From the IMG/VR virus record IMGVR_UViG_3300025030_000081, positions 1 to 64,000 of that record: a stretch of 64,000 nt of DNA; one strand, given 5' to 3'. The notes beneath the pieces were generated by a model. It ran no database searches. It worked only from the letters and a program-made list of their open reading frames with translations, and was not told the DNA's origin. This document shows, in pieces, positions 1 through 64,000 of this stretch (within the stretch, counting starts at the first letter, position 1; each line of letters begins with the position of its first letter). The translations under genes and the position numbers were made by a program. Source of the stretch: a virus.

Positions 1-1214
1 CGCTCAAGGAGATAGCCGACCAGGTCAACAACGTGAAGGCGCGGGCAGAGCTGTCGGCCAAGGCCCGGACAGTCAAGCCGATCGACCCGGAGACTGCCAC
101 TCCGGACGAGCTCACTGAGCATATCACGGAATCCCTTGGATCTTACGATAGCGAAAGAACAATAACCAACGACGGTGTCGCCGCTGCCCTGAAGAGAAAG
201 GATATCTCTGACGAGCAGCGCACGATGCTCGTGGCGGTGACGGAAGCAAACACCGCCAGGAAGAGCATCAACGATCGGGCCGCCAGCGGCAAATCCATGG
301 ATCAGGTCAGCAACGACATCTACAGCGGGATCGCCAATTCCGACTTCAAAGGGATCGACGCCTACCGGCAGGGGATCATGTACCACCTGACCGGGGAGCG
401 CATTCCGGAAGCAACCAAGCAGCTGGACGGATTGAAGAAGTTTCGGGACGCCCACCAGGCAAAGAGCGAGCTGGCTACCGAGCTCTTCGGCATGGTCAAA
501 AAGAACCTGCCCTTCACGCCCGACCAGCAGGCACGGTACAAAGCGCAGCAGAGACTGAATCCCAACTTCCGGATCGATCGCAGTTCGGTTAACTACGTTG
601 CTAATGTCGCACAGGAGGCGCAGGCTTTGAGCGCCGAAGTGACGCTCGCCGAGAGCCTCATGGCCGTCCATAAGAGCAAGGGGCAGAGGGTAGCCCCACC
701 GGTAACGAGTTCGACCTCCACAGCCAGTCCTGCTGCGCCGGTGGCCACAGTAAAAGAGCTTCCGGAGAGTGCGCCAGTAAGCCAGGCTAAAGCCGATCTG
801 GATATCGATTACACAGAAATTTCGGATGTCGGCTTGCAGCGGTATGTCGATAAAGCTATGGCAGCCGGAGTGGCCAATCTTACTACTGAGCAGGCCGGCA
901 AGCTTGAAGCAGTCAATAAAGAGATCGAGCGCCGGAAAACCGGAAATGGCGAAAGTAAGGCTGCTAAGCCGGAGAATGCAGCAAGCGAAAAAGACGTTGA
1001 TCAGGGGGTAGATTCAGCCGATGTAATAAATGAATCGACTGCTGAAAAAATATCTGCTAGTTTGGTCAGTGACATTTCCCTGAATGAGTTGGAAGTTACC
1101 TACACAGACACTGACGGCAGTGAGATAACAAAGTCATACGCAAAGGCTGCACAGGATCTGGATACGGAAATCCAAGAAGCAGAAGCAATTCTGAAATGCT
1201 TTGGTGCTAAATAA
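1..1214 (+). CDS. 5'-truncated virion/ejection protein, probably the separately encoded N-terminal domain of the N4-like virion RNA polymerase
   Basis: The frame is open from position 3, so the gene starts outside the window. It is helical and Ala/Glu-rich. The segment GIDAYRQGIMYHL..ATKQLDGLKKFRDAHQAK recalls N4-like vRNAP N-terminal regions. Its only visible Cys is at the C-terminus (ILKCFGAK). Confidence 0.6.
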   Translation, partial: LKEIADQVNNVKARAELSAKARTVKPIDPETATPDELTEHITESLGSYDSERTITNDGVAAALKRKDISDEQRTMLVAVTEANTARKSINDRAASGKSMDQVSNDIYSGIANSDFKGIDAYRQGIMYHLTGERIPEATKQLDGLKKFRDAHQAKSELATELFGMVKKNLPFTPDQQARYKAQQRLNPNFRIDRSSVNYVANVAQEAQALSAEVTLAESLMAVHKSKGQRVAPPVTSSTSTASPAAPVATVKELPESAPVSQAKADLDIDYTEISDVGLQRYVDKAMAAGVANLTTEQAGKLEAVNKEIERRKTGNGESKAAKPENAASEKDVDQGVDSADVINESTAEKISASLVSDISLNELEVTYTDTDGSEITKSYAKAAQDLDTEIQEAEAILKCFGAK

Positions 1215-1248
1215 TCAGTAGGTCAAACTGATTACTAGGAGGGTTCGC

Positions 1249-1458
1249 GTGAAAAGACACTACTTGCTGACGCTGCTGGTTTCTGTCGACCAGTTCTTCA
1301 ATGCCCTGTTCAGGGGATCCGAGGATGAAACCATCTCCTCCCGCGTCGGTAAGCGAAGAAACGGCAACGAGCGTTTCTGGGCAAAGGTAATCGACAAGTT
1401 GTTTTTCTGGCAGAAGAACCACACGGCCAACAGCATCGAAGCCGACGAGGGGAAATAA
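1249..1458 (+). CDS. small conserved phage protein (DQFFNALFRGSEDETISSR motif), typically tail-associated
   Basis: AGGAGG RBS before GTG; recognisable xDQxxNxxxxGxxDETISSR motif; coupled to the next gene. Confidence 0.7.
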   Translation: MKRHYLLTLLVSVDQFFNALFRGSEDETISSRVGKRRNGNERFWAKVIDKLFFWQKNHTANSIEADEGK

Positions 1459-1868
1459 TGGAGAACATCTACAATATCGGGTTCGCAGAGGGCGACGGCG
1501 AAGAGACCCCGCCTATCAAGCAGGGCTCGACTTTTGTACTTTCCTTCACCGTGAGCAACATCTTCGCTGAGGGCGGGGTAGGTACCACTCTGCGGGGGCA
1601 GTACCGGACAAGCTACGGAGCTACTGAGGCAGTCGATTTCGATTGCACCGTCGAGGTCGTTGCAGCGGTCGCGGAAACCGCGGACACTCCGGCAGTGGAG
1701 AGTTACCTGGATTGCACAGGCACCCTTTCAGCGGACGTTACCGACGGCATGGCACCAGGGCCGGGTGTCTACGATTTCGAGCTGGAGGACGTCAGCGGCT
1801 TCGTCTACCCGGCCCTTGGCGGTAAAGCCATGGTGCGCCCCAGCGCTTCGAGAGGAGTGTCACCATGA
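1458..1868 (+). CDS. tail/baseplate adaptor-like beta protein
   Basis: IKQGSTF...GVYDFELED pattern seen in phage fibre-anchoring domains; TAATG coupling. Confidence 0.55.
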   Translation: MENIYNIGFAEGDGEETPPIKQGSTFVLSFTVSNIFAEGGVGTTLRGQYRTSYGATEAVDFDCTVEVVAAVAETADTPAVESYLDCTGTLSADVTDGMAPGPGVYDFELEDVSGFVYPALGGKAMVRPSASRGVSP

Positions 1869-3937
1869 GTGTGACAGTCGACAATACCGGCAGGGTGCGC
1901 GTCGTGGTCAGCCCGAGACCTTCAGTCGTCGTCACCGTGGGACGCGGGCTTCCCGGCCCGTCTGCATACCAAGTTGCCGTGTCCACCGGCTTCGTTGGTG
2001 ACGTGAATGCCTGGCTTGCATCATTGGGTTCCGCCGTTACGCCTGCTGAAAGTGCCGCGTCCGGAAGAGCAATCCAGTTGTGGGGACTCGATAACGGGGC
2101 GGGACTCCCTGGCGCAGTCCTGCAAGCGCGGATAGACGCCCTGATAGCGGACGGAGTGCCGGAATACGCGATCATCTGGTACAGCATCGGGACACAGGCA
2201 GCCACACTTGAAGGCGTTGGTACCCTTACGGGCGTTGCTGCCGTTTCATCCGTGGGTACGATAGGCGGGGCAGGCATAGCCATAGGCGCGGGTGCTATGG
2301 TTGGTGTCTCGGCAGTTACCTCTGTAGCGGCAATAAGCGGTGTGGGGGTAGCTGCGGGAGATTCAACCCCTGACACCTTTACCCTAACCGACCAGGCCGG
2401 CGTCGCTTCCTCGACCCTGATCGAGTCAAACACCATCACGGTGGCCGGTATAGACGTGGCGACCGCGATCTCCGTTTCCGGCGGTGAGTACAGTAAGAAC
2501 GGAGGAGCTTACACCTCCGGTGCCGGAACAGTAGTTAACGGCGACACGGTTAAGGTGCGGCAGACCTCCAGCGCGGCCGGTGGGACAGAGACCAACTGTA
2601 CCCTGACGATCGGTGGGGTGAGTGATACCTTCAGCGTGACCACGAACATCGATACCACCCCCGCAGTCTTTACCTTCGTGGACCAGACCGGTGTTGCGCT
2701 CAGTTCGGTCATAACCTCCGCCGGCATAGCCATATCAGATATCAATTCCCCTGCGGCAATATCAATTGCCGGCGGTGAGTACAGCGTGAACGGAGGAGTC
2801 TACACCTCGGTACCCGGCACCGTAAGCAACGGCGACACGGTAACGGTACGGCTTACGAGTTCGTCAAGCAACAGCACTGCCGCAAGTGCAACCCTCACGA
2901 TCGGGGGAGTAAGCGACACCTTCACCGCCACGACCGCGGCGGCGGGAGACACTACCCCCGACGCTTACTCCTTCATGGACCAGACGGACGTACCCCTATC
3001 CACGGTAGTAGAATCCAATACCATAACGGTATCGGGGATCGACGCACCCGCGAACCTGTCCGTCTCGGCGGGTGGTGAGTACAGCAAGAACGGGGGAGCT
3101 TGGGCGAGTGCTAACACTACAGTAGTCAACGGTGATACGATCAAGGTACGACGTACTTCCAGTGCAACCGCCGGAACTACCGCCAATGTCGTAGTCCTGA
3201 TTGGCGGGGTGGGTGACACCTTCAGCGTTACCACACTCGCCGCCCCCACCGCGCCCGTCATCACCGTCACCGCAGGAGACACCACAAATGTCATCGCCCT
3301 CACATCTGGCGGCACCGGTGCGACCTCCTACAACCTCAAATGGGATACCGTCAGTCACTCTGTTGATAAGGCATACAGCAACACGATAACCGGCGTCACC
3401 CTCCCGTACACGCATACGGGGAGGACCAACGGGACCGCGTACTATTACAGCCTCGTGGCTATCAACGGGGCGGGTTCGGTGGAATCGGATGAGGTGAGTG
3501 GTACACCTTCAGCCGGGGCGTACTACACGCAGGGATGGGAAGGCGCTGCAAATGGAGCAACGTCTTATGATGGGTGGACTAGTGGCGTGTCTGGCGTCGC
3601 CGCTGCACATGTCAGCAATCTCTTCTCCTCGGTGGGTTCTAAGTCGTTTGCCCTTTCTGTGGGCGATGGAGAGTCAGAGGGGACTGCTTGGGTGGAACGC
3701 ACCATGTCGATACGTGCGGGTATTCTGACATTCTCGCATAAAATCGATACGGGGTCGCCTGAACCCGCATACCTTAAAATATACCTAGATGATGTACAGG
3801 TCGGGCCAGTTGGCGGGTATTTCGGAGATGGTTTTGGCATCACCCTCAACATTCCATCGGCTAGTAAAATTCGTTTCAGTGTCACCAGCCTCGGCGGGGC
3901 GATACACATTGACGCGCTTTCCATACCGATACCGTAG
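1865..3937 (+). CDS. tail fibre/adhesin with three tandem ~98-aa Ig-like repeats and an FN3-like domain
   Basis: Three repeats of DxTPDxFTFxDQxGV...GGEYSxNGG...NGDTVKVR...TIGGVSDTFSVTT, then an FN3-like motif (GATSYNLKW...NGTAYYYSLVAINGAG). Confidence 0.8.
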   Translation: MSVTVDNTGRVRVVVSPRPSVVVTVGRGLPGPSAYQVAVSTGFVGDVNAWLASLGSAVTPAESAASGRAIQLWGLDNGAGLPGAVLQARIDALIADGVPEYAIIWYSIGTQAATLEGVGTLTGVAAVSSVGTIGGAGIAIGAGAMVGVSAVTSVAAISGVGVAAGDSTPDTFTLTDQAGVASSTLIESNTITVAGIDVATAISVSGGEYSKNGGAYTSGAGTVVNGDTVKVRQTSSAAGGTETNCTLTIGGVSDTFSVTTNIDTTPAVFTFVDQTGVALSSVITSAGIAISDINSPAAISIAGGEYSVNGGVYTSVPGTVSNGDTVTVRLTSSSSNSTAASATLTIGGVSDTFTATTAAAGDTTPDAYSFMDQTDVPLSTVVESNTITVSGIDAPANLSVSAGGEYSKNGGAWASANTTVVNGDTIKVRRTSSATAGTTANVVVLIGGVGDTFSVTTLAAPTAPVITVTAGDTTNVIALTSGGTGATSYNLKWDTVSHSVDKAYSNTITGVTLPYTHTGRTNGTAYYYSLVAINGAGSVESDEVSGTPSAGAYYTQGWEGAANGATSYDGWTSGVSGVAAAHVSNLFSSVGSKSFALSVGDGESEGTAWVERTMSIRAGILTFSHKIDTGSPEPAYLKIYLDDVQVGPVGGYFGDGFGITLNIPSASKIRFSVTSLGGAIHIDALSIPIP

Positions 3938-3946
3938 GAAGATGCC

Positions 3947-5449
3947 ATGACCATACTTCAAAATGCACTAGACTACCTGCATACGCTTTACAAGGCGACT
4001 GACGACCCCCCGTATGATTTTCAGGCGGTCCATACAACCGTAATTGATTTTACCTTGGAACACGGTCTAGCCCAGTGGCCACAGGCAGGCACAGGATATC
4101 GCTACTGGTTAGGGATAACTACCGTCGAACCAGAAAACCCATTTGTATTCGTCAGTAATGACGGGATAACGTGGGCACCGGCTCCAGGAACTACCCATCA
4201 GATGGATGATACTGGTGCAGACTGGAATATGTACGATGGATACGGCCCTGACTTTGATTTTTCAGAGGATATTGAGCTTGTCTACGACCCCTTAGCCGAT
4301 TGCATCCATGCATATTGGATGCACACGACATTACTTAGTAATCCGATACAGGGCGATGGGATCAGACATCGAACTATAAACAACAATCTGACGGTTTCAG
4401 CTAAAACAGCCATAGGCATTCCATGGGTAAACCATGAAATGTCCTCAAACTCCCCGACCGTGATACGCGAAGCTTCCGACAAGTGGCATATGTGGGGGAT
4501 CTATCAAGATGTTTCTTTGGACAGTGCCTCTAACCCGTTGCTTAGAAAACTGACCTACCGATTTGGTACTAGCCCTACGTCATGGGGAGAATATCAGCTA
4601 TGTGATATGGCCGTTGATCCAATGATTGCCTATCCCAATGATACGCCAAATCATATAACGGCAGAGCTTAACCCAACTATCCCAGGTCAGGTTGATCTTG
4701 TTATCCAAACCCTCCGCTGGCCACTAGAGGTTAATTATCTGAGCAAGGCGGCGCTGGTCCATGCCGTGACCCATCTATCAACGCCCACTGCTATCACTAC
4801 ACCGCTTGCTCCAACTCGGCTATTGGAGTACGCCCCGCTGAGTTGGGAGAAGCTGGGGCTCTACAGGTCGGGTTTTACCTTGCAGCTTGTTGGCACAGAG
4901 ATGATTATGAGGCTCTGGTACACAGGCGTAGAGGATTACATGCACCCCCGCATCGGCCTCACCTCCGGTGCGATATACGAAGTGGTTGACGGGGCAATAG
5001 TGCCGCCGCCTGATACCAGTGCACCGACAGTGACCGCGTTCACCCTCCCCACTACGTCTACAACTTTAGAGGTAGCATTAATAGCACTCACTGCAAGCGA
5101 GTCGGACTGTACCTTCATTCTGTCAGAGTCTGGAATTAAACCACAGGCCGGAGATGTGCGGTGGGGGGTAGCACCGACTAGTTATACGTTTAATTCCTCA
5201 GGCAGCAAAACCCTCTACGCATGGGCCAAGGACGCAGCGGGGAACGTGAGCGCGGGGGTGGGCGATACGGTGATGATTACGCTGGATACCGCCGGGGCTG
5301 GCTTACTTACCGGCGTCTCCACCGTAACGAGTGTAGGCAGCATTACCGGCATCGGCGTGGCAGCAATGGTGGGTCGCCAGATCAGAGCACCTAATGGGAC
5401 CATACGTATTTTGCGGAGAATCGACGGGACACTTATAACCAACCACTAA
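3947..5449 (+). CDS. putative receptor-binding/depolymerase protein (beta-propeller glycosidase-like N-terminus, Ig-like C-terminus)
   Basis: ENPFVFVSNDGITW Asp-box-like motif; C-terminal LYAWAKDAAGNVS Ig-like motif; lower GC in the N-terminal part. Confidence 0.55.
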   Translation: MTILQNALDYLHTLYKATDDPPYDFQAVHTTVIDFTLEHGLAQWPQAGTGYRYWLGITTVEPENPFVFVSNDGITWAPAPGTTHQMDDTGADWNMYDGYGPDFDFSEDIELVYDPLADCIHAYWMHTTLLSNPIQGDGIRHRTINNNLTVSAKTAIGIPWVNHEMSSNSPTVIREASDKWHMWGIYQDVSLDSASNPLLRKLTYRFGTSPTSWGEYQLCDMAVDPMIAYPNDTPNHITAELNPTIPGQVDLVIQTLRWPLEVNYLSKAALVHAVTHLSTPTAITTPLAPTRLLEYAPLSWEKLGLYRSGFTLQLVGTEMIMRLWYTGVEDYMHPRIGLTSGAIYEVVDGAIVPPPDTSAPTVTAFTLPTTSTTLEVALIALTASESDCTFILSESGIKPQAGDVRWGVAPTSYTFNSSGSKTLYAWAKDAAGNVSAGVGDTVMITLDTAGAGLLTGVSTVTSVGSITGIGVAAMVGRQIRAPNGTIRILRRIDGTLITNH

Positions 5450-5463
5450 AAAGGAGTACGAGC

Positions 5464-5928
5464 ATGCCTTACGCAGCCGGATTTACCAGATACAAGATTA
5501 AGAAATGGATGGACGCCCTCGCCGCGGAAATCAACGCCGGGGGCATCAAACTGGCCATCCACTCCGGAAGCCCCGCAGCCCTGGACCGCAATGCGGATCC
5601 GGCAGTTCCGCTCACCTACGCAGGCACCATCGCCAGTGAACTCACCAGCGCCGGTACCGGTTACACGACCGGCGGATATGTGCTGGACGAAGCGGTAGTC
5701 GAAGCCTCGGGCAACGCCTACCAGATCAAGTTCAGCAACGTCGCGGGGGGAGCGGGCCAGGTCACCACCGGGGCTGGCACCATTGCAATCGGCACCTACA
5801 CGGCGGCGATCTACGACACGCTGGACAGCAACAGGATCATCGCCATCTGCACCGTCTCGGTCACGGTCGCTTCCTCGGGTGGTGCGATGGTATTCACCAT
5901 TCCCGCCGACGCGCTGAAACTGGCGTAA
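5464..5928 (+). CDS. phage structural (tail-associated) protein
   Basis: AAGGAG RBS; IKLAIH...ELTSAGTGYTTGG motif common in small phage structural proteins. Confidence 0.6.
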   Translation: MPYAAGFTRYKIKKWMDALAAEINAGGIKLAIHSGSPAALDRNADPAVPLTYAGTIASELTSAGTGYTTGGYVLDEAVVEASGNAYQIKFSNVAGGAGQVTTGAGTIAIGTYTAAIYDTLDSNRIIAICTVSVTVASSGGAMVFTIPADALKLA

Positions 5929-5979
5929 CTCCAACAGCCCCGGTGCTCACACAGGCCGGGGCGCTATCAGGAGAACTAT

Positions 5980-6477
5980 GTGAAGAAGCCGGCCGGAGTA
6001 ATCATACACCACTCGCTCACCAGGGACGGCAAAACCGTCGATTGGGATGGCATCAAAAAGTACCATACCTCGTACCGACACAACGGCGAGATGATCACCA
6101 AGGACCGGTTCATGACCTTACAGGCTGCCGGCGCCAAGGGTCTGGAATCACCCTGGTCCGATATCGGCTACCATGCTGGCGTCGAGCGGATCAACGGCGT
6201 GCTGACCACACTGACCGGCCGGCCGCTGAACATGACCGGCGCCCACTGCAGCGGGAAGAACGATCACCTTGGAATCTGTATTGTCGGCAACTACGATCTT
6301 GTGGTTCCAGACGATGAACTACTGACCTATTCCGCGGAAGTAGCGGCCGGGTATCTGCGGCTGCTTAATCTGGGCGTCGATACCATGCACCGGCACCACG
6401 AGTACCACCCGAAGTCCTGCCCGGGCAAGCTCTTTCCCTGGGAGCGGTTCAGGACTCTCGTGAGGGATGTGCTGTGA
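5980..6477 (+). CDS. endolysin, N-acetylmuramoyl-L-alanine amidase (Amidase_2 type)
   Basis: IIHHS, WSDIGYH, GAHC, LGICIVGNYD and HHE..KSCPG motifs with zinc ligands. Confidence 0.92.
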   Translation: MKKPAGVIIHHSLTRDGKTVDWDGIKKYHTSYRHNGEMITKDRFMTLQAAGAKGLESPWSDIGYHAGVERINGVLTTLTGRPLNMTGAHCSGKNDHLGICIVGNYDLVVPDDELLTYSAEVAAGYLRLLNLGVDTMHRHHEYHPKSCPGKLFPWERFRTLVRDVL

Positions 6478-6665
6478 GGACGAGATGGAGGCGCCTCGCG
6501 GAGACCTTCGTGGCGAAAAAGTATGTTGCGTGGGTCGTCGCCTCGGTCTTTCTCTGGTTCGCTAAGATATCGGGAACTGACTGGGTCCTCCTGACCTTCG
6601 CCATTTTCACCCTCGACCTGGCGACAAAGATGAAAGTCGCCCCACCGAAAGGAATAGACGAATGA
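6474..6665 (+). CDS. putative holin
   Basis: 63 aa, two hydrophobic segments, charged ends, overlaps the endolysin stop. Confidence 0.6.
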   Translation: MRTRWRRLAETFVAKKYVAWVVASVFLWFAKISGTDWVLLTFAIFTLDLATKMKVAPPKGIDE

Positions 6666-7240
6666 CCCTCTACGATTTGGAGTATAAGATCAAAGGAGTC
6701 CCGAAATGGAAGGTGATCGGAATTGCGGCACTCGTACTATTTGCGGCGTCCTACCTTGTCTGGTCGTTTGTACATACGCCCAGCCCGAAGGCCGGTGCCG
6801 TTATCCTTCCGGCCCCTGCCATCACGGTGCCGAAGGTCGAAGGGCCAACCTTGAAAGTACCGCTCAAGGTCGTGCCTCCCAAGGCCGTCGAAAAGAAGTT
6901 CCCGACGATTGGTACTACGCCTCCCGATAAGCCGGTAATCGACACCGCCAAGATTCCGCAGACGGAGAATGGCGGCTCGACGGTGACCTCTCTGGACCTG
7001 GTAACCGGGGAAGCATCCACTGTCTTCGTTCCGGATCCTGCACCATGGTTCGCCTTCGAGGACAAGAACGCGGTAGGCATCGCATACCTCTGGACCTCGC
7101 AGGGTACGACAGGGGCCGCATACTATCGTCGGGACCTGTTCAGGGTCAAGGATATTCACGTCACCGGCATAGCGGGGATCATGGCGGTTGACGGCAGGGT
7201 GGGTGTGGGAGCCGGAGTAACTGGCGAATTGCGGTTTTAA
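6662..7240 (+). CDS. putative spanin-like membrane protein
   Basis: N-terminal TM helix, Pro-rich linker, amphipathic beta strands ending in Phe; lies in the lysis cassette. Confidence 0.5.
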   Translation: MTLYDLEYKIKGVPKWKVIGIAALVLFAASYLVWSFVHTPSPKAGAVILPAPAITVPKVEGPTLKVPLKVVPPKAVEKKFPTIGTTPPDKPVIDTAKIPQTENGGSTVTSLDLVTGEASTVFVPDPAPWFAFEDKNAVGIAYLWTSQGTTGAAYYRRDLFRVKDIHVTGIAGIMAVDGRVGVGAGVTGELRF

Positions 7241-7400
7241 AGAATCAGCTACGGAGGCGACATGATCGACTAATGAATTCTTGATTAACTAAGAAAAAGC
7301 TGATAATACTCTGTTTGAAGAGTTTTCATGACTAGCTGAGTATTGACCAGAATACCGAAACCTTGACTGACTGCTATATATATTCGATACAGGAGTGTTT

Positions 7401-7907
7401 ATGCCGCTTAGGTTTCACTGGTTAGAGACAGCAGTCATAGCATTAATCATGACGTTGAGTATCACTACCGGCTTTAGTGCAACAGCTCCAGTTGGCAACT
7501 GGACAAATCATGTAGATATCCCTTCGTTGTACGCCATAGCCGGTTACCTTGCTAAGATCATCGTAGCGACAATAACTGCCATGGGCGGGATCATCTGGCT
7601 TTTGGTCAAACAAATATGGAAACAAGACCGACAAGCTCAAACCGCGCAAATCGAAAAACTTCTCCTCAGCCAAGAAACCCTGATTAAAAATCAAACTATA
7701 CAAAGAAACAGCCTTATTCAAATGCACCAGGATACCTCGAAGAAGTTCGATCGGGTGATCGGTGCCATGGGTGAGTGCAAGACTTGTACTGCTGCGATCA
7801 AAGCCTACGATCACAAGCAGGAACAGCGACTGATACTGGATAGTGAGGATGACCATTGGACTGTTGACAACATGCCAGAGATGGTGGCCGGGGGAGAGAA
7901 CAGATGA
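7401..7907 (+). CDS. membrane protein with coiled coil (holin/antiholin-like)
   Basis: Signal/TM segments followed by a Gln-rich coiled coil; AGGAG RBS upstream. Confidence 0.5.
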   Translation: MPLRFHWLETAVIALIMTLSITTGFSATAPVGNWTNHVDIPSLYAIAGYLAKIIVATITAMGGIIWLLVKQIWKQDRQAQTAQIEKLLLSQETLIKNQTIQRNSLIQMHQDTSKKFDRVIGAMGECKTCTAAIKAYDHKQEQRLILDSEDDHWTVDNMPEMVAGGENR

Positions 7908-8164
7908 CACCCAAAGGGATTATTGTTCACCACAGTTTAACCCAGGACGGGATCGGCTACTGCGTAAATAAGGACCGCTACATCGACATCCGTATTGCTG
8001 GCGATTCTGCCGAGAGCATGGAGAGACTGGTAGACCTCACCATTAACCTGATCGTCATGTACGGGATAGCCGTTGACGACATCCACCCTGCGTCTAAGGG
8101 ATGTCTTGATACCTGCTTCCCCTGGGATGAGTATATCGACCGCGTAAAGGAGGTCATGTCATAG
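7904..8164 (+). CDS. miniature, internally deleted amidase paralogue
   Basis: MTPKGIIVHHSLTQDG and CFPWDEYIDRVKEVM mirror the ends of the 5980..6477 amidase (PAGVIIHHSLTRDG; LFPWERFRTLVRDVL). Confidence 0.65.
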   Translation: MTPKGIIVHHSLTQDGIGYCVNKDRYIDIRIAGDSAESMERLVDLTINLIVMYGIAVDDIHPASKGCLDTCFPWDEYIDRVKEVMS

Positions 8165-8331
8165 ACTGCCGAGCGTGGAGAAACGACAAGTGCAAGCTGG
8201 AAGCCTGTTCAAAATGGGACAGCTGCACATTGATGAATGACGCCGCCGTCACACCGGAGACGGCCCCTGCCACCAACAAGAAGCAGTCCTCATGATTATG
8301 TAGCTATAAACTGACAAATATTGTAATAGAG

Positions 8332-8358
8332 TGGGGACGCCAATGTCCCCATTTTTTT
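8332..8358 (+). terminator. intrinsic terminator just before the vRNAP core gene
   Basis: TGGGGAC-GCCAAT-GTCCCCA followed by T7. Confidence 0.75.
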
Positions 8359-8379
8359 GTAATCCCACCGAGGTAACCT

Positions 8380-11300
8380 ATGACAAAACTCGCTGATTGC
8401 ATCACAGCCCACGGTGTAAAAACCCACACGAGACTGCCGGCAGATGTCAAGGCTGCGGTGGCTGCAGGAGATACAGCTTTAGCTGTATCGACAATGCAGG
8501 CACACGTAGCCGCCTTGAAAGCCCTCAAGCAAACGATAGAGATCCGGCACGAAGAAAACAAAAAGGATTTCATGGCGCAGACCGTTAGCAAGACGTCCGC
8601 CGCCTCCTACGTTAACCGTGGTGCTGCAGATCCAACCAACGAGCTGAATCATTTCCAGGTGAAGAGCTTCTCCAAGATCTGGAAGAATCTGGTCCAGCGC
8701 GCGGGCAGTTTCGGTGCCGCAGTAGGTCTGTTGAGAGCTAAACCGGATCAGGTGACTCCCGGCGAGCAGGCTGTGCTGGAACACTTCATGACTGGTCCGG
8801 AGAGTTTCGGCAGGCAGATGAGCGCTACGATCAACGCGATCTTCAAGGCCAAAGGGATGCACGACGGACCGAAGGCGGCCAGCAGTTTTCCTTTCCGCTA
8901 CGAGGACATGATCCAGTACCTGCCGGTCAGGTACCCGGCGGAGTTCGGGGAGAAGTCCAATCCGAAGGTGGACGAGCAGCATGCCAGGGATAACGGAATC
9001 CTGGATGGCCCGACCAGGAGCGCCATAGCCGCCACAGCGTACGAGTGGATCGCCACGAGTGGCAGGAAGAGCATGGCTCAGACCGAGTCCTCTCTGGGGC
9101 GTTTGCTGGGCCTGCAGAAGGATGAACCACTCCCGGGTAATTCCTGGGAGCTCCTGGAGCACGCCGGCATGAACGCCGAGACCGTGGCCAGGCAGCTTGG
9201 GAAAACGATCCTACAGCGTCTCAGTATCGCACCGGGACCGAAGTCGGACTCACTGGCGCAAAGCAGGATGGAGGAGTCCCTTGGCTTCATGGCTCTGGCG
9301 GCGATGGAATCGATGGGAGTCATCGAGCGGCAGTACGTTATCGCCGATCATACGGAGAAAGCCAGAGCAGCCCTCATAGCAGCCGGTAAACCGGTCCCTG
9401 CGATCGGACTGAACGCCCTGAAAGAGGACCAGCAGCTGGAACCCGGTGAGCTCTTCTACACGGACAATGGCAGTCCTGAGGGGCCACAGGGGCTACTGAT
9501 GATGCGCCTGGTCAAGGTTGCCGACCTCGACCTGCTGACCGACATCGAGGAGCACTTCAAAGAAGGCCGGGCCGCCTTCGACAAGGTGTTCGCCAACGAG
9601 CCTCAGGATTTCGGCATGCAGTGGAAGGCCCAGGTGAGGAAGGCATTCAAGATCGGCAGCTCCAACGTCGAGGCCAACGCCGAGCAGACCCGGAACATCA
9701 ACAAGTACAGCTCCATCCCTTACCAGCGCAACCCGGAAGCGATCGGCTTCCTGAAGTCCATGTGGGGACTGGTTGAAGGGATGGAAAAGGGAGAAGGGCA
9801 GGACCGACTGAAAGCGGTATTCTACGAGGCACTGGGTGCGCCACCGGCCGAGAATCTGCTGAAGCTGCACAAGAAAGGGAACGAGGGAATCCGGCGGGGG
9901 ATCGAGCAGGACTTCAGGGACGTACTGAACTACGAGGATGAGCACGCGAAGCGGGCAGCCAACGGGGAGAGCACGGAGTTCTACCTGTCGTCGGATTTCA
10001 TGTCCAACATGCGCATGATCATGCGCGGTGACATCAACCCACAGAACTCCAAGATGCACCGGAGCCTGTTCGCCCCTACTGGATTCCAGACGACGTTCAA
10101 AAAGGATCCCAAAGGGAAGCTGGACCAGGCTTTCTTGGAAGCGGTGGCAGTGGCGTTCGACATCGAGACCGGCAAGGGGTTGATCGGCGATGCAGCGGCC
10201 CAGGTGGCCGGACTGATGGACATCATAACCAACCCGGGTAATGACAAGCATGAGGCAGTCACCGCGGCGATCAAGGCCATACAGGCTTACCAGACCACCG
10301 GAGAAATGACGAGCCAGGCCATGGAAGTAATCGCTGTCGGCTCTGCAAAGGTGGACAACAAGGTCACCGGTCTGAAGGGACTCTTCGAGTACGCCCGCTA
10401 CGCAGCTACTCCGGTAGGCGCCGAGTTCAGCACCGACATGCACGCCGAGATTGACGGGGTCAGCAACGGGGTCATCATCGGCATCCTGCAGCTGATTCCG
10501 GACAGCGCGAACAAGCGAGCTGTACTGGCTACCCTGGCCATGGGTGGCATCAGCACCAGCACAGTCAGGGCCGACCTGAACAAGCTCCTGATCCAGAACA
10601 ATCTCAACGACGCCTACCAGCGCATGGCCCAGGAATGGGCAAAAGAGATCCTGACCTTGAAGAAGAAATGGGACACCTCCGAGAAGAGCAAAGACAACGC
10701 GCTCTTTGAGAAGGCCGAGGCTCTGGGGAGGATTCTCGGGGAATTCCAGGACCCGCAGGGTGTCATCAACAAAACCATTCGCAACCTCTCCAAACCAAGA
10801 ACCATGCAGATCATCTACGGCGCCGGCATACGCAAACAGGTCCAGCTGCTGACGGGCGAGAATGTCCTGCATGACGGGATCTACAAGAAGGTCGAGAAGA
10901 TCATGGCCAGGGTCCACAAAGCCAACGCAGCAAACCCGGACCCGCTGGTAAAAGAAGACTTCGCTGCGCTGATGAGAGCCGTCCGGACGCTCACCGGCAA
11001 TTCTTCCTACCATGCGGACAGGTACTTCACCGGTGACCAAGAAACGACCATCGCCAACCTGCAGACGTTCCACTTGAAACCGGAACATATCAAGACCCTC
11101 AACCAGGCCGTCGCGGATACCTACGGGTTGGCCATGTCCAACGCGATTCAGACAGTCTACGGCACACTGATCGAGGCGCGCAAACCGTTGACCGCCGCGG
11201 TGCAGCTGGCAGTCACGACGTACAACACCATCCTCAAAAAGAAGGTCGACCTGCTGGTCGAGGCACACAAAGCCGACGCCACGTTCAAAGGGGATCCGGA

Positions 11301-14300
11301 GGTCATCACCAAGGAGGAGCTGGATAAGATCCTGGCTTCCATCGAGCACCTGATCCCCAAGATCAAGACGCCGCTGTACACCAAGGACAGCCCCAGCTAC
11401 CTGCCGATGGCCGAGGTGGGTAACAACCGGAGCTACACCAAGCAGGCCCGGGTCGTGCAGCAGTACCTGCAAAAGGGGCTGGTGCAGCATCAGGGTTACG
11501 CCGAGGGGATACCGTACCTGGAAGATCCCGGGATGTCACCCGTGGTCAAAGGGATCCAGATGCTGGATTCCATGATCGCCAACGGCTTGATGGGCCTGGA
11601 TACCCACATGCTCAACAACCACGACGGCTTCTCACACGGCATCGGGGACAGCGAGGTGATCGCCCAGGAGGCCAACAAGATATTCGCCGGGGCAATGACG
11701 GATTACAGTTTGGCCCAAGCCTTTGAAGAGATGCATCTCGAGCTGGCTGAAAAAGGCAAAGCCATGCTGGATGCACTGGGCGTCCAGCCTAAGGATTACC
11801 TGTGGGGAACCAGTAGGAACACCGATAAGCCCTCCGCCTTCACGGGTGGTCTGGTCGGTGACCAGGTGGTGTCCTTTGACCTGCTGGTGAGCATGGGACT
11901 GGCAAGCAAAGAGGATCGGGCCGCGTACGTCAAAGATGCACAAGAGCGCGGAGTGCCCTACCGGACCGCGGCACAGGAGTACGTCAATGACGTGATTGCG
12001 CGCCAGGGTATGCCAGATGCCAACTTCACCGAAAAGGTGTTGGCGCAGCTGACCAAGAACCTGGCAGAGATCGCCGAGCAGACCACACGCAACAAGAAAG
12101 AGGTGATGGACTCGGTACGCCAGTGGCACCAGTACCCGCACCACGGTACCGGGTACTTTGTGGATAACCCTGTAAATACCGGAGATAAGATCTTTGGAGA
12201 CATCGACACGAACACGGTGCTCTCCCATGATGCAAAGGCACGGGACAAGGACATAGCGCTTATCCAGGGATTCCAGGCGGAAGGTTACCACTCCTCACCC
12301 ACCGGTAACGTGTCGACCACCGAAGCCGACTACACCCAGCCCTCGCAGGTGATCGACAGCCAGAACGTCGTAGAGAGTTTCGATGCGCTTATCAGTATGG
12401 ATAGCAAGCTGGCGTACGCCAGTGTCCAGAACTCGCCAAGCCATGTCGATTACCTGCGGGGCGTCCTGAACTCGATCGTGTCCCGGGTAATGGGTCCGGT
12501 CGAGATGTTCATGGATCAGCACAAGATCAACAACGAGACGCAGGGGATGTACACGATCGGCGCCAACGGAACTCAGCGGATCTGGATCCAGACGCAGCAG
12601 AAGTCGGATCACCCGCTGGCGGGCATGCTGGGCCAGAGTATCCGGATGTCTCCGGCCGAGGTTTACGTGCACGAGCTGGTGCACCATATCACCCACACCG
12701 GCCTGAAGAACTTCCCACACCTGCAGAGGCAGGCATCAGCCCTTCGTGAGCTGTCCTTTCAGGAGTTCTCCAAAGCATACGGGGAGCATGCCTACCGGGT
12801 GTTCCTGAACGACCCGACGATCGACGTTGCCGACCCGGCCAACGCCTACGAGGTTGCCGCGGCGAAAGCCCGCTGGGAGTACGTGTTTAACACGAAACGC
12901 AAAGCCGACGGCAGCAATGCCGGCCTGGACGAGTTCATCTCCTTCGGGATGACCAACGAAAACTTCAAGCGCGAGCTGGGCAAGCTGCAGGTGAGCCAGG
13001 AGATCCTCAGCGCGCGCAAGTCGCTGAACACGATCTTCGAGAAGAACATCCAGCAGACGCTGGTCAACCTGTTCACCGCGGTCCTGGAGTTCATCTACCA
13101 GCGCTTCAACCAGCAGAGGCACTCGACCCGGGTCGACCAGGAACTGGAGAACCTGGTACGCGCCATCTCCTACGTGGACAGCAAGAACAAGAGCGTCCTG
13201 TGGAAGTTCACTGCTGATATGGAGGAGGCCATTACCGCGGTAAGTTTGCAGATTGACGAAAAGATTGTCGGCATGGTCAAAGCTGCCGTCGACAAGACCA
13301 AGGTGGGCAGCGCAATCAACCAGTTGAAGCAGTTTCCCCAGCTGAACAACATGCTCTCCCACCAGATGCGGATCGTGCTGCACTGGTACACCAGCCAGCA
13401 GCAGGGGCTGATCCCGAGCATCGTCACGGAGATGCAGGGGACGACCGATCGGATGCGCCCGTTCCACGACCAGCTCAGGATGCGCAACCATGTACTCGAT
13501 GCCGCCAAGAACGAAGCAACCCTGGTCGTCCGGGACAAGGTTAACTCCTGGTTCAAACAGGCGCTGACTCCGGCCCAGAAGACGGTGATAACCAAGGCGC
13601 TACTGAAGACCGATGTCGGTTCCTTACTGGATAAAGGCTTGTCGTCCCAGGCGATCACCGGTTACCTTGCCGAGGACACCCGGCGGGAAGCGCGGATCAC
13701 CGAGATCCTGAACCAGCTCCGAAACGATTCGGTACTGAAGGATTATGCGGTCTACTTCGAGAATGCCGCTGATGACCTCGGCTACTTCATGGTGCACAGC
13801 GCGCGTAAAACCAAAGACAGCATGCCGCTCATGAATGCCCACAATATCGTCAGCATGAGGCAGAGCAAGCATGCCGGGAAGCTCGCCGGTGAGAACTATG
13901 GCAGAGCCCTTGACCTGGTCGATCAGCTGGCTACCCTCTCCTCGCTGCGCTACGTACCCAAAGCGCAGAGACTGGCTGCGGCAGCTCTCATGACCAGTGA
14001 GTGGCCGGCCATCGAGAACGTCCTGAACCAGCACAACAAGCTCAAGGACGATGCCTTTCGGGATCTCTTCCACGGCAATCCCGTGAAGATGACCAAAGGC
14101 TACGTCGAGCAGATCCTCAACAGCAGGGTCAAGTTCGAGCAGGCCCATGTCGCCAATCCGGATGACCCGAATGACCCGACCCGGAAGCGGTTCGAGGATG
14201 CCGGCTACTACATGCAGGCGACCCCGATTCCCCGGGATCCGGCAGATCCGGTCCAGGACGACATCTACATGTTCCGCAACATGCTTGGGGCGGTGAACGA

Positions 14301-16032
14301 CCTGCAGCCCGGGATTGCATCGTACTCGCAGAATATCGGACGAGGCGCCACAGGCTACGACATACAGCAACAGTTGGGAAACACCTATGATCCTGCCCAA
14401 GAAGCCGAGCGGAACAACCAGATCGTTCTGGCGGATACCTTGAACACGATCGACAACCTGTTCAAGGTCCGTCCTCCTGCTAAACAGGCGTTAGGATCCG
14501 GCAAGAACTACATGATCCCCAAGTTTAATGACAAGGGCAACATTGCCGAGATGCGCTACATGATGTCCGAGGCAACCAAGGATATAGTGTTTGAGCAGTT
14601 CTCCGAGTTCGATGCGGTGCTGGGGAGAATGGCCGCCACAATTATCGACAAGACGGTGACACCGGAGATCAACGCCAATGTGATCGAAGCGCTGAAGGAT
14701 GTTGCCGACCATAAGGATTATGGCCGTAAAGCGCTGCCGGAAGTCTTCGTGGAGATCTCACCCTGGTCGCCGGAGAAACGCTACCGGGACATCTATCATC
14801 AGCTGCCTCCCAATGCCCGGACCAAGATCCTGTCCATCTGGGGTGAGAACCGAATGTGGGTGGCGCAGGACATGGTGGATCTGGCTTTCGGCCAGAGGAA
14901 GTACTCGGTCAGCGAGACCTTCAGCAAGAACAAGAAGGAAAGCAACCTGTTTGAGAAGATGTTCGTAGAGGTGCTGAAACTGGCTCTGGGAGATCACAAT
15001 CCCTTGAGCGAACCGCCACCAGGAGCCAAGGCGAATGACTCCGTACAGGGCCGTGCAGTGCGCCGTACGACGGCAGTCTACAACACGCTTGCCCAAGTGA
15101 CGAAGCTAGGGAAAGCCAACATCGTGGTGCGTAACCTGGGGGTCGTGTTCGGCAACCACAATAGCAACATGATGCTGCTCAAGTCGATGGGCATCCCCCT
15201 AGAGAAGATCGTCCTTTACAACAAGGAGGCGATGACCGGGATCCTGCAGTACCAGAAGGACAAGCACGAGCTCGAGTCCTGGCGCCTTGAGTTGGAGAAT
15301 ACCCAACGGAGACGGTCCATCACCCCGGCCGAGAAAGACATCCAGACAAGAAACATCAGCCGGCGGATCGCCGTGCTGGAAAACCAGCTGGCCCTGAATA
15401 AGGCAACGCCTCTGGTTAAGGAAGGTGCGATGCCGTCCATCGTCGACGATTTCGATACGGATTACGTACCGCCGCCGTTCACTTACGGGGTGGATGCGCT
15501 CCTGGACAAGAGTCTCGATCTGCTGCCGAAAGGGCTACAGAGGGCCGGTCGGACGCTGTTCATGACCACCGACACCGAGGGGTTCCGGATGATGAACAAC
15601 GCGGTCAAGCTGACTGACTTCACCGGGCGGTACATCCTCTACAAGCACCTGACTGCCAAGGGTATGGATCACAACCTGGCTGTCTCAACAGTCATGGATA
15701 AGTTCATCAACTTTGACTTGCCAACTCATCGAATGATAAGTATGGTGAACGACATTGGACTAGTGATGTTTTCCAAGTACCAGCTGAGGGTGCTCAAACA
15801 TATCAAGGATGTCTTGAAAGAGCACCCGTTCACGGCGCTGGCCACTTTTCTGATTGGTTCACACATAGGTGACAACAACATCATCAATTCGATACCGTTC
15901 GTAACCAAAGATGTCATGCAGAATGTCGGCAATGCTGCATCGCTGACCGGCACAGTCTGGGATACCGCGGTGATTGACGGCGTGCAGTATGTTGGCGGCC
16001 TGGCCGCTGATGTGGTTACTCCAGGAACGTGA
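8380..16032 (+). CDS. virion-encapsidated RNA polymerase (N4 gp50-like), polymerase core plus C-terminal domain
   Basis: NPQNSKMHR; motif A EIDGVSNG; motif B RNLSKPRTMQIIYGAG; motif C NHDG; HELVH zincin-like motif in the C-terminal domain; only one Cys in 2550 aa; GAGG RBS. Confidence 0.93.
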   Translation: MTKLADCITAHGVKTHTRLPADVKAAVAAGDTALAVSTMQAHVAALKALKQTIEIRHEENKKDFMAQTVSKTSAASYVNRGAADPTNELNHFQVKSFSKIWKNLVQRAGSFGAAVGLLRAKPDQVTPGEQAVLEHFMTGPESFGRQMSATINAIFKAKGMHDGPKAASSFPFRYEDMIQYLPVRYPAEFGEKSNPKVDEQHARDNGILDGPTRSAIAATAYEWIATSGRKSMAQTESSLGRLLGLQKDEPLPGNSWELLEHAGMNAETVARQLGKTILQRLSIAPGPKSDSLAQSRMEESLGFMALAAMESMGVIERQYVIADHTEKARAALIAAGKPVPAIGLNALKEDQQLEPGELFYTDNGSPEGPQGLLMMRLVKVADLDLLTDIEEHFKEGRAAFDKVFANEPQDFGMQWKAQVRKAFKIGSSNVEANAEQTRNINKYSSIPYQRNPEAIGFLKSMWGLVEGMEKGEGQDRLKAVFYEALGAPPAENLLKLHKKGNEGIRRGIEQDFRDVLNYEDEHAKRAANGESTEFYLSSDFMSNMRMIMRGDINPQNSKMHRSLFAPTGFQTTFKKDPKGKLDQAFLEAVAVAFDIETGKGLIGDAAAQVAGLMDIITNPGNDKHEAVTAAIKAIQAYQTTGEMTSQAMEVIAVGSAKVDNKVTGLKGLFEYARYAATPVGAEFSTDMHAEIDGVSNGVIIGILQLIPDSANKRAVLATLAMGGISTSTVRADLNKLLIQNNLNDAYQRMAQEWAKEILTLKKKWDTSEKSKDNALFEKAEALGRILGEFQDPQGVINKTIRNLSKPRTMQIIYGAGIRKQVQLLTGENVLHDGIYKKVEKIMARVHKANAANPDPLVKEDFAALMRAVRTLTGNSSYHADRYFTGDQETTIANLQTFHLKPEHIKTLNQAVADTYGLAMSNAIQTVYGTLIEARKPLTAAVQLAVTTYNTILKKKVDLLVEAHKADATFKGDPEVITKEELDKILASIEHLIPKIKTPLYTKDSPSYLPMAEVGNNRSYTKQARVVQQYLQKGLVQHQGYAEGIPYLEDPGMSPVVKGIQMLDSMIANGLMGLDTHMLNNHDGFSHGIGDSEVIAQEANKIFAGAMTDYSLAQAFEEMHLELAEKGKAMLDALGVQPKDYLWGTSRNTDKPSAFTGGLVGDQVVSFDLLVSMGLASKEDRAAYVKDAQERGVPYRTAAQEYVNDVIARQGMPDANFTEKVLAQLTKNLAEIAEQTTRNKKEVMDSVRQWHQYPHHGTGYFVDNPVNTGDKIFGDIDTNTVLSHDAKARDKDIALIQGFQAEGYHSSPTGNVSTTEADYTQPSQVIDSQNVVESFDALISMDSKLAYASVQNSPSHVDYLRGVLNSIVSRVMGPVEMFMDQHKINNETQGMYTIGANGTQRIWIQTQQKSDHPLAGMLGQSIRMSPAEVYVHELVHHITHTGLKNFPHLQRQASALRELSFQEFSKAYGEHAYRVFLNDPTIDVADPANAYEVAAAKARWEYVFNTKRKADGSNAGLDEFISFGMTNENFKRELGKLQVSQEILSARKSLNTIFEKNIQQTLVNLFTAVLEFIYQRFNQQRHSTRVDQELENLVRAISYVDSKNKSVLWKFTADMEEAITAVSLQIDEKIVGMVKAAVDKTKVGSAINQLKQFPQLNNMLSHQMRIVLHWYTSQQQGLIPSIVTEMQGTTDRMRPFHDQLRMRNHVLDAAKNEATLVVRDKVNSWFKQALTPAQKTVITKALLKTDVGSLLDKGLSSQAITGYLAEDTRREARITEILNQLRNDSVLKDYAVYFENAADDLGYFMVHSARKTKDSMPLMNAHNIVSMRQSKHAGKLAGENYGRALDLVDQLATLSSLRYVPKAQRLAAAALMTSEWPAIENVLNQHNKLKDDAFRDLFHGNPVKMTKGYVEQILNSRVKFEQAHVANPDDPNDPTRKRFEDAGYYMQATPIPRDPADPVQDDIYMFRNMLGAVNDLQPGIASYSQNIGRGATGYDIQQQLGNTYDPAQEAERNNQIVLADTLNTIDNLFKVRPPAKQALGSGKNYMIPKFNDKGNIAEMRYMMSEATKDIVFEQFSEFDAVLGRMAATIIDKTVTPEINANVIEALKDVADHKDYGRKALPEVFVEISPWSPEKRYRDIYHQLPPNARTKILSIWGENRMWVAQDMVDLAFGQRKYSVSETFSKNKKESNLFEKMFVEVLKLALGDHNPLSEPPPGAKANDSVQGRAVRRTTAVYNTLAQVTKLGKANIVVRNLGVVFGNHNSNMMLLKSMGIPLEKIVLYNKEAMTGILQYQKDKHELESWRLELENTQRRRSITPAEKDIQTRNISRRIAVLENQLALNKATPLVKEGAMPSIVDDFDTDYVPPPFTYGVDALLDKSLDLLPKGLQRAGRTLFMTTDTEGFRMMNNAVKLTDFTGRYILYKHLTAKGMDHNLAVSTVMDKFINFDLPTHRMISMVNDIGLVMFSKYQLRVLKHIKDVLKEHPFTALATFLIGSHIGDNNIINSIPFVTKDVMQNVGNAASLTGTVWDTAVIDGVQYVGGLAADVVTPGT

Positions 16033-16039
16033 GGTTTAC

Positions 16040-18751
16040 ATGGCAGATAGAGTAGTCGCTTTCCAGTCAATGGTGTTCCGCCGGTCGGATCATGACATCG
16101 TAGCAGGCGATCCTGCCTTCCCGTCCGGCGGGTCGTATGAATCTCCGGTGCCGGACAACGCATACTGGCCCAGGATACCGTTACCGGGCAACGAGCCGCT
16201 GTACGTGTCGATGAGAATATTCACCAGCGACGGCCTATTCCCCCAGGAGGAGCTCTGGAGTCCTCCGACGCTGTTCGTAAAGCACGGGGACAAGGGAGAC
16301 ACCGGCAATAGCGGCGATACCGGGGCAGATGGATTGCACGGATTAAACGGCATAGGCACTCCCGGGAATCCCGGAATCAACGGGGCTGACGGCGTTGCCG
16401 GCAGAGGCATCGTATGGGTCGGTGAGGCCGCGTCACATCCGATTAACCCCGAGTACGGGACGGCTTACTACAACACCACAGACCACAAAAGCTACGTCTA
16501 CTATGATCTGGCCTGGTATCAGATGACCGTAGACGGTGTCGATGGTCAGGACGGGTATCACAGCGCCATCATAACCCTTTATCGAAAATCCGCCAGTGCT
16601 GCGGTTGAGCCGGAAAGTTTTAGTGGCACCTTCACATACGATTTTACAACAGCGCTCCTGTCCGGGGGCACCTTAAACGGCTGGACGCAAACCATGCCCG
16701 CGAGCGGTGCCGGGGAATACATCTGGGTGAAACAAGCTTCGGCTGTTGCCGATGCCCCTACGGATTCGATTGCCGCCACGGAGTTCTCCGGAGGGGTGGT
16801 CATCAGCGGGGTCGGACTTGACGGCATAAATAGCGCCACCGTGATCCTCTATCGTAAAACGGCCACCACTGCTGCGCCCGCCATCCCCACAGGAACCTTT
16901 ACCTACACGTTTTCTTTAAAAACTCTTTCCGCTGCACCCACCGGCGTGTTCAATTCCTGGTCGCAAACCGCACCGAGCCTGGTTAATGGTGAGTACCTCT
17001 GGATGGTTCAGGCAACGGCCAGTTCGAGGACCGATACCGACACGATCTCTTTCACTGAATTTTCTGTTCCGGCGGTAACATCGTCAACCGGGATCGACGG
17101 TTTATCCATCGTCTGGAAGGGTGATTTGGCAGCGCCTCCGGCGAATCCATCAATAAACTGGGTGTACCGTGATACCACCAATGCAACCGTGTATATCTAC
17201 AATGGATTTGCCTGGGAACTGATGGTTCTCGATGGTAACGATGGAACCAATGGCACCAACGGAACTAACGGAACCAACGGCACCGATGGTGATTCAATCG
17301 ATATCGTATTTGTGCGGAGCGCAGCAACACCGGCAACACCGACAGCATCTGCTGGTGTGCCTTCATCGCCTATCCAATGGTACACCAGCGTTGCTGCTGC
17401 TAATACCGCCGGGGGTGAGGCCGTAAAGCTCTGGAGCAGCGTAGGTTACCGTCCTTTAAGTGCAGGAAATTACACCTGGGATACGCCGATCAGAGTCGAC
17501 GGCGACAAAGTTGCCGAGATTACGGTATTCACCCGTGGCGTGCCCAGCACGACCCCGACCGGTGGCACCTACACTTTTGGTGCAGCTACCCCGATCACGA
17601 CGTTGCCCACCTCAACCGGCGCAACGTGGTCTCGGACCATACCGACCGGTACTGCAGCGGTTTACACATCGCGCGCGGTGGTGTCCACAGTTGCCGGGAA
17701 TACTGGCGCGGTTGCTATTACTGGTTGGTCGACCCCGGTGATAAGTTTGCAAAACGGGCTGTCAGTTTACATAACCTACCATGACGCTTCTGCCGCCGGA
17801 ACTCCCCCAGCGAAACCAACTAGCATCGCCGGGACAGACAACGGCTGGCATACGGCGGCAACAGCGGCGGCAAACTGGATGTCGCAAAAGGTGGATGACG
17901 GCACCACCGCGGCCTGGGGTGACGCCATAAAAATCGGCGGGATAGACGGTACCAACGGCACCGATGGAGCCGACGGACAAACCGGCTCGAGTGTCCTGGT
18001 GGTTTATGTTGACGCGATCGACCCGGCAACTCCCGGCACCAGCGTCGGTGTTCCCGTCGGCTGGTCGGCTGCGATACCGGCCAGTGCCACCTATGCCATC
18101 TGGGAAACCACCGGGACGAGAGCCACCGGAGGAGCAACCTACACCTGGACAACCCCGGTCGTATCTACAGCCGGCTGGAGAAAACCAGGGACAACGTTCT
18201 TCGACGGCAACAAGATATTCACAGGGGACGCCTATGTGGACACCTTGCAGATCAAGGGGCAAGCCGTCACATTCTCTGTTGCTACTACGGATTGGGCTGG
18301 TTCTACTACGTCTGCTGTGAATATCCAGCCCACAGGTTCCGTGATAACTAAGGATATCTGCTCGACACCGATGAGTTTTACAGGCCCACTAAGCGGCGTA
18401 AATACGCCCGTAATAGTGATGTGCAGAACAACTTTTACACTCTCCGGTTACTGCCCTGACGGGAGTGTTTACACTCGGGGTTATATCAAGGTCGAGCTGT
18501 TGCGGGACACGACTGTACTGCACACTGCGGTAAACGAACAGTGGACTTTCGATGGATCATCGATTGCAACTACGGTATCACTGAAGGATGAAATAAGTTT
18601 TGAATACCTCGACACTTCTGCCCCTGCGGGGAACCACACATACAAATTGAAAATCACATTTACTACAAATGTGACTTCCTTCAACAACACATTGACTGGC
18701 ACGTTGTCTAATTCCAAATCGTCTATATTTGCTCTGGAGACGAAACGATGA
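16040..18751 (+). CDS. long tail fibre/host-specificity protein with collagen-like linkers
   Basis: GAGG RBS before ATG 16040; Gly-X-Y runs (GTNGTNGTNGTDG); duplicated ~90-aa modules; FDGNKIFTGDAYVDTLQIKGQAVT tail-tip-like motif. Confidence 0.8.
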   Translation: MADRVVAFQSMVFRRSDHDIVAGDPAFPSGGSYESPVPDNAYWPRIPLPGNEPLYVSMRIFTSDGLFPQEELWSPPTLFVKHGDKGDTGNSGDTGADGLHGLNGIGTPGNPGINGADGVAGRGIVWVGEAASHPINPEYGTAYYNTTDHKSYVYYDLAWYQMTVDGVDGQDGYHSAIITLYRKSASAAVEPESFSGTFTYDFTTALLSGGTLNGWTQTMPASGAGEYIWVKQASAVADAPTDSIAATEFSGGVVISGVGLDGINSATVILYRKTATTAAPAIPTGTFTYTFSLKTLSAAPTGVFNSWSQTAPSLVNGEYLWMVQATASSRTDTDTISFTEFSVPAVTSSTGIDGLSIVWKGDLAAPPANPSINWVYRDTTNATVYIYNGFAWELMVLDGNDGTNGTNGTNGTNGTDGDSIDIVFVRSAATPATPTASAGVPSSPIQWYTSVAAANTAGGEAVKLWSSVGYRPLSAGNYTWDTPIRVDGDKVAEITVFTRGVPSTTPTGGTYTFGAATPITTLPTSTGATWSRTIPTGTAAVYTSRAVVSTVAGNTGAVAITGWSTPVISLQNGLSVYITYHDASAAGTPPAKPTSIAGTDNGWHTAATAAANWMSQKVDDGTTAAWGDAIKIGGIDGTNGTDGADGQTGSSVLVVYVDAIDPATPGTSVGVPVGWSAAIPASATYAIWETTGTRATGGATYTWTTPVVSTAGWRKPGTTFFDGNKIFTGDAYVDTLQIKGQAVTFSVATTDWAGSTTSAVNIQPTGSVITKDICSTPMSFTGPLSGVNTPVIVMCRTTFTLSGYCPDGSVYTRGYIKVELLRDTTVLHTAVNEQWTFDGSSIATTVSLKDEISFEYLDTSAPAGNHTYKLKITFTTNVTSFNNTLTGTLSNSKSSIFALETKR

Positions 18752-19206
18752 TAAAAATTGCAATATATCGAATTAGTGATGGTGAGATCCAACGCCGAGC
18801 TGTTACACACTACCAATTGATTGAACTTAACTACGGAGAGGGAGAAAACTACTTTCTAAACTGCCCTCCTGACGCCACCCACATTATCGATGGGGAGCCA
18901 GTAACGGTCATTCCGCCTGTAGTCCCTTCGACCACGGAGGAGCTGATACAGTTGAATGTGACCGCCATCCAGAGGCACCTGGACGCTACGGCGCGCACCC
19001 GGAACTATGACGGGATACTGAGCCTTGCAAGCTATGCGAGTTCTACGGATGCCGCATTTGCGGCTGAAGGGGCAGCAGGGGTGTTATGGAGGGATACCTG
19101 TTGGCGATTGAGTTATCAGGCTCTAGCGGACGTGCAGGCGGGTCTTAGGGCTATGCCTACACCTGCGGAAGCGGTGGCAGAACTACCGCCCATGATCTGG
19201 CCTTAA
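18748..19206 (+). CDS. tail fibre assembly/chaperone protein
   Basis: QRHLDATARTRNYDGILSLASY...WRDTCW...LPPMIWP pattern; ATGA overlap with the fibre gene. Confidence 0.75.
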   Translation: MIKIAIYRISDGEIQRRAVTHYQLIELNYGEGENYFLNCPPDATHIIDGEPVTVIPPVVPSTTEELIQLNVTAIQRHLDATARTRNYDGILSLASYASSTDAAFAAEGAAGVLWRDTCWRLSYQALADVQAGLRAMPTPAEAVAELPPMIWP

Positions 19207-19235
19207 AAGGATTGTTTGAAAGGATCGTGCAGAAA

Positions 19236-19266
19236 GGAAAAGCCCCTGTGAAAGGGCTTTCTTGTT
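19236..19266. terminator. bidirectional terminator between the convergent late and middle blocks
   Basis: AAAGCCC-N8-GGGCTTT with A-rich left and T-rich right flanks. Confidence 0.75.
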
Positions 19267-19283
19267 TGGTGGGGTATTGATAA

Positions 19284-19952
19284 TCACAGGTCGTCAAAGA
19301 TGACCGGGATCCGCTGTTGAAACTCAGCCAGGGCCGGCCGCATCAACCACTGCATGGATTCATCGGCATGGGAATCCGCCCGCTGTTTGAAGATATGGCG
19401 CCACTCTTCGAGATTGGCGGTTATCTCAACCTCGGTCTTGGCGTCATTGGGTAGGACACCCCTGGCGCGTTCAGGCTTTTGACCACACTTTATCAAACCG
19501 TGATAGGTCTCTTCTGCGCTGAAGAGGTGACGCAACCACATGCGCGCGCCGTTTGCCGGCGGCGTGATCTGTACTTCAGCCTCATGATGATAGACGCCAG
19601 GCTGGAGTGTATTGTGGTAGTACCAGGGCAGGACGAACACAACCTCCCCATCATTCTTCTTGCTGTAGTTACAGTAGCGCTGGGACTCCTGGAGGAAGTG
19701 CGCCAGCCCGTGCCGGACTATCTGATGAGAAACCGACCGGCTGCATACCAGCCTCATGGATGCCTGTTCGTGGCGCAGCACCGAATGGTGCTTTTTGACG
19801 TGCACCAGATCATGCATGAAATCCAGATCACTCTTGGGTGATACTTTTTCCGGCTTGTAACAGGTGTTCGCCTTCAAGCGCAGCCGGTGCAGGATCTCGG
19901 CACCGCTTCGCAATCCGGGATCCAGTTCAAAACTCGGTTTAACCAGTAGCAT
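19284..19952 (-). CDS. thyX: FAD-dependent thymidylate synthase
   Basis: HHSVLRH, SRSVSHQIVRH...QESQRY, ARGVLPN and ANLEEWRH motifs. Confidence 0.93.
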   Translation of the reverse strand: MLLVKPSFELDPGLRSGAEILHRLRLKANTCYKPEKVSPKSDLDFMHDLVHVKKHHSVLRHEQASMRLVCSRSVSHQIVRHGLAHFLQESQRYCNYSKKNDGEVVFVLPWYYHNTLQPGVYHHEAEVQITPPANGARMWLRHLFSAEETYHGLIKCGQKPERARGVLPNDAKTEVEITANLEEWRHIFKQRADSHADESMQWLMRPALAEFQQRIPVIFDDL

Positions 19953-20772
19953 TGAATGTCTCCTTTTCCTGAAGTTCCTTGTGAAGAATCATGCAATGTT
20001 CCGCGATTTCCTCTCCCACCACGCTCAGATCCGCGAGTCCCGCGTTGTTGCGGATCTCGTAATCGTAGGGATGGTTCTTTACGTTCTGGTCGGCGTGGTT
20101 GCCGAAGCCCTGTGCACCATCCCTGTGCACCAGGATAGAGATCGCGCCCGGGTGCGTCTCAAGGAACTTGGCGATCTCCAGCGGCTCACGGATATGGAAG
20201 AACATAACGTCGTGCTTGAGTTGTGTAATCAGCTCGGTCATGTACTTCATGGGACCGTCGTATGTATTCGTCGAGAGGTCTTTCAAGTCTGAAAGGAACT
20301 GGCGCCCCTGCTCGTCTTTCTCGCCGTCCCAACCCAGGATCAGTGCGGCCTCCTTCACCAGCCCGACCGATGAATGATTGCTCGACACCAATCCCCGCTG
20401 TGCCAGGTGAGCTCTCACGAACTCAACAAAGGTGTCCTTTCCTGTCCCTGCTGCGCCGTTGATCACAACGACAAGTGTCTTGCCCATCCCTCCTCCTGTG
20501 GGTAAGTTGATAACTTCTGTGGATAACTGCTTTCGCACCGTGTCCTTATCGCAGATGTCCCTGACGAATTTGATGGCCATGGCGGCAGATTGGATAGCCT
20601 CCTTGCGCATCCATTCAGGATGCTCTGTCGGTCGTACCACTTCTCGTTCCAGCTCCATGACCTCGCACTTCAGGGTGGCTAAGCCTACCTCCTTGTTGGT
20701 CATTGGATCATGAACATATTTGGCGTCTGCTCTGGCCAATTCATCCAGGACATCTTGAATTATCCTGTGCAT
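19939..20772 (-). CDS. MazG-like helical domain fused to a P-loop nucleotide kinase
   Basis: N-terminus EVMELEREV...KEAIQSAAMAIK; C-terminus INGAAGTGKDTF, GRQFLSDLK, HIREP. Confidence 0.7.
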   Translation of the reverse strand: MHRIIQDVLDELARADAKYVHDPMTNKEVGLATLKCEVMELEREVVRPTEHPEWMRKEAIQSAAMAIKFVRDICDKDTVRKQLSTEVINLPTGGGMGKTLVVVINGAAGTGKDTFVEFVRAHLAQRGLVSSNHSSVGLVKEAALILGWDGEKDEQGRQFLSDLKDLSTNTYDGPMKYMTELITQLKHDVMFFHIREPLEIAKFLETHPGAISILVHRDGAQGFGNHADQNVKNHPYDYEIRNNAGLADLSVVGEEIAEHCMILHKELQEKETFNATG

Positions 20773-20833
20773 AATCTAACCTCTGTTGATGACGGCGGTG
20801 CCACCGGAGTCAGTGGCACCGCCAGGATACCGA

Positions 20834-21157
20834 CTAGTTCTTGCCGAACAGCGGCTTACTCTCCGAGGCCGTATCGTCGGTTGACTGATCCACTACGAAG
20901 GGCGGCGGCTCCTCTTTGGCCACCGCCTGGTTGAAGGTCAACCCGGTTGCTTCCTTGACCGCTGCATCGATGACTTCGATCACGGCGCGCTTCGGGATTT
21001 CGTCGTTGGAGATGTCGATGGAAGCCGACATCCCGTTGGGGGCACGTCCGGCGGTCAGGGTGACGGCGACGTTCTTGCCGGTGATGCTGATGCCCTGCTC
21101 GCCGACAAAGGCGATGATCGCCTTCTCGATTTCTGCCTGGTTCAAAGTGATCTGCAT
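20834..21157 (-). CDS. conserved N4-like hypothetical protein (gp47-like)
   Basis: MQITLNQAEIEKAI start with GGAG RBS; located downstream of SSB; ends in LFG like SSB. Confidence 0.65.
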   Translation of the reverse strand: MQITLNQAEIEKAIIAFVGEQGISITGKNVAVTLTAGRAPNGMSASIDISNDEIPKRAVIEVIDAAVKEATGLTFNQAVAKEEPPPFVVDQSTDDTASESKPLFGKN

Positions 21158-21277
21158 GGTGCCAATTCTCCTCTTTCTCTTTGGTGGTGGTGTCATCAGT
21201 TTGGTGATCAGCATGGAGGCTACCTGGATCCCAAATAGCCCCCATGGGCCGATAGGCAACTTAGGTGCCCGCAGCAT

Positions 21278-22021
21278 CTAGCCGAACAGGCTGGTCTTCG
21301 GTGCCGCTTCTCCGGACGCTACCGGTGCCCCTTTCAGGCCGGCGCCCTTGACTTCGGTGGACTGGTCATCGATCTGGTCCTTCCACTTGGCCAGCCACTT
21401 CTCGGAGAAGTCGGCGGGGATGCTGTTCTTGATCTCCGCGGCAGTCTTACGCTCGTCCGGGCTGAGGAACTTGTCCACGACGTTGACGGAGTAGGTCTTG
21501 CCGGTCGCCTCGTACTCGCCGGATGCGGCGTTCTTGGCGGTCTTGTCCTGGATCTGATTGAGCACAGCGCCGCAGACCGGTTTGCCGACCAGGTCAACCA
21601 GCATGTCGACCTCGGTAACCACTTCAGCCTTGGCATCGTAGTTGTACAGCTTGATGGACTTCTTCTCGCTGCTGGCCTGCAGGATGCTCTTGCCGGTAAC
21701 GATCTGCGCCAGGGAGTCGATGAGGGAGAAGCCGGGAAGGTTGAACTGCTCCTTCTTGCCGTTGCTCTCCTTCTCGTAGTAGGTCTTGTTCCCCTTGGCG
21801 TCGCCGGAGGTGATGTACTCGGTCATCTTGATCTCACGTTCCTCGGGTGTGAGGAGCAGCAGGTTGACAGCCATGGCGCCGCTTTTGGCCTTGGTGACGT
21901 AGGCGTACTTGATGATGAGGTTGTAGATGTTGGAGGCCAACGGCTCCCTCTTCTGGCCCTTGACGGAATCCTTATCCGCGGTGACGGTGCTGCTGGTGTT
22001 TACCTGATCGAAAATTCCCAT
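21278..22021 (-). CDS. single-stranded DNA-binding protein (N4 gp45-like)
   Basis: KAKSGAMAVNL, YITSG..KGNKTYY, LPGFS and the KTSLFG C-terminus; AAGGAG RBS before ATG 22021. Confidence 0.88.
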   Translation of the reverse strand: MGIFDQVNTSSTVTADKDSVKGQKREPLASNIYNLIIKYAYVTKAKSGAMAVNLLLLTPEEREIKMTEYITSGDAKGNKTYYEKESNGKKEQFNLPGFSLIDSLAQIVTGKSILQASSEKKSIKLYNYDAKAEVVTEVDMLVDLVGKPVCGAVLNQIQDKTAKNAASGEYEATGKTYSVNVVDKFLSPDERKTAAEIKNSIPADFSEKWLAKWKDQIDDQSTEVKGAGLKGAPVASGEAAPKTSLFG

Positions 22022-22090
22022 GTGCGTGTTGCTCCTTTTGTAAGTTCCCTGCTCTATAAGCATGGGGTTGGTGTGCTGCATGAAATCAAA

Positions 22091-22170
22091 GTGGGTGATG
22101 ATTCAACGTACACGGATTGGCCCGGTCCATATAGGGGTAGGGGCAGTACCGGCTTTCGCTCATCACCCAC
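22091..22170 (-). promoter_or_regulatory. structured RNA leader (enclosing stem plus H-type pseudoknot) upstream of SSB
   Basis: An 11-bp perfect inverted repeat GTGGGTGATGA/TCATCACCCAC encloses the crossing helices CCGGU/ACCGG and UAUAUGG/CCGUGUA. Confidence 0.55.
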
Positions 22171-22176
22171 AAGAGG

Positions 22177-22905
22177 TTAACGGTAGTAATCGTGGAGACG
22201 TTTTAACAGAAGTTCTGCGTCGTTGTCTATGAATGTTTCAGCTACGGACCACATACCCATGCTGCTCCGGATCCGGTGGTTGACGGTGTCCTTGGTGATC
22301 TTGGTCTGGTAGACGTACTTGTAACCAAGCATGACATCCTCTTCGCTGATGTTCAGCAGCGGATTGGCGTAGTCCTTCAAACCGGACAGGCTGACTTTGC
22401 GAGCAGTCACCACGGTGGAGAAGTACGCCTCCAGACCGTTGTTCTTCAGGGCGCCCTTGATCGGCACCTTGGTCTCCACGACCATCTCGTTCTCGTTGAG
22501 GACGTTCAGGACGTGAGCGGTGAAGATGACGTTCTTCGTGGACTTGGCCACCTTGTCCTGCATGAGCTCTTTGAAGAACTGCTGGTAGTGCTGCCAGGCT
22601 TTCATGGTGTCGGCCGCTGTGAGGACGTACACGCTCTCGTACATGTCCATCAGGAAGGTGAGGCTGTCCACGACGATGGTGTGGATGCTTGGCATGTTCT
22701 CGGCTTCGTCGAACGCCTGAAAAACGATTTTCGGATCGGTGACCTTGATCTGTTTGAATTTAGAAGGAAAGGGGAGTTTCTTCCCCGCCTCACAATTCAG
22801 GTAGATCACCCCTTCCGGGTTGGGGAGATTGCGGAGCGAGGCTGATTTGCCTCCTCCGCTGGTGCCGCAGATGAGTACGAGATTGTCGTTGCTGTCTTTT
22901 GCCAT
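22177..22905 (-). CDS. AAA ATPase / Sak4-like annealing protein (N4 gp44-like)
   Basis: GTSGGGKS Walker A, IVVDSLT Walker B, YLNCEAGKKLPF. Confidence 0.88.
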   Translation of the reverse strand: MAKDSNDNLVLICGTSGGGKSASLRNLPNPEGVIYLNCEAGKKLPFPSKFKQIKVTDPKIVFQAFDEAENMPSIHTIVVDSLTFLMDMYESVYVLTAADTMKAWQHYQQFFKELMQDKVAKSTKNVIFTAHVLNVLNENEMVVETKVPIKGALKNNGLEAYFSTVVTARKVSLSGLKDYANPLLNISEEDVMLGYKYVYQTKITKDTVNHRIRSSMGMWSVAETFIDNDAELLLKRLHDYYR

Positions 22906-22915
22906 GTGGTCTTCC

Positions 22916-23194
22916 TTATGTGTCTTTGGTGATGATGCCTTTGTCGATCGCCATGCGAATTACGGTCTGGATGTCCCCCGGGTAGGCTGCGTAATCCGGC
23001 AAGTATCGCACGTCGAATGAGTAATCACCACCTTGATCAGGAAAGCCATACTCCTCAGTGGTAAACCAGCAGATTCTAGCTCCTTGGTTAACGTCATCAT
23101 CTTTGTACGTATGGTAGATTTTTATTCCGGCATGCTCCATGAACAGTTCAGCCGGCACCGCCTCGCAACTTACAGGCATGTCAGTCTCCTTCAC
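22916..23194 (-). CDS. hypothetical protein
   Basis: In-operon ORF with an RBS. Confidence 0.6.
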   Translation of the reverse strand: MKETDMPVSCEAVPAELFMEHAGIKIYHTYKDDDVNQGARICWFTTEEYGFPDQGGDYSFDVRYLPDYAAYPGDIQTVIRMAIDKGIITKDT

Positions 23195-23396
23195 TCACTT
23201 TTGGTATTTTGCCACCCAAAGCCCTGAACTTGGCGTTGTTTGCCTGGTCCATGTACCCAAGGATGCGATACAACTCATCCAGCTTGTCTTTTGGTATCGG
23301 GATAGAGGTAGCTACCTTGATCAAACCACCGCTACCTTTAATCATTTTCTTACGCCAAGCCCAGGCTTGTTGAGCTTTTTGTAGAGGGGTCGCCAT
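23181..23396 (-). CDS. hypothetical protein
   Basis: In-operon ORF directly after the primase stop. Confidence 0.5.
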   Translation of the reverse strand: MATPLQKAQQAWAWRKKMIKGSGGLIKVATSIPIPKDKLDELYRILGYMDQANNAKFRALGGKIPKVSEGD

Positions 23397-23398
23397 AG

Positions 23399-26300
23399 CT
23401 AGTCACCTCCGTTCTTGTAGTACTTCTTCTGCACGGTCTTACCGATGGTCTGTGCGATCTCGTCGCTGCTGAGCGGGTTCTCCAACTTCTCGTTCAAGCT
23501 GGCGATCTTCATGTCAATGTCCGCCAGGCTGTAGCCCGAGTCGACCAGCATCAGGCCGTACTTCAGGAGCTGGTTGTTGCGGTTGCCCCCGACGGTGTTA
23601 AGCATGAACCAGCGCTCGACGCCGCTCATGTTCTGGTGGTTCAGGACGAGCTCCTTGCGCTCGTCGTTCTTGCTGGTGCGCGGGATGAAGAGCAGGGCGT
23701 CCAGCATCTCCCCGCTGTTGGTGTGGATCTCCGTGCCGTCGTAGGTCGCCCATTTGCGGGCGCGCTGCCCGGTGTCCGTATCGCACTCGAAGGGGAGCCA
23801 GTCGAAGATGTTCCGCATGAACTCCTTGTAGTCCGTCTCGTTCAGCTTGAGGACGTAGTTCATCGGCATGACCAGCCGGAAGCGATGCTCCTGCGGGGTA
23901 TGGCGTTTGGTGGTGTGGATCACGTAGGTGTAGTCCTTGAGCAGGATCTTCACCGTATCTATCTTTACCCCGCCGTCGACATCCAGTACCAGCAGGTTGA
24001 AGCCGTTGACCATCTCCTCTTCCGCGCGCCGGCCGCTGATGGTGTGGTGACTGCACCAGTGGCGATCGGTCATTTTGAACAGCTCGGGGAGCTTGTCGAA
24101 GGGTGCCTGGACGTTCTCGTAACCGACTGCGAAGTCCTTGCTGTGGGACAGGTACATCTTATCCAGGCTGGTCGGCATGAGTGTTTCACCGGAGATGAAT
24201 TCGATGTTGTTCTCGAACTTCCGCTTGATGATGACGGAATTCTTGTAGCCCCAGGCAATCGCCAGCTGCAGCAGATCCACCTTGAAAGCCTGGGATCCCT
24301 TGTAGAAGGGGAGGCTCTCGGTCAGATCGACATGGGTGGCTTCCCGGTTGATGCTGGCCAGGTACTTGGCCAGCTTCACGTAATTCTTGTCCTGGTTCAT
24401 CATCTGCTTAAAAGCCTTGCCGGATTCTTCGCACATGGCGATGGCATGGTACAGGTTGTCCTCGGTGATCTCGCCGTGGCCGTCGATGAAGGCAAGGCCG
24501 CCTGCCAGCTTCAGTGCCTTGAAGTAGCGGTGGGCCAGTTCAGCTTTGAGCATCTCCTCGTGGTCGCCCAGCTTGTCGGCGATGTCCTCGCAATGGAGCT
24601 TGTACTCGATGAGCAGCAGGCTGACATCCTTGGATACCTGGATCTCCTTGCCGTAGTTGATCTCGGCGGCAAGTATGGCGAACCGGTTGGAGAGCGAGAC
24701 GATCAGGGCTTCCGCATTGGAGCTGGTGAGCTTGTCGTAGACGTCGGCAGCGGTCAGATGCTTGTTCCTGCCGGTCCCCTTGGTGTAGCCGAAGAAGCAG
24801 CGTCGGCCGTAACCCGTCTGGATAAAGGTCCAGAACTCGTCTTCGGTTTTGGCGCCGTCGAACAGTTTCGACGGGGTGCCGAACAGCATCAGGTTGGTGG
24901 GGGTCTTACCCTCGATCTCCTCGGAGCGGACGTTCTCCTTGGTGTTCTTGGTCAGCTTCTGTTTGACCTTGCCCACGTCGAAGAGCTCCAGGAAAGTCCC
25001 CAGGACGTCGACGTTACCCAGCAGGTTGGAGCCGATCTCGTCGATCTCCAGGTTCATGGCGCCGATGCCTGCCATCAGGAGCTTGTGGCGCATCTGCTTG
25101 ACCGCGGCAGTGGTACCCGAATCAAACGAGAAGGCCATTTTGCCCAGGCTTTCATACTCCTTCTGGACGTTGGCGTACATCTCGTCGAACTCGATCATCG
25201 GCGTGGTAAGGCTGGGATTCTGGTTGTGGATATTGGTTCGTTTTACCGCCAGTCCGCGGAGGTTCTTCTCGGCCAGCTGCGGCAGAGTCTCCTCAAAGAA
25301 GACCGTGCGGAACTTGCTGATGATGTGGTCCTCCAGGATATTGGTGCTGTGGCCCTTCGTTTGTGTTCAGGATGAGTCGTTAATTCATCCCCGTCATTTT
25401 ATGACTGCTCCACATCTCTGTGGAGACCAGACTATATCTTAAAGTCTTGTTTTGCATTTAATGCATCCAGATTGGTCAAAGGTTTGAAGATAGGATTGTT
25501 CTCTTGTTACTTCATTTCCACAAGAACAGCGTACATTAAAGTATTTTTTAGTCCCCCGATATTCAGCAAAACTCAGAATTGTCCAGTTATTGATTTGTGA
25601 CCCAATCAACTTTTCAATTATGCTGTCTGCTTTAATACCGGAGATACCTCTTGTACGCCCACCTTTAGATTGTGCTGCATGCAACCTGCCCTGTTTCTGG
25701 GCATGGACCATGTTACCTGAATGTGTTGTCCACTCAAGGTTGTCTACACAATTATTGGTTGGATCGTTATCTTTATGGTTCACTTGAGGCAACATTAATA
25801 TATTGGGTATGAACGCTTGCCCTACTAACTGGTGTACCAAATACCGTTTAGTAGTGTGCCCTTTACACAATGTGACCCTATGGTAACCATTTTTGCCTAC
25901 ATCAGGTTTCAGCTGTTTTTCTGGATAGTATTGTTCTTTGCCATTCTTGTTGATAATAATCCTGGGCAAAGACTTAACATCACCGAGTTTATTCACCTGA
26001 TATAAGCCTTCGTAACCTTTTATATCTTGATACATCAAACACCCCTTTACCTCAAATTTTGCCTAACTTAGCATAGCTTTTGGTAAAGGACAATACTTTA
26101 TTCCCATTTCGGATCACTTGATCCTACGCCTTGCGGCTAGTCGTTGAACCTTCTCCTGTACGGAGCTTGGCTGCTGATTGTCCATAGCTATTAAATTGTC
26201 AGGGGTCGCCAACTCATTTCTGGTTGGTATCCTATTAATAGATTAACTGGAGATCCCAGCAATTAAAGAATTTTTCCTTATGCACTCACATGCATAGGCG

Positions 26301-26536
26301 GCTAGATAGTACCAACCGATGCCACTGATCCCCAGGTTTATCCCGTAGAAGTTGATGGGGATGTCTCCCCGGTCTTTCGTCTTGATATGGACGCGCATGG
26401 TTGCCGCCATCTTGCAGACGTAGTAACAGACCATCATTCGGAAGAACTGAGGCAGGGAGTTCTGTGTCTTTTCACACAAGAGCTCCACTATCTGTTCTGT
26501 CGTCGGATGGAAGGTCAGCTTGCTGAGATCCCTCAT
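23399..26536 (-). CDS. DNA primase (N4 gp43-like); exons 26536..26315 and 25357..23399, about 726 aa spliced
   Basis: Joining the exons restores Walker A GISGIG|KGHS in frame; DEIGSNL Walker B; LDVDGG and HRFRL prim-pol motifs; C-terminal GNRNNQL. Confidence 0.88.
25358..26314 (-). mobile_element. group I intron (957 nt) in the primase gene
   Basis: The 5' exon ends in U (GGT) and the intron ends in G. P AATTGCTGGGA, Q AATCAGCAGCC, R GTTCAACGACTA and S AAGATATAGTC occur in order. Confidence 0.92.
25439..26038 (-). CDS. intron-encoded NUMOD4/HNH homing endonuclease
   Basis: IKGYEGLYQVNKLGDVKS (NUMOD4); VHQLV..AFIPN...VNHKD...NN..NLEW; AT-rich. Confidence 0.92.
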   Translation of the reverse strand: MMYQDIKGYEGLYQVNKLGDVKSLPRIIINKNGKEQYYPEKQLKPDVGKNGYHRVTLCKGHTTKRYLVHQLVGQAFIPNILMLPQVNHKDNDPTNNCVDNLEWTTHSGNMVHAQKQGRLHAAQSKGGRTRGISGIKADSIIEKLIGSQINNWTILSFAEYRGTKKYFNVRCSCGNEVTREQSYLQTFDQSGCIKCKTRL

Positions 26537-26732
26537 GATGCCTCTCCTTGGTGAATTGTTGGCGCTTGATGTCAAGCATTTCAGTGATCAGTAATCTAAA
26601 AGCGGCCTGCAGCCGTTCGGCAACTTCCTCGGCGTGGGCGTTCAAAGCATCAAGCGACGTCTGTTCTTCCGGTGTCAGGGTTTCTGAGTCGATGAAACGT
26701 GCCGTCAGATTGGTTTCCAGATGCAGGGACAT
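26533..26732 (-). CDS. hypothetical protein (ORF track 26472..26732; 3' part overlaps the primase start)
   Basis: Starts next to the exonuclease stop; true extent uncertain. Confidence 0.4.
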
Positions 26733-26733
26733 G

Positions 26734-27720
26734 TCACACCGCCAGTAGGCCGTCAGCTATCAGCTGCTGGGCCTGTGAGCAGATGTTGATCGCCGCGCAG
26801 TAGTTGCAGGCTTTGGCCATCCCCGGGACGATGTCGATGCAACCGCTGCCCCCGTCCTTCAGGAGGCGGGTCTGAGCTTCGGCGAAGCTGTCGTAGTTCT
26901 TAGTGGAGCGATCCTTGGATGAGGGATCCCGGTAGTACTTGTACACCGCCGGATCCTGCCAGAGCTCCTCCCTGGTGCAAAGCGGCAGCTCCGCTTCGGT
27001 CTTGTTCACGTTGGCCCGGAGCACCCTGATCTGCCCGGAGATCCAGGCTTCGGTCTCCTTCAGGGACATCAGGGTGATGGGCACGCTCAGCATGCGGGCG
27101 GGAGGATAACCCTTCTTGCTCTCGATCGTGGCGCGCAGTTTCGACCAGTCGGTGAAGGTGTAGTTGATCAGCATCCGGTCGCTGGTGATGATGTGCGGAT
27201 TGAGCCAGCGGTAGATCGATCCCTGGATCCGGTACTTCGCGTTGTTGGTCTGCTTCATGTAGGAGAAGACGCCGGTGGTCTTGTGGTCCTCCAGCTCGCC
27301 GTCGCCGACAAAGTCGAACTTGCCCCGGATGATGAAACCGTCCAGCTCCTTCTCGGCGCGCTGTTCCAGGTAGACCGGGATGGTGTCGGGCTCGAGCTCC
27401 TCCGGCTTCGGATTGACCTTGATCCTCTGGATCAGCTTGTCGGAGTAGCCCAGCTTTCTGAGGGCCGGGATGTACCGCTGGTTACTCCAGCAGCGCTCGA
27501 TGCCGTCATGGATGGCGCTGCCGAAGCTGGAGGCGACCAGGGAACTGATGTCGATCGTCATGTCGCTGGTCTGTGCGCGCTTGGACAGGATGACCTGACG
27601 CGGCGGCTTCAGGAGACCGGTAGCCGATATGGCGTTGGGGCGTGGGTCGTAGTCGTAGTCGTCGGTGGCAAGGAACACCGCCATGGACAGGCCAATTTTC
27701 TGGTCGTTGGTCAGTTGCAT
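26734..27720 (-). CDS. PD-(D/E)XK / Cas4-like exonuclease (N4 gp42-like)
   Basis: ISATGLLKP, GSAIHD, GKFDFV..DHKTT, QGSIYRWL, terminal C-x2-C-x5-C. Confidence 0.85.
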   Translation of the reverse strand: MQLTNDQKIGLSMAVFLATDDYDYDPRPNAISATGLLKPPRQVILSKRAQTSDMTIDISSLVASSFGSAIHDGIERCWSNQRYIPALRKLGYSDKLIQRIKVNPKPEELEPDTIPVYLEQRAEKELDGFIIRGKFDFVGDGELEDHKTTGVFSYMKQTNNAKYRIQGSIYRWLNPHIITSDRMLINYTFTDWSKLRATIESKKGYPPARMLSVPITLMSLKETEAWISGQIRVLRANVNKTEAELPLCTREELWQDPAVYKYYRDPSSKDRSTKNYDSFAEAQTRLLKDGGSGCIDIVPGMAKACNYCAAINICSQAQQLIADGLLAV

Positions 27721-27741
27721 AAGAAGATCCTTTATATTGAA

Positions 27742-27921
27742 CTATTCATTTGTGCTCATTTGAACGCCGACAGCTCTCAACTCGGAGCGCAGCGTTTGCA
27801 TTTCATCTGTGTCCATTATGACTTTACTCAAGGCACTCAAGTCACCACTTTCTTCAACTTCTTCAATAGCTTGGCACAAAACCACGTACTCATCCCACAG
27901 TCTCTGTAGCAGGTCAGACAT
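27742..27921 (-). CDS. small hypothetical protein
   Basis: AAGGAG RBS before MSDLLQ. Confidence 0.5.
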   Translation of the reverse strand: MSDLLQRLWDEYVVLCQAIEEVEESGDLSALSKVIMDTDEMQTLRSELRAVGVQMSTNE

Positions 27922-28078
27922 TGTATTCTCCTTTTGGTGATAGAAAAACCACACCGGAGCACAGATGTGGGATTGTACGGCAATGGCCGGAGGCCATGGA
28001 ACTAGTCTTTATGTGTTCAGGTTGAACAAGGGAAGAGGGCAATGCACACCCTCTTCCCCTTTTTACTACCGGGTCAAC

Positions 28079-28168
28079 CTAGCACTTCTTGCCGCCCTTC
28101 ATCGGCATGTCTTTCTTATCCATCGGCATGTCCTTCTTTACGCCTCCGGTCGGTTTTCCTTTCGGCAA
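28079..28168 (-). CDS. 29-aa Lys/Met-rich peptide MPKGKPTGGVKKDMPMDKKDMPMKGGKKC
   Basis: GGAGGTGA RBS, TTG start, followed by a hairpin at 28029..28064; too short for the ORF track. Confidence 0.6.
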   Translation of the reverse strand: MPKGKPTGGVKKDMPMDKKDMPMKGGKKC

Positions 28169-28198
28169 CTGAATCACCTCCCCTTTAGTCAGGATTCC

Positions 28199-28747
28199 TT
28201 AGAGATTATTCTTCCTCGCCCATTCGGCGATCAGGGCCGCGTCCCCGTCCTTCTTGAAGGTGATCCCGGGGAAGAGCCTCTGAGCGGTCATCAGGGAGAG
28301 CTCCTTGGTCTCGGAGGCAAAGGCCGCGGTCAGCTTCTTGTGGGCTTTCTTCTCCTCATCGGTTGCCCCCTTGCCCAGACGTGCCACAGCCTTCCGGTTG
28401 GGGAGCATGGGAGTCTGCCACTCCTTGGAGTCGACATAGATCATCCTGGCTCCCAGCGCCTCGATGATTCCTCGGGTTACCTCATCGCACCGTATTGCCG
28501 ATACAGAGGCTTTCCAGCGCCCGGGGTTGATCATGGGTCGCTCCAGGATAATGGTGGCTTCCCTGGCATAAGGTTGGAGCAGGTCGGCCAGCTCCTTGAC
28601 GATGACCCTGGTGACGTATTCCTTTTCCTTGGTGTAGTTCAGGGTCTTCTGGACCGGGGTGGGGACATAGTGCAGACAGGTACCGTGCTCATCGAGAACG
28701 CACACGCTCCCAGACACACCGTTGTCGATGCCGATAAAATACTTCAA
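28199..28747 (-). CDS. RuvC-like Holliday junction resolvase
   Basis: IGIDNGVSG, ILERP, W, and DGDAALIA motifs. Confidence 0.85.
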   Translation of the reverse strand: MKYFIGIDNGVSGSVCVLDEHGTCLHYVPTPVQKTLNYTKEKEYVTRVIVKELADLLQPYAREATIILERPMINPGRWKASVSAIRCDEVTRGIIEALGARMIYVDSKEWQTPMLPNRKAVARLGKGATDEEKKAHKKLTAAFASETKELSLMTAQRLFPGITFKKDGDAALIAEWARKNNL

Positions 28748-28748
28748 G

Positions 28749-28916
28749 TTATACCCCTTGCAATTTTTTTACATTATTGATGCACTTGTTTAATTGGTCT
28801 TCAGTCATGTCTAACTCGTCAATTTTTTGGATTGTTTTTGCCACCTTTTCTTCGGGATAATCCAATAGAGAAAGTAGCAGACGGATATCCTCTCTCTGCT
28901 TATCGGTGATAGGCAT
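28749..28916 (-). CDS. small hypothetical protein
   Basis: MPITDKQRE start; ends DMTEDQLNKCINNVKKLQGV, similar to the neighbouring ORF. Confidence 0.5.
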   Translation of the reverse strand: MPITDKQREDIRLLLSLLDYPEEKVAKTIQKIDELDMTEDQLNKCINNVKKLQGV

Positions 28917-28917
28917 A

Positions 28918-29085
28918 TTACACTCCGCGTACGTTTTTGAGTTTGTCGATGTACTCATTGAGCTGCTGTTCGGTAAGGTCAATCCCGTGCAGCTCTTTGA
29001 GCTTCTTAAGGACGTCATCTGAACAGTAGGTGGTGTGGGCGAGGACGGATAGGAACTGCAGGCGTTGGGCTTCGGTGACGCTCAT
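28918..29085 (-). CDS. small hypothetical protein
   Basis: GGAGG RBS before MSVTEAQR; ends DLTEQQLNEYIDKLKNVRGV. Confidence 0.55.
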   Translation of the reverse strand: MSVTEAQRLQFLSVLAHTTYCSDDVLKKLKELHGIDLTEQQLNEYIDKLKNVRGV

Positions 29086-29807
29086 GGATCCTCCGGCAGC
29101 TTGCACAGTTCAATGATGTCATGGAGGCCCATGTCATTCTTCAGTGTAGTGGCTGTGGACCAGTCGGGGTAGTAGATGTCGAGATTCGCGCCCAGCTTGA
29201 CGGTTGGGTGCTGCAGTTCTACCAGTTCGCACCATTTCATGCAAGCGATAAGATTGTCGTTGATCCATTTTGTTATCCCGGCCGTATTGCGCCAGAACAC
29301 GTATATTGCATCGTGGATCTGGGCGCAGAGGAAGATGTCGTAGATGTACGGCGAGGCCCATACCCTCTCCCGGAATTCGTTGGCTGCCCGGGTGTTGAGG
29401 AGCCCGTACGACTGACCCAGCATATTGCCTGCTGTGCGTCCTTCGGCGGCCGCCTTGTAGTTGAGCTTGCCCGGGCCGTTCAGCTCGAGTAAAGGCGTCC
29501 TGAGGCGCAAGCCGAAGGCGCCCGTGACGTAGCCGTCGATGCATGCCTGCTGGAGCTTATCCGCTACCCACTGATCGGATACCTTGTAGAGCTCATGGTA
29601 GTTAGATTCGATGGCCAACGCCGCGGTCTTGTCCAGGCCCAGGTTGTTCATCAGGCCGTGGAAGGTGCCCTGGTAGGTGAGGAGGAAGGTGGGCGCCTTG
29701 GAGTCCTGACGCTGTTTCGGGTAGAGCTTCTTGATGCTGTTGATGATGTCTGGTCGCAATCCATCATCAATTTCTTCAATAATTTCATTACCGGCAAGTT
29801 GTAGCAT
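29082..29807 (-). CDS. family A DNA polymerase, C-terminal part
   Basis: Motif B RQDSKAPTFLLTYQG, RTAGN, motif C QIHDAIY; AAGGA RBS. Confidence 0.92.
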   Translation of the reverse strand: MLQLAGNEIIEEIDDGLRPDIINSIKKLYPKQRQDSKAPTFLLTYQGTFHGLMNNLGLDKTAALAIESNYHELYKVSDQWVADKLQQACIDGYVTGAFGLRLRTPLLELNGPGKLNYKAAAEGRTAGNMLGQSYGLLNTRAANEFRERVWASPYIYDIFLCAQIHDAIYVFWRNTAGITKWINDNLIACMKWCELVELQHPTVKLGANLDIYYPDWSTATTLKNDMGLHDIIELCKLPEDP

Positions 29808-29821
29808 AATTGTCCTTGGAA

Positions 29822-30322
29822 CTAAGGTTGGGGCTGTAAATTTCTCCCGTGATTAGGATGGTATCCATACCGTATTTCTGCACTTTTTCTGGCATCGATA
29901 GCCTCCTGCTTATCACTAAAACGACCCAAGGGTATGGGCCTAGATTCATGCCAAATCATTGCTACCCATTTGTTACGAGTAACTGACCAAGATACACCTA
30001 CAACCCCTGATTTATTATTTTTTTGAATAGTACAGTTGCGATTGTTGTCTGTCATGGAAGCATCAAACAGATTTCCCCATTTATTATTTAATCTGTTATG
30101 ATCATCGTGGTCCACATATCTGGGCAATACTCCAGTTTTCATCAAGTAAATGGCTCGATGTGTTTTTAAAACTTTGCCTTTAAAACCGAAGTATCTGTAT
30201 CCATCAGAACTGACATAGCCAGCTTCTTCTCCGATTTTACATTTACCTGATTGTTTTTTCCAGATGAGCTTTCCTGTTATTTCATCGTAATGAAAGTACT
30301 CATGTAACTCGGTGCTTGTCAT
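29822..30322 (-). CDS. HNH-AP2 homing endonuclease splitting the DNA polymerase gene
   Basis: FHYDEITGKLIW, HRAIY..VDHDDHNRLNN, NNKSGVVGVSW AP2 motif; GGGAG RBS; AT-rich. Confidence 0.9.
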   Translation of the reverse strand: MTSTELHEYFHYDEITGKLIWKKQSGKCKIGEEAGYVSSDGYRYFGFKGKVLKTHRAIYLMKTGVLPRYVDHDDHNRLNNKWGNLFDASMTDNNRNCTIQKNNKSGVVGVSWSVTRNKWVAMIWHESRPIPLGRFSDKQEAIDARKSAEIRYGYHPNHGRNLQPQP

Positions 30323-32357
30323 AGTATTCTCCCATAGGGCGTTGATTACCGTCAGGGCATAGTACCATCGTATCCGCAGTAAGTATATGGGTTTTTCCAT
30401 CAACAGTTACTTTAAATTTTCGACCACTGTTTACTGCTTGTTGTAAATCCGGCATGGTATCTTTAAAGTAACTATAGGCGCGGATGGAGTGGCCGTCGAA
30501 ACCGTCGAGGTAGACCTTCATCTTGTTCGGATCCCTGGTGGTCAGGGCTGAGACCATATCCTCCAGGGAATTGAAATCAGCGCCGCCGAAGAGCCATCCG
30601 GCGATGCAGCCGAAGCAAGTTTTAATCAGCTCCCCCCAAGTGGATTTTGCAGGGATGTTGGTTAGGTTGGGGTTGGAACTGGACAGGCGTCCGGATACGG
30701 TCCCACCCAGGTTGAAGTTTCCATAGAGGCGCCAGCTGCTATCCGGCATCTGTACGGCCTTCTCGAAGGCAGGGATGAACGAAGTCAGGATCTTGTCCAC
30801 TTGAGCCAAACCGATCAGGGATTCGATGATCTCCAGGATGTCCTGATTCTGGGTCTGGTGCAGCAGTTTCTCCAGGGTGTCCCCGCCGGTTGCCGGCTGA
30901 CCGGTATCGGTGGTATCCAGGACCGGTAATCCCAGGTAGGTGTAGAGCAGGTTGGCTACCTGTTGGCCGCTGTTCGGGTTGAACTCCAGACGGGCCACCC
31001 TCGGGTCGTCCATGTCGAAGACTTTCTTCTTGGCGGCCGCGGTGAACTCGGCGCATTTCTGAGCCTTCACTTCCAACTGGAATTCCCGGATCAGTTGGGA
31101 GTTGTCGAGCTTGGCCTTGTACCCATCACTCAGCGTAGTCAGGGCTTGCTTGACTCTGGCCACCTCATCCGGGAAGATCGGCATGCCGGACAGCTCGGTC
31201 TGCAGCAGGGTGATCAGGGAAGGCTTGAACAGCTCCTCGTAGATCCCCATCTGGTTGCTGCTGATCATGCGCGTGTAGTACTTGTGGTAGACGTACCAGG
31301 TGCCCAGGGTGTCCTTGCCGTTGTACTCCAGCAGGCGGGGCAGCTCGATCTTGTCGGTATCCTCGATGTTCTCCTCGGCGTAATCGCCCAGGTAATCCGC
31401 GGCGAGCACCTTGAGTTTCAGGACGTTTTCCACAGCGTTGTTGGTGGCGAGGTACGTGATCAGCTTGGTGTCGTCGAAGTTCCTGGTCAGGATCTGGATC
31501 CCCTGGATCATACCCCGGTAGTCCTGGAGGTCGGTCATCCAGAGCTCATAAACCAGAACCTTGAAGTCGTAGCCGGCGTTGTGTGCGATCAGTCTGCCCC
31601 GGTAGTTCTCGAAGAAAACCTTGAGCATGTTCTTTACGTAGCTGCCGAACGATTGGGTGAAGACGGTGGTTACGTCTTCTGGAAAAGAGCCGCGGTCCAC
31701 CGGGATCGAAATGAAGTTGTGCTGGTCCCAGGCGAAGGCAATGGTGGCGATCCCGCAGTTCCAGAATTCCAGACTGCGGCTCTCGATGTCGACCGTCAGC
31801 GCAGGCTTGGTGTGGAGAAATTCCAGGGCATCGGAGATCTCCGCCAGCGTCATCGGGTACCGGGCGGAATGGATGACGTTGGTTCCCGGGGCGACGTACG
31901 CTCCCGACAGGTGCTGCTTCAGATAGGCCAGAGCGGTGTCGACTTCTTTCGCGGTATGCGGGTTGTACTTGGCCGCGTTGTAGTTGGGCGCGTAGAAGAC
32001 GTCGAAAGCGTCCTCGTACCCGGTGAGGCTGGATTTGACTGCGTATCCGATGTAGTTGGTGGCTGCCTTCTGCTTGCCGGTGAGGTACTTGAAGTACTTC
32101 GCGTCGGTCACCAGGATGGTGCCGATGCACAGCGACTTGACCGAATGGAGCAGCGTCTGGAGATGCTCCTTGGCCAGCGCTGCCTGGCATTTATCGTTGT
32201 CGTCGTACCAGAGGCTGTACGCTATGAACCCGGCCGGGTTGGCGCCGATCGGGTCGATGTAGGCCGACTTGATCTTTCCGCTGTTGAAGCTGGTTTCCTT
32301 GACGAGGATGGCGACCGATGCTGAAGCGGGGTCAGCCCCGTAAGTGGCGTGCTGCAT
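30300..32357 (-). CDS. family A DNA polymerase, N-terminal part (3'-5' exonuclease plus motif A)
   Basis: VDIES, HNAGYD, YNGKD, GTVSGRLSS, motif A GADFNSLED, DGHS. Confidence 0.93.
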   Translation of the reverse strand: MQHATYGADPASASVAILVKETSFNSGKIKSAYIDPIGANPAGFIAYSLWYDDNDKCQAALAKEHLQTLLHSVKSLCIGTILVTDAKYFKYLTGKQKAATNYIGYAVKSSLTGYEDAFDVFYAPNYNAAKYNPHTAKEVDTALAYLKQHLSGAYVAPGTNVIHSARYPMTLAEISDALEFLHTKPALTVDIESRSLEFWNCGIATIAFAWDQHNFISIPVDRGSFPEDVTTVFTQSFGSYVKNMLKVFFENYRGRLIAHNAGYDFKVLVYELWMTDLQDYRGMIQGIQILTRNFDDTKLITYLATNNAVENVLKLKVLAADYLGDYAEENIEDTDKIELPRLLEYNGKDTLGTWYVYHKYYTRMISSNQMGIYEELFKPSLITLLQTELSGMPIFPDEVARVKQALTTLSDGYKAKLDNSQLIREFQLEVKAQKCAEFTAAAKKKVFDMDDPRVARLEFNPNSGQQVANLLYTYLGLPVLDTTDTGQPATGGDTLEKLLHQTQNQDILEIIESLIGLAQVDKILTSFIPAFEKAVQMPDSSWRLYGNFNLGGTVSGRLSSSNPNLTNIPAKSTWGELIKTCFGCIAGWLFGGADFNSLEDMVSALTTRDPNKMKVYLDGFDGHSIRAYSYFKDTMPDLQQAVNSGRKFKVTVDGKTHILTADTMVLCPDGNQRPMGEYYDKHRVT

Positions 32358-32360
32358 AAC

Positions 32361-32597
32361 TCACCTTCCCCATGTAATTTTTTGATCCTTGGCTTGTAAA
32401 GCCAGCTCATGCACCTGGTCAGTGGCGGCCTTGGCCCATCCCAGCATGTCATCCTTAGCGGGACCTTCCGAGTAATGGACAGCGTCTTCCTTTATTCTTC
32501 TGGCACTGCTTTCCAGGGTATTTACTACGGCCTTCATGATGTCATGTTGCTGGCCACCTGACAGGTGAGTCATATCAATGACGATCTGTTTCTGCAT
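32361..32597 (-). CDS. hypothetical protein
   Basis: GGGAG RBS; in operon. Confidence 0.6.
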   Translation of the reverse strand: MQKQIVIDMTHLSGGQQHDIMKAVVNTLESSARRIKEDAVHYSEGPAKDDMLGWAKAATDQVHELALQAKDQKITWGR

Positions 32598-32611
32598 GGA
32601 AGCTCCCTTGA

Positions 32612-32812
32612 TTATTTACGTTTTGATGCTTGCCAAGCTTCATCCAGAATCTCCTCCGTCGGGTTGAAGCTGTCGACGTTGTCCGCAGCCCAGAGAATGT
32701 ACCCGGGATCTTCCTCGAGAACCTCCGTGATTGATTCGTGCTTATGCTTGCCGAAAGGGAAGACGTAATCGTAGTTATGCTTCAGTAGATCACCTATGGT
32801 CGTCATGTGCAT
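32612..32812 (-). CDS. small FPFGKH-motif protein (exodeoxyribonuclease X C-terminal/DUF3820-like)
   Basis: FPFGKHK...DPGYILW. Confidence 0.7.
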   Translation of the reverse strand: MHMTTIGDLLKHNYDYVFPFGKHKHESITEVLEEDPGYILWAADNVDSFNPTEEILDEAWQASKRK

Positions 32813-33067
32813 CCTTTACGGGCTTTCCACCCATTCGCTGGTTTGCTGGCTCTAAGTCGCCAGGTACTTTGCCCGTCCCCTCAACGCAGTCTGCACCGCC
32901 TCGATCTCAATAATCTTCTGATGAGGGTCCTGTTGTTCCAGGTACGCCTTGCGGCTCCGCATGTCCCCGTGGGCTGTTATCGACATGCGAATTTTTATGG
33001 TAGCCACAGACTATTGCCACCTGTCTTAACCGACCGGGATTCGGGCAGGCTGGCTCAATGGTGTGCT

Positions 33068-33116
33068 GGCACTCTGCATTACGCGCGGGCTTGTGACCGC
33101 CGTCGGCTGCATTTCC
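33068..33116 (-). ncRNA. twister ribozyme candidate (type P1)
   Basis: GG A|AA UGCA GC CGACG GCGG UCAC AA GC CCGC GCGUAA UGCA GA GUG CC: P2, P4, both pseudoknots and the conserved GA are present; P1 has only 2 bp. Confidence 0.75.
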
Positions 33117-33321
33117 TCCCGTGGTGTGGCATTCCAGGCCGGTGTTTTGGTCGCTGTCCTAACGAGTCCTTGGGCGACTCTTCCACGGGGCTAGTCAGAG
33201 GTTGTCCCCAGCGTGAAGGCTGTGCCAACTTGACCCCAAATTGGTGCCGGCTTCCCACCGGCTTGAGGATTCGCTGCTTTTAGTATGAAGGTGATCTGCA
33301 TCCTTAATATTGCACCTTGAA

Positions 33322-33418
33322 TTGCCAGTCTCTCCCGGCTGTCGCGCCACTTTAGCGTATAGCATCGGTTCCAGCACTCATGTCACCGAAAACGGGAGTT
33401 GCCGTCTCTCCGGCTGTC
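33322..33418 (-). repeat. two copies of a GACAGCCGG(G)AGAGAC(T)GGCAA hairpin motif
   Basis: Copies at 33322..33343 and 33399..33418; the second stem is one base pair shorter. Confidence 0.7.
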
Positions 33419-33460
33419 ACCCCTCATACAGATCTTGGCGAGGTTACCGTGAGGCGAAGG

Positions 33461-33889
33461 TTACTCTTTGCCCAGGTTCTCGATCTGTCTCCGGCAGGAC
33501 TCCAGGACGTCGTACGCCCTGTCCGGGCTGACCAGATCCACCAGGCCGATGGCCATGCGGAGTTTGTAGTCGAACTCATCCTGTTTTTTCTGCAGTTCAA
33601 CGGCGCGTGTCGTCATCGAGTCGTGGACCAGTTGATTCAAGGTGGCCCCGAACGTTCCGTTGAATTCGTCGATTGCCTCGTTCAGCTTGTTTCGCAGGTC
33701 GACGAGCCCTTCTTCGAGGTTGTTGATCCGGGTGGCTGCCAGGATGAGCGATCTGTTGTTTGATTCCTGGATGATGGCCTTTGTCGTTTTCACCGGAAAG
33801 ACCTGGTCGAGTTTAACCCGGTGCCGGTCGCTGAACACACCGACGTGCCGGTGAACGAATGTCCTCTGTTCCTCTGTGCAGGGCGCCAT
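33461..33889 (-). CDS. coiled-coil hypothetical protein
   Basis: In-operon ORF with typical codon usage. Confidence 0.65.
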   Translation of the reverse strand: MAPCTEEQRTFVHRHVGVFSDRHRVKLDQVFPVKTTKAIIQESNNRSLILAATRINNLEEGLVDLRNKLNEAIDEFNGTFGATLNQLVHDSMTTRAVELQKKQDEFDYKLRMAIGLVDLVSPDRAYDVLESCRRQIENLGKE

Positions 33890-33890
33890 G

Positions 33891-34055
33891 TTACAGGGCC
33901 ACCGACAGACCGCGAAACGCCTTCAGTTCCTTGGCGATCTCCAGGGATGTTTTGCGCGCCCGGGTGCCGGCTGCCTTGTTGCCGTTCAGCTGCTTGGCCG
34001 AATCCGTTTTGAACTCTTCCATCAGCTTGCTAATCTTTTCCAGATGCTGTTCCAT
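33891..34055 (-). CDS. histone H1-like (Hc1-type) protein, 54 aa
   Basis: MEQHLEKISKLMEEFKTDSAKQLNGNKAAGTRARKTSLEIAKELKAFR contains the GNKAAGTRARKxSLE signature; AGGAGG RBS; missed by the ORF track. Confidence 0.85.
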   Translation of the reverse strand: MEQHLEKISKLMEEFKTDSAKQLNGNKAAGTRARKTSLEIAKELKAFRGLSVAL

Positions 34056-34397
34056 ACTTCCTCCTGTAGTTCTGCTTGGGTTGCCTCAAGATGAGGTTTT
34101 TGTGGAGCCAGAGACTCGACAATCGTTAACCGCTGGACGCCCGATTCTGACGAGGTCGACGGAGGGTATTTCCATGATGCCACGATTACCTTTGGTGTGG
34201 TCGTTGTTAAAGAGCAGCTTGAAGAGGTAGCCGATAACTGCCCCGAGTATCAGCGCATTCCAATTGTTCATGTGGTTTCCTGGTGGTCTGTGGTAATAGG
34301 CAAAACGCATAAAACAGTGCGACAGGCCCGTTTGCCACGGGTACGTTAAACCACACTGCCCATATGGGATGCAAGATTTTTCTTTCAGGAGTGTCGA

Positions 34398-34970
34398 TTA
34401 TCTGCTTTCCAGCAGCAGCTTGTTCATGAGCTGGTCACGCAGAATGGCGATGGTGTGGGCGTAATGTTCCTTGATGGCCTCGATGTTCCTGCGGGTGGTT
34501 TCGATGGGTTCCCAGTGGTGGGGTTGGGTACCGGAGATATCACCATCGATTATGGCGTATTCGGCAGCCAGGAACTCCCCTCTCAGATGGCCTACCAGAA
34601 TAGCTGGCAGAAGCTCGTCCAGAACGATCCCATTGGCAGAGGCGCTGAGTACGGCGCGGAAGTAATTGGACACCTCGATGGTGCCGGCAGTGGTGGTGCG
34701 TCTTACGATCCCGTCATACGCCTCGTACAGCGAGTAATGCAGGGCAGGAGCCACCACGTTCACCAGGCGTACCGTCTCTCCGTTTCTGGTCGTGTTGGGG
34801 TAGATGGTACCGTTATAGGTGAAGTAGCTGGCGGTCACTCCCCGGAGCTTGGCGTTCTGGCCCGCCAGCTCCTGGTAGTCCTGATAGGCCACCTGGTTGA
34901 TGTAGCGGAAGGCTTCGGTGGTGAGTACCCGGAGGGCCATTTCTTTCAGGGAATTTATTGATTCGGCCAT
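34398..34970 (-). CDS. conserved N4-like protein downstream of the helicase (gp38-like)
   Basis: Position, size, FTYNG and LHYSL motifs; GGAGG RBS. Confidence 0.55.
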   Translation of the reverse strand: MAESINSLKEMALRVLTTEAFRYINQVAYQDYQELAGQNAKLRGVTASYFTYNGTIYPNTTRNGETVRLVNVVAPALHYSLYEAYDGIVRRTTTAGTIEVSNYFRAVLSASANGIVLDELLPAILVGHLRGEFLAAEYAIIDGDISGTQPHHWEPIETTRRNIEAIKEHYAHTIAILRDQLMNKLLLESR

Positions 34971-34992
34971 TGGTCCCTCCGTTGGTTTTGGA

Positions 34993-35349
34993 TCACGCCT
35001 TGGGTGTCAGAAGCTCGGGGTTCTCGTAGATGTTACCAACCACAGTAGACCAAACGTAGGCATCTACCATGTCTTGAATGTCGTCACCGAAGTCACAATA
35101 GAAACCGGCGTATTTGGGTTGCCATGTCACGGTACAGAAACTCTCATCGTCTGAAAGTACATCCCCCTCGTAAATCTCCTTGCTGTTCTTGTCGAGGATG
35201 CCGGTGAACTGCCGCCTAGCAACAAGAGTGTGCCCCTTGTATAAGACGCCTACGGTTAACTCTTCAACCTGCTGCAACGTTAGGACGCTTTCGGTGAGGC
35301 ATCCCGTCTCGTTGTGTTGCTGGATATAGCTGAACTTGAGCTCTCTCAC
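34993..35349 (-). CDS. YopX family protein
   Basis: RELKF start, QFTGILDKNSKEIYEGD, VVGNIYENPELL. Confidence 0.9.
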   Translation of the reverse strand: MRELKFSYIQQHNETGCLTESVLTLQQVEELTVGVLYKGHTLVARRQFTGILDKNSKEIYEGDVLSDDESFCTVTWQPKYAGFYCDFGDDIQDMVDAYVWSTVVGNIYENPELLTPKA

Positions 35350-35369
35350 TTCTCTTCCCCCGTTTTGGT

Positions 35370-36686
35370 TTAGCGGCAGTACCGATCCGGCAGGTGTCCG
35401 TAGCAGACAACCTGCTTCGCCGCCCGGGTTATCCCGACGTACAAGAGCCGGGCCACATCGGTGGCGCTCCAGTTCCGGCCGATATCGGCCAGGTCCAGGA
35501 ACACGGTGTCGTAGGTGCTCCCCTGTGATTTGTGGAGCGAGCTGGAGTAGACCGCCCTCAGGTCGAACCAGGTCTCCTTGATCTCGAAGTACTTCTTCCA
35601 CTCCTTCTCAGTAGCCAATTTCTGCATCAAGGCTTTGGCCTGTTTAAAGTCGGTGGGCATGAAGCTGACGTAGGTGTGATCCAGTTCGATCATGCGCCCC
35701 TGGACACCGTAAACAGTGGTGTCCTGGGGGTTGATCCCGGTGATGGTCACCTCGGAATCGACCGATCGGCTGTAGCTGCTGTTGCCCTTGATGAACTCGT
35801 TGGTGACCACAACCTCGCCGGTTCTAAATCCGGCCGGTAATCCCAGGGCTTGCCGGATGTGGCTGTTGTACTCCTGCACCCGCTCGTTGGTCCAGGCCAG
35901 TACCCGGCTAGTCGACGGCTTCCAGTTCGGATCCTTGAAGGAGCTTTCGACCAGATGCTGGAAGGTGGGCCCGTCCACGTGGATCACGTCCTGCTTGTTG
36001 TACTGGATCGGCTGGAAGTTGCCGCTTTCAACGGTGCGCCTGAACTGGGTTCCGGTAGCCAGGATGTGCCCGCTATTCCGGACAATCTCGTCCAGGGACA
36101 CCTTGGTGCATTGCAACGTGTCCATGGCGGAAAACTGCTGTCCGACCGGTGCCAGCTGGTACTTGTCGCCGATGTAGACGATCTTGGCTTTGGCCTGCTG
36201 CTTGAGGATCTCGCAGATGATCGAGTGCAGTTCCTCGCTGATGAAGGAGGCTTCGTCGATGAAGACCAGTGGGGCGATGTTGTCGAACGACGAGAATGCC
36301 TGGGCGCCACCGTTGGAGAAAGACAGGTTGGTTTTGCCTGTCTTGATGTCGTTGGTCACCTTCAGCCCCAGCAGCGAGTAGATCGTGCTGAGCTGGATGT
36401 CATCCCGGATGGCCAGCAGATCGGCCAGAAAATCGTCGATCACGTTGACCGCCTTGTTGGTGGTGGCGGTGATCTTGATGTCGAATTCCTTGACGTCCTT
36501 TTGCAGCAGCAGGCAGTACGCCTTGTACTTGGCGTAGAAAGTCTCCAGCAGGTGCTTGATCAGGAAGCTTTTGCCGGTACCCGCCGCACCCTGGACGACG
36601 AAGAAGTTCTCCTCACCCACCAGAAAATCCAGAAAGGCATTGGTGGCTTTTTGCTGATCTTGGGTCAGCGTTATGTTAGGTGGCAT
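35370..36686 (-). CDS. SF1 Dda/RecD-like DNA helicase
   Basis: GAAGTGKS, FIDEAS, GDKYQLAPV, HKSQGSTY, LYVGITRA. Confidence 0.93.
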   Translation of the reverse strand: MPPNITLTQDQQKATNAFLDFLVGEENFFVVQGAAGTGKSFLIKHLLETFYAKYKAYCLLLQKDVKEFDIKITATTNKAVNVIDDFLADLLAIRDDIQLSTIYSLLGLKVTNDIKTGKTNLSFSNGGAQAFSSFDNIAPLVFIDEASFISEELHSIICEILKQQAKAKIVYIGDKYQLAPVGQQFSAMDTLQCTKVSLDEIVRNSGHILATGTQFRRTVESGNFQPIQYNKQDVIHVDGPTFQHLVESSFKDPNWKPSTSRVLAWTNERVQEYNSHIRQALGLPAGFRTGEVVVTNEFIKGNSSYSRSVDSEVTITGINPQDTTVYGVQGRMIELDHTYVSFMPTDFKQAKALMQKLATEKEWKKYFEIKETWFDLRAVYSSSLHKSQGSTYDTVFLDLADIGRNWSATDVARLLYVGITRAAKQVVCYGHLPDRYCR

Positions 36687-36951
36687 CGTCTTGAACTCCC
36701 AGTAGTTTGATCATCTTCTGTTCACGATACTCTTTTTGCGTGACGGTATGTATTACTACGTCCGGCTTGTCGTCCGTGAAGACAACCGTTGAACCGCCGG
36801 AATGCCGCTCGATCGGTTCCGCCTTTTCCAGGGCAGCCAGGAGCGCTACGCCGTCTTTGTAGGGGAGGATGATGTTGAAGTAGTAGCCGAGGCTGATCGT
36901 CATATAGGACACGACCACGTCGAGTTCCGAATTGGTAGGAGTTTTAGCCAT
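36676..36951 (-). CDS. hypothetical protein
   Basis: Coupled ORF upstream of the helicase. Confidence 0.6.
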   Translation of the reverse strand: MAKTPTNSELDVVVSYMTISLGYYFNIILPYKDGVALLAALEKAEPIERHSGGSTVVFTDDKPDVVIHTVTQKEYREQKMIKLLGVQDDAT

Positions 36952-37687
36952 GACCTACTCCCAGCAGGGTATCCATGCTGTCCCTCTGGTACTGCTCCCT
37001 GGTTATCACCGGATAGTGGGCGCCCATGGTACATGCGTAGTAGACGCTGTCGTCTTCGACATGCACCCCACCGGTCTTGTCGGCCTCTTTCAGAAAACCG
37101 ACGGCGATGGGGTACTGCCCCTGTGCCAGTACGAGATAGCGCTTAAGATTGGTGAGGATCTGGGCGATGCCACTCGTGACTTCCCGGGCGTAGTCGACCT
37201 TTGTGGTGAAGGCTTTGACGATGTCTTTGCGCTCCTGCAGGATCTCTTGGTAGACCTTGTTGTTCTGGTTCCAGTCTTCCAGGCCGGCGGCTTGTTGAGC
37301 CACGGTGTCCTTGATCTTTGCGAACTCTGTCGCGGAATACGCCGGGGTGCTCTTGATGTCCGGCCGGTAGTAGTCGTTCTCGGGCATGGGTTCGAGGACC
37401 TGGACGCCGTTATCGGTGCGCGTTCTCCACAGCCCTTTTGCCGTCATGAGACGGATGATCTCTTCGGCGTCCTCGATTTTGAGGAAACCCCAGTTGCCTA
37501 TTTTGTAAAGGACGGTGTCCGGCTTGCTGGCCGCCGTTTCCGGTTTCGGTCCCGGGTGGGGCGGCAGCAGACTGATCCCAGCATGGGCGCACTCCAGATC
37601 GATGGTCTGCAGGTACCTTTCCGAACCGATCGGAATAGCGAGGATCTCTTCGTGGGTGAGGTCGGCTAAGCGTTTAAGGGGTTCCAT
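36944..37687 (-). CDS. hypothetical protein
   Basis: GGAG RBS; typical codon usage. Confidence 0.65.
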   Translation of the reverse strand: MEPLKRLADLTHEEILAIPIGSERYLQTIDLECAHAGISLLPPHPGPKPETAASKPDTVLYKIGNWGFLKIEDAEEIIRLMTAKGLWRTRTDNGVQVLEPMPENDYYRPDIKSTPAYSATEFAKIKDTVAQQAAGLEDWNQNNKVYQEILQERKDIVKAFTTKVDYAREVTSGIAQILTNLKRYLVLAQGQYPIAVGFLKEADKTGGVHVEDDSVYYACTMGAHYPVITREQYQRDSMDTLLGVGHG

Positions 37688-37698
37688 TTATGGCTCCG

Positions 37699-38868
37699 TT
37701 ATTTTTTCAAGATGTTGTAGTGGATCACCCGGCCGTGGTCGCATTTCCAGGACGGATCATCGTGGATGATCCAGAGCAGGGGGATGCTGCTGTTCTTGGG
37801 TGACGTCTTGGTAAACTCGCCGTCGGTGAATACCAGGATCAGCGTCGGCCGGTGTTCGGCCACCCAGTCATGGACCGGCTGGATCCTCGTTCCCCCGCGC
37901 CCGACGAACTTCAGTTCCTTGAACGGGTTCTGGTCTTCCCGCAGCTCCTGGGTGCTTTTCAGCACCGTGTTGAAGTCGATGACCGTGATCTTCTTCGGGT
38001 GCATGGTCTGCTGGATTTCCGCGATTTTGGTGATGAAGACATTGAACTCCTCGTCCGACACGGAGCTGGAAGAGTCGACCGCAATGGCGATATGGGGCAG
38101 CGCTTCCGAATGGGCAACCGGCATGTAGTGGTCCGGCAGGAAGCGCTTGTTCGGGCGCCGGAACGAGTAGTCGTCGTTGGCGAAATCGGTCAGGTAGTTC
38201 TGCAGGATGATGTGCCAGGGAAGTGGCGGGTTCAGGGTATTGGCCAGCTCGATCTCGACCTCGCCAGGTATGCTCCCCGGAGGCTGCTTGGCCAGCTTTG
38301 CCTGGGTTGTCGCGCGCAGGATGATGGTGGTGACTTCGTCCTGTCCAACGGCCTGTCCCGGTGCAGCCTGCTCCGGGTAGCTGACGTCGGCCCCGTTCAT
38401 GCCGCTACCGTTATCCGTGCATTGCTTGAGGATGTTGCACTTCTCGGTTTCCGACTTCTTGTAGATGATGTCGTACACCTGTTCCGTGTTCATGCCATCG
38501 TACTTGTGGTCGAGCAGGCCGCCCTTGGGCAGAGCGTACTTGGCCGTGTCCAGGAAGCCGTTGATGACGTAATCGGCGGCGATGTTGTACCACTTCGGAT
38601 CCCGGTCACCGCGGCGGTGCATGTGATCCAGCGCCACATGGAGTACCTCGTGGGCCAAGAGGCCGATCCGCTCATTGGGTGTGAGGTCGGTGAAGAAGAT
38701 CGGGTTCACCAGCAGGGATCTGCCATCCGTCGCCGCGGATGGTATCTCCTCGGTGATGAGCTGCTTCATGGAGAAGAGGATGGTGGTGTAATATACGGTA
38801 TTTTTCTGCATCATCAGCGTGATCTTGGCTATCTTCAGGGCGTCTGCCGCATCCTGCAGTATGCACAT
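37699..38868 (-). CDS. metallopeptidase plus vWA domain protein (N4 gp25-like)
   Basis: AATDG, HEVLH, NIAADYVIN, VDSSSSV MIDAS-like motif, GRGGT, FTDG. Confidence 0.88.
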   Translation of the reverse strand: MCILQDAADALKIAKITLMMQKNTVYYTTILFSMKQLITEEIPSAATDGRSLLVNPIFFTDLTPNERIGLLAHEVLHVALDHMHRRGDRDPKWYNIAADYVINGFLDTAKYALPKGGLLDHKYDGMNTEQVYDIIYKKSETEKCNILKQCTDNGSGMNGADVSYPEQAAPGQAVGQDEVTTIILRATTQAKLAKQPPGSIPGEVEIELANTLNPPLPWHIILQNYLTDFANDDYSFRRPNKRFLPDHYMPVAHSEALPHIAIAVDSSSSVSDEEFNVFITKIAEIQQTMHPKKITVIDFNTVLKSTQELREDQNPFKELKFVGRGGTRIQPVHDWVAEHRPTLILVFTDGEFTKTSPKNSSIPLLWIIHDDPSWKCDHGRVIHYNILKK

Positions 38869-38884
38869 ACTGGCTCCTTTAGTG

Positions 38885-39268
38885 TTACAGTTTTTCAAAC
38901 CTTCCCTTGGCGCCCCTCTTGACCGTCGGCTTTGGTTCCGACTTGAGCAACCGGTACTGGTCCTTTTCCCCTTTCCATGCCAGGTCAGCGTCCTTCCTAT
39001 CCTGGTCGGTGATCTCTCCCCAGAACTCGTCCAGGGCGAGCTGCACCCGGGCGAAGAAGCGTTCCGTCGCCAGCAGGTACTCGTCCTTGACCCTTCCCTT
39101 GATGTGGCGGTCCACGGCCTTGATCTTGTAGAGGATATCCTTGACCTCGGCGTGCGGCATGGAACCCCTGTTGAAACGGGTCTCCAGATCGGTGAAGAGC
39201 GCGTCCCCCATGGCCAGTAGCGCCAGGGAACGGGAGTCTTGCTTACTTACCATAATTTCGATCTGCAT
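38885..39268 (-). CDS. hypothetical protein
   Basis: AAGGAG RBS before MQIEIM. Confidence 0.55.
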   Translation of the reverse strand: MQIEIMVSKQDSRSLALLAMGDALFTDLETRFNRGSMPHAEVKDILYKIKAVDRHIKGRVKDEYLLATERFFARVQLALDEFWGEITDQDRKDADLAWKGEKDQYRLLKSEPKPTVKRGAKGRFEKL

Positions 39269-39273
39269 TAAAT

Positions 39274-39534
39274 CTATGCTCCTTCGGGACTGTGGTGGTT
39301 GATGAGCTCGTGGGCGTGGAGGGACAGGAGTCGGTCCTCCTCGGCATTGAGACGCGCCTGGTAGGCGTAGCGGGTTTCCCCGTTGATGTAGAAGAACCAT
39401 TCGTCGGCCGTGTAGTTGACGCCGTCGTGATGCCGGCTGCCGCACCTGACGCAACAGAAATGCCTGACCCGTTCAGCATCTCCGGCGTCGCGATAGTAGC
39501 TGAACTTGCTCATCTGGGTTCCGCAGCATTCCAT
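39274..39534 (-). CDS. small Zn-ribbon-like protein
   Basis: CCG...CVRCG. Confidence 0.55.
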   Translation of the reverse strand: MECCGTQMSKFSYYRDAGDAERVRHFCCVRCGSRHHDGVNYTADEWFFYINGETRYAYQARLNAEEDRLLSLHAHELINHHSPEGA

Positions 39535-39553
39535 ATCGTGATTCCTTTGTTGA

Positions 39554-39937
39554 CTAGATTTTGGTAGTGATGAACGGCGCTTTAACTTTCTCGATCAGCG
39601 AGACGACGTCGGGCGAGTCGATCTGGGCGATGACCAGGGCGTTGAACACGCTCGAGTCACAGTATTGGGATGGCGCGCTCACTTCCGTTTGGGTTTTGCG
39701 GAGATACGGCAGGATTTCAGACAAACCGACTTTGCCCATATCTTTGTGGGCAGCATCCAAGTACGCCCGAAGGGTCTTGTTCATGGTTCTGATGGACCTC
39801 AAGGCGAGTTTCGCTGCAGGTGTGTTTTGTTCGTCCTGGATCATGTTTAACTCATTTTGCTTCTTTTTGGCAGCTTCCCGGAGTTCTTTGCAGATCTGGG
39901 TGGTCAGGGCGGTCAGTTCGGTTTTATTTAATTTCAT
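39554..39937 (-). CDS. hypothetical protein
   Basis: AAGGA RBS; in operon. Confidence 0.6.
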   Translation of the reverse strand: MKLNKTELTALTTQICKELREAAKKKQNELNMIQDEQNTPAAKLALRSIRTMNKTLRAYLDAAHKDMGKVGLSEILPYLRKTQTEVSAPSQYCDSSVFNALVIAQIDSPDVVSLIEKVKAPFITTKI

Positions 39938-40078
39938 CTTTGTTTTCCTTTATTGGGTTAGTGGTTTATTGTTTATCGCCTTGCTGCCTACGGGATTTCC
40001 TCGTTCAGGAATACAATCCCGTCGCCCAAAGGGCTCGGGGATTCCATTCCTTCACTCGAAAATACCTACGGCAGCCGG

Positions 40079-40294
40079 CTAATCGGGTTGGGCTTTGACC
40101 CATTCCAAGGCGGCCAGATGTTCCCGCTCTTCCTTTTCGTACCCGTCCAAAATGGCTTGGCAGGTTTCACCGCTCTCGCCATAAAGTTCCTGCATCTGTT
40201 CAGGGGTGCGACCACGAAACGCCGCCCTTGCTCTTGCACCATTGTCTCCTTTAGTGCATTCCAGAATGCAAATTGCTTTTTGTTTCGGCGTCAT
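40079..40294 (-). CDS. hypothetical protein
   Basis: AAGGA RBS; in operon. Confidence 0.55.
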   Translation of the reverse strand: MTPKQKAICILECTKGDNGARARAAFRGRTPEQMQELYGESGETCQAILDGYEKEEREHLAALEWVKAQPD

Positions 40295-40314
40295 ATCGAT
40301 TCCTTTATGATTGG

Positions 40315-41322
40315 TTAGAAGATCTCGGATGCGACCGCGTGCGCCCAGTCACGGATGGCCGGAACCTGGAGCAGTTCCTTCTTGCGCTTCAGGGTTGCCC
40401 GGATCGAGGTGGTGCCGAACTCCAGCGGCAGGCGCTTGACGTACTTCATCAGGATGTCGGCGCTGGCCTCGTCGATGTAGGAGGCGACCATGTGGCTCAC
40501 CGCGTAGAGCAGGGCCGGATCGTCGGGAACGGTGATCCCCGTGGGATCTCGCTTGATGTCGTTGATGCTGGGGAGCGAGGAGCAGTAGCTCAGGTAGGCG
40601 TTGAACTCATGGGCGATGCCGGCCGACAGGGTGCCGATAAGGATGTCCAGCATCCCGAGGGATACCTCCCTATCCTTGATCAGCTTGGAGGCGAATTCCC
40701 AGGTCCTGGGGCACGAGAAGGTGGTATCGTTGTGGTTGGGATCGAAGTTGTGCAGGTGTTCGGGACGACCCTCTATGTAGCTGACGATCCTGTGGTCGAT
40801 GCCGTTACCGGTGGCCCACTCGATCCAGAGGCGCGCGTCGACGTCCAGCTCCAGGTGGATCAGGCGGGACTGCATGGCCGTGCTCATCCGGTTCACGATG
40901 GCGCCGTCGGTCACCTTGTTGCCGGCGCAGACGATGGCCACGTTCTTGTGCAGATGGTGGCTACCAACCTGCCGGTCCAGGACGAGCTTGTAGGCTGCAG
41001 CCTGGACCGCCAGCGGAGCCGAAGGGAACTCGTCCAGGAACAGCAGCCAGCCGTCGTAACCGTCCGGTGGGGTATCCAGACCCTGCAACGGGAAGTGCTC
41101 CGGCGGGGCGTAACCCATGCGGGATCCGTTATGGGTGGGGAAACCGCAGAGGTCGGTAGGGTCGCACTGGGACAGGCGGAGGTCGATCACCTTGAGCCTG
41201 AACTGCTTGGCTATGCCACGGATGATGTCGGATTTGCCGATGCCCGGGCTTCCCGCGATATAGGGAACCAGGCCGGCAGCGAGTATGGTGACTACTGATT
41301 CCTGTAAGTCTTTCGAGTTCAT
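40315..41322 (-). CDS. MoxR-like AAA+ ATPase (N4 gp24-like)
   Basis: GSPGIGKS, LFLDEF, AGN, SRL, PRTW. Confidence 0.9.
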   Translation of the reverse strand: MNSKDLQESVVTILAAGLVPYIAGSPGIGKSDIIRGIAKQFRLKVIDLRLSQCDPTDLCGFPTHNGSRMGYAPPEHFPLQGLDTPPDGYDGWLLFLDEFPSAPLAVQAAAYKLVLDRQVGSHHLHKNVAIVCAGNKVTDGAIVNRMSTAMQSRLIHLELDVDARLWIEWATGNGIDHRIVSYIEGRPEHLHNFDPNHNDTTFSCPRTWEFASKLIKDREVSLGMLDILIGTLSAGIAHEFNAYLSYCSSLPSINDIKRDPTGITVPDDPALLYAVSHMVASYIDEASADILMKYVKRLPLEFGTTSIRATLKRKKELLQVPAIRDWAHAVASEIF

Positions 41323-41376
41323 GGTATCTCCGAATTCCGAATTGGTTATTGATTTTATGAAACCCGCCGGAGGCGG

Positions 41377-41892
41377 CTATTCTCCAGGTTCGCATACCTG
41401 GCAGGTGTCGTGCCGCACCGCCTCTGCCAGCCGGAAATTGTTCAGGTTGACGTCGAAGAGACCCTGAGCACCCTTAGCCGGAACAGGCTTTTCAAACGCC
41501 CGCACTTTTTCCAGTTGCCATGCAAAGCGCCCAGGGCTGAAGTCTCCGAACGGATAATCGCCGCCGATCTGACTGAGCGACATGGTATCGGTGCGGACAC
41601 AATCCACCAGTTGGACAACGCCAAGTGCTGCACCAAACGGAAGATCGTCAATCCCTATGAGCGCTTTGGGGATCAGTGTGTCACCGTGTAGAGGGGCGAG
41701 TCCCCTCTGAAAATCTTCCTTGAACAGCGGCCCAAAAAGGTAATCCTTCAGTTTGTACTTAGGAAGCCCACCTTTGGCAGCGTAGATCACGATAGGGCCG
41801 CGATACCGAGTTGCCCACGACCTGGTTTCAAACCTCTTGGCACCAGTGAAAATCAGAGATGCCCATGGTTGCCACAAGCTAAGCCCTTTCAT
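41377..41892 (-). CDS. ASCH domain protein
   Basis: GLSLWQPWASLI..GAKRFETRSW, KGAQGLF. Confidence 0.88.
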   Translation of the reverse strand: MKGLSLWQPWASLIFTGAKRFETRSWATRYRGPIVIYAAKGGLPKYKLKDYLFGPLFKEDFQRGLAPLHGDTLIPKALIGIDDLPFGAALGVVQLVDCVRTDTMSLSQIGGDYPFGDFSPGRFAWQLEKVRAFEKPVPAKGAQGLFDVNLNNFRLAEAVRHDTCQVCEPGE

Positions 41893-41971
41893 CTTCCCCC
41901 TCCCCAAATATCCCCAGCCGCACAGGGCAGAGGATGGTTAATTGTCTTTGTGCTGCGGTCAGTTTTAACCA

Positions 41972-42319
41972 TCAGTACACCTCGTAAAGGAGCTGCGCGA
42001 TGAACTCCTTCATCGCCTTGTTGGACCACTCCTTCATCTTCAGGCGGGGCATGCGGATCAGGATGGCCGGATGGTCATACATCATGACGTGGACCAGGGT
42101 GCGCTTCCTGTTGACGAAGGCCGTCCAGTCTCGGCCCTTGGCGCAGTCCATCGATTTAGAGACCTGGTCGACCTGCAGGTTGTAATCCAGCTTCAGGCGG
42201 ACTCGGCGTTTGATGGGTACCTCTTCTTCCACCGGGATGAGAACACCCTCTAGCTGCATGTTTTCGAGCTCTCTTTTTGTCCGGTCTGTCAAGCCTGCTG
42301 CATCGATTCTGTACAGCAT
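41972..42319 (-). CDS. hypothetical protein
   Basis: AAGGAG RBS before MLYRID. Confidence 0.5.
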   Translation of the reverse strand: MLYRIDAAGLTDRTKRELENMQLEGVLIPVEEEVPIKRRVRLKLDYNLQVDQVSKSMDCAKGRDWTAFVNRKRTLVHVMMYDHPAILIRMPRLKMKEWSNKAMKEFIAQLLYEVY

Positions 42320-42336
42320 CTGGGTCTTCTCCTTTC

Positions 42337-42966
42337 CTATTCTCCCGGGAAGCGCAGCAGCTTCATGTAGTCGGTATCCGCGGCAGTCACCACGTCGGTG
42401 GTCCCCTCGTACTGGGGTTTTCTGCCTTGCCGTCTTGCTTTCGCATATTCCGTAGCACACTGCTTATGCTGGTATACGAAACTTTTTTGCCCATTAAAAC
42501 TTTCGGTCATGTTTTTAGTAAAATCGTACTTACCACACAACCTACATTTTCTTTTATTAGCGTTTCCGCAGTCTTTATACGCTTGCATTGACCGATGAAT
42601 TTCGGTGTGTTCTGCCCGTGTTAGGGCCAGCAAGTTTTCTATTCTGTTGTCAGTTTTTATTTCATTTATGTGGTGGGATACTTCAGATGGTAATAACTGA
42701 CGTCCAAGAAAATTCTCCAACACCATTACATGTTCGTATGTGTATGGGTTTTTTCTTCCAATTCTTTTGTCTGCAACTTTTATGTAACCGCCTGATTTTA
42801 TTTTTCCACCACTCCATGAGGATGATTCTGCTCCGGCTAGAGTTGTTACTTTTGCGTGGTGATGCTGCACGAATCTACGATATTCACCCTTTTTAATACC
42901 TTCACTTGTTGTTGTTTTAGTAGCCATAGCAGTCGGCATTCCACAACCACATTCGCATAATTTCAT
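42337..42966 (-). CDS. free-standing HNH endonuclease
   Basis: CECGCG N-terminus; YEHVMV..EVSHHINEIKTDNRIENL; AT-rich. Confidence 0.88.
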   Translation of the reverse strand: MKLCECGCGMPTAMATKTTTSEGIKKGEYRRFVQHHHAKVTTLAGAESSSWSGGKIKSGGYIKVADKRIGRKNPYTYEHVMVLENFLGRQLLPSEVSHHINEIKTDNRIENLLALTRAEHTEIHRSMQAYKDCGNANKRKCRLCGKYDFTKNMTESFNGQKSFVYQHKQCATEYAKARRQGRKPQYEGTTDVVTAADTDYMKLLRFPGE

Positions 42967-43026
42967 ATACTACTCCTTTTTCATATTTGTCATAGTATAC
43001 ACTGTCTACCAGCAACAACAACAACA

Positions 43027-44178
43027 TTATTCTTCTGGTGGCCTTAATAGTTTATTCCAATCTGTATCCATTGCTGTACAGTCATCTCGTGCCCCTTGAT
43101 AGATCGGCTGGAACAGCGAACCGTCTTCGTAGTAGTACTTGTAGCGGATCTCGACGAACTCCCCGATCTGCGGGATGGCGTAGTTGGCCGGTATGGTCAC
43201 GTTGCCCACCGGCACCCAGACCTGCTTGGCCAGGTCGTAGCAGGCGAGTGCCACGCTTCTCTTGCCTTCAGTGATCCCGGTAACGATGGCCTGGGTGTGC
43301 TGCCAGAAGATCACCTTGAGCTGGTCGCCCAGGCGGTTCGGCCGTCCTTCGGTATGCGCCGCGTCCAGTCGCTTGAAGACGACCCCTTCCCCGCCGGCCG
43401 ATTTCACCCTGTCCCAGAGTTCCTGCTTGGCTGCAGTCGAGGTCCACAGCGGTACCAGCTCAACGGAGTCGTTGCAGTAGGTTCGGTGAAATTCCAGCAG
43501 GTCGTTGTAACGCTGCAGATAGGGGTGGCTTTTGCGGGAAAAGCAGTTCAGATCCAGGAGGTCGAACGCGTAGAGCTTGCTGCCGATTATCTCACCGTCC
43601 AGCTGCAAGGAGAACAGCGCCGCGTTGAAGCTGACGGGCGTAGGGACGGTGAACCCGAGCTTGTTGGCTCCCCGCGGTTCCCGGTTCGTGGGATCGACCA
43701 GCACCGTATGGCGCCTGCCGTTCTTCTTCTCCTGGGCTCCCCAGGCGTCGTCGTCGAGGTAGGCCTGAGCCTCCTCCTCGGAGATCTCGTTCAATAGTTG
43801 GGGCAGGAAGCCGGAGGGGATCTTCTCCATGGCTTTCTTGCGGGTGTCCGTCATGACCCTGGTGTCGACCATCACATCGTCAACCATGATGGTCTTGACA
43901 GTGAAGTCGCCTGTGCCCGGGTCCACGGCAACCTGGTGCCCCCAGACGTTGCCGCTGATCCCGTTGGCTACCTGGTAACCCTTGGCCAGCTTCTCGTTGA
44001 ATTTCTTGGTGAACTCCGCGGCGGCTTTGGCTGCAGTCGGGTGGTCCTGCTGGGACATGGCCAAGCCCGATCCGCGCCGGCCATAGGCCACATGCAGGGC
44101 GGTCCCGTTCTGCAGGAGATGGTATACCTTGTCGGATCCGCCGCCGGTGAAGTGGAGGTCGGCTGTCTGTTTTGTCAT
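43027..44178 (-). CDS. WGR-domain ATP-dependent DNA ligase
   Basis: SDKVYH..YGRRG WGR-like N-terminus; QEKKNGRR, LDGEI, AFDLL and EGVVFK ligase motifs; OB fold. Confidence 0.85.
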   Translation of the reverse strand: MTKQTADLHFTGGGSDKVYHLLQNGTALHVAYGRRGSGLAMSQQDHPTAAKAAAEFTKKFNEKLAKGYQVANGISGNVWGHQVAVDPGTGDFTVKTIMVDDVMVDTRVMTDTRKKAMEKIPSGFLPQLLNEISEEEAQAYLDDDAWGAQEKKNGRRHTVLVDPTNREPRGANKLGFTVPTPVSFNAALFSLQLDGEIIGSKLYAFDLLDLNCFSRKSHPYLQRYNDLLEFHRTYCNDSVELVPLWTSTAAKQELWDRVKSAGGEGVVFKRLDAAHTEGRPNRLGDQLKVIFWQHTQAIVTGITEGKRSVALACYDLAKQVWVPVGNVTIPANYAIPQIGEFVEIRYKYYYEDGSLFQPIYQGARDDCTAMDTDWNKLLRPPEE

Positions 44179-44346
44179 TGGTTACTCCTTTAGTAGTCGC
44201 AATGCCTGTTGTGGTAGCCGCCGAGTACCTCGATCATGTGCTCGTAGTGCGCCTCTTCCAGCCTCTCAATCAGCGCCCGGCACTCCGGGCAGAGGCAGTC
44301 CTTCTGCTCCGTGCAGGGGCCGTCCTGCTTCGCCTCGCAGTCGTTT

Positions 44347-44643
44347 TCACGTAAGGTCATGGCTATCCCCCTGTATCTCCACCTCCGGTTCCGGTTCCGG
44401 TTCCGGTACCGCGCAGATATGGGGCATCACCTTCACCGCGACATTCCCGAGTCCCCGGGAAAGCTGGGACATGATGCGCACCCCGCATTCGGCGCAGTAG
44501 ACCTCCACGTCGATATCGAAGGATTGCCGGGGCTGGAAGTTATGGTTGAAGTTGATCAGGTAGGTCCCGTGCCGGTTGGCCTTGCAGAGGTCCACACCCT
44601 TCTGCGTCTCGTAGTGCTTGCCGCATTCGCATTTGGAAGTCAT
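44347..44643 (-). CDS. Cys-rich hypothetical protein
   Basis: CECG and CAECG motifs, PE repeat; AAGGAG RBS. Confidence 0.55.
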   Translation of the reverse strand: MTSKCECGKHYETQKGVDLCKANRHGTYLINFNHNFQPRQSFDIDVEVYCAECGVRIMSQLSRGLGNVAVKVMPHICAVPEPEPEPEVEIQGDSHDLT

Positions 44644-44654
44644 GTCGTTTCTCC

Positions 44655-45263
44655 TTAACTGCCCCAGGCATCAAGAGCTGCCTGCCGCTCCTTGGCCAGG
44701 AACGCCCTGGTTTCCTCGTCGAACATCTCCTCGATGTTGGCGTCCGGATCCAGTAGGGCAACCCAGTCTTCACCGACATAGTGAGTCGACCTGATGATGA
44801 TGAGGATGCCGTCGGTACGCCTGATCGCCTCGAAGCTGGTGTTCTTGTGGTTGATCTTCTCGATCGGCAGCACGTAGGTGCCGTAGAATTTGCAGCCGTA
44901 ATGACTGCGGGTATCGGGACTTCTTTCCGACCAGCCTCTGGTGCCGCCCATATGCCCGCACAGGCCGGCGTTGCCGCCCAGGAACTTGACGCCTTCCGGT
45001 TTGTCCTTCTGGTCGGTGGGGAGGAAGTAGGCGGCCGTGAACAGGTCGGAGAACTTCGACGCGTTGGGCATGAGGAGAGGCCGGTAGGTTTCCTTGCCGG
45101 CCTTGAAGGTATTGAAGGCAGCCTCGATCCAGCCGCCGATGTAGTTATCCAGATGGTTCAACCCGGCCAGCTGGATGAAGGTGGTGAAGTTGTCGGAAAC
45201 CTTGAATGCATCGTTATGCTTCCTGAACAGGGCGTAGGCGTCTTCCGTCTTATGCAGTGCCAT
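44655..45263 (-). CDS. hypothetical protein
   Basis: AAGGAGG RBS; typical codon usage. Confidence 0.65.
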   Translation of the reverse strand: MALHKTEDAYALFRKHNDAFKVSDNFTTFIQLAGLNHLDNYIGGWIEAAFNTFKAGKETYRPLLMPNASKFSDLFTAAYFLPTDQKDKPEGVKFLGGNAGLCGHMGGTRGWSERSPDTRSHYGCKFYGTYVLPIEKINHKNTSFEAIRRTDGILIIIRSTHYVGEDWVALLDPDANIEEMFDEETRAFLAKERQAALDAWGS

Positions 45264-45480
45264 CCGGTGCCTCCTTGTCGTAGATGTTTCCCTTATCGTC
45301 GATGACTGCAGCCAGGTGGTAGGAGTCGGTCCATTGGGCGCAGCATTCGTCGCAGCTGCATTCCTGGTAAGCGTTGCCGTTATCGATCGTCACACTGTTA
45401 CCCTGCACGGAATCGCTGCCGCAGATCGGGCAGGCGGACCCGTCACTTCTCAGATAGGCTTGCGCCTGTTCGTTGGTCAT
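45250..45480 (-). CDS. Zn-ribbon protein
   Basis: CPICGS...CDECCAQW; AAGGAG RBS before MTNEQ. Confidence 0.65.
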   Translation of the reverse strand: MTNEQAQAYLRSDGSACPICGSDSVQGNSVTIDNGNAYQECSCDECCAQWTDSYHLAAVIDDKGNIYDKEAPDGTA

Positions 45481-45648
45481 GCCACTCTCCTTATCGTTTA
45501 CCCAATCGGTATTTGTCGCTATTCCCCTCGATCTGACAGAGCTTCCGTTCGGGCCTTGGCCACTGGTACTCACCTTCCAGCTCCCGGCGTTCCTCTTCCG
45601 ACAAGACACGGCCCTGGTTGAAGGTGAATGGTTCAGGTCGCTGCAGAA

Positions 45649-45894
45649 TCACCGGTTACCTCCCCTGGTTATGGTGACTTCCGAATCCTTGAAATAGGCA
45701 AGACAGCCCGGACTGTTGTGAAACGGCGGCTTCTCCAGGATGACCCCGTACCTGAACCATTCCTCACCTTTTCTGGTGTACCACCAGAAGGGGCTGAACT
45801 CGATCTCAACCGCCAGTCCCGGTCCCAGCTCGGTCGTGCAGGGCTGGTGTTCGATCGTGTAGCGGTACACCTCCATGCGTTCCAGCTGGCTCAT
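45649..45894 (-). CDS. hypothetical protein
   Basis: AAGGAG RBS. Confidence 0.55.
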   Translation of the reverse strand: MSQLERMEVYRYTIEHQPCTTELGPGLAVEIEFSPFWWYTRKGEEWFRYGVILEKPPFHNSPGCLAYFKDSEVTITRGGNR

Positions 45895-45913
45895 AGTTTC
45901 TCCTTATTATTCG

Positions 45914-46477
45914 TTAGGCGCCGGCATCCAGCGCAGCGTCGTAAGCCTTGGCTTCACGGTCCATAGTCAGTGCAGACCTAACGGCGTCCAGTATCCGGCA
46001 CAGGTAGGCGTATTCAGGGTTTTCAATGGTAGGCAAGCGGTACCACCACTCTTCCCCGAAGATTTCCACCATCGCTTTGCCGTGTACGTCATGGAGTGTT
46101 TCGACTCGTTCGACGCCTTCCAGATTCTCAGCCATTTCGAACAGCTCGCGCGCCTGCTCTTTGTCAATCCACCTTTTCTTGAACTCCTTGATGATCCACC
46201 TCTTCGCGTGCTTGACCAACTCTTCCAGATCATAAATGTGGTCGCTGATGCCCCGGTTGAAATTGTTGGCGAGATAGTCGTTGTTACAGGACAGCAGGAA
46301 CCCACGGATGTCGTGGTCACCCATACCGCCCCAAGAGGCAACCCACGACTTGTCCCAGCAGGTGATCGTCGCTTTTCCGCACCTTGGCCCTAAGTCTTCA
46401 AGGAATACTGTGATGGTGTCCAGTCGCGGTACTTCGGTTATGGTCACTTTTGTGACGACTGCTTCTTCTACCTTCAT
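45914..46477 (-). CDS. conserved phage hypothetical protein
   Basis: LDTITVFLED..G.ATITCW..SW...WGGMG pattern; AAGGAG RBS. Confidence 0.7.
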   Translation of the reverse strand: MKVEEAVVTKVTITEVPRLDTITVFLEDLGPRCGKATITCWDKSWVASWGGMGDHDIRGFLLSCNNDYLANNFNRGISDHIYDLEELVKHAKRWIIKEFKKRWIDKEQARELFEMAENLEGVERVETLHDVHGKAMVEIFGEEWWYRLPTIENPEYAYLCRILDAVRSALTMDREAKAYDAALDAGA

Positions 46478-46783
46478 GGTTTCTCCTTGGGTACCCGGAA
46501 GCGCAGGTGCCGGCGACTATCTGCATCGTGCATGACGGTCAGCTGGTGCTGGGCGACGTCCTTCAAGAACTGCTCTTCGGTGGGTTCCTGGCTCATATCG
46601 GCTCCTAGGGTATCTAAAGTTAAACTTTCGTGACTATCTGTCATATCACAGTTAGCTGTAGGAATTCACCCGAAATCGAGTGTTAGGTGTCATGTTGGAG
46701 GTATGCACTTTTCGTGATTTTTGAAAAGTTACCATGCATGTTTTGGGTATTTTTCACAGTGCCATTTTCAACCCGTAAAAATG

Positions 46784-46805
46784 CACAAAAGCAGCCGGAG
46801 GCTGC
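46784..46805 (-). promoter_or_regulatory. candidate vRNAP hairpin promoter (+ strand is template)
   Basis: CACAAAA-GCAGCC-GGA-GGCTGC resembles the N4 template-strand promoter CCAAAA-GAAGC-GGA-GCTTC. Confidence 0.6.
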
Positions 46806-46852
46806 CCTGTATCGTGGAGGATAAAACAGCTAAGCGAAGTTAACTTTTAGGT

Positions 46853-46887
46853 AAACAAAAAACTGCCTACCCGGTTAGGGGTAGGCA
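46853..46887 (-). terminator. intrinsic terminator after RNAP II subunit 2
   Basis: TGCCTACCC/GGGTAGGCA stem followed by a U-run on the minus strand. Confidence 0.75.
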
Positions 46888-46892
46888 TGTGG

Positions 46893-48101
46893 TTATGAGA
46901 GGAAGTAGTCGGCTTCCATGATGTGGTCGCCCAGATCGTCGGACAGTTTGGCGTAGTTGTAGCGGCGGTCGTTCCTGAGCTCCCTGATGATCTGGACGCC
47001 GACGTTGCTGTCGGCCAGCTCCGCCAGGATGTCCCGGTAGACCTCCCGCATCTCGTTGGCGTAGTTGGGGTGGCACTTGAATGCATCGTGGATGGTGAGG
47101 ACCGGGAAGCTTGGTCTGGTGAGGGTTTCCTGGATCAAGGAAAGGAGCTCTTCAAGGTAACCAACGGTGAACTGACTGATGTTCTCCGGGTTGACGATCT
47201 CGACACCGCGCAGGCTGAGGAAGCCGTGGTTCGCTGCGTTGATCTCGAAGGGGTGGGTGGGTTCGGTAACCCGGGAGGTGAGTTTCTGATACTGGATCAA
47301 TGCGGCTACGTCCTCGAGGTGATCCCGGTCGTAGTTGCAGCGCCTGACGGTCTCCCTGACGAGGAAGCCGTCAACCGAGTGGGTGGCATTGGCGGCCACT
47401 GCCAAGCCGTACTCGGAGCCGATGTTCTCCTCGTAGACGTAGGTGAGGGTGGCGTGATCCAGCTCGTCGATCTCGATCTTGGACTTCATCTTCTGAAGCA
47501 CCGGTACCTTCGCCTGATAGCCGTCAGGCAGAGTGTTGTGGTGGAAGAGGGCATTGGGCTGCCATGAGGCCAAGAGCTCCTGCATGAGGAAGCAGGCGCC
47601 CGGAGCGACCATTTCCTGAGCCTGATAGAAGGCGTAGAGCTCAGGGGACTCGTCTCCGAAGATCCGCTTGGGAGTAGCCACGCTCCCATAGTAGTGAGTC
47701 ATCGTCGCGGATTTGGCGTCCGATCTCGGCACCACCACCTCGCTCGGCAAGAGCTCGTTCATGGCTGCCGTGCACTGGCCGTACATGTCCATGCGCTTCT
47801 TACCGGTGACCCCGGTGTTGGCGCTGGTCACCGGGCAGCCGGTGAGGATACCCAGTATCGAGATCCCCGAGGCGCAGGCGTCCAGCTCAACCAGAAAGCC
47901 AGAAGGTCTCCCGGCCAGAGCGTCCTCCAGAGCCAGCACACCGGCAAGGAACTGGGCGGGCTTCTCGGCCTGAGCCACCTTGGAACGCAGATCCTTGATC
48001 GAATCCACCCAAGCGATGCGCTGTCTGAAGCTCTTCTTGTCCAGCCCGTAGTTGTTGGCGATGTCGATCTTGATGTATTCAAGCGCTGAAAATTTCATCA
48101 T
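46893..48101 (-). CDS. N4-like RNA polymerase II subunit 2 (gp16-like)
   Basis: LDACASG motif A, RSDAKSATMTHYYGS motif B, ANATHSVDG, TIHDAF motif C. Confidence 0.92.
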   Translation of the reverse strand: MMKFSALEYIKIDIANNYGLDKKSFRQRIAWVDSIKDLRSKVAQAEKPAQFLAGVLALEDALAGRPSGFLVELDACASGISILGILTGCPVTSANTGVTGKKRMDMYGQCTAAMNELLPSEVVVPRSDAKSATMTHYYGSVATPKRIFGDESPELYAFYQAQEMVAPGACFLMQELLASWQPNALFHHNTLPDGYQAKVPVLQKMKSKIEIDELDHATLTYVYEENIGSEYGLAVAANATHSVDGFLVRETVRRCNYDRDHLEDVAALIQYQKLTSRVTEPTHPFEINAANHGFLSLRGVEIVNPENISQFTVGYLEELLSLIQETLTRPSFPVLTIHDAFKCHPNYANEMREVYRDILAELADSNVGVQIIRELRNDRRYNYAKLSDDLGDHIMEADYFLS

Positions 48102-48772
48102 GGGATACTCTCCTGTATTTTATGTGGAAGTTTGTGATTTAAGATGTATTGGTTTCTGTGAGTTACAGCGGCGTGTTCTGTAGGGAAGACACCAAGGTGT
48201 ATGTTTTGAAATTTAACACAAATTCTTGCTCTCCACCTACCTTCACCAATACAATTAACACCCATAAAATTGAATTTAGTATTTAGCATTTTATTACGAT
48301 TTGCTTGTTGAGCTGGTTTAGCAACCCAATGACAATTATCAGGTGAATACCCTAAATCATTATTTTGGCGGTCTAGTTCTAATGCTTCGTTAAAGCCATT
48401 TTGTCTAGCCCATTGAGCAAACACAGCATAGTCTTTCCACTCTGGGCATATGCTTATTCCTCTTGCACCATATCTACGATATGCTTTGGATTTAGGATTA
48501 TTACATCGTTGATTCATTGATTTCCAGCGTTTGTATAGTATGGATAGCCCATGTTGGGGAGCTTCTCCGTGGATAGTTTGTTCTGTGAATTGCCCACAAC
48601 CACATGTTTTAGCTCTACCTGATCTAACATTACCAAGTACCATTACTTTTGTTGAACCACACTCACACTGAAATAAGGCCAATCTACAGTTTTGTTTGAG
48701 GCGTGGAGCATCCTGTAAATAGGTCAATTTGTTGAACTTATCACCATGATTAATGTGGATAACTTTTGGCAT
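48098..48772 (-). CDS. HNH-AP2-type homing endonuclease
   Basis: CECG, TCGC, WKSMNQRC..YGARGISIC, LDRQNN..YSPDNC, C-terminal AP2; AT-rich; AAGGAGG RBS. Confidence 0.85.
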   Translation of the reverse strand: MPKVIHINHGDKFNKLTYLQDAPRLKQNCRLALFQCECGSTKVMVLGNVRSGRAKTCGCGQFTEQTIHGEAPQHGLSILYKRWKSMNQRCNNPKSKAYRRYGARGISICPEWKDYAVFAQWARQNGFNEALELDRQNNDLGYSPDNCHWVAKPAQQANRNKMLNTKFNFMGVNCIGEGRWRARICVKFQNIHLGVFPTEHAAVTHRNQYILNHKLPHKIQESIP

Positions 48773-49008
48773 ATAGCCTCCTTTGAGCAATCGTGTCGTA
48801 TGATATACTCTATGGGTGGCTATATGTCAAGAGTAGTTATCTGGTCATGGTCAGTCCTCCCGGACAGGTATATTTCTTGGTAATTTCTTCACGTATTGTG
48901 CGGTCCAGAGCTGGCCGTCGACGGAGCCGCAGGTGCCTAGACAGCCCGCGGGTCGCAGGATCCAGCCGGTGCGTAAGCGGGTGGCGTCAAGTTTCATGAT
49001 TGATTCTC

Positions 49009-49395
49009 CTAGTTGATGTTCAGGATGATGTCCACAACCTCTTTGCAGTACCATGCCCGGTAGTCGTTCGTGTCCTCTCCGGTCCAGACGTAGTCACCAG
49101 TGAAGAAGGTTTCTCTTGCCTGTGCCTGGCACCAGTAGCCGGTTCCGTCTTTGGTTTTACCCAAGCCATTGCCGCATGTTTTTCCTCCGTGGTAATCCAT
49201 TACCGCCCACAGTAGCGTTCTTCTGAAGGATCTTGCTATCTGATCGGGATATGGCTCCAGTGCGAATACTCCTCGCAGGGTGCTGGAGGCATGCTCCGGC
49301 GGCGGTCGGTTGATGGAGACGCGGGTGATCCCGGCTCTGGCCAGATCCTCCAGCAGGTTGAAGGTCTTGGTGATGGTTTCAGTGACCTGTGTCAT
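49009..49395 (-). CDS. hypothetical protein
   Basis: AAGGAG RBS. Confidence 0.55.
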   Translation of the reverse strand: MTQVTETITKTFNLLEDLARAGITRVSINRPPPEHASSTLRGVFALEPYPDQIARSFRRTLLWAVMDYHGGKTCGNGLGKTKDGTGYWCQAQARETFFTGDYVWTGEDTNDYRAWYCKEVVDIILNIN

Positions 49396-49586
49396 AGCTT
49401 AGTTTCTCCTTACGGTGTCCACTACTTCAGCAAGCAGGTCTTCCAGAGACATACTTTGGCAATAGAAGTAGCCACCATCGAGGGCAGTGACTTCTGCGCA
49501 GTACAGGTTGGTTACAGCACATTGGTACAGTTTGATAGAGTCAACGTGGTCCATGAGATAAATCAGGTTCTCTGATATGTGAGCTG

Positions 49587-50390
49587 TCATAGCCGGATCA
49601 CCTCCTTGTCGGCCAGCTGGACGATGGCCTTCTTGTAGCTGGATCCCTGATAGCCCACGCAGTAGCCAGAGGCGTAGCATCTCCCTCTGGTGTCATGGCT
49701 GTGGCTCAGGTGAAAGCGGTTACCCTGTTTCCTGATCAGCCCGTAGACGCTGCTGCTGTTCTCCACGAAGGCATTCCATGCCTGCTCCTGTTCGACGGTC
49801 TCGTGGGCGTTCTTGGTGGTCTCCGGCAGGGTGTCGATGACGCGCAGCTCGAGCGCCAGAGGTATCGCGTTCATTCTGTCGATATGCTCGTTGCAGACGT
49901 CGCCCTCATGCTGCTTCAGCCGGGAACCAAGGATCCTGCTGGTCACCGGTTCGGGTCTTTCGAAGAGCGGCATGTGCTGGATGAACCTCGGGATCTCCAC
50001 CTCGAGCTCGTGGTCGGTCGTGATGACCATGTTGTTCTCCGAGGTCTTGGTGATGACGATCAGCTCGCACTGGTAAGCCAGGGCGATCATCTCGGCGGCC
50101 GTCTTGGCCCGATCCAGAGTACTGGCGCAGTTGACATGATTGGCGATGGCGCCGATCAGCGCCTGATAGGTGATGCCCGACGGATGCAGCAGGGCCATGG
50201 CGTAGATATGGTAGGCCACGTCGTAGAGCGCCTCCTCTTCCGGAGACCACTCCATGAGCCTGTCGTTCTTGGACTGGTAGCCGTGGAGCATGTTAACCCA
50301 GTGGAACAGCGTCTCGACGGTATCCAGCAGATCCTGAGGTACCGCATGGGAGTTGAAGTACTCCTTCAGCCATCTCACTTCGTTTTGCAT
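49587..50390 (-). CDS. N4-like RNA polymerase II subunit 1 (gp15-like)
   Basis: HDTRGRCYASGYCVGYQGSSYKKA C-terminal motif; size and position. Confidence 0.88.
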   Translation of the reverse strand: MQNEVRWLKEYFNSHAVPQDLLDTVETLFHWVNMLHGYQSKNDRLMEWSPEEEALYDVAYHIYAMALLHPSGITYQALIGAIANHVNCASTLDRAKTAAEMIALAYQCELIVITKTSENNMVITTDHELEVEIPRFIQHMPLFERPEPVTSRILGSRLKQHEGDVCNEHIDRMNAIPLALELRVIDTLPETTKNAHETVEQEQAWNAFVENSSSVYGLIRKQGNRFHLSHSHDTRGRCYASGYCVGYQGSSYKKAIVQLADKEVIRL

Positions 50391-50405
50391 GACTGTCTCC
50401 TTTGG

Positions 50406-50594
50406 TTACCAGCAGTAGTTGTGATTGCAGTACTTTCGCGGTGTATATGACTTGATGGGGGCGTTGAAGCGATCCTGATAATAACGGTCAATCGTCCACT
50501 TCTCGTAAGGCGTGGCACCGGCAGGATAGTGGTATGCGGGACCACAACCAGTCAGTACTGCAACAAGGAACAGCAGTGTGAGCAGTTTGTGCAT
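50406..50594 (-). CDS. small lipoprotein
   Basis: Signal peptide with lipobox LTGC. Confidence 0.7.
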   Translation of the reverse strand: MHKLLTLLFLVAVLTGCGPAYHYPAGATPYEKWTIDRYYQDRFNAPIKSYTPRKYCNHNYCW

Positions 50595-50616
50595 GGTGTT
50601 CTCCTTGAGTTAGTTG

Positions 50617-50655
50617 AAAAACGGTAGCCACCCTAAACTGCTTGGATGGCTACCG
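50617..50655 (-). terminator. intrinsic terminator
   Basis: CGGTAGCCA/TGGCTACCG stem followed by U5 on the minus strand. Confidence 0.6.
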
Positions 50656-50662
50656 GTGGAGG

Positions 50663-50992
50663 TTAGTTGAAGACCGGCTTCTGCACCAGCTTGATGGCGC
50701 TGATGTCCAGCTTCTCGGGCTGCTCGGCGTGGATGACGATGCGGAGTTCCGCGTTGACGATTGCGGTGCCACCGTTCTCCGTGGCGAGCTGGATCAGTGC
50801 CTTCTCCTGCAACGAGAGGTATTCGTTGTCGATCAGGCTGAAGCCGCGGTTGGACCTGAGGATCGGCTTGCCGTCGTCGCCGTTGATGCTCCAGTTGACG
50901 AAGGCTAAGACCTTGGCTTTCTCTTTGACGAGAGCGGGCTTGAGAGCGGGAGCGGAGGAAGATTGAGCGGATTTGAGATTGGGTTTTGCCAT
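50663..50992 (-). CDS. putative N4 gp2-like ssDNA-binding activator of RNAP II
   Basis: KAKVLAFVNWSI..DGK motif; size; position upstream of the RNAP II genes; AAGGAG RBS. Confidence 0.55.
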   Translation of the reverse strand: MAKPNLKSAQSSSAPALKPALVKEKAKVLAFVNWSINGDDGKPILRSNRGFSLIDNEYLSLQEKALIQLATENGGTAIVNAELRIVIHAEQPEKLDISAIKLVQKPVFN

Positions 50993-51191
50993 GATAGGAC
51001 TCCTTTGATCGAATGTAATACCTGACGGTATCCACTTATGTAGAGAGGGTTTTGACTGTCCAAGTGTGTGCCTCTAAAAACGACAAAGCCCTCAATCAAG
51101 AGGGCTCTGAAGACGGACTGCTTTCAACCTCGTCAGGTCGCGCAACTTGATTTCAGTTCTTCATGGGAACCTCCGGTGACCACGTTATTGG

Positions 51192-51425
51192 CTAGTTGAA
51201 GTAACTGCCGGGTTTTGCTCCCGGTCTTTTACTGAAGTAGCCTTTGGAGCTCTTGGAGCTTTTGCCCTTGCTCTTGCCCTTGCTGAACGACTTGCCAGAG
51301 GAGGACTTGCTGTAGCTCTTGCCGGAAGACTTACCGGAAGAGTGGCCGCCATGATTACTGCTTTTGGCGAACGCGGGGGCAGACAGCACCAGGGACAGCA
51401 TGAGACAGAGAACGAGAGCTTTCAT
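51192..51425 (-). CDS. small exported Ser/Lys/Gly-rich protein
   Basis: Signal peptide ending AFA, then SSGK repeats; GGAGG RBS. Confidence 0.65.
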   Translation of the reverse strand: MKALVLCLMLSLVLSAPAFAKSSNHGGHSSGKSSGKSYSKSSSGKSFSKGKSKGKSSKSSKGYFSKRPGAKPGSYFN

Positions 51426-52454
51426 TACAACCTCCAAGAGATAGATGATTATTTACCGTCTATGCGAGAAGGGTTTTAAGTGTGTGCCTGTGGACACCAG
51501 CCCCTTACGGAGCTGGCAGTACACCTCTTTCAAGTAGCGTATCTCGTCGTACCGGTGCATGGTCCGCCTGCTTTTCGGCGTTCCGAGCCAATCCTGCACG
51601 GCCCCGAGGGATAGAAGCAGGCGCCGTCGGGCGGTTCGTAACTGCACGTCACCATCATGGCGTTGATGCCGCAGCTGGTCATACCCGCTATCGTCGGTGC
51701 CAGAAGCACTTCGGCGCTGCCGGATCGCAGTTCAGGTTTCTCCTTCAAGATACTCTCTACCCAGCGCACACCGCTTTCCGTTTGCTCCGAAAGGATCGAC
51801 GGTGCCCGCATCGGGAGGGAACGGACCTCGTATTCAAATTCAGAGGTTGCACCCACAAGGTGTGCACCGGCGCAGGTCGGGCAAATTCCATGACTCTCAC
51901 CCACGGAACCGTTACCCTCTTTGTCTCCCATTGAAGTCTTGCACCAAGCACAGGTGACCGTCATCGTGGTCAACCGGAGTTCAGGACCGACCAGTTCGCG
52001 TACCCGGGCCAGAGCGTCGAAGAATGCCGCATCGCGCTGAGACGCCTCGTTGTAACGGCTGGAAGTCATATTGCAAAGTGCTGCAACGGTAACGGATAAT
52101 GCCTGGTGCAGATTGTCGTAAGACATGTCGCCTCCATTCATTTCATTTCATTTTAAGTGTGGTCCAGGTATTTCTGCTCCTTGTCTGAAACCGTCCAGCC
52201 CAAGACGTCCTGGCGGGCTTGTCCCGCCGGGAGAGTTTTCTCCTCGAGAAAACTCCAGTCTTGGGTGGACAGCAGTATTCCTTTTCTTTGTTAGGTGTTT
52301 CCATTGTTATAACGCACAAAGTTATCCGCCTTGTTGATAAGGGTGAACTCTTTGTGGGTAAGCGATGTTACCAAGTACTTGATCAGGATCAATAGCAAGC
52401 TGATTATCATCTTATGTTCGTTCATTTAAGACTCCTTGTGGGTGGACAGCAGAA

Positions 52455-52808
52455 TCAGCGCAGTTCCTTCAGCATCTCGTTAAGCTTGTCGAGGGTGGGC
52501 TGGACGAGCCGTTTGGACAGCGTGCTGAACCCAAGCTCTTTCTCGCAGATCGTAATCAGGACGCTGAGGTCCCCTTTGTCCAGGCGCGGCCTGTCTGGTC
52601 CTACCTGCTCAGTTTTGCAGTAAGGGCAGTCGAAGGTCTTGGGAGTGGAAGCATCAGTCCAGCTGCCCTGAAACCAGATACGCTCACCGCATTTCTTGCA
52701 GAGCATCGAACAGGTGCTGCTTTCTAGGGTGTACTTATTGTCGTCAAGGGTGTACCTATTGTCACCGAATCTCTCTATTGCCTGTGCTGTCGTCATTGGC
52801 GTTTTCAT
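52455..52808 (-). CDS. Zn-ribbon early protein
   Basis: CKKCG...CPYCK; AAGGAG RBS. Confidence 0.6.
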   Translation of the reverse strand: MKTPMTTAQAIERFGDNRYTLDDNKYTLESSTCSMLCKKCGERIWFQGSWTDASTPKTFDCPYCKTEQVGPDRPRLDKGDLSVLITICEKELGFSTLSKRLVQPTLDKLNEMLKELR

Positions 52809-53325
52809 GATTTTCTCCTTGTGATGAAGGGTAAGGGTAACCCCTGCGGCTGAAGGCAGCCTACAGGGGCACCTGCTTCGTTAACTCTAGCCTCGGAATA
52901 AGCCGCGTATTAGTTGCCGCAGCCACTGCTGGCAGGTGAGTGTTGCTCCGAAGAGGAAGCGGTAGCACTCGATCCCCCGAGTCCCTGCCATGATGTTCTC
53001 GATCTTGGTGTTGCCTGCCAGTAGGTCACGTTGCATGGTGGATCTCCTTTAAGGGTATTGAAGCCAGTTGGCACAGGGAACGGTGGACTTGGCGCAGATG
53101 CTTTTCAGGTAGCAATTGGAGCAGGATTTGTCAGGCATGAGACTGCCTCCTATGACTTTACAGTAAATGAATGGTTACAGGCATAGCAAAGGTAGTCAGC
53201 CCACGACAATGTAGGATGATTGCCTTGGAACTTGACCTTGCTTTCATTACCACATTTTGGACACTTCATGGTTATCTCCTTTTGGAATGTAGGCAAGGCT
53301 GGATGTTACTCCAGCCCGGGATTTA

Positions 53326-53583
53326 TTACCAGTAGGTGAGGGTGCCGACGACCTTCTTCAGGGTGATCTGGCACTTGTGACCTGCGAGAGTGCCCTGATA
53401 GATGTTCAGGGTAGGATGCTTGGTAAGGACATAGGAGCCTTTGGTGGTGACCAGCCTGACAGTGGCCTGATCGACGATGGATACGGAGATTTGGGATTTG
53501 TCGTCGGTGAACCTGACTACGTCCTTGGAGAGCTGGATTGCTTCGCCCAGAGCGTTAACGCCTGCGAGTTGGATCTTGGTCAT
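53326..53583 (-). CDS. early hypothetical protein
   Basis: AGGAGG RBS. Confidence 0.65.
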   Translation of the reverse strand: MTKIQLAGVNALGEAIQLSKDVVRFTDDKSQISVSIVDQATVRLVTTKGSYVLTKHPTLNIYQGTLAGHKCQITLKKVVGTLTYW

Positions 53584-53619
53584 AGTAGCCTCCTGAGAGT
53601 TATGAGAATAGGAAAAGGA

Positions 53620-53850
53620 TTACTTAGGGCTTCTAGGGTAGTTGGCTTTGTTAACCCACTCCCCTGCAACATAATCCAAGACGCCCTCTTCGTAAATGAG
53701 CCTCTCTTCTTCTTCAGTGAGAGGACGGCCACAGCAATCGGTGGTGAGTGATCCTTCAGCACCATGGCAGATGGTGCAGAACTGGAGACCTCCACCGCAG
53801 ATGTTGCAAGGATCTTCACCGCAATTGCAAGTAGCATACTTATGTTCCAT
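53620..53850 (-). CDS. Cys-rich small early protein
   Basis: CNC..CNICGGGL..CTICHGAEGSLTTDCCG; GGAGG RBS. Confidence 0.7.
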   Translation of the reverse strand: MEHKYATCNCGEDPCNICGGGLQFCTICHGAEGSLTTDCCGRPLTEEEERLIYEEGVLDYVAGEWVNKANYPRSPK

Positions 53851-54003
53851 GGTATTACCTCCGAGAGTAGGGAATAGTTAACTTCCAGATATGCGTAGAG
53901 GGTTTTAGGCATCTTTAGGGATACTATCTTCCTCTGACGATACTATCTGAGGTGTGGTGTTTGTGTGCCTTTGGCTGTGTGAACTTAGTTGTGTGGTTGG
54001 AGA

Positions 54004-54029
54004 ACTAAACCCTACCCCGAAGGGTAGGG
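54004..54029 (-). terminator. UUCG-tetraloop terminator
   Basis: Minus strand CCCUACCC-UUCG-GGGUAGGG-UUU. Confidence 0.7.
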
Positions 54030-54038
54030 AGTTAGGTG

Positions 54039-54230
54039 CTATGCTTCTGCCAAGTTGGCGAGCATGGCCTGCTTCTGGGAGTTGATCATGATAGTTGAGA
54101 TCTCATGAATCCCTTCTGCTCCGTCACGCAGGGTGAGGGTTGCGAACTCTACGGTCTCGCAGATGTTGTTGGCGGATCTGAACAGCGAGCCTACGAATGC
54201 GGGTAACAGCGATGTTTGTTTCTGTGCCAT
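54039..54230 (-). CDS. first early gene, hypothetical
   Basis: AGGAGG RBS; first ORF of the minus-strand block. Confidence 0.6.
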   Translation of the reverse strand: MAQKQTSLLPAFVGSLFRSANNICETVEFATLTLRDGAEGIHEISTIMINSQKQAMLANLAEA

Positions 54231-54399
54231 GGTGGTGCCTCCTGATCAGGGAAGATGGAGATGCCCTATTGCACTCCGCCCATGTGAGGAGGGTTTGGCC
54301 TTTGACTTTGAGAGGAGGCTGGAACTTTGGAGGGCAAAGTTTATTGACTCCCGGGGGGTGGTTTGAGGTGTTGACCTTGGGCCATACAGTACAACGTCA

Positions 54400-54540
54400 G
54401 TACCTAGATTATGTAAATTTGCCCAGGTTTCGTTATCCTCTTCTAACACAACACCTGTACCCAGATTATATAATTTTCCTATAGTTTCATTATCTTAGCC
54501 TAATGCTTACGTACCTAGATTACGCAAAAAAAAAAAAAAA
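54400..54540. repeat. three GTACC(T/C)AGATTA direct repeats plus an A15 tract at the strand switch
   Basis: Copies start at 54400, 54457 and 54511; poly-A at 54526..54540. Confidence 0.7.
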
Positions 54541-54623
54541 TGGTGAGGTTTGATTAGAAATTATTTTACTTTCCTGTAATTTAGTTCTTGTATATTTTCC
54601 TACAGGAAGTATACTCCCACTCC

Positions 54624-54818
54624 ATGATCATCAACAACTATTTTGAAATAGCTGACTCATGCATAGAAAAGCTGACTCCACGTGATAAGGCTGAATACTT
54701 TCTGCTCGGCGCCGTCTTCAGTACCGTGGGATCTGAGGGTATCCAGTACGACATAATGACTTATGAAGGCACCACACGTATCCTGGCTGTGCGCAGCACC
54801 GGTCTATTAAAATGGTAG
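54624..54818 (+). CDS. small hypothetical protein (paralogue of the next gene)
   Basis: Shares LTxxDKAEYFLLGAxF with 54812..55060; start uncertain. Confidence 0.55.
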   Translation: MIINNYFEIADSCIEKLTPRDKAEYFLLGAVFSTVGSEGIQYDIMTYEGTTRILAVRSTGLLKW

Positions 54819-55060
54819 TCATAACAACCCCTACCAATCTATATTCAGCCGCCGAAAGCTATGTTAACGATTACGCCCTGGTGCAGCAGCTATTGTTGAA
54901 GCACGGTGCCACAACTCTGGTCAGGGCGCCACTCACGGCGGAGGATAAGGCCGAGTATTTCCTGCTGGGTGCCACCTTTACAACCGAAGTGATCCACGAC
55001 CAGGAAAGGCAGCTCATGCTGTACAAGGACAGGCTTTACCTGCTGGAGCCTGAATACTGA
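54812..55060 (+). CDS. small hypothetical protein
   Basis: LTAEDKAEYFLLGATF. Confidence 0.55.
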   Translation: MVVITTPTNLYSAAESYVNDYALVQQLLLKHGATTLVRAPLTAEDKAEYFLLGATFTTEVIHDQERQLMLYKDRLYLLEPEY

Positions 55061-55123
55061 TCTTTCTTCGGACATCTATCTGGGAATCTCTCGGGTCTCC
55101 CTAACTACCAGTAGGAGAATCTT

Positions 55124-55306
55124 ATGGAACGAATTGAAGATACCGGAATTATTGTCGCAGCCAGGTTAGCGTATGCAACACCATCAGAGTACAGACTCCG
55201 GCGTGGGTCTGATGGTGAGGTGGTACTGCAAGGCGCCTACCGGTGGGAGCAAGGATCGAGTGGCGGTTTTGAATGGCGGGACATCCCCACTATTGAAGAG
55301 GAATAA
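55124..55306 (+). CDS. hypothetical protein
   Basis: AGGAG RBS. Confidence 0.55.
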   Translation: MERIEDTGIIVAARLAYATPSEYRLRRGSDGEVVLQGAYRWEQGSSGGFEWRDIPTIEEE

Positions 55307-55787
55307 GGTGGACGGAGAGAAGCGTGGCCGGGGCGGACGAGCGGAGCGAGGATCGCCGGAAGGCCAAAGCTTCTCGACTGGTAGGTAGACAAATAAAGGA
55401 GAACATATTGGAATTGATATCTGCATCGTCTGGGCTGGCTGCGTTAGGTTTGTCTGTTGGTTTCTTTATGATTGGCTACCTTCTCGGAAGATGCCATGCA
55501 TAACAAATCCAGCGTGCTTAGATTATATATATGGCGTTCAGTGGTCTGTTTTCCTCAATGGTTTCGCTGGGTTAGTATTTCACTTCTTGTAATTATTTTA
55601 CAGGAAGTCTTTCTTCTTGTGCATAGACTACAGGAAGTGTATTGTGCGTGGCAAGAAGTCATTGTAGCTAAAGGTACAGGAAATTGTGGAAGCTACCGAT
55701 GACCAATGACTAGTGGGTGGTGCAGGTGAAGCAGCAGTTCTGGTAGTCTCCGTGGCGGCGGCGCAGGACAACAAGGGGGATAAAACA

Positions 55788-56048
55788 ATGGGACCAGCTC
55801 GTGAGAGAAGGCAGCAGGTGGCACTGACCGAAAACCGGTATCGAAGGAAGAGCGACATGATCGAAGCCGTGGCGAAACTGAAGACGTACTCCATGGGCGA
55901 GCAGGCGCTGATCATCGCCAAGGCCGGGGAGCTGATGGGAGGGAACAAGAGAATGGAGGCATCGGCGGCGATCTTCCGAGCGATCGAGAGTTGGACAGAG
56001 AGGCGCCAGAAAGTGCAGGGGGAGGGCGGTCATGGGCAGGCTGCTTAG
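55788..56048 (+). CDS. hypothetical protein
   Basis: AAGGGGG RBS before MGPARE. Confidence 0.5.
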   Translation: MGPARERRQQVALTENRYRRKSDMIEAVAKLKTYSMGEQALIIAKAGELMGGNKRMEASAAIFRAIESWTERRQKVQGEGGHGQAA

Positions 56049-56292
56049 AGAGGTGATGGCCGAGGGCTACCGCAACCCACCACCGGAGCTGATTCCCGAG
56101 CTCCTGTTACTGGGTGAGCTGGAGCATGTTCAGCTTTCCCTGGATAACGGCCAGGTTATCGAGATGGACATGATCAGGTACAAGGGGATGGATTACGCCA
56201 TGAAGGTCATCGACGGCGGGGTCTGGTATGGGACCAGGACCGAGCTGTTGGGCAAGGGGTTTCAACAACCGATAAGGGAGGAGATGGAATGA
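56032..56292 (+). CDS. hypothetical protein
   Basis: GGAGG RBS; coupled to its neighbours. Confidence 0.55.
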   Translation: MGRLLREVMAEGYRNPPPELIPELLLLGELEHVQLSLDNGQVIEMDMIRYKGMDYAMKVIDGGVWYGTRTELLGKGFQQPIREEME

Positions 56293-56789
56293 AGAAATAT
56301 GTGGGCGTGAAGTTGGTACTGGCAGAATTGATGAATCTCGGTGAGTACAACACACTTAGAGGCCAAGAGTTGCCGGCCGAGCAGGATCCGGCGACTGAGG
56401 GTTACCTGGTTGAGTATCTGGATATGGAAACAGCCCACCATCCGGAGTTCGCTCCTGGTTACATATCCTGGTGCCCGAAGGCCCAGTTCGAGAGAGCCAA
56501 CCGTGCGATTGACGGTATGACCTTCGGCCATGCAATCGAGCTGGCGAAGACAGGACACAGGATCGCCCGGGCCGGCTGGAACGGGAAGGGGATGTTCGTG
56601 GTTTATCTTCCTGGTTACCTGGAAGGGATCCTGGCCAACGAGGTCACCCAGCAGGCGTTCGGGTATGTCGGCCCGGAACTGCATAAGGTGCGGCCGTATC
56701 TGGTCATGCGCTGTGCCGACGGCACGCACCAGATGTGGCTCGCTTCGCAGAGCGACATTCTCGAGGAGGATTGGGTAGTGGTGCAGTAG
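56289..56789 (+). CDS. DUF2829-like phage protein
   Basis: GYLVEY..YISWCPK..FE; MTFGHAIE..G.RIARAGWNGKGMF; WLASQSDILEEDW. Confidence 0.85.
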   Translation: MKKYVGVKLVLAELMNLGEYNTLRGQELPAEQDPATEGYLVEYLDMETAHHPEFAPGYISWCPKAQFERANRAIDGMTFGHAIELAKTGHRIARAGWNGKGMFVVYLPGYLEGILANEVTQQAFGYVGPELHKVRPYLVMRCADGTHQMWLASQSDILEEDWVVVQ

Positions 56790-56880
56790 GCAAAAGAAAA
56801 GGGCTGGATGGCGGCCAGCCCTTCTCCACTTCGGAGGATACCACAAGCAAGGAGGGAACTTGTGATGGGGCTGTTATATT

Positions 56881-57357
56881 ATGAATAACTTGATAAATCA
56901 AGATGTAATTAACATTGACTTAAAAAATAACGAGATACTCATAAGGAAGCGCAGCCACAGATCGATCCGCGCACCGTTCTCAGTAGTGAGTATGCTAACC
57001 AACAAGAAACAGAGAAGGCGGGTGATTCAAATGGATGTCTTTGATTTACTGGATAAAGTTAGCAAGGGCGCCTTCAGCGTGTTCAACAATTTGAAGTACA
57101 ACCGGTCTGAGGAAGACAACGTCACCCAGTATGTCGGCGACGAGATGAACAAGACAGAGAGGGAGAGCCTGAGCAGGCGTCTGAAGGAGCTGAAGGATGT
57201 GGGTTTGATCAGGCGGGTTAAAAAAGAGTTGAAAAGTGGTGGCGGAAAAGTTTATACATTCAAAGACCCGCGGAACACATTCATCATCAACCCGGAGATG
57301 ATCCGCTGTCAGGACCACGACGAGGCGGAACACCTATGGAACCAGTGCACCAAATAA
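56881..57357 (+). CDS. winged-helix DNA-binding protein (RepL-like)
   Basis: SLSRRLKELKDVGLIRR...FIINP pattern. Confidence 0.6.
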   Translation: MNNLINQDVINIDLKNNEILIRKRSHRSIRAPFSVVSMLTNKKQRRRVIQMDVFDLLDKVSKGAFSVFNNLKYNRSEEDNVTQYVGDEMNKTERESLSRRLKELKDVGLIRRVKKELKSGGGKVYTFKDPRNTFIINPEMIRCQDHDEAEHLWNQCTK

Positions 57358-57369
57358 GCGAGGCTATTA

Positions 57370-57606
57370 ATGGCAATTACCGATCTTCGTGAAGTGAGGT
57401 GTGGCAAGGATCCCGCGGCCATCCTTGAGACTCTCGACCACATCAGGGAGCAGATACTCTCCGGTGAGGTTATCGGCATCATGGCGGTTCTCGACCATCC
57501 GGACGGAAAGTACACGACTGTCGGTTCAGGAAGTCCCGATTCCCGACAGACGGTAGGCGGGCTGTTCGAGCTTGCCATCCGACGTGCGGGGTTCGAGTAC
57601 AGATGA
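57370..57606 (+). CDS. hypothetical protein
   Basis: GAGG RBS; in operon. Confidence 0.55.
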   Translation: MAITDLREVRCGKDPAAILETLDHIREQILSGEVIGIMAVLDHPDGKYTTVGSGSPDSRQTVGGLFELAIRRAGFEYR

Positions 57607-57627
57607 GCAACCTAAAGGACAGACTCA

Positions 57628-58329
57628 ATGAAAGCAGCGCATAACACGCCGATCACGATCGAGGAGTTCAAGGAAGCCCTGCCGGCGCACATACGCAAGA
57701 CGGTCAACCAGGACGTGCTCGACACCATCAACGCGGGCATGTCGGATCCCGAAGTGCTGGCCGTCTACCGTGAGAACGTGATAGGCCTGACGACCGTGCT
57801 GCAGGAAGGGCGCTTCAAGATGAGCGACTACCTGAGCGCGGTGAAGTTCGTCAGCCACAAGCTCTTGGGGGACAACAACATCGTCGCCTGGTCCAAGACC
57901 TTCCCCGACCGGTACAACGCCATGCGTCAGAGGGGCAATTCCTCCAGCGAGATAGCTTCCGTCTGTTCCCGTTACGGCACCAGCAAGCTGGTGATACTGT
58001 TACTGGGTCAGACGATGATGCCGACGCACATCCTCAATGCCCCACTGTACCAGAAGGCGATCAATGTGCAGGCCGATCTGATGATGAACGCCAAGAGCGA
58101 GAAGGTAAGATCCGACGCCGCGGCAAATCTTTTGTTGACATTGAAACCGCCTGAGGTTAAGAAGGTGGAGTTGTCGATCGGACTGCAGGAAGATTCAGCC
58201 ATTACTCAACTACGAGAGTCCACGATGGCACTAGTCAACCAGCAGCGTCAAATGATCGAACAGGGGGCATTGTCAGTGCGATCTATTGCCGAGAGTAAAC
58301 TGATTACCATCGATGTGACGGATGCCTAA
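57628..58329 (+). CDS. N4 gp69-like protein, putative small terminase
   Basis: YLSAVKFVSHKLLG, TFPDRY, QKAINVQADLM..AKSEKVRSDAA; directly upstream of the large terminase. Confidence 0.8.
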   Translation: MKAAHNTPITIEEFKEALPAHIRKTVNQDVLDTINAGMSDPEVLAVYRENVIGLTTVLQEGRFKMSDYLSAVKFVSHKLLGDNNIVAWSKTFPDRYNAMRQRGNSSSEIASVCSRYGTSKLVILLLGQTMMPTHILNAPLYQKAINVQADLMMNAKSEKVRSDAAANLLLTLKPPEVKKVELSIGLQEDSAITQLRESTMALVNQQRQMIEQGALSVRSIAESKLITIDVTDA

Positions 58330-60949
58330 GCCTGTACTGGAAGGCACCACCTACCCCAAGAAGACAGTGATTGAGTGGTTGAACTCGGTTGATTACGGTA
58401 ACGACCTCTTCTACGTTCCTGATGCATTCGCCCTCGAATTCCTAAACTTCATCAAGATGGTCAACGGTGATGCCGGGGAGGAACACACCTCTCCGGTTAC
58501 CCACCTGCGCATGCTGGACAATGTCCATGGACCTGACCAGAAGATCCTGAACATGTGCAGTCGCGGTTTGGCGAAGACTACCCTGATGGGTGAATACCTG
58601 TTCCTCTACATCGCCGTCTATGGCGAGATCCCCGGTTTCGGCAAGGTGAACCTGGCGCTGTATGTCTCGGACAGCATCGAGAACGGCGTCAAGAATATGA
58701 GGAAGAACCTGGAGTTCCGCTGGGAGAACAGCGCCTTCCTGCAGAAGTACGTGCCCACGACGCGCTTCACCGATATCCGCTGGGAGTTCGTCAACGCCGA
58801 CGGCCGGGTGTTCGTGGTGAAGGGGTACGGAGCCAAGGCACTGGCTCTGGACAGCAAACTGTTTACGATTAATGGCCTAACCACGATTGGGGAGTGTCGG
58901 GTGGGGGATCAGATTTTTGGAGCAGACGGAAAGCTCACGACTATCACCGCCAAGAGTGAAATGTTTCACAAGCCAATGTACCAGTTGAGTCTTGCTGATG
59001 GGCGTTCGATCCGGGCGTCAGAAGATCATCTAAACCCAGTCGTAATCAATACTAACCCAAACAACACTGTGCGCTGGGAAGAGAAAGTACTGACTACTTT
59101 GGAGCTGATGGAACAGCCACTACTCCATACCAAAAAGGGAAATCTGAAACATCGAGGCACCTCTAGCAAGAGCTTGGTATTCGTAAAAAACATTGAACCG
59201 CTACAGTACCCAGAGGCTAACCTTACTATTGACCCGTACACCTTGGGTGTTGTGATTGGGGATGGCCGGATTCGCAAGGATTGTGGGTCAGTGGAATTGA
59301 CCGTGAGCTCTGACGAATTGGCCCACTACCATGCTCAAGTGCCCTACGAGTTCGGAAAAATTTACGTGGATCCAAGATCCAGTGCAGTCACTCAGAGTAT
59401 CCGGGGATTGGGCAAGCGGCTTATGGTAATGAAGCTCAACGTACGTGGGGAGCAAAAATTCATCCCTCCCGAGTACTTCTTAGGTTCTATCGAACAGCGC
59501 CTAGCCTTGCTGCAGGGGCTGATGGACACGGATGGCACCGTCTTAGAGAACGGACGAATGAGTTTTACCAGTTCGTCGCGCCAATTGGTGAATGACCTGG
59601 CTTGCCTGGTACGTTCCTTGGGTGGCACTGCTGGTCCTATCTGCAAGCACTCTAGCGCGGAGGCATACCGGGTTGAGAGTTGGATGCAACTTAACCCATT
59701 TCGCCTAGCCCGAAAGGCTGCCCGATTTGTGGCAAAAATTAAGCATGTGGCTGTGGTGTCAATCGATCGAATTGCTGATGAACCCAGCCAGTGTATCGCG
59801 GTGAATAATGACGAGCATCAGTTTGTCACCGAATGCTATTTTCGTACTCACAATACCGGAGTCCGCGGTGCCAAGGAAATGGGTGTCCGGCCGCAGCTTG
59901 CGGTCCTGGACGACCTGATCTCCGATGAGGATGCCCGGTCGGAGACCGTCATCAAGTCGATCGAGAACACCGTCAACAAGGCGGTCAACTTCGCTCTGCA
60001 CCCCACCCACTCGAAGATCCTCTGGTCGGGCACACCCTTCAACGCGCGGGATCCCTTGTACAAGGCGGTGGAGTCCGGTGCCTGGAAGGTCAACGTCTTT
60101 CCGGTCTGCAACCAGTTCCCCTGTTCGCCGGCCGACTTCCGCGGCGCCTGGGAGAGTCGCTTCCCTTATAGCTACGTGAAGCAGCAGTACGACTTCGCGC
60201 TGGCACAGGGGAAGATCGCCGACTTCAACCAGGAGCTGATGCTTAGGATCATGAGTGAGGAGGACCGGCTGATCCTGGACGGGGACATCCTCTGGTACAA
60301 CCGCTCCAACCTGCTCGCCAACAAATCCAAATTCAACTACTACATCACCACCGACTTCGCCACCAGCGAGAAGCAATCGGCTGACTACTCGGTCATCGCG
60401 GTATGGGCACTGAACAGCAAAGGTTTTTGGTTCCTGGTGGACGGGATCTGCAAGCGGCAGACGATGGACAAGAACATAGAGTCCCTGTTCATGTTCGCCC
60501 AGATCTACAGCCCGCAGCAGGTGGGCATCGAGATAAGCGGCCAGCAGGGCGGCTTCATCCCCTGGATCCAATCGCAGATGCTGGATCGGAACTGCTACTT
60601 CACGATGGCCAGCGACGGCAACAGCAACGCCCCGGGGATCAATCCCAATACAAACAAGATGGTGCGGTTTAACATAGTCGTGCCCTGGTTTAAGTCACAC
60701 ATAATGTTCTTCCCGAATGAGCTGAAGGACACTCCGTTCATCCAGGAGTACCTCGCTGAACTTCAGCTGGTTTCTCCTGCCGGATTCAAATCCAAAAATG
60801 ATGATTGTCTTGACACAATCTCCATGCTATCTTCCCTCAAAGTTTGGCGACCGTCTGAAGCGGCGGAAATGATCCGGCGTAAAGACGATATGTGGGACAT
60901 TGAGCAAGAAAGTATTGACGACTGCGCATTAAGCTCGTATGTTGTGTGA
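58322..60949 (+). CDS. terL: large terminase subunit with intein (536 aa after splicing)
   Basis: RGLAKTT, GYGAK|TGVRG, VLDDL, TTDFATS..SADYS, DDCLD. Confidence 0.93.
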   Translation: MPKPVLEGTTYPKKTVIEWLNSVDYGNDLFYVPDAFALEFLNFIKMVNGDAGEEHTSPVTHLRMLDNVHGPDQKILNMCSRGLAKTTLMGEYLFLYIAVYGEIPGFGKVNLALYVSDSIENGVKNMRKNLEFRWENSAFLQKYVPTTRFTDIRWEFVNADGRVFVVKGYGAKALALDSKLFTINGLTTIGECRVGDQIFGADGKLTTITAKSEMFHKPMYQLSLADGRSIRASEDHLNPVVINTNPNNTVRWEEKVLTTLELMEQPLLHTKKGNLKHRGTSSKSLVFVKNIEPLQYPEANLTIDPYTLGVVIGDGRIRKDCGSVELTVSSDELAHYHAQVPYEFGKIYVDPRSSAVTQSIRGLGKRLMVMKLNVRGEQKFIPPEYFLGSIEQRLALLQGLMDTDGTVLENGRMSFTSSSRQLVNDLACLVRSLGGTAGPICKHSSAEAYRVESWMQLNPFRLARKAARFVAKIKHVAVVSIDRIADEPSQCIAVNNDEHQFVTECYFRTHNTGVRGAKEMGVRPQLAVLDDLISDEDARSETVIKSIENTVNKAVNFALHPTHSKILWSGTPFNARDPLYKAVESGAWKVNVFPVCNQFPCSPADFRGAWESRFPYSYVKQQYDFALAQGKIADFNQELMLRIMSEEDRLILDGDILWYNRSNLLANKSKFNYYITTDFATSEKQSADYSVIAVWALNSKGFWFLVDGICKRQTMDKNIESLFMFAQIYSPQQVGIEISGQQGGFIPWIQSQMLDRNCYFTMASDGNSNAPGINPNTNKMVRFNIVVPWFKSHIMFFPNELKDTPFIQEYLAELQLVSPAGFKSKNDDCLDTISMLSSLKVWRPSEAAEMIRRKDDMWDIEQESIDDCALSSYVV
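58838..59854 (+). mobile_element. 339-aa LAGLIDADG intein starting with Ala (class-3-like)
   Basis: N-terminus ALALDSKL, block B SEDHL, LGVVIGDG and LQGLMDTDG, block F QCIAV, C-terminus THN followed by Thr; lower GC than the exteins. Confidence 0.92.
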
Positions 60950-60980
60950 AAGTTGAGTCAGTTCTTACAAGGGGCATCCA

Positions 60981-61694
60981 ATGCTAAAGCTTAAAGATCT
61001 GTTTACATTGCTTGCCGCCGGGGATCTTTCCAATGTCTCGCTGGGCAGAGACAGTTATGGCGAGATCAATGAGACTGAATACCCGAAAGTGATCGGGGCC
61101 ATCAATCTCGGGTTGGTGGAGCTATGCAAACGCTTCAGGCTGTTGGAGAACGAGCTGCTGCTCCATGTCACTCCCGCCACCTCGCTCTACTACTTACGGG
61201 ACGCTAACGTCGTAGGACTGGTGCCGAGTCCCACCAGGTACATCGAACTGCTGAGCGGCCAGAGCAGCGTGAACATCATCGAGGTCACCGGGGTATTCGA
61301 TTCCGCCGGTAACGAGATCATAATCAACAACCGGCACACCACGCCAAGTATTGTTCAGGCGGCGACGGATACCTTACGGTTTAGCGGACTGACTGCCGCA
61401 ACCACGTATAACGTCGTCTACCAGGCGCACCCGGACAAGATTGATTTAAACACCGCCTACAGCTCGGAGACCTGCATACTTCCGGTACCCGATGCGGTGA
61501 TCGAACCGTTAATGTTTTACGTAGCTCACCGCATATACAAGCCGGGCGGAGTTAACAACTCTGCAGCCAATGCCGACAAAAGCGCCGGTTACCAGCAGCA
61601 GTACGAACTCTCGTGCCAGAAGATCGAGCTGCTTGGTTTAGGCATACAAAACTGCGACAGTGAGGATACATTTGCCGCGAAAGGGTGGGTCTAG
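60981..61694 (+). CDS. N4 gp67-like head-tail adaptor
   Basis: GDLSN, INLGLVELCKRF.L.E, YQAHP, terminal FAAKGWV. Confidence 0.8.
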   Translation: MLKLKDLFTLLAAGDLSNVSLGRDSYGEINETEYPKVIGAINLGLVELCKRFRLLENELLLHVTPATSLYYLRDANVVGLVPSPTRYIELLSGQSSVNIIEVTGVFDSAGNEIIINNRHTTPSIVQAATDTLRFSGLTAATTYNVVYQAHPDKIDLNTAYSSETCILPVPDAVIEPLMFYVAHRIYKPGGVNNSAANADKSAGYQQQYELSCQKIELLGLGIQNCDSEDTFAAKGWV

Positions 61695-61697
61695 TCT

Positions 61698-63884
61698 ATG
61701 GGCATGACGGAAACTGTTGATCCGGCTGGCGTCGAAATCGCTCCAATGACCAATTGGAAAAACGAGCCCAAGGTCTCTGATCTGAAACAGAACCTGGACG
61801 ACGCCGAGATCGACCATAGCGGCCATAGAGCTAATGTCACCCGCTGGCTGAACAGTCGGGCTGCGGTGCGGGCGAAGGTTGAGGGGCGTTCCAACGTGGC
61901 GCCTAAGCTGATTCGCAAGCAGGCCGAGTGGCGCTACTCCTCGCTGTCGGATCCGTTCCTGAGCACGCCGGATATCTTCAACGTCTATCCGGTCACGGCC
62001 GGCGACATCAACCGGGCGAGACAGAACGAGCTGGTGCTGAACCAGCAGTTCAATACCAAACTGGATAAAGTGAAGTTCATCGACGACTATGTCAGAGAGG
62101 CTGTGGACATCGGCACGGTCATCGTCAAGCTCGGCTGGGTGACTGAAGAAGAGGAACGCACCGAGACTAAATCGAGTTACCGGTACCTGCCGGATAACAC
62201 CGGCAAGCTGGCTGAATACTACATGCAGCTGATGCAGATGCGTGTGGAGGATCCGGAAGGCTACGCTGACCACAGCACGCCGGGCATCGATCACGCCCTG
62301 GAATTGTTTCAGCAGAGTGGTGTTGCCATGTTTGCCAAAGAGACAGGCAAGGTCACCGTCACCAAGATGGTCGAGACCAAGAACCAGCCGGTAGTCGAGA
62401 TCCCACTAAGCGAGAACATCATCATCGATCCCTCCTGCGGCGGTGACATCAGCAAGGCTCTCTTTGTCGGTGAGAAGTTCCGTTCCTCGCTGTCGGCATT
62501 GAAGCGCGACGGCAAGTACAAGAACCTGGACAAGATAAACGTCAAAGCCCTGCCGAGCACGATAGCCGAAGAAGCGACCACGACACCCCAGGCAGATCAG
62601 TCCACCTTCAGCTTCAAGGACAGCCCGCGCAAGCAATTCACCGTCCACACCTATTGGGGCGAGTGGGATATCAACGGCGACGGTACGACCCGGCAGATCG
62701 TCTGTTCCTGGGTAGGGGACGTCTGTATCCGGAAAGAATTGAATCCCTTTCCCGACCAGCTGCCGCCGTTCGTGAAGGCGGTCTACATGCCGGTACGGGC
62801 GTCCGTCTACGGTGAGCCTGACGGTGAGCTCCTGAAGGATAACCAGGACATCATCGGCGCGGTCACCCGCGGTGCGATCGATTTGATGGCCAAGTCGGCC
62901 AACAGTCAGACGGGCATGCGCAAGGACATGCTGGACGTAACCAACAAGCGCCTGTACAAGAAGGGCGCCGACTACGAGTTCAACGCCAGTGTGGATCCCG
63001 CACACGGCGTCTACCAGCACAAGTTTCCGGAGATCCCCCGGTCGGTCTTCGACATGCTCGGTGTCCAGAACAACGAGGCGGAGAGCCTGACAGGTGTCAA
63101 GGCGTACTCCTCTGGCATCAACTCCGGGGCGCTCGGTGATGGCGCGCGCAACGCCGGCCGGGTGCTGGATGCCGCGGCCCGGAGAGAGCTCGGGATTCTG
63201 CGACGCCTGGCTCAGGGCATCCTGGCCGTCGGCCGGAAGATCATCGCCATGAATGCCGAGTTCCTGTCCGAAGAAGAGGTGGTCAGGATCACCGACCGGA
63301 AGTTCATCCAGGTACGCCGGGACGACCTGGCCGGCAACTTCGATCTGCGCCTGGTCATCTCGACCGCGGAAGAGGATGCGGCCAAGGCTGAAGAGCTGGC
63401 CTTCATGCTGCAGACCGCCGGACCGAACATGGACCTGGAATTCTCCAAGATGATCTGGGCCGACATCGCCCGCCTGCGCAAGATGCCCGGGCTGGCCGAC
63501 CGGATCGAGAAGTTCCAGCCGCAACCCGATCCGCTTGCCAAGGCCAAGGCCGAGATGGAGGTTGCGCTGCTCCAGGCCCAGATCGCCAAGGAAGAGGCGC
63601 TGGCGCAGAAGCACCTGGCGGAAGCTCAGGCAGCAGGCGGCCGAGGACTCAGGGATGCCACCCAGGCGGACCTCAACCAGGCCAAGGCAGGGGAGGCATC
63701 GGCTAAGGGTGAGCTGCACCGCTCAGAGGCGGACAAGGGCAACCTGGACTACATGCAGACGGCCGACGGCACGAAGCACATGCGCGAGCTGGAGAAGCAG
63801 GACCAGAAGGACGGCAACGCTCTGGCGATCGCGGTTGCCAAAGAGAAGGCCAAGCCGGTCAAGCCGGTAGTCAGTAAGAAGTAA
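61698..63884 (+). CDS. portal protein (N4 gp59-like)
   Basis: NWKNEPKVSDLK, PKLIRKQAEWRYSSLSDPFL, ELAFMLQT. Confidence 0.92.
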   Translation: MGMTETVDPAGVEIAPMTNWKNEPKVSDLKQNLDDAEIDHSGHRANVTRWLNSRAAVRAKVEGRSNVAPKLIRKQAEWRYSSLSDPFLSTPDIFNVYPVTAGDINRARQNELVLNQQFNTKLDKVKFIDDYVREAVDIGTVIVKLGWVTEEEERTETKSSYRYLPDNTGKLAEYYMQLMQMRVEDPEGYADHSTPGIDHALELFQQSGVAMFAKETGKVTVTKMVETKNQPVVEIPLSENIIIDPSCGGDISKALFVGEKFRSSLSALKRDGKYKNLDKINVKALPSTIAEEATTTPQADQSTFSFKDSPRKQFTVHTYWGEWDINGDGTTRQIVCSWVGDVCIRKELNPFPDQLPPFVKAVYMPVRASVYGEPDGELLKDNQDIIGAVTRGAIDLMAKSANSQTGMRKDMLDVTNKRLYKKGADYEFNASVDPAHGVYQHKFPEIPRSVFDMLGVQNNEAESLTGVKAYSSGINSGALGDGARNAGRVLDAAARRELGILRRLAQGILAVGRKIIAMNAEFLSEEEVVRITDRKFIQVRRDDLAGNFDLRLVISTAEEDAAKAEELAFMLQTAGPNMDLEFSKMIWADIARLRKMPGLADRIEKFQPQPDPLAKAKAEMEVALLQAQIAKEEALAQKHLAEAQAAGGRGLRDATQADLNQAKAGEASAKGELHRSEADKGNLDYMQTADGTKHMRELEKQDQKDGNALAIAVAKEKAKPVKPVVSKK

Positions 63885-63949
63885 CAAGCGCTCAGCGCAT
63901 ACTATAACTCTAGCCCGACAACGGGGCAGAGGACACAAGGAGATTCACC

Positions 63950-64000
63950 ATGAGCACTGCAGAGGACCTGAACAGCATCGAAATAAGCATCGCCCAGGCG
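63950..64000 (+). CDS. start of an N4 gp58-like protein (truncated)
   Basis: AAGGAG RBS; MSTAEDLNSIEISIAQA directly after the portal gene. Confidence 0.6.
   Translation, partial: MSTAEDLNSIEISIAQA

Follow-up and report, generated by a model that had tools for sequence, protein, structure and literature searches.

How the vRNAP of N4-like phages, an enzyme of 3500 residues, is packed, threaded through a tail channel of ~35 A and refolded is an open question (PMC13434306). In N4 itself the enzyme, gp50, is 3500 aa long and free of cysteine, as the preliminary description of the present locus had stated, and gp51 and gp52 also have none. Cryo-EM of cyanophage A4 (Anabaena phage A-4L) showed the C-terminal helix of gp27 docked in gp26, with a disulfide between Cys1715 and Cys5 (PMC12002296); in the sequences, the single cysteine of gp27 lies 3 residues from the C-terminus, ending a long helix, and the single cysteine of gp26 is at residue 5. 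Facing cysteines had also been suggested for consecutive ejection proteins of epsilon15-like podophages, and this was borne out in the protein sequences: gp16 (634 aa) of Salmonella phage epsilon15 has one cysteine, sixth from the end, and gp17 (918 aa) has one, at residue 5. Neither a structural nor a biochemical account of a gp16-gp17 bond was found, and in the literature we found no report of a split vRNAP or of a vRNAP disulfide.

The window analysed here, a stretch of 64,000 nucleotides in all, contains the following features of the split vRNAP.

1..1214, + strand: 3' part of the gene for the vRNAP NTD (N-terminal domain) protein, assigned from the end overlap, the wrapped ORF, homology and the predicted fold
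1092..1211, + strand: predicted C-terminal docking module of the NTD protein (P0003 945-984), a beta-hairpin and helix 960-982 with the lone Cys980 (codon 1197-1199)
1249..8164, + strand: insert of ten ORFs separating the vRNAP genes, of 69, 136, 690 (tail-fibre-like), 500, 154, 165 (Amidase_2 endolysin), 63, 192, 170 and 86 aa
8328..8355, + strand: terminator-like GC hairpin and T-run, 25 nt before the vRNAP start, from a consensus scan only
8380..16032, + strand: gene for the RNAP core and CTD of the virion RNA polymerase (P0002, 2550 aa, without the NTD), assigned from family profiles and homology
8380..8583, + strand: predicted N-terminal docking module of the vRNAP (residues 1-68), a short leader with the lone Cys7 (codon 8398-8400), then a helix

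The downstream gene is a short vRNAP. Profiles recognized a T7-like single-subunit RNAP core and a large CTD in its product, which matched phrog_2206 (E 2.5e-290) and carries Pfam PF21894 (N4_RNAP_helical); PF21894 and PF21867 are also present in the precomputed annotation. Identity to the vRNAPs of Schitoviridae was 23-26%. Residues 143-2521 aligned to 1130-3527 of a fused vRNAP (P0047) and residues 481-997 to 1346-1872 of N4 gp50, with blastp matches in both the RNAP and the CTD of gp50. A GAGG ribosome-binding site lies 6 nt upstream of the start codon, and the same start is used in 10 relatives. All relatives are metagenomic, with no isolate among them, and searches of GenBank phages by megablast and tblastn found no close relative of the gene. 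As first described, the sole cysteine of the 2550 aa is at residue 7 (TGC 8398-8400). The ORF that follows the vRNAP gene seemed to have a cysteine at residue 4, but only because its start had been set at TTG 15974; comparison with a related locus (L003) placed the true start at ATG 16040.

The upstream gene is cut by the end of the record. The assembly is a circular 75.7-kb genome whose ends overlap by 135 bp, and the gene wraps across this overlap from a start at genome position 74007 (L001:10007), giving a complete, stand-alone product of 984 aa (P0003). The frame visible in the window encodes 403 aa with a sole cysteine, fifth from the end (1197-1199), and this is still the only one over the full 984 aa. 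Across our library, the protein was colinear with residues ~80-850 of one-piece vRNAPs of 3100-3800 aa (E 6e-26), and its residues 170-258 aligned to 207-288 of N4 gp50, the hydrophobic stretch that forms the membrane-spanning helices. Its predicted fold is all-alpha over residues 1-806 with a disordered linker thereafter. A PDB sequence search returned only noise; the AF2 model (mean pLDDT 76) gave no Foldseek match in the PDB at E <= 0.001, only generic all-alpha similarity; and GenBank phages held no match by megablast or tblastn to either half of the protein. The AT-rich 3' end that had been remarked on was also present, the last 450 nt having a GC content of 0.469 vs 0.58. We note that the first 210 nt of the vRNAP gene are likewise AT-richer (0.519 vs 0.576).

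The genes run in the order gp57-like, MCP, gp55-like, gp54-like, gp53-like, a gene for 162 aa, one for 608 aa and the NTD gene, which parallels gp57-gp56-gp55-gp54-gp53-gp52-gp51-gp50 of N4 and puts the NTD gene after the ejection and plug genes gp53, gp52 and gp51. The genome also encodes an N4-type primase, exonuclease, RNAP2 subunit and portal. On homology and position, then, the NTD is encoded apart from the RNAP, as had been suggested, and the split is real, because the upstream product is colinear with the N-terminus of fused vRNAPs and its gene is located where gp50 starts in N4. NTD and RNAP are separated at a point that corresponds, in N4, to a flexible linker of ~100 residues between the two domains. 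NTD, RNAP and CTD are thus not found in one ~3500-aa chain. Between the end of the NTD gene and the vRNAP gene lie 7.2 kb of DNA with ten ORFs, at 1249..8164, which the preliminary description did not mention; the two genes are not neighbours. Relatives carry different inserts at the same site, of about 1.7-6.6 kb.

The facing lone cysteines are real and far beyond chance. At the genome frequency of ~1.4%, calculated from a crude ORF set, about 37 cysteines would be expected in the vRNAP and 14 in the NTD protein; each has 1, Cys7/2550 and Cys980/984, at the N-terminus of one chain and close to the C-terminus of the other. Every stand-alone NTD protein in a set of 43 has one cysteine (or CC) 2-11 residues from its end, after a beta-hairpin-plus-helix module, and Cys980 occupies one of 8 invariant columns in an alignment of 38 sequences with 23% mean identity. 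Exactly one cysteine, at residue 5-10, was present in 10/10 short vRNAPs (40-57% identity), a sample of N-termini drawn from one clade. Both cysteines were found in 5/5 genomes that show both genes (the window, L003, L004, L006 and L010). Among fused vRNAPs, a terminal cysteine was present in 0/36, and 26/36 were free of cysteine altogether. Cysteines at the facing termini therefore go with the split enzyme without exception, as had been predicted, and no fused form has them. A CxC at 1098-1100 of one fused protein (P0072) was considered as a clasp and set aside, as it belongs to an inserted cytosine-methyltransferase-like motif. Fused vRNAPs appear to keep no vestigial module, because HMMs of the two docking modules matched none of the 17 searched.

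One stand-alone NTD protein with the terminal cysteine (P0055) shares 48% identity with the corresponding domain of the fused P0047, which lacks it. A vRNAP partner for P0055 would represent an independent split, but none was found in IMG/VR; the sole JGI match (L013) was rejected as its partner locus, because the similarity was of low complexity and the ORF, of 2168 aa and Cys-free, is unrelated. Single-sequence locus scans of IMG/VR gave no match, and no vRNAP partners were found for the CC-ending NTD proteins, for which they were sought to look for covariation.

One explanation for these data is that the two proteins act independently, the NTD serving as a regular third ejection protein while the RNAP is packaged alone, so that the cysteine pattern is incidental. 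In T7 and many other podophages a large ejection protein does stand alone, the genes here are 7 kb apart and the terminator-like hairpin is directly upstream of the vRNAP gene. However, this would not account for the docking prediction described below, for the single terminal cysteine that is invariant in each family, or for the fact that the two cysteines occur together, and we regard it as very improbable.

A complex prediction with the two tails scored 0.74, against 0.01 for the best of 3 controls. That mark was reached by 58/80 solved complexes and 2/110 mismatched pairs, a calibration that is rough for the present case, in which the analysis's own alignments were used. Runs agreed in >=63% of contacts, with partner pLDDT >=65. 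In the model, the C-terminal helix of the NTD protein docks on the N-terminal region of the vRNAP through a predicted interface of residues 935-982 vs 4-68, and Cys980-Cys7 is among the lowest-error contacts; the prediction gives contact, not bond geometry. The helical docking that had been anticipated is thus supported at the level of prediction, with the cysteines touching. Both cysteines had been placed in amphipathic helices. This stood for Cys980, in the last turn of the predicted helix of the NTD protein, but not for Cys7, which according to the contacts of the complex model is in an extended N-terminal segment that the helix follows.

The same model could be read as showing that the tails dock only non-covalently and that the cysteines are packing residues or form a metal bridge, with no disulfide. 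The extensive helix-helix interface predicted might be enough without a bond, and the particles assemble in a reducing cytoplasm. However, a buried packing site would allow alanine, serine or valine somewhere among 43 + 10 sequences at 20-50% identity, whereas the cysteine is invariant in proteins from which cysteine is elsewhere purged, and the equivalent pair in A4 is a disulfide. A zinc site was considered and dropped: the histidines near the cysteine in the CITxHG motif are not conserved in L003 and L010, so there is no complete metal site. Overall, docking without any disulfide seems unlikely. Lipoprotein or CaaX-type lipidation was also discarded, as there is no signal peptide and the spacing from cysteine to end varies from 2 to 11.

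Another possibility is that each cysteine bonds elsewhere, in an NTD-NTD or RNAP-RNAP homodimer or with another virion protein. N4 packs several copies of its vRNAP, which would bring like chains close together, and bonding partners cannot be told apart from sequence alone. Yet the two cysteines always co-occur, and only with the split gene, the gp51-like neighbour protein encoded in this genome has zero Cys, and the model places Cys980 on Cys7; we consider bonding to other partners improbable. Since the facing-cysteine rule is kept in dozens of distant relatives and is absent from all one-piece versions, a disulfide probably joins the two halves end to end for packaging and injection.

We propose, as the likely reading, a two-polypeptide vRNAP in which terminal docking modules, and a disulfide formed outside the cell, rebuild a linear chain that can be threaded. 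The enzyme would be made as a membrane-inserting NTD protein of 984 aa and an RNAP-plus-CTD protein of 2550 aa, with each new end formed by a small docking module: a beta-hairpin and a helix ending in Cys980 on one, Cys7 followed by a helix on the other. The modules would pair non-covalently during assembly, and Cys980 and Cys7 would form an intermolecular disulfide once the virion is outside the cell; because virions assemble in the reducing cytoplasm, the bond must form late. Formed in the virion, we infer, it would serve serial ejection by restoring a head-to-tail, topologically linear chain that could pass through the tail like the one-piece enzyme, and with the remainder of both proteins Cys-free, no other crosslink would be possible. 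Joining of the halves into one polypeptide, by split intein trans-splicing or another terminal-cysteine ligation, has a superficial likeness to this arrangement in that two protein halves carry a cysteine near their junction. It is scarcely credible: the modules are just ~40 and ~68 aa, and neither an N-intein (~100 aa, starting with Cys/Ser) nor a C-intein (~35 aa, ending in HN before Cys/Ser/Thr) was found. The module of the upstream chain carries its cysteine right at the end, not at the start as in an N-intein, the vRNAP N-terminus has no HN-Cys junction and Pfam shows no intein/Hint domain in P0003 or P0002.

If the disulfide-tied reading is true, the cysteine-tipped ends would hold the cargo together as one linear thread inside the oxidised virion. 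A lineage that has cut the chain at the NTD-RNAP linker and re-tied it with one cysteine pair would indicate that ejection needs continuity of the chain rather than a particular linker sequence. Re-tying in this way would also explain the avoidance of cysteine by these giant proteins, and the pair would offer a simple handle on the order and coupling of ejection. More speculatively, cytoplasmic reduction of the bond, which had been suggested at the outset, could free the polymerase from the membrane-bound NTD; such a redox fuse would let thiol reduction cut the polymerase from the embedded domain, whereas the one-piece N4 enzyme stays tethered. Perhaps, although we hold this only tentatively and think it rather doubtful, the clasp is a portable device of podophage ejection trains, in which any break in the injected chain is tolerated given one-cysteine docking modules at the new ends; here it would double as the redox fuse, and the linker site, once freed, could be a hot spot at which tail-fibre and lysis cassettes are exchanged. 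For annotation, 2500-aa 'short vRNAPs' and orphan proteins of ~1000 aa can be flagged as halves of one machine.

Compared with N4 gp50 and other Schitoviridae vRNAPs, for example gp71 of Pseudomonas phage DEV, the present system has the same RNAP core and CTD (phrog_2206, N4_RNAP_helical), the same membrane-spanning stretch in the NTD (PMC13434306), the same position in a gp53-gp52-gp51-gp50 ejection operon and the same near-total avoidance of cysteine. It differs in that one chain of ~3500 aa is replaced by two genes, broken at the NTD-RNAP linker, with a 7.2-kb tail-fibre and lysis cassette between the halves, and in that both new ends are tipped by lone-cysteine docking modules which fused vRNAPs lack. 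The lone facing cysteines are arranged as in gp27-gp26 of A4, where the disulfide is real, whereas here it is proposed. A4 is a T7-like member of the Saffermanviridae and not N4-like, and its two genes lie side by side and encode no polymerase. The A4 precedent is an analogy, because HMMs of both modules gave only misplaced matches (E > 0.09) to A4 and epsilon15 proteins and thus no evidence of common descent with the modules of either phage. The consecutive internal virion proteins gp16 and gp17 of epsilon15 share the facing-termini pattern at the level of sequence only, again with adjacent genes and no polymerase involved. The split vRNAP would connect the single published ejection-protein disulfide, that of phage A4, to a far wider rule that includes epsilon15-type phages.

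The virion RNA polymerase (vRNAP) of this N4-like phage appears to be split into two genes, a reading supported by homology, colinearity and synteny. The downstream product (P0002) is by its sequence a distant vRNAP, matching phrog_2206 at E 2.5e-290 and sharing 23-26% identity with Schitoviridae enzymes. Its residues 481-997 align to residues 1346-1872 of N4 gp50, and residues 143-2521 to residues 1130-3527 of P0047, a one-piece vRNAP of 3550 aa; ~900-1000 N-terminal residues are therefore missing, in line with an earlier estimate that the ORF is ~950 aa short. The gene and the element before it are placed as follows.

8328-8355: terminator-like hairpin, just upstream of the vRNAP ORF
8380..16032: vRNAP gene (P0002, 2550 aa), with a GAGG ribosome-binding site

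The preliminary description had proposed that the N-terminal domain (NTD) is encoded separately upstream, and the homology to P0047, the colinearity and the N4 gene order all agree with this. The upstream gene runs off the start of the window, which covers bases 1 to 64,000 of a contig of 75,882 bp. The last 135 bases of the contig (genome 75748-75882, or L001:11748-11882 in the remainder beyond the window) repeat window 1-135 and differ from it at a single base, window position 9 (G there, C in the other copy; E to Q), and the assembly is therefore circular at ~75.7 kb. The repeat resembles a circular-assembly overlap, and it interrupts the NTD gene in the record. The gene begins at genome 74007 (L001:10007) and its product of 984 aa is present in the protein database (P0003). 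A full HMMER search with P0003 against 1.8 billion representatives returned two kinds of relatives: ~45 stand-alone proteins of 760-1900 aa, and longer proteins, of 3100-3800 aa, that match over their N-terminal ~80-850 residues, among which P0047 scored E 6e-26. By blastp, P0003 172-829 aligned to P0047 168-815; P0003 170-258 aligned to N4 gp50 207-288, overlapping the membrane-spanning helices of the N4 NTD (residues 224-278; PMC13434306). In N4 the NTD (1-906) is linked to the RNAP (1007-2101) by a low-complexity linker of ~100 residues (PMC13434306), and the break in this genome falls in the equivalent region.

Upstream of the NTD gene lie, in order, a gp57-like gene, the major capsid gene, gp55-like, gp54-like and gp53-like genes and ORFs of 162 and 608 aa, which is the N4 order from gp57 to gp50. 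Elsewhere in the window are an N4-type primase, exonuclease, DNA polymerase, RNAP2 subunit, terminase and portal. The gp54-like virion structural protein (phrog_2050, a 303-position profile) is spread over two ORFs in succession (genome 68104-69345), one of 151 aa (L001:4104-4559) that matches profile positions 30-132 and one of 260 aa (L001:4563-5345) that matches 119-297; this is either a second structural gene that is split or the result of a frameshift. The major capsid ORF (L001:1502-3028, 508 aa) matches a 356-position family profile from end to end and probably contains an insertion domain. The large terminase ORF (58322-60949, 875 aa) is longer than usual, with terminase profiles matching two separate stretches (170-515 and 513-859); an insert or an extended N-terminus may be present. 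The NTD and vRNAP genes are not adjacent, as ten ORFs intervene at 1249..8164, with a tail-fibre-like protein of 690 aa and an endolysin of the Amidase_2 family among their products. Another tail-fibre-like gene, with a weak collagen-repeat match, lies 3' of the vRNAP gene (15974-18751); comparison with L003, a relative's contig, makes ATG 16040 its most likely start and disfavours TTG at 15974, which overlaps the vRNAP end.

Each half carries a single cysteine, at the terminus facing the other, as first noticed from partial sequence. The only one in the 2550 residues of P0002 is residue 7 (codon 8398..8400) and the only one in full-length P0003 is residue 980 of 984 (codon 1197..1199), against ~37 and ~14 respectively expected from the cysteine frequency of ~1.4% in a rough ORF set for the genome. 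N4 gp50 had been described as free of cysteine, which its 3500 aa confirm, and gp51 and gp52 likewise lack the residue. Proteins that are ejected have to unfold and traverse a narrow channel, and virions live in an oxidising medium; the near-absence of cysteine in this family would fit these conditions. The 3' end of the NTD gene, previously noted to be AT-richer, has a GC content of 0.469 in its last 450 nt and 0.424 in its last 165 nt against 0.58 elsewhere, and in the vRNAP gene the first 210 nt have 0.519 against 0.576. The DNA of both docking modules (1092-1214 and 8380-8589) is clearly AT-richer than the rest of their genes (0.42-0.52 against 0.58), which fits either a Lys/Glu/Ile-rich composition or acquisition from elsewhere.

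The cysteine pair is conserved. A single cysteine, at residue 7-10, is present in each of the seven short vRNAPs that the protein search gave (2520-2577 aa; 41-50% identical in their first 500 residues), and a further three, taken from IMG/VR contigs, have theirs at residue 5 or 10. In the stand-alone NTD set, 43 proteins have a cysteine 2-11 residues from the end, mostly single with a few ending CC, preceded by a conserved module (consensus VTYTDxDG...Y.EA....I.EA..IL.C), and eight columns, that of C980 among them, are invariant in an alignment of 38 sequences with a mean identity of 23%. One contig carries both genes in each of five genomes (the window, L003, L004, L006 and L010), with unrelated inserts of ~1.7-7.2 kb between them, and the pair is present in 5/5. 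As a negative control, none of 36 one-piece vRNAPs (3125-4296 aa) had a cysteine within 15 residues of either end, 26 having none at all, and neither module profile matched any of 17 one-piece enzymes. P0055, a stand-alone NTD protein with cysteine third from its end, shares 48% identity with the NTD of fused P0047, where such a cysteine is absent; even fairly close relatives therefore differ in being split or fused. In a FastTree phylogeny of the shared region, rooted by midpoint only, all ten split enzymes fall in a single clade, itself nested within fused forms. P0072, a metagenomic protein of 3667 aa with a vRNAP-type NTD, has a CPC motif at ~1090-1105 in a stretch like cytosine-5 DNA methyltransferase motif IV, and a methyltransferase domain may be carried in this giant ejected protein.

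Structure prediction supports, short of demonstrating, binding of the NTD C-terminal tail to the vRNAP N-terminus. In the AF2 model of P0003 (mean pLDDT 76), an all-alpha body (1-806) is followed by a disordered linker, a short helical pair (856-894), further disorder, and a beta-hairpin (945-959) with a helix (960-982) whose last turn holds Cys980. The complex of NTD-family residues 900-984 (38 rows) with short-vRNAP residues 1-150 (7 rows) was predicted with a score of 0.74, the best of three controls reaching 0.01; 58 of 80 solved complexes attain the score mark, as do 2 of 110 mismatched pairs, counts that are approximate here as custom alignments were used. Contact agreement between runs was at least 63% and partner pLDDT at least 65. 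In this model helix 960-978 lies against vRNAP helix 32-68, and the contact of Cys980 with Cys7 has an expected error of 0.8 A. Docking without a bond was considered, as were bonds within homodimers, trans-splicing, and full independence of the NTD protein and the vRNAP, but none of the four explains why the cysteines are invariant, one per protein, or why they are always paired and only where the chain is broken. A single bond from the C-terminus of one chain to the N-terminus of the following one is the sole crosslink that leaves the cargo a linear thread, and we therefore read the pair as a clasp. Such a clasp would restore the continuity lost upon gene splitting: the NTD would enter first and insert in the membrane, as proposed for N4 (PMC13434306), and the RNAP-CTD would follow because it is tied to the NTD. 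Later reduction of the bond in the cytoplasm may plausibly free the polymerase; the predicted non-covalent interface might keep the chains together regardless.

Our literature search found no paper on a split vRNAP or a vRNAP disulfide. For the cyanophage A4 (Anabaena phage A-4L), a gp27 Cys1715-gp26 Cys5 bond, seen by cryo-EM together with docking of the gp27 C-terminal helix in gp26, has been presented as a feature of that one phage (PMC12002296). The A-4L sequences of gp27 (1717 aa) and of gp26 (1114 aa) contain one cysteine each, the residue of the published bond. Facing terminal cysteines had also been suggested for consecutive ejection proteins of epsilon15-like podophages, and in epsilon15 itself, a cultured model phage of Salmonella, they are borne out at sequence level (L014 14669-19329): gp16 (634 aa) has only Cys629, sixth from its C-terminus, and gp17 (918 aa) only Cys5. 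No sequence similarity was found between the A4 and epsilon15 termini and the docking modules here, and because of this the likeness is one of design, not of descent shown by sequence. Both kinds to which the pair in the window relates, the vRNAP of N4 and a clasp of the A4 type, are already known.

Follow-up and report, generated by a model that had tools for sequence, protein, structure and literature searches.

Gene content of the locus

Record IMGVR_UViG_3300025030_000081 of IMG/VR is a complete 75.9-kb genome of an uncultured phage, recovered from a groundwater metagenome. Its positions 1 to 64,000 form the stretch of DNA analysed here (64,000 nucleotides, the window). The phage is N4-like and contains a virion RNA polymerase (8380-16032), an RNAPII subunit (46893-48101) and the terminase and portal genes. 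The GC content here is 54.8%. The public sequencing runs listed as carrying it are two DNA runs, which may derive from the source groundwater sample, and no RNA run is among them. The site is surrounded by minus-strand genes only and the ribozyme is on the minus strand as well, co-directional with its neighbours.

The minus-strand replication block comprises, in transcription order, a helicase, YopX, an Hc1 histone-like gene of 54 amino acids (34055-33891) and a 142-aa ORF (33889-33461). These are followed by about 650 nt without a credible gene, which contain the twister. Downstream of this gap are an ExoX-like gene of 66 amino acids (32812-32612), a 78-aa ORF and then PolA, split by an HNH gene. 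The original prediction had placed the ribozyme upstream of the polymerase genes and this location is correct, PolA starting at 32357, about 710 nt downstream of the twister with two small ORFs between. The previous gene ends 343 nt before the twister and the next begins 253 nt after it, versus class medians of 32 nt to the preceding gene and 30 nt to the following one (phage twister copies among the matches listed).

Some other elements of the window were characterized in passing. The 54-aa histone H1-like Hc1 protein (33891-34055, minus) was identified with Pfam PF07432 (E 1.4e-16) and is shorter than the usual ORF-length cut-off; a homologue is present in a related phage, L003, at 843-1016. 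The family-A DNA polymerase is found in two ORFs within 29082-32357 (minus), the N part with the exonuclease in 32357-30300 and the C part in 29807-29082, separated by an HNH_3 endonuclease ORF (30403-29822) where intron models gave no match. A group I intron at 25408-26324 (minus, 40% GC) is slightly under the Rfam threshold (RF00028, 42.1 bits vs GA 50, E 2.3e-7), contains an ORF for a NUMOD4 and HNH_3 endonuclease (26038-25439) and adjoins the primase gene (phrog_2135, 23399-25198). Finally, a terminator-like hairpin at 56790-56825 (minus) gave a weak match to ctRNA_p42d (31.9 bits vs GA 50, E 0.004) and is probably a mere intrinsic terminator.

Table 1. Parts of the twister and of the adjoining structured RNAs, in positions of the window
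Feature	Positions	Strand	Basis or remark
Whole type-P1 twister, no P3 or P5	33066..33118	minus	RF03160, 33.8 bits, model 1-68 of 68; class model R2, 57.9 bits
Catalytic core, 44 nt, A+1 to end of GAGUG	33070..33113	minus	blastn similarity bounded exactly here
Predicted scissile bond, A33114 (-1) / A33113 (+1)	33113..33114	minus	RF03160 alignment position
P1 5' strand, GG	33115..33116	minus	pairs G33116-C33068 and G33115-C33069; 2 bp only, then two mismatches
P1 3' strand, CC	33068..33069	minus	sequence; MFE pairing
P2 5' strand, UGCA	33108..33111	minus	pairs with 33075-33078; aligned as P2 by cmscan
P2 3' strand, UGCA	33075..33078	minus	pairs with 33108-33111
T2 (PK1) 5' half, GC	33106..33107	minus	complementary to G33090/C33089 in loop L4
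P4 5' strand, GCGG	33097..33100	minus	pairs with 33085-33088
P4 3' strand, CCGC	33085..33088	minus	pairs with 33097-33100
Loop L4, UCACAAGC	33089..33096	minus	T1 half CAC (33095-33093) and T2 half GC (33090-33089)
L1 3' strand, GAGUG	33070..33074	minus	G33074, general base by analogy; A33073; GUG (33072-33070), T1 partner of CAC
D domain	33118..33189	minus	closed by 7-bp helix, 33189-33183 with 33124-33118; MFE of every context folded
Module C, structured non-coding RNA of about 250 nt	32815..33062	minus	adjoins the ribozyme on its 3' side; identity to L003 (543-800) about 70%
Modules A, A' and B, non-coding hairpins	33195..33460	minus	partly common to L002 and L003, with compensatory changes

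Architecture of the ribozyme

The minus strand from 33118 to 33066 reads GAGG-AAA-UGCA-GC-CGACG-GCGG-UCACAAGC-CCGC-GCGUAA-UGCA-GAGUG-CCAG, exactly as it had been described, and its parts are listed in Table 1. All the assignments of the original prediction were verified: the UGCA/UGCA P2, the GCGG/CCGC P4, the CAC/GUG and GC/GC pseudoknots and the conserved GA. The cut that it predicted between 33114 and 33113 agrees with the RF03160 alignment, and the two weaknesses it conceded, a P1 of 2 bp and an A at position -1, are indeed present in the sequence.

Loop L4 is the RF03160 consensus UCCCAAGC (G-U-C-C-C-A-A-G-C-C) with the exception of the middle T1 base. Pseudoknot T1 (PK2) pairs C33095, A33094 and C33093 with G33072, U33071 and G33070, so that CAC/GUG in place of the consensus CCC/GGG is a compensatory change. 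Second copies in the same phage loci present CGC/GCG, CCC/GGG and CUC/GAG, an illustration and not a proof, complementarity having been required by the script. The conserved nucleotides of L1 and L4 (A33113, A33112, G33074, A33073 and A33092-C33089) are all present. The catalytic roles of A(+1) as general acid and of the G as general base come from published twister work (PMC11662667, PMC5408937), and A(+1), A(+2), the general-base G and the A-A-G-C of L4 are positions named as critical (PMC11662667).

Rfam match

The Rfam scan of the window at gathering thresholds gave no match. With a permissive cmscan, the twister-P1 family RF03160, which the original prediction had named as the check to be made, matched at full length, aligned end to end over its 68 positions, though at 33.8 bits it falls short of the gathering score of 67.2 bits. 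The E value was 2.2e-5 when 801 nt were scanned, 0.0017 when the entire window was scanned with all 4227 families and 4.9e-7 when this family alone was run on the 75.9-kb genome. The only other match at the site was a lower-scoring, overlapping one to a family of the same clan. No other ribozyme family, hammerhead included, was matched at the site or elsewhere in the 64-kb window in this permissive scan.

The low score is mainly due to the deletion of the 17-position P3 insert and to CAC/GUG in T1 instead of CCC/GGG, a compensatory change which is penalised twice because the covariance model has no pseudoknots. The other P3-less phage twisters scored with Rfam were likewise under the gathering score (11 of 11, 33.3-59.5 bits), including the one in locus L038 despite its perfect 5-bp P1. 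The sub-threshold score thus belongs to the architecture as such and does not mark this copy as defective.

Related twisters in uncultured phages

A search pattern built on the 3' half of this twister core identified more than 113 loci in IMG/VR. The loci were fished with a window-derived pattern, and about 20 of 55 positions are therefore common by design. The pattern did not specify the U-A-A, the complementary P2 strand or the G-C of T2, all of which were identified on its upstream side in almost all the loci listed.

The 1.7-kb region was used as blastn query against the fetched IMG/VR loci. All similarity lay between 33113, the first nucleotide past the cut, and 33070, where T1 ends. The best match is in locus L012 (4365-4408), an unrelated phage contig of 26.5% GC, where all 44 nucleotides are identical (E 8.8e-16). 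Core identity is 95% in L071 and L064, 93% in L101, L085 and L011, and 91% in L116, L055, L039 and L057. A class covariance model (R2) built from 52 P3-less copies, with the window and L012 left out, scored 57.9 bits at the site (E about 2.5e-15 with a rough calibration). The same model found no second match and no decayed extra copies in the 64-kb window. The twister is the single ribozyme of the genome, as scanned with Rfam over the whole 75.9 kb and with R2 in the 64-kb window.

The structure was tested on an alignment of 54 P3-less sequences against the full structure with both pseudoknots. Standard pairs are formed by 94% of the cells, versus 21-47% with slid partners, and the observed covariation score was reached by none of 500 shuffles. 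Complementarity in P2 and T1 was required by the filters, which leaves P1 and the two outer P4 pairs as the sole free tests in this alignment. Both covary strongly: the outer P4 pairs have 26 and 6 double changes and are formed in 107 of 108 cells, and P1 is paired in 79% of cells with compensatory changes at all five positions. The T2 pairs are invariant in the 54 members. UGCA/UGCA is the commonest P2 (97 of 137 copies among the matches listed), and the linkers of 7 nt (5') and 9 nt (3') are those of L012, L011, L071 and L116.

By sequence, the site belongs to a numerous group of almost identical twisters, all without P3, carried by contigs of uncultured phages. None of the twister-bearing contigs presented close protein similarity to this phage. 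Among GenBank phages (50,697 records), blastn gave no match for the 1.3-kb region and none for the 53-nt ribozyme at E 0.01; the 33-nt matches obtained with the 53-nt twister at E 10, in tail genes of Rhodobacter phages, are spurious.

Chance likeness, or a region that is instead the 158-aa plus-strand ORF 32807..33283, would leave no ribozyme at the site. This ORF, a mechanical one, does run across the site on the other strand, and the Rfam match scored under the gathering threshold. Nevertheless, the ORF has no Pfam or PHROG match, is antisense to the minus-strand gene block and overlaps RNA-level covariation. The independent Rfam model gave E values from 1.7e-3 to 4.9e-7, and the 44/44 identity with other phage twisters is bounded exactly by the core. 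This reading is hardly credible and can be taken as effectively refuted.

Other features of the class were recorded in the same loci. Twisters with CAC/GUG as T1 are numerous in the IMG/VR loci L005-L117, and copies without P3 make up 60 of 137 (about 44%) among the matches listed. Two to four twister copies were found in 28 of 106 loci among the matches listed. In AT-rich phages, such as L012 (26.5% GC), the twisters are GC-rich islands between genes. A RAGATH-1 hammerhead-like match (36.4 bits, sub-threshold) was identified at 4563-4645 of the twister-bearing locus L012, and RAGATH-28 RNAs were identified in the twister loci L116 (2925-3011, 58.4 bits, above GA) and L071 (7506-7590, 40.7 bits). 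RAGATH RNAs beside twisters are the known clustering of ribozymes and ribozyme-associated RNAs.

The idea that P1 masks a ribosome-binding site was considered and rejected. SD-like words are indeed enriched in the P1 3' strand of the class (25% versus 3%), but the real SD is usually further downstream, and the idea is inapplicable to the copy of the window.

Deviations from the class and predicted folding

Two deviations distinguish this copy. The A at -1 (A33114) is unique among the 137 listed class copies, of which 134 have a U, and a P1 with at most 2 contiguous pairs was found in 26 of the 137. In published work, P1 is dispensable, and a 'mini-twister' that removes just one nucleotide is nearly as fast as the wild type; the -1 base shows less conservation and tolerates replacement by 2-aminopurine (PMC5408937). 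In a high-throughput assay (CHiTA) of about 1,900 natural twisters, P1 imperfections were without effect and all four -1 bases were tolerated, A giving a mean fraction cleaved of 0.72 versus 0.76 for twisters without imperfections (PMC11662667). That assay found cleavage impaired by changes at A+1, A+2, the general-base G, PK1 or PK2 (PMC11662667), and none of these sensitive positions is altered in this twister. The highest activity was that of twisters lacking auxiliary stems (0.85), and those with an upstream P0 hairpin had a mean of 0.40, both in vitro (PMC11662667).

The MFE structure of the isolated 53-mer is the twister secondary structure, with a pair probability of 0.91 for P1 and 0.97-0.99 for P2. 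The P1 pairs are unstable in longer folding contexts. In contexts up to +/-200 nt the pair probability is 0.5-0.99 for P2 and 0.8-0.98 for P4, and in the full 653-nt context P2 drops to 0.11-0.14 and P4 to 0.44-0.46, a long-range prediction that is unreliable and ignores co-transcriptional folding.

Structured RNAs around the ribozyme

The segment specific to the window is about 135 nt long (33200..33066) and comprises the D domain followed by the ribozyme. The D-domain helix ends one nucleotide before P1, which is the position of the optional P0. A stable hairpin at the P0 position was identified in 77% of the class copies among the matches listed versus 18% of random controls.

On the 3' side of the ribozyme is module C, with at least 5 helices and compensatory changes in 12 of the 51 predicted pairs (two-sequence alignment of the window and L003). 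Its conserved blocks are in different reading frames in the two phages. Module C precedes the ExoX-like gene here and the Hc1 gene in L003, where the Hc1 homologue follows it directly. It gave no Rfam match, and a pattern scan of IMG/VR for module C matched only L003. A small ORF within module C (44-51 aa, 33007..32852) was discarded, its conserved blocks being in different frames and a stop being present in L003.

On the 5' side are modules A, A' and B. The A-type hairpins, GACAGCCGG-GAGAGA-CUGGC, occur in two copies here and one each in L002 and L003 (500-540), with compensatory stem changes. Module B is the hairpin CAAGCCGG...CCGGCACCAAU, common to the window and L002, where the hairpins of both types lie within 3440-3775. 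Modules A, A' and B matched no Rfam family at E up to 10. A tRNA-like nature of the modules was also rejected: ARAGORN identified none in the window, and when its thresholds were lowered for the region it made calls on the opposite strand only and none on the sense strand. A stem AGCCA/UGGCU-ACCA was abandoned as well, covariation with L003 supporting a different helix (GCCA.CCUG with CAGG.UGGC).

L002 is the closest relative by PolA (80% amino-acid identity), has a gap of only 330 nt and carries modules A and B. L003 (PolA 66% identical) carries one A hairpin and module C. As far as these alignments go, the gap is a mosaic of structured modules found in different combinations in related phages.

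An active twister could serve as the processing module of a non-coding RNA array, with A, A', B and D on one side and the twister and C on the other, and not in mRNA processing. The 650-nt stretch would in that case be a modular operon of phage non-coding RNAs, with the twister as processing joint and modules exchanged between phages there. The spacing of 343 and 253 nt from the gene neighbours, far from coding starts and stops, leaves room for reading the twister as a separator of discrete non-coding RNAs, and it lies exactly at a module junction. The modules are independent in the relatives (A and B in L002, A and C in L003); module C has its 12 compensatory pairs out of 51, no conserved frame and a different following gene in each of the two phages; and the upstream product would end in the 7-bp helix. 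Against this, each module is known from two sequences only, none belongs to an Rfam family or has a tRNA-like fold by ARAGORN, and the relatives carry modules without the ribozyme, so that the modules do not need it. A promoter and terminator scan identified none on the minus strand and no consensus bracketing the array, and the modules are equally explicable as a long structured leader of the polymerase operon. The array, both as a role for the twister and as a description of the 650-nt stretch, is considered unlikely. If it were true, cleavage would release a multi-hairpin RNA, about 345 nt long, whose cyclic-phosphate end the 7-bp helix would close, and the second product would be an RNA of about 300 nt formed by the twister and module C, both acting as discrete RNAs.

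Absence from the closest relatives

No twister was identified in L002 or L003, either at the locus or anywhere in their records. The core pattern scan found none in the PolA-bearing IMG/VR and metagenome loci L002-L004 and L119-L123, Rfam found none in L002-L004, and a further model (R1) found none, not even a decayed copy, in L002, L003, L120 and L121. Absence from the two closest relatives means that conservation by descent is not demonstrable. For the same reason the twister was probably gained by recombination at a junction of RNA modules.

A recent gain could also have left a passenger, an intact-looking or weakly active copy brought by recombination and without a role in the phage. The twister is missing from both closest relatives and is the sole ribozyme of the genome; its A at -1, minimal P1 and placement far from gene ends are atypical, and its core is identical to copies of unrelated phages, as would be consistent with recent horizontal transfer. 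On the other hand, none of the 44 core bases differs from the copy in the unrelated phage, and no decay is therefore visible. Both deviations are at positions reported as tolerant, and the P0-like helix directly upstream is the usual architecture of the class. A passenger without function is judged quite improbable.

Proposed mechanism

As judged from its sequence, the element at 33118..33066 (minus) is a genuine type-P1 twister in the minimal P1-P2-P4 form, a known ribozyme class. By analogy with that class, it is almost certainly able to cut the transcript of the replication genes at one defined bond. Processing of this transcript or separation of RNA modules would fit the anatomy of the locus. 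The preferred explanation as a whole, a genuine twister in the leftward 'middle' block that cleaves itself as the class does and separates the upstream RNA from the polymerase message, is regarded as likely.

Following the class mechanism, the double-pseudoknot fold would form during transcription. The 2'-OH of A33114 would attack the phosphate between 33114 and 33113, A33113 acting as the general acid and G33074 as the general base, so that the upstream RNA would end in a 2',3'-cyclic phosphate and the downstream RNA would begin with a 5'-OH. From the anatomy of the locus, the upstream product would be a structured non-coding RNA of about 345 nt ending in the 7-bp helix and AGGA, with a 3' end that may be nuclease-resistant like the P0 hairpins of the class. 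Its downstream counterpart would start with the ribozyme fold and run through the 250-nt module C into the ExoX-like gene, the 78-aa ORF and the split PolA. In this way the polymerase message would likely be uncoupled from the upstream genes in its stability and translation, with no host nuclease needed. Such an uncoupling role has been proposed in the literature for bacterial and phage twisters, as yet unproven, and their biological role is still described as undetermined (PMC6765202).

Relation to known ribozymes

The closest known system is twister type P1 (RF03160; Roth et al. 2014, as reviewed in PMC5408937), whose minimal P1-P2-P4 form is exemplified by the crystallised O. sativa twister. 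The element shares with type P1 the order P1, scissile N-A, P2, T2 half, P4 and a loop U-C-N-C-A-A-G-C, followed by U-A-A, P2', G-A with the T1 half, and P1'. Like the minimal O. sativa type it has both pseudoknots and the catalytic A(+1) and G, and lacks P3 and P5. It differs from type P1 in T1 (CAC/GUG, not CCC/GGG), in the -1 base (A, not U), in the 2-bp P1, in the sub-threshold Rfam score and in the 3' strand of L2, which has one A fewer and two extra bases.

Likeness is greatest with the P3-less CAC/GUG twisters of IMG/VR (L012 4359-4414, L071, L064, L011 and L116), whose core is 91-100% identical over 44 nt. Both have a structured helix directly upstream and are co-directional with the flanking genes. 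Those twisters are usually about 30 nt from the flanking genes, often multicopy and alongside hammerhead or RAGATH RNAs, whereas the one described here is a single copy, embedded in a mosaic of 650 non-coding nucleotides, and its N4-like phage has no relationship to those contigs.

The engineered mini-twister without P1 (Kosutic et al. 2015, as reviewed in PMC5408937) presents near wild-type cleavage and an exposed, replaceable -1 base. It is an engineered molecule, whereas here the weak P1 occurs naturally and has a 7-bp helix next to it on the upstream side. Phage twister-sister, hammerhead and other small nucleolytic ribozymes are alike in chemistry, size range and intergenic phage context. 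In twister-sister the cut is in the opposite strand of the loop and the two pseudoknots are missing (PMC5408937); the site, unlike a twister-sister, carries both T1 and T2.

Significance

The element adds a new member to a known ribozyme class and leaves the definition of twister unchanged. Minimal P3-less phage twisters, with more than 113 loci, fall systematically under the RF03160 gathering score and are consequently missed by routine annotation. To these the present case adds an intact twister in an N4-like phage, placed where structured RNA modules that are shuffled independently meet, and not tightly between two genes. It is well delimited and may be a useful test case for ribozyme function in phage transcripts.
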